Shown here piece after piece: positions 1 through 64,000 of a DNA stretch of 64,000 nucleotides. The first letter of the stretch is position 1. Each line of letters begins with the position of its first letter. The translations under genes were made by a program, and so were the position numbers. The stretch comes from Schmidtea polychroa. Taxonomy: Eukaryota. The notes under the pieces were generated by a model. The model was not told the DNA's origin, did no database searches, and saw only the letters and a list, made by a program, of their open reading frames with translations. The stretch covers positions 18,540,001-18,604,000 of the forward strand of contig CM097885.1 of the NCBI GenBank assembly GCA_044892525.1, in the 5' to 3' direction.

Positions 1-240
1 ACCCTTCCTAACCATTTTCTGATAAATCCCTAAACGTCATCTTGTTGACCATTAGCTACTCTGTACCTGTCCCGTTTTCCCCATTCGATTTCGATGATTT
101 TACCATTTATTGATTTTTCTCGGATTTCCGGATTCTTGCCTTTCGTAATTGCTTTTGGCATTTTCTAATACTGCTTCCATCACACTTTCCTTTACTATCG
201 ATTCTGTGCATGATCCCGCTTTTATTTGTCTTTTTTTTCT

Positions 241-894
241 TCACTTCTGAATAATTCCAAGAACTGGTATAACAATTTTATTCTCCTCCAAAGGGGCACG
301 TGGATCAGTTTCGAATAATAACCGTTTGTCCATTTCAATATCATGATATAATGCCATCCTTGGACAAAATTGAATGAAATTGAACGAAATTGAATGATTA
401 ATATCCGCAATAGAACATATTATATCACAAGGCATTTCGTGTCCAATTTTAGATTTAAATCGAGCTGCTTCCATTTGTGCACGACATACTTGAGATCGAC
501 AATCAGGGATCATACCAATCATAACATCTCCAGTACTTTCAGTAATATTAAACAATCTCGTAGCTGAACTCGTCTCAATCATTTTATCGGGAACTTTTCT
601 TTTTGCATATCTATCGATTTCATTAAGCCAATTTTTAACATTGTTAAACGAATCTTGATCGGTAACATCAAACACAACAATAATTCCATCAGCTCCTCTG
701 TAATAAGACGAGGTTATAGTTCCAAATCTTTCTTGACCTGCTGCATCCCATATTTGCGATTTCATAGTGTCACCATTTTCAGTATAAGAATCATCTGCAG
801 TTTTGACTAAATAATCACACTCTGGATTCATTGAATTATTTCCAACTTCCGGTTTCAAAAGACCAAAGACCAAAAATTTATACAAAGACTTCAC
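241..894 (-). pseudogene. Chimeric intronless fragment: internally deleted Rab1-like GTPase (~604-831) fused in frame to a proteasome alpha-6 (PSMA6)-like segment (~400-603)
   Basis: [66 protein letters not shown] matches Rab1 but lacks the P-loop and switch I. It continues as [56 protein letters not shown], typical of proteasome subunit alpha type-6. Confidence 0.8.
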
Positions 895-1013
895 TTCCAG
901 AATTCTATCGATTCAAAAATTCCACCCAGATAAACAAGAAATCAAATCAATTCCAAATAATTTCTACCAAAAAATCATAAAAAATTACAATAATAATAAA
1001 TTACCTACTTCTT

Positions 1014-1126
1014 GCGTCTGTGTGCGCACACCAACAAGAATCGGTCTAACCAGACCGCGCACACAGACGCGATAGAAAAGAAGCATGCAACAAACTGCCA
1101 GTCAGAGGCAATCCCCATCTGACTGG
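1014..1126. other. Two GC-rich stem-loops upstream of the chimeric ORF
   Basis: GCGTCTGTGTGCGC (1014-1027) pairs with GCGCACACAGACGC (1057-1070). CCAGTCAGA (1098-1106) pairs with TCTGACTGG (1118-1126). Confidence 0.55.
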
Positions 1127-2653
1127 TCGAAACACTTACTTTTTATTTAAATTATTAACCTAAATTTCATTTAAATTTATTTTAATTTGCGGACCTCAAC
1201 AATTTTATACATAAATTGATTAAGAGGTTTAAAAAATTAAATTGACCCCGCCCTCATGGAATTTCGATTTATCTACATTTTTTCAAAATTTAATTTGGTT
1301 CATTGTTTTTAATAAATATAGTTATTGTTTTTTATAATAGTGTTATTATTTATTACCTAGGATTATATATAAAATAGGTGCACTGAATAGAAAAAAATCA
1401 ATAAAATTATTTTATTGAAGCACACAAACTTACATATATGTAAAAATTTAATGTTGCAATGAATAAAATCTTTTAATAAATACAATGTCAATTGAAAAAA
1501 AATGAGACGTGAAAATCGACAAAATTTCTTATAATTTTATAAAGAAATTGATTAAGAGGTTAAAAAAATTAATTTTAACATACAAACTCATCTCATAATA
1601 AAAATACATGTAAACTTTTGATACATAGAAATAGGTCAATAAATAGAAACTGTTAACATATTATTATTTATAATTTATCAGAAGAAAATTCCTTGAACTC
1701 TACTTTGTTTATTATAGTTGTCGAGAAAATGAAAAAATATTTTCGTAAGATTTATTTTAAAGTAAATATTAATGTTAATATTTTCTTAAGATTTATGCAA
1801 ATATTTATGCAATTTTTGTTGAACCTTTGCCGTTTTGCGATGATGAAATGATAACGTAAGATCTATTTTTTAAATTACAATTAATTTAATATTTTTACAG
1901 TTATTCAAACATTTCTGAAGTAACGGAACCAGGATCCTCAACAGTTCCTTCATAGGTCGAAGTAGTGTCCAAATCTTGAAATTCGTAAGTTTTATTAACT
2001 TAAGTTTAAAATATAAAATTTTTCAGAATTTGACAAAACCAGATTAATCATGCCATGGAAAATGGCGAAGAACTGTAGTACGAAGACTATATAATCTTAA
2101 AAAGTGTTTTGTACATGTTCGCCATTTCTTTCCTATGCTGGGCACCTCGGGAGGATGCTTAATGATTGATGTAACTAGGGGTTATCGTGGAGATTCATTC
2201 GTCCCAGATGCCCAAATGATTTTGTTGAACAGAATATTCCCTCCTGTGTACCCATGACTACGAGTCATGTTGGTGCTGTACACCGAGGTCGGAACCTGTG
2301 AGCAGGTGAGCTCTGTCGCCAAAACTACTCCTCAGAGCATTCGCGGTTCGGGTTCGGAAGGCCGTAGAAGGGCTTACACCACTAGGTAATCTGCCTCTGG
2401 TCCAAGTGAGGTCTTTCAAATCTGCCTATGTCGTTATAACTTGGTATTGATGGTGACAAATTCAACATTCCAACAACCAGTAAAACGAAGTGAAATATAA
2501 TTTTCAAACACAATTGGAATTAATAATTAGATCAACACAAAATCCATAAGGGAGTCACATCAAATTATACAAATGTACATATTGTCGGCCAGGATGTTGG
2601 CGTGATATACTCGAGAGGGTTGTGATGAGAAGATATCGGAAGCTGGTTGCTTT

Positions 2654-3397
2654 CTAGATCATTTCTCCTTCCGCTAACATCGCATCAATGTCGCATTCCA
2701 GAACAGGGTCGACAGGTGGTTGAGAGGTGGAAACAGGCACGACTCTGATAGGATCGACGATTTTAGTTGATGGTGTTTCCTTCGCCTGAGTGGCCGCAAA
2801 TAATGTCGCCTCGAGGGTTGCCATTTCTTCTAGGCGTTTCTTTGTTTTCTCAGCCCGTGTTAGTCGCTTTTTCCGTTTCTGTTTCCCCGGTACAATGACT
2901 GGCTGCGACGTTGACGGATTGGATGCAGTAGTGCCGGACGGTACCGTAGTTGACGTGGTTGCCGCAACGATGTCTGCGAGAATTGGAGAGACTGGAGGTG
3001 GGCCATGAGCGCCACAACCCAGAGACGGATTGGGTTTCGGGATAGGTAGATCATGATGTAGGGGGAAGAGATTTCCCTTGTCCAAAATTGGATACTCTGC
3101 CACTCTTGCCTTTAGTTCGGCGTCCGAGTAGATACGATGGAGAACAACCGATTGTGTCTTAATGGTGAGTCTTTGACTCAGATTTTCTTGCAACAAACTG
3201 TCGCGACAATGTTCGAGACGAAGGATTTTCATGCGCGCCTCCTTCATACTGGCAGGGGTAAACCAGGTTCCCTCCAGTGTATCAATCTTCCGTTTTAACG
3301 ACCCAATGTGTTCAGCTGCTTTTGTCAGAAGGGCGTTTTTATCGGCACATGAGAAGCACGGTCTCAGGCCGGTTGGAGGACGACTTGGTTCAGTCAT
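2654..3397 (-). CDS. Hypothetical 247-aa protein (N-terminal coiled coil, Pro/Thr-rich linker, basic NLS-like patch), probably mobile-element derived
   Basis: Uninterrupted ORF in a GC-richer island; KQKRKKR basic stretch; no family recognised with certainty. Confidence 0.45.
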   Translation of the reverse strand: MTEPSRPPTGLRPCFSCADKNALLTKAAEHIGSLKRKIDTLEGTWFTPASMKEARMKILRLEHCRDSLLQENLSQRLTIKTQSVVLHRIYSDAELKARVAEYPILDKGNLFPLHHDLPIPKPNPSLGCGAHGPPPVSPILADIVAATTSTTVPSGTTASNPSTSQPVIVPGKQKRKKRLTRAEKTKKRLEEMATLEATLFAATQAKETPSTKIVDPIRVVPVSTSQPPVDPVLECDIDAMLAEGEMI

Positions 3398-5584
3398 TTG
3401 TTACGATTAGTTTTACTGGAAAAGAAAATATCTATTTACTACAATCAGAAAGTCTTATAATAAAATCAAATCGCTTTCCATCTCATTCCTCATACATTCA
3501 ACCATAGGATCAACCACATGCGAAATTATTGGCGTTTACGCGCTTCTATTTGAGCAAAAAGGGTGGTGGAGCTCCGACCGTGAAAACACCGAATAGAAAA
3601 ATCAATTATTTGTCTCATAAAGTTAATTTATAAAAAATTTTAAATAAGAAAAATTTGTAAGGGGTTCAATTATGCATTGATTCGTTCGCAACCCGCCTAT
3701 TTCCTGATATTTGTTAGAAACGTAACTTCTGTCTTTCGTCTATTTATCCTACCCACAAAAGCTCACTCTAATTTCCGTCTGAACCTAACGAATGCAACTG
3801 AGTTGTTTGTAATTTACTTTCCAAAATTTTTAACCATTTTAGTTAACTAAAAATCCGTTAAATTTAATTACGATATTTCCTGTAACGGTATGTAGAGATC
3901 TACTATAAATTCAGAATAGGACGATTCGTGATAACACTGAAGCACAAAACCCGATTAGTGCTCACACTGCTGGATATCAATCTATGCCGAAAAATGCTCA
4001 TGAAGGGAGCTTATCAGTCGTGAAATACGAGAATTGGAGATAAAGACCTGCTGCTTATCTATTTAGCTGTGGGGAATGTAACATCCCGAACGAGTATGAT
4101 GGAAAAATTCACAAATCGACAACAGTGAACTATTGGTGGACTATCGCTTATTTAGATTATGTTAATGTATTCCAATAAGCCAGCTATTATTTCTCACATA
4201 GTTTATGCCTACACTTCATGCAGTGAGGTTTCAGTTGGTTGGCATCTACATCTATCAGAAAAGTCTACTTCGAACGAATTTAACACCTAAATCTCCCATT
4301 TCCGAGTGATATCGAATTCCAAAGGTAAAAGAAGACTTTCTTTACGGACTGGAGATGAATATTTCCATGCGCTACTATTCAGCTAATGTTCCATTCAGAT
4401 CAGAGAAAATCATTTTACAGAGTTCCGTTACCGAGTTGGAATATAAGTGGTGATTCAAAAATAATATTCTATGTCCTTTTACCGGGATCAATCATCCAGC
4501 AAGTACCTCGTCAATGCGAACATCGACAAATTCCGGACGTCCTCCCAGCTAATCAGTCCCCAAAAGCATAAGCATAAATGAATAGAACAATATAAATCTA
4601 AATATCTTTATATCGAAAATCAAATAAATAACATCCTGTAAAATTTAAAATAATTTATTTTCATATATCCACATCTTCCTACATTGGGTGCAATACTGAT
4701 ATAAATCGTTGCACATTCTTCAGGCTCAATACTCTATACATAAACGAATCTCCGAAATACACCATTCTACAAATACTCAATTTCCTGAAAATATATTTGA
4801 TTGTTGTCGAAAAAATAGAACCTCCAGATTAAAATTTAAGAAATATAATATTAAATATAGCATTCAACATTCATTTAAATAGTAGTACTTAAAATCTAAT
4901 AAAATCCCTTAACGGTAATATGCAAAAATCATTTAAAATACAAATCCTTAAAATCTAAAATAATTTCTTACATTTCCTTTGATTAGATGCTGGATAATCG
5001 AATGATTGGTTCGGCTGATGCTATCGAATAGATTCTTAAAAAACTAGATTTCAATGTTCGTGAACTAGCTCGGCTATGGAATAAATTTTGAAACTATTTA
5101 AATTGATAAATTAGCTTACCCATGGAATAAATTTTGAAACTATAAACTAACTGTTCCGCTTTTCTTATATACTAAATTCTGACCAATCAGAATTCAGCGC
5201 AGTTGTATTATTTTAAATATTATTGGTTTTTCCCGTTTTTTACTCTTTTCTTTCATTTTCTATTATTTTTTTGGTGGTTTTATTATTAGTTTATTTTCTA
5301 TTCTTACTTTCCTTTCTTTCGTCGATTTTTTGATAATTTTCGTATTTTTATCGATCTTTTTCGTAGTTCTTATAGTTATTTTTAGGTTTAGTGTGTTTAT
5401 CCTGATTTCGGTGCTAGCTTTTTTATTATTTATTTTTTCTATTTTGTTAGGTAATTCTTTTTTATTATTTTCTATTATTTTCCTAGTTTCTCTTTCTTTA
5501 AGGTACTTCTCCCCCTCCGTTTTTTGTTAATTATCAGTTTAAGTATTATTGTTTATTTTTGATCATCAGCCCAACACCTAAATG

Positions 5585-6629
5585 TGTTGAGGTTGAAAAA
5601 TTAAATTATGTTAAATTGAATAGTTTTGAGTAAAAAGAAAACCGAAATTGAGCGAAAGAGAATGGCGGTCAAGCAGAGAAGTAATGGCAAAGAAAGATAT
5701 GACAAAAACAGAACTATAAAAGGGTACAATAAGACACGAAATGGAAAAATCCGCAAACCTGAGGAATTGGAATAAAGTGAAATGTTATCGAAATTGAAGC
5801 AGGAAAACAGGAGAGGGGTAGATTAGGAAATGGTGAAGAAGGCAGTGAGCAAGAAATTGTTAGAAAATGTTTAGAAAGGGTCGAAAAACAGGCAAATATG
5901 GAAAAACACAGACAATTAATTAATTAATTGTCTAATGGAAAACCAGAGCTAACGGGAAGTCCGAGCCAATCAAGAACCCGAGCGATGAAGAAAACCCGAG
6001 TGCGGCAATTAGAGAGAATAAACAAACTCGGAATTTAGAGGGTAATTAGCTTAACAGTCGGAGAAACGAGGGTAACACAAGAAGATAAATTACAAAAATG
6101 GTCAACAGAAATAACTAATTAGATAAAAATAACTAAGGACGTCGTATGTTAGAGGAAACCAATTAGGTCAAAAACGGATCAATTACAACGATTATTGGAG
6201 TATATTAGGAAACTCCAAATTCAGATCATCGGCAGTAGCCTCGGATAGAGAATAAAAACCGAGAGTAGGAATTTGAGGAAAAGAAACAAAAACTAAAAAA
6301 AGGAATTACAAAAGGAACTAAAGGGCAAGGATGAACAAGAATATCAAAGGAATTTGGATCAAAGAGTGGAAAAGAAATAAAAAGGTGAAACTTTTTTACA
6401 TCGCACAGGGTCAAGACTTTCCAGAGCGAAGCTAGATCAGGCAGGGTAAACGAAATTGTTGTTAATAAAAAATTGTTATCTTTTATTGAGAGTTTTAAAT
6501 TTGTTATAAACAAATATATGTTGGGAGTTTCTGTTCATTGATTTTGAGACACACGGAGTCAGAGTTATCAACGGTCAACTTTTTATTATTATAAAACCTA
6601 ATATATATTTTTGGTGAGTCCGACGTGGT
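5585..6629 (+). mobile_element. LTR (~5585-6603) followed by a tRNA-Trp-like primer binding site (6612-6629)
   Basis: Begins TGTTGAGGTT and ends AACCTAATA. Shares AACCCGAGC repeats and the TTGATTTTGA..GGAGTCAGA block with the solo LTR at 11346-12252 (opposite strand). TGGTGAGTCCGACGTGGT resembles the tRNA-Trp PBS TGGTGACCCCGACGTGAT. Confidence 0.6.
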
Positions 6630-7456
6630 CAAAAGTTGGTGGGTGAAAAGAGGCGATTAGAGGAAATCAAAGTAGTAAAATTTGAAAATAATCAAAATTC
6701 TTGAGAATTGAAAGAGATAGTAATATAAAATCAAACGGGGGTTTCTAAATAAAGTTATTAAAGAATACAAACTAATTAATTAATAAAATGCATAAATAAA
6801 TAAATCAAATTAGGAGTAAACTCCTAAGCTTGATAGGCGGAATGTCAGCATATCAAGAAAGAAAATAAAATAATGAAATTTTGATAAGGGAGATTTTCTT
6901 ATAAAAGGAGCTCTCGGCTCAGACAAATTGCCATTATGATCGAAGACAAATTTGAAAGTGAAAACGGAAATTAATTTAAAATAAAGAAAGTGTTGTTGAG
7001 CAATAACATATTTGTTTAATCAATTTGCTTGAGGCGGTATCCCATATGGTTACCTGCCCCTAGATCGAGCAAAATTATTTCAATTGTATTGACAAAATAC
7101 GAAAACTGTAAAGTGTAATGTCAATAAATATTTCTTATGTTCAGTCGCTTCTTTGATCAAGTGGAGTTAGAATACCGAATACCCAACCGAACCATAGAAA
7201 ACAACTCAACAAATTGTAATTAACGCTGTTTCAATATTTATTTACATTTCTATTGAACGCTGAATCTATGAAACCTTACCAAAACTACCGCATTAGCCAA
7301 TAACGAGTTAGTGATTGAGAAGTTTTCTGTGCTTTTATTATTTACGATATGTATTTGTATGCATGGGAGTGAATTTTAAATTTTGCCGACCATCTTTGAT
7401 AAATTTCTGAGAACGCCTAGTTTCGTATATAATTTTTAAATGGATAGCTTTTAGAC

Positions 7457-7964
7457 CAGGGTGCGGGACTATTTTGAAATCATTTACGAATGTTGTGGTA
7501 GTTGTCGACGTATACCAACAGCAGCACAAATCCCTTCATTTGACAAGTTTCATTTTCAACACTAGATGTCATGAATTGTGAATTTGTGTGTAAATTAATT
7601 GCTATTATAAAATATTTTTCAAATTTCAAATTGTTGTAATTCGTCCTATTAAACTTATATTTGGTATAAGAATATATTTCAAATAAAATTCAAATTTTAA
7701 AATTCTCCCATTTGCCAAGTTCTATTTTTGACACCAGATGTTGCGAATACAAACGTGTTTGTTTATATATGTCAAGGGTATTTAAAGCTGTGTGTGTTAC
7801 TTAAATATATTTTGAATTGTAATTATTAAATGTAGAAACAAAGTTCATTTAAATTTTTGATATGGCGTTTAATTTAAACCTGGGATCCCTGACAAATTTA
7901 GGGGTGCTAAATCACTTTATAAAATTCAAAGGGGTGCGGACTTTGAAAAGGTTAAGAACTCCTG
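7457..7964. mobile_element. Non-autonomous hAT (Charlie-like) element remnant
   Basis: CAGG...AAAAGGTTAAGAACTCCTG termini with near-identical 8-bp flanks TTTTAGAC / ATTTAGAC; the left TIR is degraded. Confidence 0.4.
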
Positions 7965-10101
7965 ATTTAGACCCACTCTCGTTACATTAAGGGTTGTGCG
8001 AATATTGCAAAATTTCAATTAATAATATAGTATAACACTGAAGATTAGTTTTTGAAAAAAACAGTTCTGTTTCCGCGGTTCCACAAGTTCTACTATTATT
8101 ACAATTGTTACTTAAATTAATATAGATACTACTATCATTATTCAGCAATGCTTAAGAAAATACCCAAAATCGTCAAAAGTGAAAGTTGTTTAAATATTTG
8201 ATTGAACAAGTGGCTGATTTTTTGAATTAATAAATTTTGAATGTTTTTTTTGAATTCTAACAGTAATCTTATTTAATCAAGAAAATTAAACAAATAACAT
8301 TCAAAATTTTCATTGAATTTAACAAAATAAATTACAATTATTTTCATTTTTAAGAATAAAATTTATTGATTCACAAGGTTGTTAACGCCAATTGTCAGCA
8401 AATAAAATAGATTGTGATAAAATGAATGGAACTTTAAAAAAATCACATATAATAAAAGTAAACACATTGCAACAGAGAGTTGTACCCTTTTATAGTTCGG
8501 TTTTTGTCATATCTTTCTTTTCCATTACTTCTCTGCTTGACCGCCATCCTCTTTCGTTCAATTTCGGTTTTCTTTTTATTCGGAACTATTTAATTTGACA
8601 TAATTTAATAATTTACTTTAACAACCTCAACATGTTCACTATGACGATGTCATAGCAATATACGACGGCTTGTATAGAAGATCCGCTTTGTTACCATAGG
8701 GTACCACATGATTGGAAATAGTTAAAAATTCTGAAAAGTCAATGTTTTGAAGAGTTAAAGATGATGATATGAACAGATTTTTGTATACTGATACCATTTT
8801 TATAACTCATAGTCCCCACTCTCCTAATTATTCAAGAAAGGTGTTTTATTTTAGTTTTCCATGACATAATTTTCCTTTAAATTTCTATAACCAGATACAA
8901 TAGTTTGGTTTTATTAAATGAAATGCTCTGATAATTTACTCACCCAAAACCGGAGTAACACACTTTTTCTGAAATAGGCGTAGCACTAAAAATCATCAAA
9001 ATTAGTCTTGCGATAAAATTCGGATAGTGTTTTTGTGCGAAAAGGCTTATAAATGTTGAATAAAACACAGTTTCCTTCTGCTTATGTTTCGAAATTGGTT
9101 AGTAAATTATATATTTAAAACTTGTGATTGGTATAATCTAGGTAAGCGGTTCGTAGGGTGACGGTGCCGGATTATTAATGAAAAGCTGAAGAAGAGTCAA
9201 AAATTTAATTTTAACTTTTTTATTTAAAATGGTTAAAATATTTAAATGTTACTTATTTTAACATACCATAATGAAAATTTAAATAAAACGTAAATTAAAT
9301 ACGGTCAGTGATATTGAAACAAATCGTGATTATAACATAATACAATTTTTATAAAAAATAGGAATAGGGAAATATGGGCCAACCCCCCAACTCCCACCCC
9401 CTGCTGAGAATTTTTGGTCTTTTCCTAAAAAATTGAGGATTTTTACGTAGGTCACGAAAAGTAGGTCACGTAACCAGGATTAACTGATAAAATTTTTTTT
9501 GTAGGTCAATCCAAAATTATCTAGGTTAATCCAAATTTATTATTTTATTTATATTCCATTACTTATAGGTCGCTCTTGTTACCCCTGGTCCTTTAAGTTA
9601 GCGGTACACAATCTTCAAGAGAAATTCAGCTTTGGTCCGTCGCTTTCGGAACTTAAAAACCGCTGATTTAGGTTAATGCTACTCAAACTTTTCAATTGAA
9701 AAATTTATTATTGCACAAACGACCAGTGCCAGTTTTATTAATTATTTTTCTTTCTACTGTATATTAACTTCGCTGATGTTTATATGTGTCACACAAATGT
9801 TGTGAGGCCAAATTCACCTACTTCCGTGATCGGATTGAGCTGAAATTTGGATTTCTTCTCGAGAACACTGCATGCTATCAAAATTTCAAATCGATCTGAT
9901 AACGGAAAGTGGGTAAATTTAAAAAAAATTGATATATCAAATCTAGTGTTATTTCCTTATTATGATCTTAAATTTGTCATAAAATTTATATAATGCATGC
10001 TTGGCCTTTTTTATATTAAGCTAAATGTTTTTAATCCAGTTTTTGACCCATAGCGGACTCGTTATAGATGTGGAAACGACGTCACAATTAATATTTCTAA
10101 C

Positions 10102-12451
10102 CAGTGGTGGGATTCTAATAATTTTACAACCGGTTCGATACGAAAAAATGTGGTTGGGAAACTGTTAATAAAAATCTTTTAAATCTTTCTAAATTAAATA
10201 AGAATTTATTTATTGTACAGGAAAGTAAATTTTATAAAAAAAACGATAAACTTATAATTTTAAATATTTCCATATAGCCTTTTGATTTTCATCTTCTGAA
10301 ATTTGTTTTTTAATCCTTGTATCATCGGCTAAATGATTAATTGTCAACTACTTTTTTACAAAGGGGGCTTAATCCCATTCGATAAGTGGTAGGCCGATTA
10401 GACTAATAGTCATTACGTTGGAAATATTTTGCACAGTTAAACGGTTCCGTTTATCTGAACATATTTGATTAATTTTTGAAAATCCCCTTTCTGCTTCTGT
10501 GGAACTTACAGCAATGGTTCTTATAATATTTTTTGCTTTTTTAATACTTTCTGGGATCATATAGTTCTACGTATCTTTTAAGAAATTTTCTACAAAATCT
10601 CTATAATCATTTTTATCAATTTTATAATTAAAAATGTCGTTAATAGTGTCTAATTGTTCTTCAGCTGCCTTCCACGGAACAATTATTTCTTCAATATTCC
10701 ACTTAGATGATTCTAATATATTAACAATTTCTAATTTACCGCCGCCTTGGGCACAATTTGATTTTATATGGTCACAATCCATTAGCCTTTTCTTTAAATT
10801 CAGTACTGTATTATATATAAGTTTAGAGCGTGGAATTCAAATAAATTTACTATTTTCTATAAATTTGATTGTTTTAAAAGCTTCTGAGGTAATTAAACTT
10901 TCGATTTTTTTTCGTATACACCCTTTTCCTTATGGAGTATTTCCAAATAATTAATTGACCTTAGAAAAAGTTTATCGGCCTTAATTATGTCAATATTTCT
11001 AGCTTGTAGTGCATTTGACAGAATAGAAATTTCCTTTAAAATGTCAATCATTAAAGATAAATTATTTAAAAAGAATTTATTTTCGAGTCTTATAGCCATA
11101 CCTAATTATTTTTCATTTGATGAAAAATAATTATGTAAAGCAGGATAGGCACGCCAAACAGCTATGGTTGATCTTAAACTGCATGCTGGTTATCTTGGTC
11201 CGAAAACTCTTCCAATCTTTATAATATCAATTTCTAGTTCCTTTGATATTTCGGAAAGCTCGATTTGATTTTTATTCGATTGATGAAAAATAGTGTATAT
11301 TTTGTCAATAAAAATTTTAAAATGGTTTACTTGTTTTATTTCATTTGTTGGGTTTTTAATGCAAGTCGGTGTCACGATCTGACTCCTTTGTGTTCTTTAT
11401 CAAAATCAAGATAACCCAACACAATAATTTTATTCAAGTTTAATACAAGTACACTTTTTGATCACACTCTTTATTGAACAATTACAATCTTTACTAACTC
11501 TTCGATCTGCACTTTTCACTAATATAATAAATCTCACGCAGGGGTAGATCTTCCAACGGGAGATATCCCTTTCTGGTACGTTCGATTTTTTTAAATAGTT
11601 TAATTTCTACTAACTTTAATATTTTCTTTTTCGATCTCGTCAAACTTCTATTTTCTTTTCTTCGACCAACTGGCATTTTGTTTTCTTGCCAGTTGCTTTT
11701 ATACTCGCTTGGTAATTGACTTTATTTTTGCCAATTATTTTTGGTTTTATTTCCCCCCGGGCTTCCTCTTGGAGGTCTAATTTAATTGAAGGGAATTTGT
11801 TCCTTTTCTTTGACGGCGCTTTTTACTTTTTCTCCGGCTAAATTAATTGCCTTCCCAAAATTGAATTTCTCCGGCTAAATTAATTGCCTTCATAAAATTG
11901 GATTTCTCAATTCGCTCGGGTTTTCCATTATATCGGGTTTCCCATTAGCTCGGGTTCTCCATTAGCTCGGGTTTCCCATTAGCTCGGGTTTTCCATTAGT
12001 TAATTAATTTTTAATTAATTTTTGTTTTTTGTAATTTATTCCTTTTAGGGACCCCCCATTGATTTTATTTTATTATAGCTGAACTCGTCTCATTATTTAG
12101 CATCCGCCCATACCAGTTTCCCCCAGAAAATATTCATTTTTTAAAATATTTTGATTTTTAATTAATATTTTGTACTTTGACTCTTTATTTTGAATTTGGT
12201 GTTTTTGTCAATTTTCACCTCATTTTTGTGCCTCTCTTGTTGAACCCCAACACATTTATAGAATCATCCAAAACAAGTTGGAGGCGGTGGTTTAAACAAT
12301 GCCATATTAATACATTTGGAAATTCATTTGAAATTCTCGTACTGACTCCAGATTTTCTCCCTAGCATGACACTTGCTCCATCGGAACAAAATCCAACTAA
12401 ATTTTTTTTCAAATAATTATAAGTAAATCCATTGTTATTTAAAGCTTTCAT
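10102..12451 (-). pseudogene. Degenerate hAT transposase (ZNF862-like), interrupted by a solo LTR
   Basis: Fragments [36 protein letters not shown], and the dimerisation motif IAVSSTEAERGFS..KRNRL; stops and frameshifts; CAGTGGTGGGATTC end at 10102. Confidence 0.85.
11346..12252 (-). mobile_element. Solo LTR (907 bp) with 4-bp TSD CATT
   Basis: TGTTGGG...CCCAACA ends; CATT at 11342-11345 and 12253-12256; removing it restores the transposase frame [14 protein letters not shown]. Confidence 0.85.
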
Positions 12452-12695
12452 TTCAAATTTTTTAAATTCAAATATTTAAAATTTTAAACATTTGTTTTGG
12501 CATTAAAATTATTAGTTCTTTTTTATGTTTTAATTTAATTTTAACTAATCTAATTAATTTGTCTTATTTCAACTTTTACTTGCTATTATTTTACATAAAT
12601 TTCTAACAAGACATTCCAGCAGTTCAAAGTTTTTTTTCTGATTAAAATCACTTATAACAACTGATAAAATTCTCAGTATTTCTGACAGAATTACA

Positions 12696-13577
12696 ATGGA
12701 GAGATTGAAAAAATTTATTATTTTATTAATTCATTTAAACTTATTTTATCAATCAATTCAAACAAAAATAAGATGTGAAGTCAATCAGTTGCATCAATTA
12801 ACATGCAGTTCAAATGACTCAAATTTGGAATTAGCAAATCCAATCATCCGTATTAATTATCAAATGCAAACCGTCACGCTTGAATTAACAAATAAATCTT
12901 TGTTAATTGATTCAATAAAAAGAAACGGATTACTAGTTTTCCGAGATTTCCCAACCATCATTATAAATTTCCCTATCAAAAATTTAGATGAAAATAGTTT
13001 CCAAGGGATCGGTCCAACGACTTTAAAACTGCAATTTTCCAACATATACAAATTTACATTCAGCGCAATGTGGCAATTGAAATATTTACAACTCTCTGGA
13101 TCCCGAGTGGAAAACTTTCTTTCTCAGCAATCATTTGATGGCTTGGACCATTTGTTTATGTTGGAATTAAAATCCATTGGAAAGTTAAAATTTTCTCCAT
13201 TGAAAAATGAAACAAAAAATCTATGCAATTCTATTTTTTGTCAATTGAAAAATTTAAAAATTTTGAAATTATTTTTTGAAAATTCCACTTGTTTCCTAAG
13301 CAATATTTTCCTACCAAAACACAGCAGATTTTATCTGGCCCCGGGAAGTTTTCCGTGCCCCGTGAACAGACGAAACTGTAGTTTGGACCATTCTTACAAT
13401 TGCTTATCATTGAATAATCGAACAAGTAAAATAATAGAAAATAAAGATAAAAATTTAATCGCCTCTATAATATTTGTCATAATTATTGGATTGGGCACTT
13501 TGACAATAATTGGTGGGATTATTTTGTGGATTTATTTTGCACATTCTGTAACATTTACCCAACCAATTCCGATTTGA
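12696..13577 (+). CDS. Single-pass type I membrane protein with signal peptide and LRR-like ectodomain (likely host gene)
   Basis: Hydrophobic N-terminus; LxxLxL-type repeats (IKNLDENSFQGI, LKYLQLSG, SFDGLDHLFMLEL); Cys cluster; TM segment IASIIFVIIIGLGTLTIIGGIILWIYF. Confidence 0.7.
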   Translation: MERLKKFIILLIHLNLFYQSIQTKIRCEVNQLHQLTCSSNDSNLELANPIIRINYQMQTVTLELTNKSLLIDSIKRNGLLVFRDFPTIIINFPIKNLDENSFQGIGPTTLKLQFSNIYKFTFSAMWQLKYLQLSGSRVENFLSQQSFDGLDHLFMLELKSIGKLKFSPLKNETKNLCNSIFCQLKNLKILKLFFENSTCFLSNIFLPKHSRFYLAPGSFPCPVNRRNCSLDHSYNCLSLNNRTSKIIENKDKNLIASIIFVIIIGLGTLTIIGGIILWIYFAHSVTFTQPIPI

Positions 13578-16274
13578 ATAAATGTAATTTCTTGTCATAA
13601 TTTACAATTTTATATTCTTATTTATAAACGGATAATGATGTATAAATTCAGCTAAAAGCATTAATTTTACTCATTATTCTATTCGGTTGGGTTATTAAAA
13701 TTGTTTCAGTAGGAAAATAGTTAGTAATCTGACATCACGTGACCTTTATATATGAATGAATAAAAAATAAAAAGACTCAATATACAACTTTTTTTTGAAA
13801 ATACAATGATTACACATATTAAATCGTCCAATAAACAATTCTCCCAATTGATACAACAATTCTTTATTTCCTTTTAAAAGTCAGGAAACCGGATAATTAA
13901 TAAGAACCTGATCTAACACAATAATCCAACAAATAATATTACACTTGTTAACTTTGTTTAGCATGCTCACTATTCTTTAATTTAATCCTTTAAAGAAATT
14001 TTCTCCGACCTCTTCTTAGCTCCATATATTCAGGAATCATTTTCACTAACCATTTTCACGATTTATTCACTGACCACGACTAATGTACTATATCAGTTCT
14101 AGCCTACCATCCCGGTTAAAATCATCTAAGGTTAATTCAAGGTAATTTTTTGAGGTCATTAAGTTCGTTATAAAATCATTTAATGGTGAGATTTTGTGGG
14201 CAAAGTTATTTTAGAATACATTAAAGGTTAAAAAAGTCTCTAGAAGATTAAAATTTAAAGTTATTGAGCTTATTAATACTAATAATAGTTATTCTTAAAA
14301 ATAATGTGGTGGTGAGGTGGGTATGCTCGAATAAAAATTAGCAAGATCTGCGAGAATGTATTCGAATGAGAATTGGTAAATGTTGTTAGAACAGTGAGAG
14401 AGTTGAGAAAGGTAAAGGTAAAGTGGGTGTGGATAAATGAGAGTTGGAAATGTTGTGAGGGCAAAGTTGCAATTGCTGAAAGCTATAATGTGAGGATGAA
14501 AATGAGAGTGAGCGAATACGAATGGGTGAACATTTTTATTAACTCGACTTGATATTAAAATATTTACTTACTTAATGAAATATTAATTATTACGTTTATT
14601 ATAGCTTAAAGATACAATAACAATTCTATCAAGATGTTAAGTATGTAAGTGGGTATACGACTAACACAGGATGCTTCTGATCTGACTCCAAAGATCTTTT
14701 AGTTTCTCAAATAACAATTCAACTCATTTTTCAAATTTTTTCAAATGCAGTTTCCCTAGAAAACTGTTGCAAATATTACCAAATTTAGTTTTGATCCCAA
14801 GCCTTACTCAAAACTGTTACAATTGATTTATTCGATTACTAGATAATCAATTTCTGTTTTGGTAAAACGACATTTTGCAATTTAAAATAAATATATAAAT
14901 GGGTAAAATAACACTTAAAACACTAATTACCTTCTATTTATGAAACCAATCTTCTAGCAACAAGTAAAAGTAATTCTAATTTCCACGAAAATTTCCTCGT
15001 TTAAATGTTTTCTAGATTGTTGACTGCCTGCTGTCGTCTATGAAAATCGATATTTCCAATCTGTGTTAATATTTATTCTGTGCAAAATTGCTTTCTCGTT
15101 CTTCGCTAATATTTGTTTGACTTTCTGCCTAAAATTATGATTTCTTTTGTACTAAATGCTAAATTGTTTGACTCACCTAAATTTACCAAATTAAATAATG
15201 CTTAATTTTAAATAAAAGTTTTTTCTATTTCTATTATTTAAATTTCTATTATTTCTATTTAAATTACTATTTATATTTTCTATTTATTTATAGTAATTGT
15301 TTTCTTATTGTTATTACTTCTATTTATATTTTTAGCTATTTACACTGGCTATTTTAACCGACCCATATCCTTCCAATTATACTGCCTAAGCAAGCCCCAA
15401 GCGAGCTTAGACCCAACCCTAACAAAGATAAAAGAAGACCAGATGAAGTTAAAGGTTTTAATATTATCAGTCTTCATGAGCATGACCAAATGTCTGTACC
15501 TGAAATAACATGATGGGATACATTTTGAATTAATAGTAAAATGCTGAAATATATATACTAACTTTTATTACATTGTGGTATTTTAAGACTGTTTGTAATA
15601 TTTGGTATAATTGGTATATTTGATGTCTTCAAAACTTGTAGTTTAACTAAATTTGATTAAAATTAGCTAAATCTATCATTCAGTATATTAGATGCTTGAA
15701 TTTTTGAATTAATTACATCCATATTTCAAAAACAAAACAAAAATATATTTTTAAAAACAACACGAAACCTCTTTTATTTAAACAATCTCGGTTTTTAGTT
15801 TTAAGGATATTTTCGCAAGCATGAGTTAGTAATTGAATAGGGAATATTTGTACACAAGCATTCAATAAATATTTTATATTTTAATTTTCAATCATTCTTA
15901 AATATATTTAATTTATTATTTTAAATAATAATTTATTATCTACTTTTATTATATAATTTCAATCTATTTAAAACTGGAAAATAATACTAACTCTATTTAA
16001 TTACTTCACACTATTTTTATTAACTGGTATCAAAATGTTTGATTACTAGTTATGTTCTCAGCTAAATGTCCACAGAAATTTCCACTACATAATATCTAAA
16101 CTAATGCTGAGATGTTTCGATGATAAAATTGACTGATTTCACTGTAGTTAGATATCTTTTTGTTTTAATAATTGGAGTTGGCGGTTTTTGTGAAAAATTA
16201 AAAAATTGTTATTTAAAAATCCTTTGATTAAATATATATTGTTGGTTTATAGATTTTTGCTGATAAATTTAAAG

Positions 16275-19023
16275 ATGGATTTAAAGTTGTATTTAACTGG
16301 CGACCACGCCGAAAATCAGAACATCAACTCCATTTCGAAATCGACAAAATCGCTAATAGAATGCCTACCGAAATCATGTCAAGACATGCTCATACTGAAC
16401 ATCAGACGATATGATGGACGAGGTTTAAAAGAAGCCGAAGAATGGATTAGGAATATAGAAGAATGGCTGCTGACAAGTGGACAGCGATTGACAAGCACTT
16501 TCGATGTGTTATTGATAGCAGGAGCAAAGACATTGTAGGGAAACGTCAGGGAAGCAGAAACAACAGATGTGAAATCCAAAGCGTGGTTCTTATATACGTT
16601 CACAATTACAAAATCAATAACTGACAAAATCAGATAATTGGCAGCTATGGAACAGAAAGATGATGAAAGGTTTGCAGCTTTTGAGATACGGCTAAGAAAA
16701 GCTTTAGCTGAAGTTGTAAATTCAGGACGATCAGAAGAAGATATTGTTCAAGACCTCATCGCAAATAAGGCACGCGATGCGAGGCTACGGGAGATACTAT
16801 TGACGAAACCAGAAACAAAAATTGAAGAAACGAGATCATTGGCGAACATTTTTAAAAGTAACAAAAATGAAAACAATAAAACGGAATTTATTAAAGCAAT
16901 CGGTCAAAAAACATACGCTAGCGTGACTGAGGGAGGGCAGATGAGAATTCAAAAGAATACCCAAGATCCCATGCCTACATCACCACAAAGAAGACTATCA
17001 GAAGAGTCATTTAGTCACCACAGATAAAAAAGAGACGAACATCCTATACGCGGACCAATACAATACGAAGGAAATAACTATGGTCGTCGAGAACAATCTC
17101 CAAGAAAACAATTCTTGAGAAATACGAGAATACGAGATCAGAAAGGAAGCTACCAACAATATCCATGAAGAATATTGCAACCACAAGCATCGATCCCAAA
17201 ATTAACGGTAGGTGATTTTTTTCTGTGGCGAAAGGGGACACAGAAGGTATAAGTGTCCACTGGAAAATAAATATATGTGGCAAGGAAGAACACGGGTTCC
17301 CAGATTGTTTTTTGTTACGGAAAGAGGTTCCAAATTCAAAATTTGAAAGAAGAGATTACACCGAGAACAGCCAGATTTCAGAACTGCTCACAGCAACATG
17401 GAAGATAGATACAATGTCCCTGAGAAATATACTACATTGAGAGAAGACGGAAAAAAAATCAGTGACTCCATGGGTTTCACTTCGTCGGTGGAGTCAAGAC
17501 AATAAATTGTGAAAGAAGAAATGAACGACGAAGATGGAAAGATGGAAGAAATTGAAGTAAAATCATGTTGAATAATGTCAAAACAGAGATGTTATGGGAC
17601 TCTGGAGCATCAGTAACAGTCTTGAGCAAGAATTTGTGGGAGAAAATAGGCAAACCAGAACTTCAACGTAGTATGATATTAATATGCGGAGTTTTTTCAA
17701 CTGGGGGTGAAGAAGCAATGTGATACATATGACTATACCGGCCACATGGAATCAGAAGACCAAAATAACCACAGTAGTAGTGGTAAAAGAGATCAAACCC
17801 GAATTCATAGGGGCATTGATACAATGAAAGAGTTTGGAGTAAAATTAGTGAAAATCAATAATATAGAAACGTCATTGATAAACAAAATCTACACTGATTA
17901 AGAAAGAATAAATAAAGCACTAGTGGCGATGGCAGGTGAGAATAGTAAAGATATTAAAGGAATGATCAGGGAATACGGTGGAATTTTATGGCATCGAAAT
18001 TCGATCTGAGATTCACAAACTTAGTTCGACAGGAGATGCGGATAACAGGAGGCCCAATAATGCAACATCCTCGACGTCAACCAATGAACATGAAAAAAAG
18101 GATTGAAGAGCAGATAAAAGAGTTAGTGAAAGCAAATTTTATTCGGGGTTGCAAGAGTCCCTGGAATGCCCCGTTAGTGATAGTAAGGAAGAAAGATGAA
18201 TCTATCAGGATGTGTGTAGATTATCGTGGATTGAATTCCATAACAGAAAAGGAGTCATTTCCGATGCCTAATACCAAATTCTTACTAGACTGTCTCGCGA
18301 ATGCAAAAATATTTTCGTCAATCGATTTAGGTCAGGCGTATTTTCAAGTGGAGTTATCTCTAGAAATTCAAGAAATTACTGCATTCAGTACAAGAGAAAG
18401 ACTACCGTTTGGCTTAGCAACAGCGCCAGCGACATTCCAGAGACTGATGCACACAGTGCTAGAATGAATGCTATTCAAGGGAATAGTAATTTATCTAGAT
18501 GATATCTTGATATATGGTAAAAGTCAAAAAGACCATGATGAGCTATTACTGGAAATATTCAGAAGAATTCAAATAGCAGGACTGAAGATAAATCCAGAAA
18601 AATTCTAATTAATAAAACAGAATTGTGTTTCCTTGGTCGTACAGTTAACGAGAAGGGTATCCAGACAAACAGAAAGAAAGTGAAAGCGATGGAGAAAGCA
18701 GAAGTACCAAATTGTTCAAAACAATTGAGTTCGTTTCTCGGATTAACGAACTACTATAGAAGATTCATCAAAGACTATGCCAAAATCGCCAAACCATTAT
18801 ACGCTGCAACATCTGGATGCGATAAAGATATAAATTGGACTAAAGAAGGCAATGAGAGCTTCCAAACTCTGAAGAGACGGTTGTGCGAAGTACCTATCCT
18901 TGATTTTCCAAGAGAAAATATGACTTTTATCCTAGACACAGACGCTAGTTTCGGAGCCATTGGTGCAGTTTTGATTCAAATTACAGAAGATGGAGAAGAA
19001 TCTGTCATAGCTTATGGCTCGAG
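16275..19023 (+). mobile_element. Ty3/Gypsy LTR retrotransposon gag-pol (5' part), pseudogenised
   Basis: Gag with CCHC knuckles (~17210-17310); protease LWDSGAS (~17590); RT SPWNAPLVIVRKKD..RMCVDYRGLN, LPFGLATAPATFQR, YLDDILI (~18490); RNase H ILDTDAS..IAYGSR; many stops and frameshifts. Confidence 0.93.
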
Positions 19024-20140
<1,117 letters not shown>

Positions 20141-20195
20141 CAAATAAGAACTAAATCAATAATTATATTAAATAAATTTTATTTCAATACAAAAT

Positions 20196-23100
20196 TCATT
20201 CAAGAACATATTGATGTTCCCTTTCATATGGAAAGTGTGGGTGACCATAATCATCATTTGGGAAATATGGATGAACATATTGATCATTTTCTTCGTCCGG
20301 ATCACTAACTTCAGCATCGTTACTATGACACATAACCGTGTTAAATATTTTATAATGACCATATGCTAAACTTTCATTTTTATTTACCCAATGCCTCTTA
20401 TCATCATTATTAGTTAGGGCTAATTTTATATTTTTTATTGTAAATAACTGATGATTTTTACTTACTATTCGAGATTGTGGTACTGAAATCATCGAATTAT
20501 TATGATAACAATCAAGGTACGATTGATGTTTTAAGTCGGTACCCTTCAATGTTATTCCCTTAGCCTTGTTGCTCTCTTTATCACCCAAAAGGCTATAGCA
20601 TTTAGACCTTAAAAACACCCATTCCTTATATCTACCCCCTTTATTTTCATCTTTGAATTTACCAATGACGGAATCAAGAGCTCTTGAATATAATTCATGA
20701 GATGAATCACAATTCGATGTATCCAGCATGTTATCTCTTACCATAGCTGGTAAAAGCACATCTAATTTGCATCCTTTAACCTCTAAAAAGAAGGAATCAG
20801 TGTCACCTGCAATAATATTGATTTCACAGCTAAAATCATCTCGATATTTTTGTAAATCAATATATTGCAACTGATACATACGTAATTTGCAAAGATCCAG
20901 TACAGATTGACCAATGTAACTAGGTCTATCCAAACACACTGAATCCTTATTTAATAGAACGGCTATTAAGTCATGATATATTTTATAAGTCTTTTTAAAT
21001 GTGGGTTTAGTAATAAGTAATTTTTGTAATAAGTAATAAGTAATCAGTTTAGAAGCTGAATTACACAATCTCAAGTTCAATCGTTTCTTCAAATTTTCGA
21101 CTGTCTTTCCATATAAAATATTGTTAAGAAGCTTAAAATAGTTTTTATCAAGAGTATTTGTTGACACAGCTCGAAGTTGGGTGTTTGTGTCAATGTAATT
21201 TTTGAATATAGTAGACTGATGATATTTGATAGCCCTGTGAATTTGAGTAACTTTTACTCCAAGAGAAAGATAAAGTTGTAGAAGTTTCCAATGAAGAACA
21301 TAGTTCTTCTTGGGTAAATGTGTGAGCATCAACTTCTCCACTTTAGATCCTGGAGCACACATTTTTTCAGCTGCAACCGGAAAATCATTAAGTTTATTGT
21401 GAATAGATGTTGGAATATCTAGATCCACTTCCATAGTATACCCATATGAAAGTGAATCTAGATCAATAGATTCACAGTCTTTTAATAAATTAATTAATTC
21501 AGGCTCATCCGTCACCCAAGAAAATTCACCCCTAGGTAGTTTTTGGCTAAGAGCCCAGCCGTACAAATTATTAATATCGATATATAGAAGTTCAGTATTT
21601 TCATTTGTATTAACATAATGTTTGTTTACAAATGTCAACCCCCCTCTTATACGACACTCAAAGAAATTAAACATCTCCATGTCTTGAATCAACTCGATGG
21701 GTTCGTCTAAAGTCATCAGAGCTGAATTCCAAGACATACCGGGAATGCCCAAGAAGTTTAAAGGTTCAAGACGATTATGAGCTAAAGATTTATTTCGAAA
21801 CTGCTGGAAAAAGTCAGCTAAAAGAAAGACATCTAGTTTTAGATAGACCATCATATAATCACAAAGGTTATTACAGTTGGTTTCGCTCCATATAATTTCA
21901 GCCATGGAATATTCGTCTTCAGTAACACCATCCCAAATTGGCGGTAATTGGGGAGTTGACCGAAGCACTTCAAGACTAGTGGCAAAATTATATGGGAAAA
22001 TTCCTTTATTATTAACAATGGTTCCCCTAAATTCTGATCGTGTTATCGGTAAATTAGTAAGAGTTTTAACAGCGTCATTTAACGAACTATTAATAAATTG
22101 GCAGGAATCGATAAATTTAAAATTTAAACCACCTATTCTCGCAGATAATGTTAAGAACTTTTCAGTTGTCGTTGGAATGCATGAAATATTCCAAGATTTA
22201 AAGCTACTCAATCCGTATTTGAGGATATGATGAAGATCATACCCTCGCAAGTTATGGAAAACAATTGGAAATTCATATCTTATTTGACGAGAATTATTAC
22301 AAGTTGAACAAGCTGCTCCCAAATATTTACCAGTAAAGTGATCATGATCTTTAGTCGGGTTTACTAAGGTTTTCTTGCAAAGATAACACATAACTGCGGA
22401 AGAAAAAGAAATAAGGTCAGCATCTGTAAAAATAATTTTCTTTTTCGAATTTTTATAAAAATAAGGTAAAACTGTTTTCATACCAATTTTTTCAATCTCT
22501 TTAAGAAAACTAACCATACAATCTAACCCTAAAAAACTTTTATATAATTTAGTCCCTGTGAAATTATTTATTAGCAAAAGTCCTGCAGAAATCGGCAAGT
22601 GCCTTTGAAAGTATCTATTATCAGTAGGTAAGATAGCCTCAAAGTCAGCGTAAACCACAAAAGGGGGAGTAACTGTTTTAGACCAATCATTAAAATATAA
22701 ATTCTTATTTAATGGTAAAGTATATAAAGTTGTTCCTAATTGATTTCTCTCACATAAACCTTTATGTTTATCTAAACAATCAAGTGTACGGAAGCCATTT
22801 AAACAGCGATTACACCACAGACTTTGAATTCGAGTACTAGTAACAGTAGAATTACGACAATTTAAAAGTCTATCAAGATTAGTGACTCCTATATAATGAA
22901 AAGAATCACTGCTTTCCAACAAAATTAAATTAATCGGTCTTCCGCCTACAACTTTCGATCTATGTATGATGTCAACATAAGGATGTTTTAATACTTCAGA
23001 ATTATTTAAAATATCCACTAAAGCATCCTCATCGTATGCAAGAACATTAATCGAAAGCCCTGGATTTTTATCTTCAAATTTAGGTATATTACAGAGACGC

Positions 23101-25324
23101 ATCGGTAGGTCAGAAGGATCAAAGACTAGATCAGACAGATTATAATTACTAATTCGATTTCTATGATTGCCATCAACGTCATCGTATTTCAAATTAGCCA
23201 AAATGCTATAGATGAAACACAAATCATCCGTATTGTTGATATTTATTACGCAATGTTTATTTAGTAATGATTTAGGAGTTGGAAGAGAACCCTTCCCACT
23301 CAATCTACTTATTTGAGAAAATTTTGTAATAACAAAATGTATTTCTTTAATTTTATTAATAATCCAATTACTTCCCTTTTCATTAATTAAAGTAATTTTC
23401 TCATTAAGAATAGCAATACCTTCATCTAAAAAGGTATCACTCATGGGTCTTGCAGAATTTGAAATGACGAAAGATTGAAATTCTCCATCTTTTTCAAATT
23501 CCACTTCGATACAAAATTGAATCTTTACAGAACCCATTTCTCTGGTAACATTATTAAATTTATTAATTAAGGGCGTGGGTACGGTTAAAGAATTTAAATT
23601 TAAATTTTCAACCATCATTTTAACTATGGCATGTGATTTACGTAAATCATAATTTACAACCGGTTCTAATGATCCACCATATTGTATCGTACTATTATTA
23701 ATTATTTCGGCATCAGAGTCAGAAAGAGTTATTATATCAACTCCATTTTGAGAGTCAGATAGAAAATCTATATCCACATCATTTTCAAAATCAGGAAGAG
23801 TTACCATATTATTTAAAACTACATCATCGTCTTCAGAATCCGAGAGAATAATAATTTGATCATTATTATTTAAATTTTTAATTTTAGATGGACGAGGGTT
23901 ACTTATAGGCAAATCAGATTTCCTTTTATTAATTGAAAAATTAATTGGTAATTTAAAAATTTGTTTTTTCTTTAAAAGATTAAATCGATTTAGATGATCT
24001 TTATGTTGATCATAAAAGTTAGAATAATTTAATTTTTCAGTGGAATTACAAATGGGGCAAACAAAATAAATAACACGGTTATGGGGTTGGCCATAGTATT
24101 TTTCCATAGTTTTATGACAATCTTTGTCATGAAAGGATGAATTACAAAACTTTGGATATAAGATACCTAAGTTTCAAAAGAAATTATCAAAGGATTGCAT
24201 TATAAATAAAAATGAATATATGAAAATGAATATATGAACATCACAAATTGATTATTAGAAATAAATATTAAAAAAATCAAAAATACTATACACACAAAAA
24301 TAAAAAATTTTTCATCCAATAAAATTAAAATGATTTGTTAAAAAGAAACTAATTGGTCAACTCGATTTTTAAAATTAATATATATACTGAGTGCATGAAA
24401 TTATTATATTTAATGATGCAACAATATAAAAGTAATTTTATTATCATTATCTAGTATTGCTTAATCATTATTCTAGAAAGTTCAGTGAAAAAGATGGAGA
24501 AACAAGTAAATTCAGATATAATAAAGTTAATTCTACAGGAAAATTCAACATCGACAGTTAATCTTATTAGAAAATCTCCTGTTCAGTTCCTACAATATTC
24601 TATGGAATATTTAAAATACCCAATAACTTATTTATTTAAAGTAAATATATTTATATCATTTAATCAAATATTAATTAAATTTTTTATTAGGAACCTGTAA
24701 CTTTGAAACAGAGTTTATATAATATACAAGTAGGTAAAATTGGAGATATCGATAGAAAAAATATTTTAGAATTATTGTTGGCTATCAATAAAAATATTCA
24801 ATTCAATGAAAACTTTACATTTATGCATTGTGATAAAGATTATGCTTTAGAAAATATTAAAAAAAAATGAAAATTCACATTTTATGATTAAAAAATTCAA
24901 ATTCAGGGTTTTAAAGAAGGAAAAGAAACAATCAGCCCTATATGGAAAATAATTAATACTAATATATTATAAGTCTTTATTTGTTTCTTATGTTATGGTA
25001 TACATTATAATTTAATTAAAAATATTGCATTTAAATTTTTTTTTTGATAAATTTAAATTGATTAAATAAAATAATTAAATTTAAATAAAATCATAAATTA
25101 TTATTAATTAATAAATTCAAAATGGTTTTAATTTTTACTTTGAGTAAATTAAATTAAATTCAAATTTGTAAAATAAATTAAAATGAAATATAATATTTAA
25201 ATTAATATTAATTTAATTAAAATGAAAATATTACAGTAAAAATATCTTTAAATACTGAAAAATATATATAATACTTACATTTTATCATGTTTGCATTAAT
25301 TTTCTTGGAATTATTTGGAACCAT
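20196..25324 (-). CDS. POLB: Protein-primed family B DNA polymerase (element A). Main exon 20196-24166, predicted upstream exon ending 25279; several non-consensus substitutions
   Basis: Exo VYADFE; endonuclease VII-like CYLC..DHDHFTGKYLGAACSTCN; YIDINNLYG; KLLNNILYGK; GDTDS. Splice AAAT|gtaagt (25278) to ttag|GT (24167) has the same position and phase as in element B. Confidence 0.9.
24494..24972 (+). pseudogene. Frameshifted homologue of the 136/139-aa 'SPIWKI' protein, antisense inside the predicted PolB intron
   Basis: PVQFLQYSMEYLK..(intron 24641-24690)..EPVTL..IQGFKEGKETISPIWKII aligns with PVQMFHNYKMYFLK..PVKL..IQGYKVDNNDVYSPIWKIM. Confidence 0.65.
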
Positions 25325-25709
25325 TTTATCATTGTTGCTGTTTAAGTTTTTTGTTGTTCATGTTATTTGAGTGGTTGCAAATCTTGCTATTGACGTTGTT
25401 CATGTTATTTGAGTTGTTGTAATTGTTGTTGTTGTTGCAATTCATTACCTAGAAAACATAAGAGAATTATTAATTAATTAATTACATAAAACTTACAAAA
25501 GTTTGGGTATTGATAAAAGTGACTTTTAAATGAATTGTTTTCATTTATATACTACATATTACACAACAATGATTCAATAAAATAGTAACCAATAAAATTC
25601 AAGAAACCAAACACGTAATCACATACCATTAAATTATATTTACTAGTAGGATGACATAAAAAATTACAAACTAACAAGATAATATTTATTTGATTAAATT
25701 TTCTTATAT

Positions 25710-26095
25710 TCAAAGATCTTTCATTGACTTCAACCACGCTAAACAATGTTGCCCACATGTTTTTGTCAATGGACTTTGATAGCGAATTTTATTATATTCA
25801 ATCGGCATTAACAATGATTGAAGTTTTGATATTAATAGAGGAGGATAATAAAACCCCATGGGATCAAATGCATATATTTTTTCCGGTTTCACATAAACTG
25901 CGAGCCAATGCTCTCCCTTGAGATTACAAGATTGAGTATTTACAATTAAAGCCTTGTTTACATCAATATATGATATTTTATCTAATGGAAAAACTCCAAG
26001 AAATTCAGCTCCGAACAATCTTCGACCTATGTATTCAATCTGAATAGAACTATTATCAATAAATTAAAGTAATAAAAATGAAATTCTTACTTCAT
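25710..26095 (-). CDS. PRO: Adenain-like cysteine protease (A), 41-bp intron 26050-26090
   Basis: GEHWLAVY / FDPMG / YQSPLTKTCGQHC catalytic His-Asp-Gln-Cys pattern; spliced start MNSIQIEYIG. Confidence 0.9.
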
Positions 26096-26157
26096 TTTTA
26101 ATAATTATTGTTTCCTAATTTGGTTTATAGTTCAAGCCAATCATTTTCAAACTTTAT

Positions 26158-27381
26158 TTACACTAGTACTGTACGATTGGATGTAATTTGAAGCTCTTTT
26201 TCAAAGACGCCATAGACTATTACAGAAATTGATTCTGTTAGAGGTGTTCCAAATTTAATATCAAGTCTTAAATTTCCTTGCTGTGGCGATTGACTTTGAT
26301 TAAGATCAAAGTCTGGAGTCAATACAAATGTAAAGAATGGGTACTTTTCTTTAAAGTCAGACATACTAATTCCACAATTAATATTCTTATTAAGGTAACA
26401 CATATTTCTAATTATTGACTGCATATAACTTGTACTATAATTATCATTTTCAAAATCTTGACTATATTTTTCACGATAGTCGCTTCCTTTCAATAAAGTT
26501 ATTGATTTTACTTTATTGTGGTCGTACATTGAATAAGAATTTGTTAGTGATCCATTATTTCTTTTATTTCTTTGAAATGTTACAAGGATAAAATTTGGTA
26601 ATCGCCGATCACCAAAGATTTGTTCTTTATAAAAAGAAGATCCAGTAGGTAACGAAAATTTGACAACTTCCTTGCTTCTCAAAGGATAAATTGCATTTCT
26701 TGAAGCAAGTCCAATTTGATGACCAGCTAAAACGGATGGTTCAACTCGAACTCTTCTTACCATTAATTTTGCATCTAATAATTCAATTTTAGGTTCTACT
26801 TTTGTACATGTTAAACTATGTGATGGACTTGATCTCGTCAATTTAATTTGGACACTAACACCAGGTAATAAATATTTTGGTTGATCCATAAAATCAAATT
26901 GTATTGGTGAACATAATGAAAATGGTTTAGATTTTGCAATCCACGCTTTTCTTATATTATCATCTTCACTGTACCCCATACCTTCTAAACATGTACGTTT
27001 TGTATCATGATTGTAATTTAATATGGTTTCGATTAATGCTTTATGAGCAAATGTATCATTTCCTCCTTCAACTTTAATAGAATTAAAAATTAATTCAGCT
27101 TCTTTAAAAAGAGTTTGGAAGAAGAAATTGTTTGCAGTTACAACAGAATCATCAGAAATATTTTCACCTACATTATTTACAACTTTCAACTGAAGATAAA
27201 GTAAAGTATCATTCAAATCTAAATATTCGGTTTGAGATCCGTTAATGTAAAATTGAATTGAAGAGGTACCAGTATCCGTAATTGAATTCGTTGGATAAAT
27301 ATCTTCAAATGAACCATGTTCAATTACTGCTTGAGGTGATGGTCTATCAAAAATACATAATTCAGATTTTGCACTAATCAT
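26158..27381 (-). CDS. PY: Major capsid protein (double jelly-roll, Polinton PY) (A)
   Basis: KSELCIFD.P.PQ..IE; YLDLNDTLL; QPKYLLPGV; GNLRLDIKF; 407 aa; position in the capsid module. Confidence 0.88.
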   Translation of the reverse strand: MISAKSELCIFDRPSPQAVIEHGSFEDIYPTNSITDTGTSSIQFYINGSQTEYLDLNDTLLYLQLKVVNNVGENISDDSVVTANNFFFQTLFKEAELIFNSIKVEGGNDTFAHKALIETILNYNHDTKRTCLEGMGYSEDDNIRKAWIAKSKPFSLCSPIQFDFMDQPKYLLPGVSVQIKLTRSSPSHSLTCTKVEPKIELLDAKLMVRRVRVEPSVLAGHQIGLASRNAIYPLRSKEVVKFSLPTGSSFYKEQIFGDRRLPNFILVTFQRNKRNNGSLTNSYSMYDHNKVKSITLLKGSDYREKYSQDFENDNYSTSYMQSIIRNMCYLNKNINCGISMSDFKEKYPFFTFVLTPDFDLNQSQSPQQGNLRLDIKFGTPLTESISVIVYGVFEKELQITSNRTVLV

Positions 27382-27779
27382 TTTTCAAATATAGTTCCAA
27401 AGCCTTTCATTCTTTTGTTTATATGCTTCTTTAATGTTTTTCTGCGTTTAATCAGTCCACCTTTTTGTTCATTCTCTTGTTTATTAAAAACATCAGATAC
27501 TTTATTAATTACAGTAGGCAAATGTTGAATTACATCAGGTAGTGAATGTTTAATTTCAGATAAAACATTTGATTTTAAAGCAGGTAGAATTTTTGAATTG
27601 TTATTTATTACATCATGTGCAGTTTTCATACCAAAATTACCTATGCGTCTAAGAATTGGTAAAGTAAATCGACCTATTGTTTTTAACAAACCTGTTCCAT
27701 ATTGTTTACCAACAAAATATGGTAGATCTCCACCAGATTGACTATTACTATAAAAGTTTACAATATCAGGATTATTCAT
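27378..27779 (-). CDS. Small virion/core precursor with QSGG/QYGTG sites and amphipathic helix (A)
   Basis: Homologous to 41485-41847 and 51733-52098; lies between minor and major capsid genes. Confidence 0.75.
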   Translation of the reverse strand: MNNPDIVNFYSNSQSGGDLPYFVGKQYGTGLLKTIGRFTLPILRRIGNFGMKTAHDVINNNSKILPALKSNVLSEIKHSLPDVIQHLPTVINKVSDVFNKQENEQKGGLIKRRKTLKKHINKRMKGFGTIFEK

Positions 27780-28802
27780 TTATTTTACGAAAATGTAGTG
27801 TTAAATGTGTTTTGGTGTCTTTTGAAAATTTAACTAAATTTCCACTATCGTTGCGAATATTAATTTCAATGTTGTTTATAGATGAAGATGAAATTGGAAA
27901 GTACATTGGGTTCTTTATTTCTAACTGTACTACCTCTCCCTGTTCATATCTTTTAATCCATATCGATTTTAATAGAGGATTTTAACATCACCAACATTTA
28001 TTGGTTCAATGATATTAGAATAAATAAACATTTGTTGGTGAATTTTAAATATTTTTGGAATTTTCACACCAACAAAGTCTTTTTCATTATAAGTTTGATT
28101 CTTTAATCCTAAAGCTTTTGTTAATTTTTGATCAAAAGTGATATTTGAAATATCATCTAAAAGTGTTATTTTTACCAATTCTTGATTTTGAAGATTTATT
28201 TCTTTAAATGGAGATGGATTAATTGTCATTAAATACCCTCGCAACTCTGATAAAGTAGTTAAGAATAATTCATCTTCAAAATAATGTTCGAATTTTGTCT
28301 TGATATCGTAATTTATAGTTATCCCAATTTGTTCAATGATATTATTTTCAGTAAATTTAGGTAATTTAATTCGACAATGGTCAGTTTTGCTAATGATTGA
28401 TATGGTTTTTAATTCAAACTTAGATGCATGTTTTGTGTCAAGAAATGATATTTTAAATGGAACATGTGGACAAACTATCACTAAGTTTTCATATCTTTCC
28501 AAGAACACATCAACATCTGGATTATATGTAGAATTTAAAATTTCTATGATTTTGTTTTGATTATCAATTTTCAAGTATTTAGTTTCTTCGCATGATTTTT
28601 TAAATTCGTATTGTACCCATGAATTACTGTAATACGGAAAATGATTATACACAAATGTAAAATCAATCAAAGCTACTTCCCACTTCCCATTCAAATAAAT
28701 TGGGTTTTGAAATTCAACTTTAAAATTACTAGCATTATTATCAGGATAAATAAGAGGACAACTATTACTAGGTAAAATCATATAAAACTGGTTTTCCTTC
28801 AT
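27772..28802 (-). pseudogene. Minor capsid (penton, PX-like) (A), frameshift near 27975
   Basis: FYMILPSNS..PDNNASNF..PIYLNGKWEVAL; the C-terminal NNIEINIRNDSG..KTHLTLHFRK lies in another frame. Confidence 0.85.
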
Positions 28803-28807
28803 AATAT

Positions 28808-29929
28808 TTATTTAATCAATTGGTTTTCAGATATCCAGCTAGGATGTTTATAACCATGCCATTTCACATAGTATTGTTTATATTTCCCGTCCGATTTAGT
28901 TTTTAAAATCTCTTGAATTCTGAAGATTGTGGGTGATGGAATGACTTATAGTTCTGGTTCGTAGAATTTGCCACTGACTTGATCGTTTTCATTATCTGTA
29001 ATAAAGTACATGACCGGATTTTGATTAGTATCTATTTTCGATATTTTAAAAACTTCATCACTCCAATTGTTATCAAAATTCTTGATGAATGGAGAAGCAC
29101 TGATTTTACTTATCCTAACATGGTCTCCTACTTTATATTTAGGCTTTTTTGTTTTTGATTTATCTTGTTGTGATATCCAAGTATCAATATTATTTGTTGA
29201 ATAAATATCGATTGGTCTCATTCCATTTATTCCTCTATGAGGTGAAAAATTGTAACTGTAAATTATTTTCGACAATACATTTATCCACGTTTTATTGCCT
29301 TGATAAACAAAATATTTTTTCAAACGATCTCTTAAAGTACGATTGAATCTTTCCACGTGCGCTGCTTTATATTGTGAAAATACTGAGTAATGATTTATTC
29401 CTTTGATAATTTCTTTAACTTTGCTATTATAAAATTCTTTACCTAAATTTAAAATTAATTAAAATTATTTAATTTATAATTTTACCCAAATCTGTTTGTA
29501 AATTACGAGGCTGTCCGTCAGCAAATAATGTCTTTAATGCATCAACCATTTCATTAGCTGATTTAGATTTTGTTGGGATAGCACGAGCGTATCTACTAAA
29601 TACATCAATACATGTCAAAATATATTTGTATCCTTTATTAATTTTGAAAATGGAATCATTTCCATTAAATCCATTTGCCATAAATCATTAACACCAAATG
29701 TTTTATAAGATCTCGTGGGGAATTTTTTTAACATTGGTTTATTTAGACTGTAGGCTAATTGATTAGATAACCATTTTTGAGTTTCTTTCTTTGATTTATT
29801 TACTCTTTTTGCAAGTTTTTCTACACCACCAAAACCATCTGGATCTTTCGGGTTTGTCCAAATCGTTTTGAGTTTTTTCTCTAATATTTTCTTCTTTGAT
29901 TTGACCTTTTTGGAAAATGTTTCCTTCAT
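28808..29929 (-). pseudogene. INT: Retroviral-type integrase with chromodomain (A); frameshift ~29655, nonsense codon at 28946, intron 29443-29485
   Basis: WQMDL, LQTDLG^KEF and VERFNRTL catalytic triad; FRIQEILK..VKWHGY chromodomain after a premature TAA. Confidence 0.9.
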
Positions 29930-29999
29930 TATTACAACATGATGTTAATATATTTAAATCGAAATTATGTTTATCCGGTAATGAATTCTTAGCACCCAT
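29796..29999 (-). CDS. Overprinted small protein with MGxxxS and CC (A)
   Basis: MGAKNSLPD..SCCN; homologues at the same position in B and C. Confidence 0.6.
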   Translation of the reverse strand: MGAKNSLPDKHNFDLNILTSCCNNEGNIFQKGQIKEENIREKTQNDLDKPERSRWFWWCRKTCKKSK

Positions 30000-30013
30000 T
30001 ATGATATTATATT

Positions 30014-30346
30014 TTAAGAATTTAATGACGAAATTGTTCTTATAGCCGATAATACAATTGGAATTAATGTACCTAAAAATCCGCCTTGTTGTTTATACAT
30101 TATTTTTCTCATTAGATTTCGATTTTTTGTGTTAACTAATGATAAAAGAGATTTCTTATGTCTTTTTAATACAAACCTTTTAGCTTTACTAATATTTACA
30201 TTACCACGAACTATGTTAACAATAGCTTCGAGTAAATCATCAATAACAAATGATGGAAAAGCTTGTAATATACTCGTCCTTTTATTATTTGGAGCCTTTA
30301 GCAAGGAGTTAAAATATGGTAAGCTACGTTGTAATTTCATTGTCAA
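30014..30346 (-). CDS. Basic core protein precursor ending QQGG-FLGTLIPIVL (A)
   Basis: Homologous to the C-terminal part of 49065-49598 and 57678-58172. A short Lys-rich ORF (30372-30510) lies just upstream. Confidence 0.75.
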   Translation of the reverse strand: MTMKLQRSLPYFNSLLKAPNNKRTSILQAFPSFVIDDLLEAIVNIVRGNVNISKAKRFVLKRHKKSLLSLVNTKNRNLMRKIMYKQQGGFLGTLIPIVLSAIRTISSLNS

Positions 30347-30531
30347 TGATGTATTTTATTAATTAATTTGTTTATAATTTAATCCAACTCTTCTTTTTCA
30401 TTGATTTCTTAGTCTTATTTATAGTTTTTTCTTTCCGTTTAGTATTTCTTTTGTTTTCTTTCTGCTTTGTAACTTTTTCACGTTGAACTATAACTTTTTT
30501 AAATGACATTTTTAAATAATAATAATGTATT

Positions 30532-31170
30532 TCATTTTTGTTTATAAATCGTAACACCTTTTTCATTGAAAATATCTGTTCTAACACGTAAATCATCTGG
30601 ACATTGTTGAGTAAAATCGAAAAATAAATACCCATGTGCTATCTTTGTTGCATCTTGGAAGGATTCAATTAAATATCTTCTATCATTAGGATAAGCCTGT
30701 CTTGCGAGAAAATCAATTATAGTTGCGTCTCGTGGATTTTTGAAAATAACTAAATATTGTACATTCAAATTACGCGTTCGATGACTTCCGCCTTGATGAA
30801 ATAAATTTTGTGTTATAAAAATAACCGTTACTCCGATATGTCTACTGATTTTTGTAAATAAATTATTAAAATCTTTCTCTTTATTTGCTTCCTGATATAA
30901 ATCATCAATAATTATAGCATCACCTTGATGTAATCTAGATGACCAATTTTTATCAAATCCCTTCATTATCTTCATTTTTAATTTACAAAACTGATCTTGT
31001 GTCATACCATGCTCGTCATCAGCTCCCTTATGCCAGTATATTTTATTAAATTTTGATTTGAACATATTCGATTGTAATAATTTACAAACAAATAAAGTTT
31101 TTCCACTACCACTGGGACCTACAATTTGATAAACGGCATCATTTCTTAATTCCATCTTAATTAATCTCAT
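30532..31170 (-). CDS. ATP: A32/FtsK-like DNA packaging ATPase (A)
   Basis: Walker A GPSGSGKT, Walker B IIIDD, SRH..VIFITQNLF. Confidence 0.93.
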   Translation of the reverse strand: MRLIKMELRNDAVYQIVGPSGSGKTLFVCKLLQSNMFKSKFNKIYWHKGADDEHGMTQDQFCKLKMKIMKGFDKNWSSRLHQGDAIIIDDLYQEANKEKDFNNLFTKISRHIGVTVIFITQNLFHQGGSHRTRNLNVQYLVIFKNPRDATIIDFLARQAYPNDRRYLIESFQDATKIAHGYLFFDFTQQCPDDLRVRTDIFNEKGVTIYKQK

Positions 31171-31244
31171 TTCATTAATATTATTGTTTATATTTGTTTA
31201 AATTTATTATTATAAGTATATGAAAATTATTTAAATTTCATTAC

Positions 31245-31691
31245 ATGACTTCATTATTATTGAGCAACATTAATTATAAAGGTGAGTGTTTAGTCAAAAA
31301 CATGAAATTCCCATTAGGTAAACCCCAAAAAGTTGTGGATAGAAGTGGGAAGTATCCAATTATATTTTTCAAGTCGGGTAGATGTCGGATAATGGGATGC
31401 AAGCAACCTCTTAAATTAGTTTATTTGAAATATAAGATACAAGATTTACAAATTCAGTCCATTACAGTAACTGCTGATATCGGTAAATTTATAAATTTAT
31501 ACGAATTACAACATAAAGCTAAATGTATGTTTGAACTGGAAATATTTCCTGCCTTACGTCTTCAAAAGTATAATCCAGTTTGTGTTAATGTATTTTCAAG
31601 CGGGAAGGTTGTATTACTTGGAATAAAAACTCTAGACTATAATCACTATGTAGAGAACATTATCTCAGAAATTAAAATGTTAATTAATTAA
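31245..31691 (+). CDS. TATA-binding-protein-like protein (A)
   Basis: Two TBP half-repeats: IIFFKSGRCRIMG and IQSITVTADIG..FELEIFPALR..VNVFSSGKVVLLG. Confidence 0.82.
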   Translation: MTSLLLSNINYKGECLVKNMKFPLGKPQKVVDRSGKYPIIFFKSGRCRIMGCKQPLKLVYLKYKIQDLQIQSITVTADIGKFINLYELQHKAKCMFELEIFPALRLQKYNPVCVNVFSSGKVVLLGIKTLDYNHYVENIISEIKMLIN

Positions 31692-31734
31692 TTAATTTTG
31701 TTTGTATTGATTTTGTTTTTAGTAGTTAGAAAAA

Positions 31735-32109
31735 ATGTCAAAAGGTAAAGAATATATTTTTATTTATAATTAATAATCTTTATATCTAGTTTACTTATTT
31801 GAAGTAATTTTAAAGAAGTTTCAAGAATTATACCCAGGAATAAGAAATACCATAGATTATTGTGCACCAGAGTTACTTATAAATAAAATATTTCGTTTAA
31901 CAGGTATTAATATAGAACAACTTTTAGAGTTGCACTACGATATGGTTCTAAGGTCTGACACTAGATGCATTGTTTGCAAAGATTCTATGAGATTGTCATG
32001 CCCCAATGGGTGTCCATGCTGTCACGACTTTAAAAGGGATCAAACAGTCCATATCTTATTAGCTGAAATGCGTAAAGCATACTACACAGATGTATTTAAC
32101 TTGAAATAA
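31735..32109 (+). CDS. Conserved CxxGCxCC protein (A), intron 31745-31789
   Basis: Spliced ORF MSKVYLFEVILK..YPG..PEL..CPNGCPCCHDF; homologues follow TBP in B and C. Confidence 0.6.
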
Positions 32110-32142
32110 AATGTTTTATATAATTTTTAAATTTTTTATCAA

Positions 32143-32868
<726 letters not shown>

Positions 32869-32947
32869 CTCGAGACATATCTCATCACATGAAAAGGGAT
32901 ACTGTGTAACCAGGAAAGAACTACTCGCCGTACATGAATACGTCATG
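32869..32947 (+). mobile_element. 79-bp Gypsy RNase H segment left between Polintons A and B (includes both TSD copies)
   Basis: Reads SRHISSHEKGYCVTRKELLAVHEYVM, continuing IAYG from 19017 and leading into HFKEYLY at 61791. Confidence 0.93.
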
Positions 32948-33537
32948 AGTAGGGTATTGTGTGGACCCGGGAACAAAGACATATGACGTCATCGATGACG
33001 TCACAAAGACATATTACGTCATACCCCCGGGGGGAGGGGGTATTTTTTTTTTTTTTTTTAATTTTTTTTTTTAAATTTTTTTTTTAAATTTTTTTTTAAA
33101 TTTTTTTTAAAAAATTTTTTTTTAAAATTTATATTACGTTGCGGTATTTTAAAAATTTATATTACGTTGCGGTATTTTAAAATATATATTACGTTGCGGT
33201 ATTTTAAAATTTATTATATTTTAATTATTAAATATATTACGTTGCGGTATTTTAAAAACTTATTGATAAAAGTTTAATAAAATTATTATTACACACACAC
33301 AATATAGTCTACCCGACAAAATATTCTGTTCCCCTATGGTCACACACACACACACAATGTATAAAAATATTATTTACACACACGCAACAAGTTAGTGTTC
33401 TCATTGATATATTATTAATCTATATACTCCGAGTCTATCCGACAAAATATTCTGTCCCCCTATGGGTACTGCTCACAAGGGTACTGGTCACGCTCAACAA
33501 CTCGCAAGGGTATTAATAAACAATGTAATAAAACATA

Positions 33538-33592
<55 letters not shown>
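32948..33592 (+). repeat. Element B left TIR
   Basis: Inverse match to ~61163-61784; TGACGTCA palindromes and four ATATTACGTTGCGGTATTTT units. Confidence 0.92.
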
Positions 33593-33594
<2 letters not shown>

Positions 33595-33806
33595 ATTTCT
33601 ATCACAAATCATGGTTAACAAAAAACATAGTCGAATATTATAAAATTAAGGTATTGTGTTAGCACACACTCGTTATAATAATTAGCAATATAGTTTTTAT
33701 GGTGTATCAAATCAAAACCTTTCTTTTACATTTATAGTCTATCAACCAATCAAAATCATATGGTAATAGTATAAATAAAAACATTATATTTTAAATTATT
33801 TTAGAA

Positions 33807-34335
33807 ATGTCGCAACCAAATTTTATGGAAAATGTTCTAAACGGAATTGTCACCGCGAATATAGTCGACAGCCTCAATTTCCTGATCAATCGAACCGAAC
33901 AAATCATTGAAGGTGAACATATCGATTATCAGCAGATGATGGAGACGGAATCCCTGGAAACCAAGAAGTATTACTTCAATAGAATATTTCAGTGTCTTTT
34001 CGATGAAGACATGAAATGGACAAGGATAATTGTAGGATTCACCTACATGAAGATAATCATTGCAAAAGGTCAACCTGATTCAGAACATTATTATCATTGG
34101 TCTTTAGAAGTAAGATTTCTTTTATAATCTATATTTTAATAATATTCATTTCTAGATAATCAAGTCCAAGTTTACCCCATGGATAGAAGCCAATGGCGGA
34201 TGGGGTGTATTAAATAAACTGGCCTGCAATTTTAAAGAAACTGATGAAATCAAAAGAAAAATGAAAAACTATATAAAACTTACAACTGGAGTTGTTATAA
34301 TGTATATTTTCTGTAGATATATGAATAAAAATTAA
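33807..34335 (+). CDS. Bcl-2-family protein (B), join(33807..34109,34156..34335), 160 aa
   Basis: BH1-like LFDEDMKWTRIIVGF; BH2-like PWIEANGGW after a 46-bp GT-AG intron; C-terminal tail anchor TGVVIMYIFCR. Confidence 0.82.
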
Positions 34336-34530
34336 TGTTTTTAATAGTATATTTAAATGAAAATAATTCAATTTTAAAATTTATTAACACACTGGGTAAA
34401 GGTCATAAAGGTAACTAACAAAACTTTAACATATTATTATTATTACAATGTATAAAAATTGTTCACAAAGTTACTGTTAAAAATAATCAAGACAATAAAA
34501 TCAATACATTTATTAAATAATTTAAACACA

Positions 34531-37500
34531 TCATCGAAAATAATCATGTCCAAAATAATTATCATCTGCTGGATCATGGAAATCATCTGTATCATGGAAA
34601 TCATCTGTATCATCTGCTGAGATAGCTTCCGTTGAATCTATAAATATATCGGTGTCACCGCCCCTATAATGGCCATATGCCAAACTTTGATTTTTATCCA
34701 CCCAATTTCGTTTATCATCTCTACACGTCAAGGCTCTTTTATTATTTTTAATACTAAAAAGTTGGTGATTTTTTGACGTTATTCTAAACTGAGGGACTGT
34801 GTATATTTTATCATTTAAATAACAATCTAGATACGACTGATGTGTTAGTCCAGTATCTTTCATACTTATCCCCTTAGCCTTCATACTTTCCTCATCACCC
34901 ATCAAGCTGTAACATTTAGGTCTCAAGAACACCCAATCTTTATATAATAACCCTTTATTCTCGTCTTTGAATTTGCCAATGACAGAATCAAGGTTCCTAC
35001 TATATAAAGGATGATTTGGGTCATAATTCGAAGTATCTAATAATTGATCTCTAATCATCGCAGGTAAAAGAATGTCAAGACTACAATGTTTAATTTCCAA
35101 GAAGAAGGAATCTGTGTCTCCAGCAACGATATTAATTTCGCAGTTGAATTCGTCGCGATATTTTTGCAACTCTTCATACTGCAGCTGGTACATCCTGAGT
35201 TTGGATAAATCAAGTACGGTTTGACCAATGTAACTAGGTCTATTCAAACACACTATGTCCTTCCTCAATAAAACCGAAATCAAGTCATCATCGATTTTCG
35301 TGGATTTACGAAAAGTCGGTTTCGAACAGAATGTTAATAATCTCTGTGAAGAATTACACAGACGTAAATTAATACGTTTTTTAAGATTTTCAACAGTCTT
35401 GCCGTAAAGACTGTTGTTTAATAATTTATAAAAATTTTTATCGAGTTTATTTGTCGACGCTGCTCGTAACGCCGTATTTGTGTTAATATAATTTTTGAAA
35501 ATTTTATCTTGTTTAAATTTAATTGCTCTATGTGTTTTTGATATTTTAACACCTAATTTAATAAATATTTGTAGAAGCCTCCAATGAAGAACGTAGTTCC
35601 TCTTGGGGCTATGTGTAAGCAACAGCTTCTCTATTTTCGAACCCGGTACACACATCTTTTCAGCGGCAACGGGAAGATCGTCCAGTTTGTCGTGAATTGA
35701 CGTCGGTATTTCTAAATCCACTTCTATGGTATAACCATAATCAAGCAGATCTAAATCTACCGTTGTGCATTCAACAATTATATTATTTAATAAATTATCA
35801 TCAGTAACCCATTCAAAGTCACTGCAAGGTAATGGTTGACTTAAAGCCCAACCGTATAAATTATTTATATCTATGTAAAGCAAAGCGGTATCCGGGTCTG
35901 TTTTTACATAATGTTTATTTACAAAAGTTAGTCCGCCACGGATACCGCCCTCGAAAAAGTTATACATCTCCATATCGGTGAGGAGCTCAATTGGAGAGTT
36001 TAAAGTTAATAAGGCTGAATTCCAAGACATACCTGGAATCCCTAAGAAATTTAATGGCTCTAGTCGGTTATGAGCAATGGACTTAGCTCTAAATTGCTGG
36101 AAAAAATCGGCTAAAAGGAAAACATCAAGTTTTAAATAAACCATCATGTAATCGAAAAGTGAAGTACATGAAGTTTCAGCCCAAATTCGCTGAGCTGTCT
36201 CATATTCAGCAGGAGTCACATCTTTCCAAATAGGTGGTAACTGATGAGTGTTATGTAAAACCTCTAATGAAGTTGCGACATCATAAGGAAAAATTCCCTT
36301 TGCAGTTATTATTGTACCCTGAAATTCTGATTCGGTCAAGGGTAAAGATGATAAAGTTTTGACAGCATTATTTAAAGACTCGCTGACAAATTGATAAGAG
36401 TCTATAAATTTAACAGTTAATGAGTCAATCCTAGCAAAAAGACTAAGGAATTTCTCGCTGGTTAAAGGAATACAACTAATATTCCATGAATGATATTTTG
36501 AAAGGCCAAATTTCAAGATATGATGCAGATCATAACCCTTTAAATTATGAAATACTACAGGAAGGGTATGTCTAATTTGCCTCGACAGATTACAAGTTGT
36601 ACAAGCGGCACCAAGATATAGACCGGTAAAATGATCATGGTCCCTAACTGGACTAACTAAAGGCTTATTGCACAAATAACATGATGTGCTGTTTTCAAAC
36701 ATTAATTGTTGCTCATCTGTAATTATCATTTTCTTTTGATAATTTTTATAATAATAAGGAGTTACAATATATTTCCCTATCATTTCAATTTCAGTAAGAA
36801 ATTGATCGACACAATCTAAACCGGTGAACGACTTATAAATTTTTACGCCTGTGAAATTATTAATAAAAAGCATACCGGCAGAAATAGGCAGATGACGTTG
36901 AAAGTAGCGAGTGTCTTTAGGTAAGATAGCCTCAAAGTCAGCGTAAATAACAAAGGGAGGAGTAACTGTTTTACTCCAATCAGTAAATTCTAAATATTTA
37001 TTTTTAGGCAATGTGTACAAGGTAGTACCAAGCTGATTTTTATCGCAAAGACCCTTATGTCTATTAAAAGTGTCATCATTCCTAAAACCGTTTAAACATC
37101 TAGGGCACCACTGACTACAAATCCTAACAGGAGTGATTGAACTATTCCTACAATTAAGAAATCTATTTAGGTCTGTGATTCCAAGATAATGATAATTATC
37201 ATTCTTTTCGATTAATAATAAATTGATAGGTATGGCTCCTACTATCTTACTCCTATATATTATATCAATAAATGGATGTTTCATAACTGCATCTTCATCG
37301 GAAATGTCAATCAAAGCCTTTTCGTTATAAGTAAGAACATTAATACTATAACCCGGATTTTGTTGTTCAAATTTACTTATATTTGATAGTTTCATCGGCA
37401 TATCATTAGGATCAAATTTAATTTCAGAAAGATTGTAGGAATTAGGGCGATTTCTATATTGCCTATTTATACAGTCATATTTAATAATTGACAAGAAACT

Positions 37501-38309
37501 ATACAAAAAGCAGAAGTGATCATTATTAACTACATTAATGAGACAGCTTAAGTTTCTTAAAGATTTTGGGGTTTCAATAAAACTTCTACCACTTAATCGA
37601 CTTATTTCAGCAAATTTAGTAAGAACAAAGCTTATGTATTCTATTTTATTGATAGTCCAATTACTACCTTTCTCATTAATTTTAATTATTTTTTCATTTA
37701 AACGAGCAATACCTTCGTCAATGAATGTATCGCTCCAAACTCGGGCGGAATTCGAGATTACAAAAGATTGTAACTCATCATCTTTTATAAATTCCACCTT
37801 TAGACAAAATTGAATTTTACATGATTTTAATTTATTTACATATAAATTTAATTTATTTATTAAAATTTCTGGTACAGAGACCGTTTTTAAATCTAAAGAC
37901 GAAACGTCCATTTTTAATATAATATGACTATTATTTAAATCACTGATGACATCTACGACACCGTAACCTATTTGATTAGTATTATTAATACGATTATTAT
38001 AATAAATATTACTATTATTATTATTATTATTATTATTATCAATTTCCTCATCACTTATGTTGATTATTTCATCATCATCACTTATTGTGATTACATCAAT
38101 AACTTTAGATTTTTTACTTGGTATTGAATTTATTTTTTCATTATTTTTTCTTTTATTCATATTAATTAGATTATTTATTTGTTCATTTAATTTATTTACT
38201 TGATCTTTTAGATTATTTATTTCGTTTATATCATTATTATTATTATTGGTGCTGTTAGTATTATTGTTGGTGATATTATTATTATTATTGTTGTTGATAT
38301 TATTGTTGA

Positions 38310-38355
<46 letters not shown>

Positions 38356-38402
38356 GTTGTTGTTGATATTATTATTATTATTGTTGTTGATATTATTGTT
38401 GA

Positions 38403-38445
<43 letters not shown>

Positions 38446-39097
38446 GTTAACAAACGATTCATATAAGCTATAGAAAAGAGACTTCTTAGAAGGTTTAAAT
38501 TGTTGGAGATGGAGTCTATGCTTATTATAAAATTCCTTATACGTTATAACTTCAATAACCTCACATTTAGGGCATAGGATGTAGGTGACACCGTTATATT
38601 TATGACTATAATATCTTTCCATTATATCATCGCAGTCATTATGATATTGACTATTACAAAAGTTTTGGTATTTCAAACCTATGAAAATATTTTTATCATA
38701 AAATGTGTAAAAAATATTAAGATAATAATCATTTTTAAAGTTTAAGATATTTTTCGTAAGATATTATTCAAAATTATCTTTTAAATAGTATCTTATAAAA
38801 AATATTATAAAATATATATAATTTAATTCGTTTTCATAAATAATATATAAAAGTTATTAATTATAATGTTCAAAATCATCATAAATAAATAGGTAAATCT
38901 TCTTTTCAAAATCATCATAAATAAATAAATAAGTAAATCTTCTTTTCATAAATTATCATAAATAAATAAGTAAATCTTCTTTTCATGAATAAATCTTCTT
39001 TTCATAAATCTTCCTTTCAAAATCATCATAAATAAATCTTCTTTTAAAATATCTTCTTTTCATGAAAAAATCTTCTTTTCATAAGTTTCTTCTTTTA

Positions 39098-39163
<66 letters not shown>

Positions 39164-39490
39164 ATATTTTAAAAAACTTAAAAACTTATAACAATAAATA
39201 AATACTTACATTTTCGTCCTTTCGAAAGAAATTTTCCAGCATCAGCAGCAACAGAAGTATTTATTACATTTCCATCTAAAAACATAATAAAAATAATAAT
39301 GATAATAAGAGTAAACTATTACCATTTATTCTATTCATGTCTACAGCTTGTCCGTCGATATTCATTTTAATTTGTTGATTAGTACCTAATAATCATATTA
39401 AAAATAATAAAATAATAAAATAATAAATTTACCATTAATTCCTCCAACGATCTTTCCGTCAACTCTTTGAATATTGTTGTTGTTGTTCAT
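34531..39490 (-). CDS. POLB: Protein-primed PolB (B), predicted 4 exons: 39490-39433, 39385-39323, 39275-39210, 38678-34531
   Basis: Intact IYADFE, DHDHFTG..CTTCN, YIDINNLYG, KLLNNSLYGK, GDTDS, LRPKCY; three phase-1 GT-AG introns keep one open frame. Confidence 0.92.
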
Positions 39491-39852
39491 GTTGCTAATA
39501 GATTTTTAAAAGTGATGAAAAAATGAAAGTGTAGACTATATAAGAGAGATATTACAGGTTTTATTAACCGACCAATGAAAATAGAGATAGGATAGGAAAA
39601 GACACTACATGTTTGTTTATACAAACCATGACGAAATAATGACCTTTACATGTCTTTATTACTCAGTGCTTTGTTACTTTGCATTGTGCATGCACTGAAC
39701 ATGTAATAGTATTACATAATATTTTTAAACATAAAATTTTAAACATAAAATAATAAAATAATAAAATAATAAAACAAATAATAATATTTAACAAATAATA
39801 ATAATATTTAACAAATAATTAAAATAGTCAACAAATAAAAATCATACATTTA

Positions 39853-40237
39853 TTAACCATCAAATTTTTTATACAACAACCATGCCAAACAGTGTTGACC
39901 ACATGTTTGAGTCAATGGATTTTGAAACATAGTTTTATTATATACAATAGGTTTCCCAATTGTTTGAAGTTTTGATATCAACAAAGCAGGATAATAGAAA
40001 CCCATAGGATCGAATACGAATATATTACTAGGTTTCACATATATAGCTATCCAATGTTCTCCACCAAGATGAGACGAATGAGTATTGATGATTATGGCTT
40101 GATTATTGCTCAAATAAGGAATTTTATCAAGAGGAAAAACTCCTACAAATTCATTTCCTAATATTTGTTTTCCAATTCGATTAACCTGAACAGAACTACT
40201 TTAATAAAATTAAACAGTATCAAAAAACTTACTCCAT
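39853..40237 (-). CDS. PRO: Adenain-like cysteine protease (B), intron 40196-40232
   Basis: GEHWIAIY, FDPMG, FQNPLTQTCGQHC; intron at the same position as in A. Confidence 0.9.
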
Positions 40238-40264
40238 GACAACTTTTTGTGTTTCTGTATACAT

Positions 40265-41488
40265 TTATACTAGCACGGTTCTATTTGCAGTAATTTGAAC
40301 TTCATTTTCAAATACTCCATATATTATAACATGTACCGGTTCAGTAATAGCTTTTGCAAACTTAATATCCAGTCGTAAATTCCCGTTTTGTGGTAGTTGA
40401 CTCTGATTTAAATCAAAATCAGGGGCTAAAACAAATGTAAAAAATGGATATTTGCTTTTAAATTCTTCTAGAGTTATTCCACAATTCAAGTTTTTATCTA
40501 AGTAACCCAGATTTCTAACAATACTCTGCATATATGTCGCACAGTAATTATCGCTTTCGAAATCTTGAGTATATGTTTCTCTATAATCAGTATTTTTCGA
40601 CAAAGTCAATGAAGTAACACCAAAATTTTTGAAAATTGAGCTGGAAGCAGTATAAGATCCATTATATTGTGTTTCACTTTGAAATGTTACCAGAATAAAA
40701 TTAGGCATTCTGCTGTCACCAAATATTTGTTCTTTATAGAATGATGAAGCACCTTTAGCAATAGCAAATTGTACAATTTCCTTTGTTTTTAAGGGATAAA
40801 TTGCATGTTTTGAATTAAGACCCAATTGATGACCAGCTAATACTGACGGGTCTACTCGAAATCTTCTCACCAATAATTTTGCATCAACTAATTGGCATAT
40901 TGGTGCACCAGTTGCACTAGTAAGAGATAATGCAGAATCAGACCTTTTCAATCTAATGTGTACATTAACTCCTGGTAGCAAATATTTCGGTTGATCCATA
41001 AAATCGAGTTGTAATGATGAGCACATAGTGAATGATTTTGAGCCTTTAACCCACTTTTTTCTTTCATCATCTGTTGCTGCATAACCCATAGGTGTAAGAC
41101 AGGTATTTTTAGTATCAGAATTGTAATTTAAAATAGTTTCTATCAAAGCCTTGTGAATGAATGTATTATTTCCGCCCTCAATCTTAATATTATTAAATCC
41201 CAAGACTGCATCTTTAAACAGAGTATGAAACATGAAATTGTTCGGTATTACATCTGCATTGGCATCCAAAACTTTTCTATCTTTATCTACAACCTTGATC
41301 TGAACAGTCAATAAAGTATCATTCAAATCTAAATATTCAGTTTGCGAACCATTAATATAAAACTCGATATCATTTCTACTATCAGTAATTGAATTCATAG
41401 GAAAAACTTCCTCAAAGGCCCCAAATTCGATTACAGCTTGAGGCGATGGTCTATCAAATATACATAATTCAGATTTACCACAAATCAT
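40265..41488 (-). CDS. PY: Major capsid protein (B)
   Basis: Full 407-aa homologue of 26158-27381. Confidence 0.9.
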   Translation of the reverse strand: MICGKSELCIFDRPSPQAVIEFGAFEEVFPMNSITDSRNDIEFYINGSQTEYLDLNDTLLTVQIKVVDKDRKVLDANADVIPNNFMFHTLFKDAVLGFNNIKIEGGNNTFIHKALIETILNYNSDTKNTCLTPMGYAATDDERKKWVKGSKSFTMCSSLQLDFMDQPKYLLPGVNVHIRLKRSDSALSLTSATGAPICQLVDAKLLVRRFRVDPSVLAGHQLGLNSKHAIYPLKTKEIVQFAIAKGASSFYKEQIFGDSRMPNFILVTFQSETQYNGSYTASSSIFKNFGVTSLTLSKNTDYRETYTQDFESDNYCATYMQSIVRNLGYLDKNLNCGITLEEFKSKYPFFTFVLAPDFDLNQSQLPQNGNLRLDIKFAKAITEPVHVIIYGVFENEVQITANRTVLV

Positions 41489-41847
41489 TTTGCAAATATA
41501 GTTCCATGTCCTTTCATTCGTTTGTTTATACGCGATATTCCATGTCCTTTACGTTTTGGAGCTGGGGCTGGGGGCGTATCTTTTTGAAACATACCAGCAA
41601 CTCCAGGTAGAACCTTCCCTAACTCAGCTAAAGCATTTGTTTTTATGGATGGTAATATTTTCTGTTCATTCATAATAACATCTTTTGCAGTTTTCATACC
41701 AAAACTACCGATACGTTTAAGAATAGGAAGTGCAAATCTCCCTATTGTTTTTAACCAGCCTGATCCGTATTGTTTACCAATAAAATATGGTAATTCACCG
41801 CCAGATTGGCTATCACTATACATACTAATAATATCGGAATTAGCCAT
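41485..41847 (-). CDS. Small virion/core precursor (B)
   Basis: QSGG, QYGSG-WLKTIGRFALPILKRIG amphipathic helix, basic tail. Confidence 0.75.
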   Translation of the reverse strand: MANSDIISMYSDSQSGGELPYFIGKQYGSGWLKTIGRFALPILKRIGSFGMKTAKDVIMNEQKILPSIKTNALAELGKVLPGVAGMFQKDTPPAPAPKRKGHGISRINKRMKGHGTIFAK

Positions 41848-42907
41848 CTACTTTACGAAAATATAGTGTCAAATGAGTTTTTGAGTCTTTTGGGAAGTTT
41901 ATAAGTTTTCCACTATCGTCACGAATATTTATTTCTATATTGTTTATACATGAGCTTGCTATTGGTAAATACATGAGATTATCGATATTTATATTGACAA
42001 CTTCATCATGTTCATATTTTCCAATCCATACCGATTTCAAAAGAGGAACACTGGAATCACCAACAATTATAGGCTCAATAATATTAGTATATATGAACAT
42101 TTGTTGATGATGTTCAAGTATTCTTGGTTTACGTATACCAGCCGATTTTTCCCGATATTGCTGCTTCTCTAATCCAAGTGTATTTGTCAAATTTTTATCA
42201 AATGTAACTTCGCAAATATCATCATTCAAACTGAAGGTAAACATCAAATCTTTCACAATGTCCAAACTTTTAAATATGTGTGAACAATTGTACTTTAAAT
42301 ATTTAAGTAACACATCAAGTTTATCAATATATAATTCGTCAGCAAAGGTGAATGATTCTTCAACTTCATTATTATACGACACTGATATTTTGATTTCTTC
42401 TCTCATTACACTGTTTGCTTCAAATAGATTAAAGCGTAATAAATATTCTGTTTCCATAACTTCATTTTTCAACTTATTGCAACCCAATCGTTTGGCATCT
42501 TCAATATATTCGAATGTTATTGTTAATGGTTTAAAATCACAACTGATATTTAATCCATCCTTGTAAAACATAGAGCAGTGCTGATCTAATAGTTGATTTG
42601 GAATATGATATGTTTTATCATAATTACTGATAATAAAGATACCGCTACATGTTTTCATAGCATTCCTTTTGAAATCAATCTTACATTGACTATAAAATGG
42701 GAATGTGTTGTACACGAATGTAAAATCTTGCAGTGCAACTTCCCAGTCCCCATTTAAAGAAATCGGATTCTGGAGATTGACCATGAATTTACTGGCTTGA
42801 TTATCTGGATGAATAAGCGGGCAACTATTGCTTGGTAAAATAGTATAAAAATTCACTTTACTAGATCCTTTTCTGATATCCATGATGGGTTTTGATAACC
42901 ATGCCAT
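41840..42907 (-). CDS. Minor capsid protein (B)
   Basis: FYTILPSNS..WEVAL..PLLKSVW..INNIEINIRDDSG. The codon that is ATG in C is GTG here (42856); in-frame ATGs exist upstream. Confidence 0.85.
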   Translation of the reverse strand: MAWLSKPIMDIRKGSSKVNFYTILPSNSCPLIHPDNQASKFMVNLQNPISLNGDWEVALQDFTFVYNTFPFYSQCKIDFKRNAMKTCSGIFIISNYDKTYHIPNQLLDQHCSMFYKDGLNISCDFKPLTITFEYIEDAKRLGCNKLKNEVMETEYLLRFNLFEANSVMREEIKISVSYNNEVEESFTFADELYIDKLDVLLKYLKYNCSHIFKSLDIVKDLMFTFSLNDDICEVTFDKNLTNTLGLEKQQYREKSAGIRKPRILEHHQQMFIYTNIIEPIIVGDSSVPLLKSVWIGKYEHDEVVNINIDNLMYLPIASSCINNIEINIRDDSGKLINFPKDSKTHLTLYFRKVDG

Positions 42908-43482
42908 TTGACATAGAATTGTTTATCCTTGCCGACCTTTTTAGTTTTCAATATCTTTTGAATTCTAAATACTTTTGGGGGAGGAATAACTTGTAATTCT
43001 TGCTCATAAAACTTTCCTTGTACAATATTGTTATCATAATCACTGATGACATACATTACTGGATTCTGACTAGTATTTATTTTTGAAATTACAAAGACTT
43101 CATCACTCCAATTTGTATCGAAATTTTTAATAAATGGTGATGCACTAATTTTACTAATTCTAACATGGTCACCGACTTTATATTTAGGTTTTGCAATTTT
43201 TACAGATTTCTTAGAATAGATTGTTTTTGATGTAATATCAACCGGTCTCAATCCATTAAGTCCTCGATGTGATGAATGATTATAACTTGTTATTATTTTC
43301 GGTAAAGCATTTACCCATTTTTTATTACCTTGATGCACGAACAATTTCTTTAATCTATCTCTCAATGTTCGATTAAATCTTTCAACATGGGCAGCTTTGT
43401 ATTGAGAATGTACCGAGTAGTGATTTATTTTCAGTTTATCGAGGATTTGCTTGACTTTACTGTTGTAGAATTCTTTACCTAA

Positions 43483-43553
<71 letters not shown>

Positions 43554-43587
43554 CTAAATCTGTTTGCAAGTTATTAGGATGTCCATC
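42853..43587 (-). pseudogene. INT: Integrase of B, 3' part (disrupted by element C); (ATT)n intron 43479-43553
   Basis: DGHPNNLQTDLG^KEF..VERFNRTL..chromodomain VKWHGY. Confidence 0.92.
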
Positions 43588-44945
<1,358 letters not shown>

Positions 44946-45514
44946 CTAAATATTGATGTACTACTATTCGCAGCAATATTGTTAGAAATTGGTAACGTTG
45001 AATTGATTTTCAGATATTCTATTGATCCTTTGATTGTTTGAATTTCTCTTAATAATAATTCAATCTTTTTTAACAAATAATCATGCTTCTTATCAATAAT
45101 CTTCATATTCTTTTTATTTTCAGTAATAGAGTTATTGAAAACCTCAATATGATCAATCAATTTAATTTTTATATTTTGTATATATTCAAATGTTAGTTCA
45201 TAACTGTTTTCTAAATTCTCCAATCTTTGAGATATTCTTTTTCCTGGATGCTTTGACCATTTTGGTTTATCGAGAATATATAAAATATCCATCAACTTGG
45301 CTGTATTCGGACAAACACATATTGATTTATTAAAAGACTCCACCGTTATTGTTGTATTGTGTGAGCACACACTCGTTATAATAATTAGCAATATGAATAG
45401 AGTTTTCATGGTGTATCAAATCAAAACCTTTCTTTTACATTTATAGTCTATCAACCAATCAAAATCATCCGGTATTAGTATAAATAAAACATCATATTTT
45501 AAATTATTGTAAAA

Positions 45515-46035
45515 ATGTCTCAATTTATGGAAAATCTTTTAAGAGAACTCGTCAACAGGAATATTATGGAAAGCCTATGTTTCCTGGTCGATCGGACCGA
45601 AAAGATTATAGAAGGTAATCACATTGATTATGACGATGTGATCAATTCTGATTGTCTCGAAACCAAAAAATTCTATTTTAATAGAATTTTTAACTGTCTA
45701 TGCGACGATCAGATGAAGTGGACCCGAATACTAGTAGGGTTCGCTTATATGAAAATAATAATCCAAAGAAGTCTATGGGACTCAGAGCACTATTATCAGT
45801 GGTCTCAAGAAGTAATACTTTTATAATTTATATTTTATTAATATTTATTTTCTAGATAATCAAGTCAAAGTTTCAACCATGGATTGAAGCCAATGGCGGA
45901 TGGGGAGTACTCAATCAACTCGCCAGAAATGCAAAAGAAATAGACGATCAGAAAAGAAAATTTAAAAACTATGTAAAACTTGCAACAGGTGTTGCTATTT
46001 TGTATATTTTAACCAGATTTTTAAATAAAAATTAA
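45515..46035 (+). CDS. Bcl-2-family protein (C), join(45515..45811,45856..46035), 158 aa
   Basis: MKWTRILVGFAY; PWIEANGGW; tail anchor ATGVAILYILTR; same intron position as in B. Confidence 0.82.
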
Positions 46036-46118
46036 TATAGTTATTTTTGTTTGATTTTTAAATAAATTTTTAAATAACATTTTAAATAAATTTACAAACA
46101 CTAATTAACTAAGATTTA

Positions 46119-46412
46119 TTAATTAACACATTCGCAGTCGTCATCTCCACATTTCATTATATTTTCAACGACATGATCAATACAATCATTCGTAATATTA
46201 TCTTTAGATTCATCTTTAGGTTCCTCTATAGGTTCCTCTATAGGTTCATAGATTTCCTCTTGAGTTTCTTCCTCATCAATTTCTTGAGTTTCTTCCTCAT
46301 CATCAAATCCTGTATCTTGACTCTCAACTAACCAGCCGATATTTAAGGCATTTGTAATAGATAATATATCCTCCATTTTCACACCAGATATTTCTGCTAA
46401 CTTTTCCAACAA
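46119..46412 (-). CDS. Small acidic protein (C); short upstream exon near 46475-46490 likely
   Basis: Homologue of 60757-61091. Confidence 0.62.
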   Translation of the reverse strand: MLEKLAEISGVKMEDILSITNALNIGWLVESQDTGFDDEEETQEIDEEETQEEIYEPIEEPIEEPKDESKDNITNDCIDHVVENIMKCGDDDCECVN

Positions 46413-46624
46413 AAAGTTGATTAAAAATTCTAAATAATAAATAATTCGGTAATTAATTAATTAATCATGTTAACCTTTTTCTACAGTCATTTTCATCACT
46501 TTAAAACTAAATTATAAGTTTGTTTATAGATTTTCTTTGTTAAATTTGCATGTCATTTGCATTTATGTTGCAATTAATAAAGAGAAAAAAACAAATCTGA
46601 CTAATACATTTATTAAATATAACA

Positions 46625-47035
46625 TTAAAATATTTGTGAAAGTCTAGCAGACATAATTTTCCAAATAGGAGAATATACATCATTATTATCAACTTTATAT
46701 CCCTGGATTGCAATTGTTATATACCAATTTTCATTTTCTTTGAAAGCGATTTCATCAAAGGAATCATAAAATCTTGCATATTTATTGTTGAACCATGCAT
46801 GTTGATTACACGATAGATTCGAATCTATCCGTTTAAAAACATCATCAATAGTTTTGACATCAATCATTGAAAGCGTGCCGGATAAGAATTCAAATTTAGT
46901 TGGAATTAGCTTGACTGGTGCAACCAATTTCATATTGATTTCTTCTTTCAAAAAATACATTTTGTAGTTGTGGAACATTTGAACTGGTTGTACCATTTCT
47001 TTAGGTTTTTCGGTGCTTGAAATTTTCTTGGTCAT
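46625..47035 (-). CDS. Conserved 136-aa 'SPIWKI' protein (C)
   Basis: Homologue in B; pseudogene in A. Confidence 0.8.
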   Translation of the reverse strand: MTKKISSTEKPKEMVQPVQMFHNYKMYFLKEEINMKLVAPVKLIPTKFEFLSGTLSMIDVKTIDDVFKRIDSNLSCNQHAWFNNKYARFYDSFDEIAFKENENWYITIAIQGYKVDNNDVYSPIWKIMSARLSQIF

Positions 47036-47395
47036 CGTGAATAATGAATAAATTTAAATGTTACAGGGTTTTTATACCTTTGACTCATGCCTATCAACCA
47101 ATCAGATTATAGCATGTCTTTGTTTAAATTGCATTCAAAATGCATTGATGTTGCATTGTCACATGTTCTATTTACAGATTTATTATTAATGTTTAAATTA
47201 TTACATGTTTTGATATATGTACAGATTTATTATTAATATGTTTCATTATTATTAATGTTTTTACTATTAATACTATTCATATTTCTATTACTATTATTAT
47301 TATTATTACTATTATTATTATTACTATTATTATTTCAAATATAAAACACAATAAAACACAATAAAAAAGATAAAACACAATAAAAAATACATTTA

Positions 47396-47809
47396 TTAAT
47401 AACCCAAATCTACAATCTTGGAGTAGTGAAACCTTCTCAGAGTTTTCACTAACTCCCATTCGACATATCGCCGATATCGATCGGCGCAACATGAGCATCC
47501 GATGATGCACTGGTACTCTGGCTCCATTTGTTTGATGGTTCTGTTAATCTTTATATCCCACAGAAACTGGTGAAATACATCCATGATTCGAATTTGAGTC
47601 GCATAGAATATCAGATCTGGAATGATCTCAGGTTCGCGATCCTTGATAATTTCAATAATTTGAGGATAATAATATTTTATCCTTTTTATCATAACTTCTA
47701 AATATTTCTCTAAAATAATAAATAGTAAATAATGTGAAAAAAAAATTTTAAATTTACCGGAATCGTCGATATCTTTCATGAGGGTTGCAGAGCTTGGTAA
47801 TTTGTACAT
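47396..47809 (-). CDS. CxxGCxCC protein (C), intron 47710-47757
   Basis: YYPQI..PEIIPDL..CIIGCSCC. Confidence 0.7.
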   Translation of the reverse strand: MYKLPSSATLMKDIDDSGKFKIFFSHYLLFIILEKYLEVMIKRIKYYYPQIIEIIKDREPEIIPDLIFYATQIRIMDVFHQFLWDIKINRTIKQMEPEYQCIIGCSCCADRYRRYVEWELVKTLRRFHYSKIVDLGY

Positions 47810-47882
47810 AGTGTTGAAAAAATGAATTCTAAACAAAAACCGTTTGTTTAAATCAATCAATAACCAATTAGAAATTAACCAA

Positions 47883-48320
47883 TTAGAAATCGACCAATGA
47901 AATTATCTCATTTCGAACATTGTCAACAAATTCTCTATACTCCAAATTTCTCAACCCCAACATGACAACCTTTCCACTAGCAAACACGTTGACACATATA
48001 GGGTTATATTTTAATAGTCTTAGTGCCGGAAACAATTCCGGTTCAAACATACAATCACATTTTTTCGACATGTTATATAGATTGATACTATGTCCCATAT
48101 CCATAGTAACGGTAATTGATTGGATTTTAATATTATTTATTCGATATTGTAATTTATTAATATCCAAAGGTTTCTTACATCCCATGATTCTGCATTTACC
48201 AGTCTTGAAAAATATTATCGGATATTTCCCACTTCTATCGATAATTTGCTGGGGTTTCCCTGGTGGGAACCTCATATTCGATACATCAAAATTTCCTCGA
48301 TAATTTATATTTGCTAACAT
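47883..48320 (-). CDS. TBP-like protein (C)
   Basis: FFKTGKCRIMG; FEPELFPALR..NVFASGKVVMLG. Confidence 0.85.
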   Translation of the reverse strand: MLANINYRGNFDVSNMRFPPGKPQQIIDRSGKYPIIFFKTGKCRIMGCKKPLDINKLQYRINNIKIQSITVTMDMGHSINLYNMSKKCDCMFEPELFPALRLLKYNPICVNVFASGKVVMLGLRNLEYREFVDNVRNEIISLVDF

Positions 48321-48419
48321 TATTAAATCATTTATGAAAATTAGTCTTTATATACAAATTGAGCACGAGTTCATTAAATCATCGAATATAAACAAATACA
48401 CATTTATAAAATATTTGAA

Positions 48420-49046
48420 ATGGAATTAAGAAATGATGCTGTATACCAAATCGTTGGTCCGAGTGGTAGTGGAAAAACATTATTTGTTTGTAAATTACTA
48501 AAATCCAATTTATTCAAATCAAAATTCAACAGGATTTATTGGCATAGGGGTGCTGATGAAGAACATGGATTAACTCAATCAAGTTTCTGTAAATTAAAAA
48601 ACATGAAAATAGTAAAGGGATTCGATAAAAACTGGTCCAGCCGATTAAAGAAAGGCGATGTCATTATTATCGATGATTTGTATCAAGAAGCTAATAAAGA
48701 AAAAGATTTTAATAATTTATTTACAAAGATTAGCAGACATGTCGGTGTAACAGTTATTTTCATAACTCAAAATCTATTTCATCAAGGTGGGGCACATCGA
48801 ACACGTAATTTAAATGTACAATATTTAGTCATTTTCAAGAATCCTAGAGATGCAACAGTGATTGATTTTCTTGCACGTCAAGCATACCCTAACAATCGTA
48901 ATTTTCTTATCAGTGCATTTCAAGATGCTACAAAAATACCTCATGGATATATATTTCTTGATTTCACACAACAATGTCCTGATGATTTACGTGTAAAAAC
49001 AGATATTTTCAACCCAAAAGGTGCCATGGTTTATAAACAAAGTTGA
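48420..49046 (+). CDS. ATP: Packaging ATPase (C)
   Basis: GPSGSGKT, IIIDD, ITQNLF. Confidence 0.93.
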   Translation: MELRNDAVYQIVGPSGSGKTLFVCKLLKSNLFKSKFNRIYWHRGADEEHGLTQSSFCKLKNMKIVKGFDKNWSSRLKKGDVIIIDDLYQEANKEKDFNNLFTKISRHVGVTVIFITQNLFHQGGAHRTRNLNVQYLVIFKNPRDATVIDFLARQAYPNNRNFLISAFQDATKIPHGYIFLDFTQQCPDDLRVKTDIFNPKGAMVYKQS

Positions 49047-49064
49047 AAACCTCTATGAATAATA

Positions 49065-49598
49065 ATGTTTCTAAAAGCAAGGGTGAAAAATATTAGGAAA
49101 TTAAGAAAAGGTATTAGAAAGACTATTAAAGTTCCAAAGGTTCCACCAACAACTAGTTATACACCATCTAAAAAACTTGTAACTGAAAATTTCTCTGCAA
49201 TGAATCTTATTTCGAAAAATCCTAAACCTAAACGTAAAACCCGTAAAACCCGTAAAACCGGTAAAAAAGTAGTTAAAAATCATCGCAGTTTTCCATTTTT
49301 TAATGCATTGTTAAAGGCTCCGAGTATGAAAAGAATGAATATATTGCAATCATTCCCAAATTTTGTTGTCGATGATTTACTCAATATTATACTTAAAGTA
49401 GTCAAAGGCAAAATTAAAATCAGTAAATCAAAAAAGCATTTATTGAGCAAACATAGGAAACCTTTATTATCTTTAGTAAATAATAAAAATCGTAAGCAAA
49501 TGAGGAAAATTATATATAAACAACAAGGTGGATTTATTGGTGCCTTGATACCTCTGGCATTATCATTATTAGGTGGAGTTGTAGGAAATCAATCATAA
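49065..49598 (+). CDS. Basic core protein precursor (C)
   Basis: Lys/Arg-rich; ends QQGG-FIGALIPLALSLLGG. Confidence 0.78.
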   Translation: MFLKARVKNIRKLRKGIRKTIKVPKVPPTTSYTPSKKLVTENFSAMNLISKNPKPKRKTRKTRKTGKKVVKNHRSFPFFNALLKAPSMKRMNILQSFPNFVVDDLLNIILKVVKGKIKISKSKKHLLSKHRKPLLSLVNNKNRKQMRKIIYKQQGGFIGALIPLALSLLGGVVGNQS

Positions 49599-49601
49599 AC
49601 A

Positions 49602-49829
49602 ATGGGTGCTAATCCTTCATTGCCCGACATTAAATTTAATTTTAAATCTTCTTGTTGTAATGGAGAAGATTTGGACGAACCCAGAAGACGAAGCCGGTTT
49701 CGGTGGAGTGGCAAAATTAAACAAAAGAGTTCCGAATTCGAAAAAAGAAACCCAGAAGTGGTTATCAGATCAGCTTGCGTACAGTTTGAACAAACCAATG
49801 CGGAAAAGATTTCCAACAAGAGCGTATAA
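49602..49829 (+). CDS. Overprinted MGANPS..CC small protein (C)
   Basis: 75 aa, overlapping the integrase start in another frame. Confidence 0.62.
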   Translation: MGANPSLPDIKFNFKSSCCNGEDLDEPRRRSRFRWSGKIKQKSSEFEKRNPEVVIRSACVQFEQTNAEKISNKSV

Positions 49830-50047
49830 AACATTTGGTATTGACGATTTATGGCAAATGGATTTGATGGAGATGATACCATATTCGAAAATTAACAATG
49901 GGAATAAATATATTTTAACATGTATTAATGTATACAGCAGGTTTGCACGAGCAATACCAGTCAAGGCAAAATCTGCAGAAGAAATGTCCAAGGCAATTAA
50001 TATTTTATTTAAAGATGGACATCCTAATAATTTGCAAACAGATTTAG

Positions 50048-50109
<62 letters not shown>

Positions 50110-50739
50110 TTAGGTAAAGAATTCTACAATAGCAAAGTTAAGCAAATCCTCGATAAACTGAAAATAAATCACTACTCGGTACATTCTCAATACAAAGCTG
50201 CCCATGTTGAAAGATTTAATCGAACATTGAGAGATAGATTAAAGAAATTGTTCGTGCATCAAGGTAATAAAAAATGGGTAAATGCTTTACCGAAAATAAT
50301 AACAAGTTATAATCATTCATCACATCGAAGACTGAATGGATTGAGACCGGTTGATATTACATCAAAAACACCATTATCTAAAAAATCTGTAAAAATTGCA
50401 AAACCTAAATATAAAGTCGGTGACCATGTTAGAATTAGTAAAATTAGTGCATCACCATTTATTAAAAATTTTGATACAAATTGGAGTGATGAAGTCTTTG
50501 TAATTTCAAAAATAAATACTAAACAGAATCCTGTAATGTATGTCATCAAAGACAATGATAATAATATTGTACAGGGGAAATTTTATGAGCAGGAATTACA
50601 AGTCATTCCTCCCCCAAAAGTATTTAGAATTCAAAAAATATTGAAAACTAAAAAGGTCGGTAAGGATAAACAATACTATATCAAATGGCACGGTTATCAA
50701 AACCCGTCATGGATATCGTCAAAAGACCTAGTAAAATGA
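49660..50739 (+). CDS. INT: Integrase with C-terminal chromodomain (C), intron 50048-50113; apparently intact
   Basis: WQMDL, QTDLG^KEF, VERFNRTL; FRIQKILK..YYIKWHGY..SWI. Confidence 0.92.
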
Positions 50740-51740
50740 ATTTTTATATTATTTTACCTAGCAATAGCTGTCCACTTATTCATCCAGATAATAAAGCCAG
50801 CAAATTCAGGGTCAATCTTCAAAATCCGATATTTTTGGATAATAGCTGGGAAGTTGCTCTGTTGGATTTTACATTTGTATACCAAGCCTTTCCATTTTAT
50901 AGTAAGGCTAAAATTGGATACAAAAAGAATGAGTGGCAGGATAGATTATTGTCTATGATCATTGATAATGCAGATGATGAAGTTCGGTTGTCTAACTCAA
51001 CTGATCCAGCTGTGAAAATGTATATTAACCATTCATATATAGTAGTTGAATGTAAACATTATCCTTTTACTGTAAAATTTGATAGTTTGGAAATGGCAAA
51101 ACGATTGGAATTAAAAACCCAAAGTCATAAAGTTCTTTCCGATAAATTCACTATGCTACGACCGGGATATTCCAAAACTGTACAGCGATTTGAACCAATT
51201 TTATTTACAGTTTCATATCCGGGTATAACGTCTGGTACATTTGAGTTCAAAGATAATTTATACATTTCGAAATTGGATGAATTACAGACATATTTAAAAC
51301 AAAGTGGTTTATTTAAATCATTGGAAATATCAGACAGATTCAAATTCAGTTTGAATCCCGAATTTACTGAAATTACTTTTGATGCAAATCTAATAAAAAC
51401 ATTAGGATTATCAAAAGCAACATATGCTCAAGATGATCAAGGTACCCTAGCTCCGAAAATAATTAAACTTCACCAACAAATGTTCATCTATAGTAATATT
51501 GTTGATCCTGTAATTGTTGGCGATTCTTTGGTCCCACTCCTGAAATCTGTTTGGATTGAAAAATATGAACATGATGAAGTAGTCAATATAAATATCGATA
51601 ATCCCATGTATTTACCTGTGTCAACCTCATGTATAAACAATATAGAAATAAATATACGTGATGATTCTGGTAAATTAATCGCATTTCCAAAAGATTCAAA
51701 AACTCATTTAACATTACATTTTCGTAAAGTAGATGGCTAA
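50736..51740 (+). CDS. Minor capsid protein (C)
   Basis: MNFYIILPSNS..WEVAL..; ATG overlaps the integrase TGA. Confidence 0.86.
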   Translation: MNFYIILPSNSCPLIHPDNKASKFRVNLQNPIFLDNSWEVALLDFTFVYQAFPFYSKAKIGYKKNEWQDRLLSMIIDNADDEVRLSNSTDPAVKMYINHSYIVVECKHYPFTVKFDSLEMAKRLELKTQSHKVLSDKFTMLRPGYSKTVQRFEPILFTVSYPGITSGTFEFKDNLYISKLDELQTYLKQSGLFKSLEISDRFKFSLNPEFTEITFDANLIKTLGLSKATYAQDDQGTLAPKIIKLHQQMFIYSNIVDPVIVGDSLVPLLKSVWIEKYEHDEVVNINIDNPMYLPVSTSCINNIEINIRDDSGKLIAFPKDSKTHLTLHFRKVDG

Positions 51741-52098
51741 TTCGGATATTATAAGTATGTATAGTGGTAGCCAATCTGGCGGTGAATTACCATATTTTAT
51801 TGGTAAACAGTACGGATCAGGATGGTTGAGAACAATTGGTAGATTTGCACTTCCTATTCTTAAACGTATTGGTAGTTTTGGTATGAAAACTGCTAAAGAT
51901 GTTATTATGAATGAACAGAAAATATTACCATCTCTAAAATCAAATGCTTTAGCAGAATTAGGGAAAGTTTTACCCGGGGTTGCAGGTATGTTTCAAAAAC
52001 CAGCTCCAGCTCCAGCTCATGCTCCAAAACGTAAAAGACATGGAATATCACGTATAAACAAACGAATGAAAGGCCATGGAACTATATTTGCAAAATGA
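51733..52098 (+). CDS. Small virion/core precursor (C)
   Basis: Near-identical to 41485-41847. Confidence 0.75.
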   Translation: MANSDIISMYSGSQSGGELPYFIGKQYGSGWLRTIGRFALPILKRIGSFGMKTAKDVIMNEQKILPSLKSNALAELGKVLPGVAGMFQKPAPAPAHAPKRKRHGISRINKRMKGHGTIFAK

Positions 52099-52847
52099 TT
52101 TGTGGTAAATCTGAATTATGTATATTTGATAGACCGTCGCCCCAGGCTGTAATAGAATTTGGGGCGTTTGAGGAAGTTTTTCCAATGAATTCAATTACTG
52201 ATAGTAGAAATGATATAGAGTTTTATATTAATGGTTCGCAAACTGAATATTTAGATTTGAACGATACTTTATTGACTGTTCAGATCAAGGTTATAGATAA
52301 AGATAAAAAAGCTTTGGGTGATGCTGCTGATGCAATACCGAACAATTTCATGTTTCATACTCTTTTTAAAGATGCTGTGTTGGGATTTAATAATATCAAG
52401 ATTGAAGGTGGTAATAATACATTCATTCACAAGGCTTTGATAGAAACTATTTTAAATTACAATTCCGATACTAAAAATACATGTCTTACTCCAATGGGAT
52501 ATGCTGCAACCGACGATGAAAGAAAAAAGTGGATTAAAGGCTCAAAAACATTCACCATGTGTTCATCGTTACAACTCGATTTTATGGATCAACCGAAATA
52601 TTTGCTTCCAGGAGTTAATGTCCACATTCGATTGAAAAGATCCGATTCTGCACTAACTCTTACTAGTGCTACAGGTGCACCAATATGTCAATTAGTTGAT
52701 GCAAAATTATTGGTGAGAAGAGTTCGAGTAGACCCCTCAGTATTAGCTGGTCATCAATTGGGTCTTAATTCAAAACATGCAATTTATCCCTTAAAAACAA
52801 AGGAAATTGTACAATTTGCTATTGCTAAAGGTGCTTCATCATTCTAA
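52095..52847 (+). pseudogene. PY: Major capsid protein (C), truncated at aa 250 by a deletion
   Basis: Matches B's MCP to ..AKGASSF, then switches to PolB sequence. Confidence 0.9.
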
Positions 52848-54655
52848 ATTGTTCTTTAGCAAAAGCTGTGAAAACCTTAACTACTTTTCCTTTGACTTCG
52901 TCTGTCTTTCAAGGGTCGATGATTCACTCTAAAGGTATCTTTCCATATAATTTCGCCACTTCTTTAGATGTTCTTGAATCGACTTTAGAATTACCTCCTA
53001 TTTGGTCTGATGTTACGGAAGATCAGTACGCTGAGGCTCAACTAATTTGGAGTCAGCATAACTGTAATAATTTGTTAGATTATATGTTAATCTACCTAAA
53101 ATTGGACGTATACCTCCTCGCAGATTATTTTCAGCAATTCCGCGGTAAGGCAATTGCTTACAATGGTCTGGATCCTCTTAATTTCTACGGGATTCCCGGT
53201 ATGTCATGGGCCTCAGCGCTTATGACATTAACGGAACCAATAGAACTTCTGCAGGACATGGAAATGTATAATTTCTATGAGGGAGGTATCCGGGGTGGGT
53301 TAACATTTGTTAACAAACATTACACGGCTACTTCAGATGATACAGAATTATTGTACATTGATATAAATAATCTGTATGGTTGGGCTCTTAGCCAAAATCT
53401 TCCGTATGGTGATTTTTCTTGGGTGAATAATAACTTGAATGATGTTTTACTTGAATGTATGAACACGGATATTGATAACCTTCCATATGGGTATACTATG
53501 GAGGTCGATATCGATATTCCGGAATGTGTGCATGACTTTTTGAATGATTTTCCGCTTGCGCCGGAAAAGTTGTGCCCGCCTAATTCAAAAGTTGAGAAGC
53601 TTATGCTTACGCATTGGCCAAAGAGGAACTATGTTCTTCATTGGAGGCTTCTCAAATTGTATATAGAATTAGGTGCGGTTGTTGTAAATATTCATAGGTG
53701 TATAAAGTTTAAACAAGGACCTATCTTTAAATCCTACATAGACACCAACACCACTTTACGATCTCAGTCTACTAGCGAGATATATAGGGACTTGTTTAAA
53801 TTGTATAATAACTCTCTTTACGGTAAATCGGTTGAAAATTTGAAAAAAAGAATGAATTTGAGGTTGTGTAATTCATCCGAAAAGATGATAGTATACTCCT
53901 CAAAGCCGACTTTCAGAAAGTCCATAAGAATCGATCAAGATCTGATTGCGGCACATTTGGAAAAAGATGTGATTTGTTTAGACAGACCTAGCTACATTGG
54001 TCAAACAGTACTAGATCTGTCTAAACTGCGGATGTACCAGCTCCAATATATTGATTTGGAGAAGTACAGACGCCAATATAAATGTATCATAAATATTATT
54101 GCCGGTGATACCGACAGTTTTTTTTTGGAAATAAAAAATTTAAAATTAACAACTTTATTACCTCAGATGATCTCAGATAATTTATTGGATACGTCAAATT
54201 ACGATCCAACCCACCCCTTGTATAGTAGGAACCTTGACTCGGTCATCGGGAAGTTTAAAGATGAGAGCAAGGGATTAGGGTATTCTGAATGGGTTTTCTT
54301 ACGCCCTAAATGTTATAGTCTTTTAGGTAGTAAGGAAACGGTAAAAGCGAAGGGGGTTAAATTATCTGGGACATCAATAACTCATGAAACATATCTAAAT
54401 TGCTTTAATTCAAATCAGGTGATTTCTGTACCGCAGACTAGAATAGGTACTAGAAATCACCAACTTTTTACTTTTAAAAATTCGAAAATTGCCCTAAGTA
54501 ATAATGATGATAAGCGCGCGTGGCTAGGGAAAAACTTAAGTTACGCATTTGGGCACTATTTAGGAGTTGACGAATTAAGCGAATATGATGAGGAATTCAG
54601 TGCAGCTCCAAGTCCCAGTTTTGACGACAGCGAATGGGACGAAGATCAAATTTAA
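52847..54655 (+). pseudogene. POLB: PolB (C), C-terminal ~600 aa only
   Basis: Starts mid-gene at (N)CSLAKAVKTL; has KGIFPY, YIDINNLYG, NNSLYGK, GDTDS; terminal-protein, ExoI/II and endonuclease VII regions absent. Confidence 0.9.
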
Positions 54656-54865
54656 ATAGAAAAAACTTTATATTTTTGATTTATAAAAACTTGTATAGTG
54701 ATTTCATGATTTATAAAAAATTGTATAGAAACTTTTATTTAAAAACTTGTACAAAAACCTGTATATTGTATAAAACTTGTATTTATATATACATATTCAA
54801 TAAAATTTTTAATCAGATTTTTTAAGTATTTGGTGTTTTATTATAATTTTTTATATTTAATGGTG

Positions 54866-55015
54866 ATTTTTATATAGTCTGCAGTGAGCATGCAGCTATA
54901 TGTTTTTTTATATAGTCTGCAGTGAGCATGCAGCTATATGTTTTTTTATATAGTCTGCAGTGAGCATGCAGCTATATGTTTTTTATATAGTCTGCAGTGG
55001 GCATGCAGCTATATC
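54866..55015. repeat. Four ~38-bp tandem imperfect palindromes
   Basis: TATATAGTCTGCAGTGAGCATGCAGCTATAT units separated by T runs. Confidence 0.85.
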
Positions 55016-55053
55016 AATGAAATAATAATAATAATAATATTAATAATATTAAT

Positions 55054-55114
<61 letters not shown>

Positions 55115-55164
55115 TTAATAATAATAATAATAATAATATTAATAATAATAATATTAATAATAAT

Positions 55165-55255
<91 letters not shown>

Positions 55256-55393
55256 CTTTAAACAGGTTGCAAAGGGTACTAGTCATGCTTATTATTGTTA
55301 TACATTTGATGGTTACATTTTGAAAGCTCTATTTTGATTGGTTATCACAATTTTTATAAATGTAAAAAAACAAAAGTAATTTAGTTATTAATA

Positions 55394-56021
55394 ATGATTT
55401 ATACAAATAAAACCGATGAATGTGTAACACATTTGGTAACTTTATTATTTTGTCAATATTTTTTTTATATGTCATTTATAGCAAGGAAGAAATAAGGAAA
55501 AATTAAGTCCGACCGATTCCGAAATTTCAATGAAATTTTTTAACAATACACTTGAAGATTTTATAAATAATCATGATACTTACAGCGATAAGCAACTCAT
55601 AAATATTTTAAAAATTTTCAAACATTCCTCTATTGAATATTTGTTTGATTTATTTAATTATGAGAAATCCATTTTAAAGTTATCTTGTTATTTAATGTAC
55701 TTAGAAAAAATAGCAGTAAACAATGATTCGCTGAATGAATACTTTTGGAGTTGTATGTTTTTAAGGTTGAAACCTGGATATAGTAGATTCATTTATGAAT
55801 GGATAGCGAAAGCCGATTTGATTGAAAATAAGCTAACGAAAAAACTGAGCGATGTTAAGAAAAGGTATTTAACCTGTTCAATTTGTAAAGAAAATCGAGT
55901 TTCGGTTTTGTATTTACCGTGCGGTCACGTAATTGTTTGTTCTAAGTGTAACGAGAAGAATGTTCGCAAGTGTCAAGCTTGTTCAACACTGATTAATGAA
56001 TATCATACTATATACATGTAA
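55394..56021 (+). CDS. IAP/MDM2-type C-terminal RING finger protein (C), join(55394..55435,55482..56021)
   Basis: CSICKENRVSVLYLPCGHVIVCSKC..CQAC..IYM at the extreme C-terminus; the 46-bp intron keeps frame; no BIR domain seen. Confidence 0.82.
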
Positions 56022-56028
56022 ATAAATA

Positions 56029-57256
<1,228 letters not shown>

Positions 57257-57616
57257 TCCATCTTTAAATAAATCATTAACAGCTTTAGACATTTCATCTG
57301 CAGATTTTGCCTTGACGGGTATTGCTCGGGCAAACCGACTGAATACATCAATACATGTTAAAATATATTTATACCCATTGTTAATTTTCGAATAAGGTAT
57401 CATCTCCATCAAATCCATTTGCCATAAATCATTTATTCCATATGTTTTATATACTCTTGTTGGGAATCGTTTCTGCATTGGTTTGTTCAAACTGTACGCA
57501 AGCTGGTCTGATAACCACTTCTGGGTTTCCTTTTTCGAATTCGGAACTCTTTTGTTTAATTTTGCCACTCCACCGAAACCGGCTTCGTCTTCTGGGTTCG
57601 TCCAAATCTTCTCCAT
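57257..57616 (-). pseudogene. INT: Integrase of B, 5' part
   Basis: MEKIWTNPED..WQMDL..IDVFSR..LFKDG, then the C terminus sequence. Confidence 0.92.
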
Positions 57617-57674
57617 TACAACAAGAAGATTTAATATTAAATTTAATGTCTGGTAATGAAGGATTAGCACCCAT
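57447..57674 (-). CDS. Overprinted MGANPS..CC small protein (B)
   Basis: 75-aa ORF in an alternative frame across the integrase start; conserved with C. Confidence 0.62.
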   Translation of the reverse strand: MGANPSLPDIKFNIKSSCCNGEDLDEPRRRSRFRWSGKIKQKSSEFEKGNPEVVIRPACVQFEQTNAETIPNKSI

Positions 57675-57677
57675 TGT

Positions 57678-58172
57678 TTATGATCGACTTCCTATTATTC
57701 CACCTAATAATGATATTGCTAAAGGTATCAATGCACCGATAAATCCCCCTTGTTGTTTATATATAATTTTTCTCATTTGTTGACGATTTTTATTATTTAC
57801 TAATGATAGCAAAGGTTTCCTATGTTTACTCAATAATTGCTTTTTAGATTTACTGATTTTAATCTTACCTTTCACTACTTTAAGTATAATATCGAGTAAA
57901 TCATCGACAACATAATTTGGAAAAGATTGCAAAATACTGTTTCTTTTCATACTGGGTGCTTTTAACAATGTATTGAAAAACGGGAAACTCCGATGATTTT
58001 TAACAACTTTTACTTTCTTAGTGGTTTTACTTTTAGTTTTAGGTTTAGGATTTTTCGAAATGAGATTCATTGCAAGAAAATTTTCTGTAATAAGTTCTTT
58101 AGATGGAGTATAACTAGTTGTTGGTGGAACTTTTGGTTGTTTTTTACTCGATATCCTTGTTTTTGAAAACAT
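57678..58172 (-). CDS. Basic core protein precursor (B)
   Basis: Lys-rich; ends QQGG-FIGALIPLAISLLGG. Confidence 0.78.
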   Translation of the reverse strand: MFSKTRISSKKQPKVPPTTSYTPSKELITENFLAMNLISKNPKPKTKSKTTKKVKVVKNHRSFPFFNTLLKAPSMKRNSILQSFPNYVVDDLLDIILKVVKGKIKISKSKKQLLSKHRKPLLSLVNNKNRQQMRKIIYKQQGGFIGALIPLAISLLGGIIGSRS

Positions 58173-58185
58173 GATTTATGTGTTT

Positions 58186-58824
58186 TCAAATTTGTTTTAA
58201 ACTTTGTTTATATACCATGGCGCCTTTTGGGTTGAAAATATCTGTTTTTACCCGTATATCATCAGGACATTGTTGTGTGAAATCGAGAAATATATACCCA
58301 TGAGGTATTTTCGTAGCATCTTGAAATGCACTGATAAGAAAATTACGGTTATTAGGGTATGCTTGTCGTCCAAGAAAATCGATGACAGTTGCATCTCTAG
58401 GATTCTTGAAAATAACTAGATATTGTACATTTAAATTACGTGTTCGATGTGCACCACCTTGATGAAATAGATTTTGTGTTATGAAAATAACTGTTACACC
58501 AATATGTCTGCTGATTTTTGTGAATAAATTATTAAAATCCTTTTCTTTATTGGCTTCTTGATACAAATCATCGATAATGATGACATCATCTTTTTTCAAA
58601 CGACTTGACCAGTTTTTATCAAAACCCTTTACTATTTTCATGTTTTTCAATTGACAGAAACTTGATTGAGTCAATCCATGTTCTTCATCGGCGCCCCTAT
58701 GCCAATAAATATTGTTGAATTTTGTTTTGAACAAATTAGATTTTAGTAATTTACAAACAAATAATGTTTTTCCACTACCACTCGGACCAACGATTTGGTA
58801 TACTGCATCATTTCGTAATTCCAT
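58186..58824 (-). CDS. ATP: Packaging ATPase (B)
   Basis: GPSGSGKT, IIIDD, ITQNLF. Confidence 0.93.
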   Translation of the reverse strand: MELRNDAVYQIVGPSGSGKTLFVCKLLKSNLFKTKFNNIYWHRGADEEHGLTQSSFCQLKNMKIVKGFDKNWSSRLKKDDVIIIDDLYQEANKEKDFNNLFTKISRHIGVTVIFITQNLFHQGGAHRTRNLNVQYLVIFKNPRDATVIDFLGRQAYPNNRNFLISAFQDATKIPHGYIFLDFTQQCPDDIRVKTDIFNPKGAMVYKQSLKQI

Positions 58825-58928
58825 TTTTTAAATTTAAACTATATAATTATTGTTTATATTGATAATTTAAATGAACTCCTTTTTAAAATAACTATATATA
58901 ACAGAGTTTTTATAATTATTTCATTAAA

Positions 58929-59393
58929 ATGCTTTCAAATATAAATTACAGGGCAAAAGCTGATGTATCAAAAATGGTATTTCCAATGGGGAAACCACAA
59001 CAACTTATCAATAGAAGTAAAAAATATCCAATAATATATTTCAAAACTGGTAAATGTAGAATTATGGGGTGTAAGGAAATAATCAAAGCTAGTGAATATA
59101 ATGTTTATGATTTAGAAATACAATCGATAACCGTAACTTCCGATATAGGTTTTTCTTGTAATTTAAATAATTTGGCTAAATTAATACCATGCTTTTACGA
59201 ACCAGAATTATTTCCAGCTTTGAGATATATAAAATATAACCCTATGTGTGTAAATATATTCGCTAGCGGTAAGATAGTAATTCTTGGAATAAAAAATATT
59301 GATTACAAATGTATAGTTGATAATATCATATCTGAAATTAAATCAATAATTGAAGGAAAAGAATTTTTAGATTTTTTATTATCACTTAATTAA
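58929..59393 (+). CDS. TBP-like protein (B)
   Basis: YFKTGKCRIMG; YEPELFPALRY..NIFASGKIVILG. Confidence 0.85.
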   Translation: MLSNINYRAKADVSKMVFPMGKPQQLINRSKKYPIIYFKTGKCRIMGCKEIIKASEYNVYDLEIQSITVTSDIGFSCNLNNLAKLIPCFYEPELFPALRYIKYNPMCVNIFASGKIVILGIKNIDYKCIVDNIISEIKSIIEGKEFLDFLLSLN

Positions 59394-59514
59394 TTATTTA
59401 TCATTGCAAATTCAATGCAATTAAAATGCATGATTCTGATTGGTCAAAATCTAATTGGCTGATGATTATTTATAACAAAATGTTTTCGGTTTAGTTGTCA
59501 TTTATTCAACAAAA

Positions 59515-59924
59515 ATGTACAACATACAAAGTTCCGCAATCACCTCAATGAAAGAGCATGCAAATTATGGTAATTTCAAATTTTTATTATTACATTAATA
59601 TATATATTTTTTACAGATGAATATCAATCAATTATCCTGCAAAGATTATGCTTCTATTATCCAGAATTAAATGAAATTCTACAAGATAGAGATCCAGCTA
59701 TCATTCCGGATTTGGTATACAACCAAACTCGAATCTGGATATTCGATATAATAAACACCTTTCTATGGGATATCAAGATAGGAAGGGGGATGAAAGAAAT
59801 GAAAGCAGAGGCTCCTTGCATTTTCGGATGTAGCTGTTGCAATTTCCGTTATCAACAATATGTTGAATGGTGTTTGGTGAAGACTCTGAGAAATCATCAC
59901 TCGAGTCAGATTGTATCAAAATAA
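59515..59924 (+). CDS. CxxGCxCC protein (B), intron 59570-59616
   Basis: Spliced ORF MYNIQSSA..YYPEL..PAIIPDL..CIFGCSCC. Confidence 0.7.
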
Positions 59925-60203
59925 ATTTTTTTATGTTGAATTGTTTTGTTTTTGTAAATCGAAATAATAGAAATAGAAATAATAATAATAGAAATAATAT
60001 AAGTAATAATAGAAATATTAGAAATAATAATAATAAAAAACAATATTTATAATAAAAACATTAATGCAACATTAATGCAAATGACATGCAATTTAAACAA
60101 AGACATGTAATTTAAACAAAGACATACATCAATCTGATTGGTTGATAAACAATAGTCATAGGTATAAAAACCCTGTACCATTTCATTTTAATCATTATTT
60201 ACG

Positions 60204-60623
60204 ATGACAAAGAAAATTTCAAGCACTGAAAAGCCAAAAGTTCTTCCAGAACTTGTACAACCTGTTCAAATGTTCCACAACTATAAAATGTATTTTTTAA
60301 AAGAAGAAATCAATATAAAATTGGTGTCACCGATCAAGCTAATTCCAACTAAATTTCAATTCTTATCCGGCACGCTTTCAATGTTAGATGTTAAATCTAT
60401 TGATGAGGTTTTCAAACGGTTGAATACGAATCTATCTTGTAATCAACATGCCTGGTTCAACAACAGATATGCAAGATTTTATGATTCATTTGATGAAATC
60501 AGTTTCAAAGAAAACGAAAATTGGTATATAACAATTGCAATCCAAGGATATAAAGTTGATAATAATGATGTGTATTCTCCAATTTGGAAAATTATGTCTG
60601 CTAGACTTTCACAACTATTTTAA
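60204..60623 (+). CDS. Conserved 139-aa 'SPIWKI' protein (B), function unknown
   Basis: Near-identical to 46625-47035; preceded by CCAAT (reverse) and TATAAAA. Confidence 0.8.
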   Translation: MTKKISSTEKPKVLPELVQPVQMFHNYKMYFLKEEINIKLVSPIKLIPTKFQFLSGTLSMLDVKSIDEVFKRLNTNLSCNQHAWFNNRYARFYDSFDEISFKENENWYITIAIQGYKVDNNDVYSPIWKIMSARLSQLF

Positions 60624-60756
60624 TGTTATATTTAATAAATGTATTAGTCATATTTGTTTTTTCTCTTTATTAATTGCAACATTAATGCAAATGACATGCA
60701 AATTTAACAAAGAAAATCTATAAACAAACTTATAATATAGTTTTAAAGTGTTATTA

Positions 60757-61091
60757 ATGACTACAGAAAAAGGTTAACATGATTAATTAAATACCGAATT
60801 ATTTATTATTTAGAATTATTAATCAACTTTTTGTTGGAAAAGTTAGCAGAAATAGCTGGTGTAAAAATTGAGGATATATTATCTATTACAAATGCCTTAA
60901 ATATCGGCTGGGTAGCTGAGAGTCAAGATTCAGGATTTGACAATCATGAAGAAACTCAAGAAATTGATGACGAAATCTATGAACCTATAGAGGAACCTAA
61001 AGATAATATTACGAATGATTGTATTGATCATGTCGTTGAAAATATAATGAAATGTGGAGATGACGATTGCGAATGTGTTAATAAATTTTAA
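60757..61091 (+). CDS. Small acidic protein (B), intron 60773-60813
   Basis: Spliced MTTEKELLINFLLEKLAE..; homologue at 46119-46412. Confidence 0.65.
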
Positions 61092-61162
61092 AATTGAATT
61101 ATTTTCATTTAAATATACTATTAAAAACAATAATATTAATTTTTATTCATATATCTACAGAA

Positions 61163-61784
<622 letters not shown>

Positions 61785-62010
61785 GTCATGCATTTTAAAG
61801 AATATCTGTACGAAAAAAAAATTCATAATTCGCACCGACTACAAAGCATTGGTTTTCATGAAAACTACAAAAACGCCAATAAGTTCGCAGTTCCCAACAT
61901 GGTTAGCTAACCTGTCGAAATATGATTTTGAACTAAAATATCGGAAAGGCGAAAAAAACTCGAATGAAGATGGACTATCAAGATTAAAAAGTATGATTTG
62001 CACCCAGTGT
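61785..62010 (+). mobile_element. Gypsy RNase H 3' part
   Basis: VMHFKEYLY..(frameshift)..KFIIRTDYKALVFM..WLANLSKYDFELKYRKGEKNSNEDGLSR. Confidence 0.9.
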
Positions 62011-62470
62011 CAAATGAGGCAACTCAACTCTATATCATTTTGTATTGAAATTAATTCCATTTCTAGCTGTGCTTTATCATATCCAAATTGGTTATTAATT
62101 ACTTCCGAGAGAGTTTCAATATTAATATTTACGAAAGGATACATAATAAATTTCACAATTGGTTCGATCTTGCGGAAATCTGCGAAGCGTTTTTCAAACT
62201 CTTCTATTAAACTACTAACAATCGGTAAATAACTTTCACAGGAAAAAGGAGTTGAACTATTATTAATCTCTTCTTTTAAATTAGGAAAGTGTTTTAAATC
62301 ATTTCTATTACGTTCATTTTCCACAGGATTAATTTTTGGCCAAAACATTGCACCGCACTTTATCATGTGCATTATATTTTTATCTTTCCCTTGCAGATTT
62401 ACATTCAAGTCATTTAACTTCACCGTAATATTAGTAAGAAACGCAAGATCTCTAAGCCATGAAACATTGC
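62010..62470 (-). pseudogene. hAT (Buster/GTF2IRD2-like) transposase fragment
   Basis: WLRDLAFLTNITVKLNDLNVNLQGK..HFPNL..EFEKRFADF. Confidence 0.8.
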
Positions 62471-62549
62471 TTAGCCCCTGATGACGTCCTTCCAAAAATA
62501 AACTTATTTGTAGTAACAATTCTCTTAAACGCTTTAAAATATTTCCTTT

Positions 62550-63846
62550 ATTTAGCCAACGAACATTTGTATGAGGCCAGTCTGCATAATAAAGAAGATG
62601 CCAACGTTACATCTGTTCCCACACCCAAATTTGAAAAAGAGCAGAATTCCACAGATGACGACGAATTAATTGATGAAGATTACGAAAATGAAAGTGGTTT
62701 ACTCATAATCGCCACTGAAAATGATGATGATAATTCTTTTCTGATACATCAGCAAATGTTACCATTAATTAAAAAAGTTCGTAAAGTGGTCAAAATATTT
62801 CGAACTTAGCCTACAAAAAATGACAAAATCCTACAAAAATATATAAAAGAAGAGTTCGGAAAAGAATTTTCTCTGGTTTTAGACTCAAGAACACGATGGA
62901 ATAGTTTGGTATCTATGATAGAACGTTTCATCAAATTAAAAAATTGCATAAAAAAGAGTCTAATAGATGATCATAATTACCTATTTTGTTTTCAGATGCC
63001 GAGTTTGAAATGTTGTCGGATATCCTTTCGGTTTTATTTCCCATTTAACTTACAGTTGAAGCAATCTGTCGACAGGATGGAACTTTGTTATCTGCAGATG
63101 CTGCTATTCAATTTATGATGAAATCAATAACTGACTATCCTTGTTCATTAGGTTATGAATTGAAAGTAGCTTTAAAAGTAAGTATTCTTGAAAGACGAAC
63201 AGAAATTTCATGTATTTTGCAATATTTACATGATGCAAACTGCAATGAATATCCAAGCGATGATGAAGTCGATAAAGATTATGAATTATTTCCGATCATT
63301 ACCAAAGCTGCAATCGCAAAAGTTATTGTTCTACAGATACAACGCCTGGGTGTGGCCAACTTGCATTATGAAACTGCACCTGTAGCAACAACATCTACTT
63401 CAGCCAACGTTTCAAATTCAGATACAAATATAATATTCAATGTCGATGATGATGAAGATGATCAAAGAAATGAAATATCTCTGAATTTACAAGAAAAGTT
63501 GGAGAGGGCAATATCAAAATAAATTTGCACCAGATTACCTGAACGTGGAATAGACCAAAACAAAAATGATCTCACACGCTCAATAAAAAAAGAAATGTCA
63601 TTTTTTGAGACAAATGGCTTAAGAGGCAAATACTTAACTTTATTATATAATTATTTGCTAAGTATTCAACCGACCAGTGTAGAATCGGAGAGAGCTTTTT
63701 CGGCAGCTGGCTTAATCTGCACCAGAATTCGGTCAAAGATAGGAGATAATTCGCTCAACAATCTATGTTTTCTGAGGTCTTATATCAACAACCAACTACA
63801 GAAAAGTAGAACCTTAAAATTTTATGTCTTCTTCCTTTTCTTATAA
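62550..63846 (+). pseudogene. hAT transposase remnant
   Basis: IKKVRKVVKIFR*PTKND..LDSRTRWNSL..PTSVESERAFS..LCFLRSY with stops and frameshifts. Confidence 0.85.
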
Positions 63847-64000
63847 TTAATATATATAACTAACATTTTACTGAGTTTTGTTTTTCCATTTTTTATTCTT
63901 TAAATAAATAAATTTAGTTTTTTTAATTGACAAGTTTTTAATTAAATTATTTATTCATTCGTTTTATTATAGGAAAAATAATAATATCGGTATTAATACC

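Follow-up and report, generated by a model that had tools for sequence, protein, structure and literature searches.

The window analysed here, a stretch of 64,000 nucleotides of DNA from the AT-rich eukaryote Schmidtea polychroa, holds three Maverick/Polinton elements (A, B and C) whose integrase genes are interrupted at one and the same codon by an insert that is very probably a real spliceosomal intron. The account that we favour, and hold to be probable, is that an ordinary host-type (U2) spliceosomal intron was gained by one branch of Maverick integrases and that, in the family of B and C, it came to be filled with ATT repeats. The predicted intron of element C occupies positions 50048..50113 of the forward strand and consists of 66 nt, GT(ATT)20TTAG, that of element B (43479..43553, reverse strand) consists of 75 nt, GT(ATT)23TTAG, and both are of phase 1; in element A, the same position and phase hold a 43-nt insert (29443..29485, reverse strand) that is AT-rich, has GT-AG ends and a length of 3n+1, and contains no repeat. 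In all three, the Gly codon of TDLG^KEF is split after its first base, and the Asp of TDLG, a motif aligned by way of a full-length homologue with the TDNG of solved retroviral integrase cores, is the second catalytic Asp of the integrase. The initial annotation had described GT(ATT)n..TTTAG inserts of 66 bp in C and 75 bp in B splitting this codon, and its coordinates, lengths and phase proved exact.

The inserts have GT...AG ends and their removal restores the reading of the uninterrupted homologues, as expected of U2 introns. In element C, exon 1 (49660..50047, forward strand) runs from the start codon to the first base of the TDLG Gly codon, and exon 2 (50114..50739, forward strand) runs from the ERFNRT helix to a chromodomain-like end; the identity of the gene as an integrase is supported by a match of exon 1 to rve (E 1.2e-5, below the Pfam cut-off) and by matches to integrases in the PDB. 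Element C is itself inserted in the integrase of B, about 30 nt upstream of the intron, so that the gene of B is already split: exon 2 lies at 42853..43478, and exon 1 is found as one piece downstream (43554..43587) and one piece upstream (57257..57616) of the insertion, all on the reverse strand. The integrase of A, given here as the span matched by tblastn (28814..29866, reverse strand), is broken by a frameshift in exon 1 and by a stop codon in exon 2.

The site was continuous in all 120 homologues listed among 827 matches (115 by pattern and 5 by eye) and uninterrupted in 54/54 DNA loci that cover it (61 were fetched, 7 of which end short of the site), in homologue sets that favour unsplit genes through length limits and mostly prokaryote-style gene calls. 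Among the 150 representatives listed, 95 were continuous at the site, 40 had no recognisable site, 15 were divergent and none had poly-Ile; this search is uninformative on introns. In viral contigs, no locus with exon 2 and no match to a junction pattern allowing introns of 34-64 nt was found, and an alignment search gave one distant, intronless locus. Split genes appear to occur among the relatives of A: the proteins P0122 and P0123 end 1-4 residues past TDLG, and P0142 and P0144, which come from the same sources and from contigs of equal length, are their respective matching second halves. The pairs P0122/P0142 and P0123/P0144 look like the halves of genes split at the intron site, each pair presumably lying on one contig, and both cluster with A (support 100/99) in a tree of 24 rows that comprised five intron-bearing and 19 chosen intronless proteins; a tree of 67 rows was a quick version. 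Two proteins were left out of the intron group of the 24-row tree. One, P0125, was rejected as intron-bearing, for it terminates at the site yet groups with the intronless P0007. The other, P0121 (an ENA protein of 144 aa), is 99% identical to exon 1 of C, passes from TDLG straight into the final 14 integrase residues, and is a putative internal deletion or assembly join beginning at the 5' end of the intron. The initial annotation had called the insert an intron on the strength of the 43-nt insert of A, a call that appears well backed by the shared site and phase of that insert, by the uninterrupted homologues, by the split relatives of A, by the ratio of nonsynonymous to synonymous change between B and C and by the other short GT-AG introns predicted in these elements.

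That ratio (dN/dS) was 0.14 over 120 codons (dN 0.039, dS 0.27) and 0.13 over 207 codons (dN 0.029, dS 0.22), values that need not date the repeat because the elements are mosaic, with patches of 99-100% identity vs patches of 50-70%. The integrase exons of B and C are under purifying selection with the repeat in place. In the 30 nt on each side of the intron, B and C differ at four positions, which argues against a recent homogenisation of the intron segment. Values of dN/dS for exon 1 of C against A and of B against A were discarded as invalid because of the frameshift of A. Variants from public runs point the same way: 38 of the 40 listed (of 156) fall in the integrase gene and 26 of these 38 are synonymous, in a set that includes related elements down to 85% likeness.

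These data bear on the idea that the insert does not work as an intron and is instead a microsatellite or retroelement tail with a short target duplication, carried by dead or trans-complemented copies, or else an expansion made by the assembly. The insert in B and C can indeed be seen as two TTAGGT copies with nothing but ATT units between them, and each of the three copies in the window is defective in some way; because C is non-autonomous and the integrases of B and A are broken, no copy in the window proves that a repeat-bearing integrase works. In addition, one contig end of run X11, which is only guessed to be RNA, extends 39 letters past the matched part and fits the unspliced form, 34 being expected by k-mer reasoning if the transcript were spliced; we give this little weight. 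However, the insert of A and its relatives, which is not repetitive, has the same site, phase and GT-AG ends, the exons of B and C show the constraint described above, the repeat stands at two loci with different unit numbers, and most of the listed in-gene variants are synonymous, which together make this explanation an unlikely one.

If the insert is, as we prefer, a spliceosomal intron, it would have been gained where the conserved Leu-Gly-Lys codons already provide an AG|GT site, at which a short duplication or the repair of a staggered break may have made both splice sites together. A short direct repeat runs across the ends of the insert (TTTAG|GTA in B and C and, in A, a match of 11 nt that includes a single mismatch), and TTAG|GTAAAG or TTGG|GTAAAG stands at the site in 10/51 intronless DNA matches; with a proto-splice site thus already present, a short duplication yields donor and acceptor together. 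The direct-repeat pattern could also come from convergence on the splice consensus. An origin of the interior of the A intron as a tandem duplication of the flanking exon was tried and rejected (22/43 matches, null mean 24.3, p 0.89). Once gained, the insert would be removed by the host spliceosome and the integrase made normally, and the interior in B and C, a pure ATT run, would be kept clean and length-variable by replication slippage. Such an interior may well be tolerated because (AUU)n is rich in U, has no structure and presents a branch-like A at each third position.

The 24-row tree makes the A clade and the B/C clade each firm and does not place them against the intronless clades, and a single origin of the A-type and B/C-type introns is not rejected (p-AU 0.285) and is seen in 19% of bootstrap trees. 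We lean moderately toward one gain, the interior of which was later overrun by ATT in B and C, with the TTA-rich introns found elsewhere in B picturing the starting state. Two gains at the site, the one in B and C having been born as a microsatellite between two TTAGGT copies and independently of the intron of A, make a possible but doubtful history.

The TTA-rich introns just mentioned belong to the gene for the family-B polymerase (pPolB), the start of which, in both B and A, appears to lie in small exons farther upstream, a gene model built from the sequence alone. In B, the leader (38679..39490, reverse strand) would comprise three small exons separated by introns that are all of phase 1 and keep the frame, namely two of 47 nt each (39386-39432 and 39276-39322), both TTA-rich, and a long one of 531 nt (38679-39209) that holds (AAT)21; in A, the predicted intron (24167..25278, reverse strand) has the donor context and acceptor phase seen in B, so that the last donor and the acceptor phase are kept between the two elements. 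Among the core genes, intron calls were made in the integrase and pPolB only, the ATPase, capsid and protease genes matching intronless relatives without inserts among the matches listed. In a check for introners, the remaining intron calls in the window differed in sequence from the integrase insert. A Pfam search of the elements gave no polymerase match, and pPolB was identified by family-B motifs in its translation and by matches to a related locus. Downstream of the leader in B, AAT/AAC runs in the coding sequence of pPolB (38229-38449, reverse strand) encode long poly-Asn tracts.

Repeats of the ATT class are a general feature of these elements. Runs of (ATT/AAT)6+ number 18 in the 42.8 kb of the elements vs 0 in the 21.2 kb of flank. 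Seven of them lie in terminal inverted repeats (TIRs), five between genes, three in the coding sequence of the polymerase, one in the 531-nt pPolB intron and two in the integrase introns, and all 17 perfect microsatellites of at least 20 bp in the window are of the ATT/AAT class. As 100 shuffles of the element region gave no (ATT/AAT)6+ run, the ATT runs are not due to chance. The number of repeats differs between copies of the integrase intron (20 units in C vs 23 in B), and paired runs in the TIRs are unequal (38/37, 17/38 and 67/46+13); if the assembly is right, slippage is frequent in the elements.

The initial annotation had proposed a slippage-tunable splicing switch on integration; in the form considered here, slippage would alter the number of ATT units and through it the efficiency of splicing and the amount of active integrase, with retention giving an in-frame poly-Ile enzyme, inactive or inhibitory. 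Several features are compatible with it: the unit number does differ between copies and such runs change fast in the elements, a retained B or C transcript meets no premature stop, and intronic repeat length affects splicing in CFTR (TG)n, APOA2 (GT)n and eNOS (CA)n, according to the available part of one source (PMC5622345). The donor is also weak. The usual donor consensus is GTRAGT; the other donors in the window come closer to it than does the GTATTA of B and C, and splicing may therefore be leaky. As had been noted, both inserts are 3n and stop-free, and their retention would read G-I(n)-L-G with no frameshift, adding 22 residues in C or 25 in B. However, these last properties are the arithmetic of a triplet unit, because a length of 6+3n is always divisible by three and an in-frame ATT is never a stop; only the 6-nt remainder is free to vary, and this represents one event in the ancestor of B and C with a chance of about 1 in 3. 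The repeat, moreover, is generic across the elements, and the splice signals do not depend on the unit number: donor and acceptor are unchanged by it, as is the spacing of the nearest branch-like A. U-N-A, a candidate branch-point motif, recurs every third base, and the 3' end is U-rich. About 12 ATT units would still equal the length of the intron of A, and both introns are well above 43 nt. RNA structure was ruled out as the basis of a switch, since (AUU)n is unstructured and folds worse than 200/200 shuffles (z +2.7 and +3.4).

Read-through, in turn, is not conserved among the copies. A retained A intron would reach a stop after four codons, in P0122, P0184 and P0123 the insert is read for 1-4 codons before a stop, and P0183, which shares a cluster with a protein 99% identical to exon 1 of C, has an interrupted Ile-rich stretch followed by a stop (seen in the protein only, and possibly an assembly join). 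There is therefore no conserved functional retention product, read-through differing among A, P0122, P0123, P0183 and B/C, and apart from the interrupted run of P0183, no poly-Ile protein was found among the 335 proteins examined. The tunable switch thus has no positive evidence in its favour, and we judge it improbable, although repeat length may affect splicing; a microsatellite birth of the B/C intron combined with a drifting length that tunes the output of active integrase is, as a joint claim, more improbable still. On the preferred reading of an ordinary intron, the unit number would drift without consequence at the sizes observed, and retention would yield an inactive and strongly hydrophobic protein, a product of error and not a regulator. 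The retained stretch of C has a mean Kyte-Doolittle value of 4.5 over 19 residues vs 0.82 elsewhere in the protein. A Pfam match to DUF6709 over the poly-Ile stretch was taken as a composition artefact.

Retention might also be regulated with the repeat incidental, as a host- or tissue-controlled gate on the integrase resembling the third intron (IVS3) of the P element, whose retention controls the transposase (PMC7776569, available in part). The position of the intron inside the catalytic core, where any retention kills integrase activity, and the restriction of intron calls to the integrase and pPolB among the core genes are in line with such a gate, for which the P element gives a precedent. 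Still, the gate has neither a conserved retention product nor a wide distribution in its favour, the intron being absent from most relatives, and we give it little weight. For IVS3, CFTR, APOA2 and eNOS, as far as the available parts of the sources go, regulation has been measured and a repressor or binding factor defined, whereas the integrase intron described here is known from its sequence. A tunable switch, if true, would add a novel means by which a virus-like element is held in check, and nothing here shows one.

Elements A, B and C are Maverick/Polinton elements (adintovirus-like), as seen from their AGT TIRs, duplications of a 6-bp target site (TSDs), integrase with a chromodomain-like end, A32-like ATPase, C5 protease, capsid genes and family-B polymerase motifs. 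Element A (19024..32868) has 13,845 bp, B (32948..61784) has 28,837 bp including the nested C, and C (43588..57256) has 13,669 bp with TIRs of about 1.2-1.35 kb and its TSD at 43582-43587 and 57257-57262; all three have perfect 6-bp TSDs and AGT...ACT TIR ends. The Pox_A32 ATPase is present in all of them and Peptidase_C5 in A and B, and the double-jelly-roll capsid gives a weak match in all three by homology. Element C has no protease gene, and its major capsid gene is missing the end and its pPolB gene the first part. The core genes of Mavericks have been described as intronless in vertebrates (PMC8097293) and in Caenorhabditis (10.1101/2022.07.12.499685), in the parts of both sources that were available; unlike these, the present elements have short predicted GT-AG introns in the integrase and in the leader of pPolB.

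Comparisons with other intron gains draw on partly available sources as well. New introns of Daphnia and Drosophila are flanked by direct repeats and often represent parallel gains (PMC4202315, PMC2809761), and the integrase intron resembles them in its AG|GT gain site, the direct repeat at both ends, the weak donor and the unrelated interiors at one position; it differs in belonging to a virus-like element and in its pure triplet interior, and the 3n stop-free class to which the B and C inserts belong is reported, in the part of the literature seen, to be depleted among new Drosophila introns. Maverick-like elements of dinoflagellates carry introners (PMC11957031), likewise spliceosomal introns within Maverick/Polinton-like elements, but these are described in the available text as mobile, genome-wide families, whereas the insert studied here occupies one homologous position without sign of mobility. 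Ginger1 integrase-like transposases, which have 1-4 GT-AG introns (PMC2836005), offer a further parallel as a related DDE enzyme of a DNA transposon that gained ordinary introns, though Ginger1 is not a Maverick. The available parts of PMC8502044, PMC10748475, PMC11296320 and 10.1101/2024.01.15.575659 hold nothing on integrase introns, and beyond the dinoflagellate introners we found no Maverick integrase intron in a literature search whose scope lay mostly outside subscription papers and outside Repbase and supplements, so that a prior mention is possible. What remains is modest, namely an intron gained, perhaps on two occasions, where a proto-splice site was duplicated in a core gene that had been described as free of introns. 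It would be a datable gain in a Maverick core gene that ties the expression of the integrase to the host spliceosome, and, if spliced, the B and C inserts indicate that a near-minimal intron can consist of two splice sites around one triplet repeat. For annotation based on open reading frames (ORFs), copies of the B/C type appear as intact genes with a poly-Ile insert and copies of the A type as broken ones.

Some further features of the window deserve mention. Element C is a mosaic deletion derivative: between 52035 and 54655, its major capsid gene is 89% identical overall to that of B, with the last 100 bp 100% identical, and is truncated and fused to a remnant of the polymerase gene, for which the identity to B or A is no more than 66%; next comes a RING-finger gene (55482-56021). 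The 6-bp target of C is identical to bases 5-10 of the TIR of that element when these are reverse-complemented (43582-43597 and 57247-57262), so that target and element end form a short inverted repeat, which is not so in A or B and is probably due to chance. The TIRs of C (43692-44419 and 56526-57152) contain long arrays of a unit of about 42 bp rich in TGACTCA, presumably an AP-1-like site. A and B are inserted 79 bp apart in the pol region of an LTR retrotransposon with reverse-transcriptase/RNase H remnants (17958-19075 and 61744-62232), suggesting a local insertion hotspot. A TBP-like gene stands beside the ATPase gene in all three elements (31224-31691, 47883-48347 and 58902-59393; Pfam TBP, E 5e-13 to 1.5e-15) and is also present in the relatives L006, L035 and L043, and weak Bcl-2-like ORFs (E 0.001-0.003) occur near one end of B (33795-34127) and of C (45503-45826). 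At 241-912 on the reverse strand, an intronless ORF joins a Rab/Ras-like piece to a proteasome-subunit piece and resembles a captured mRNA mosaic.
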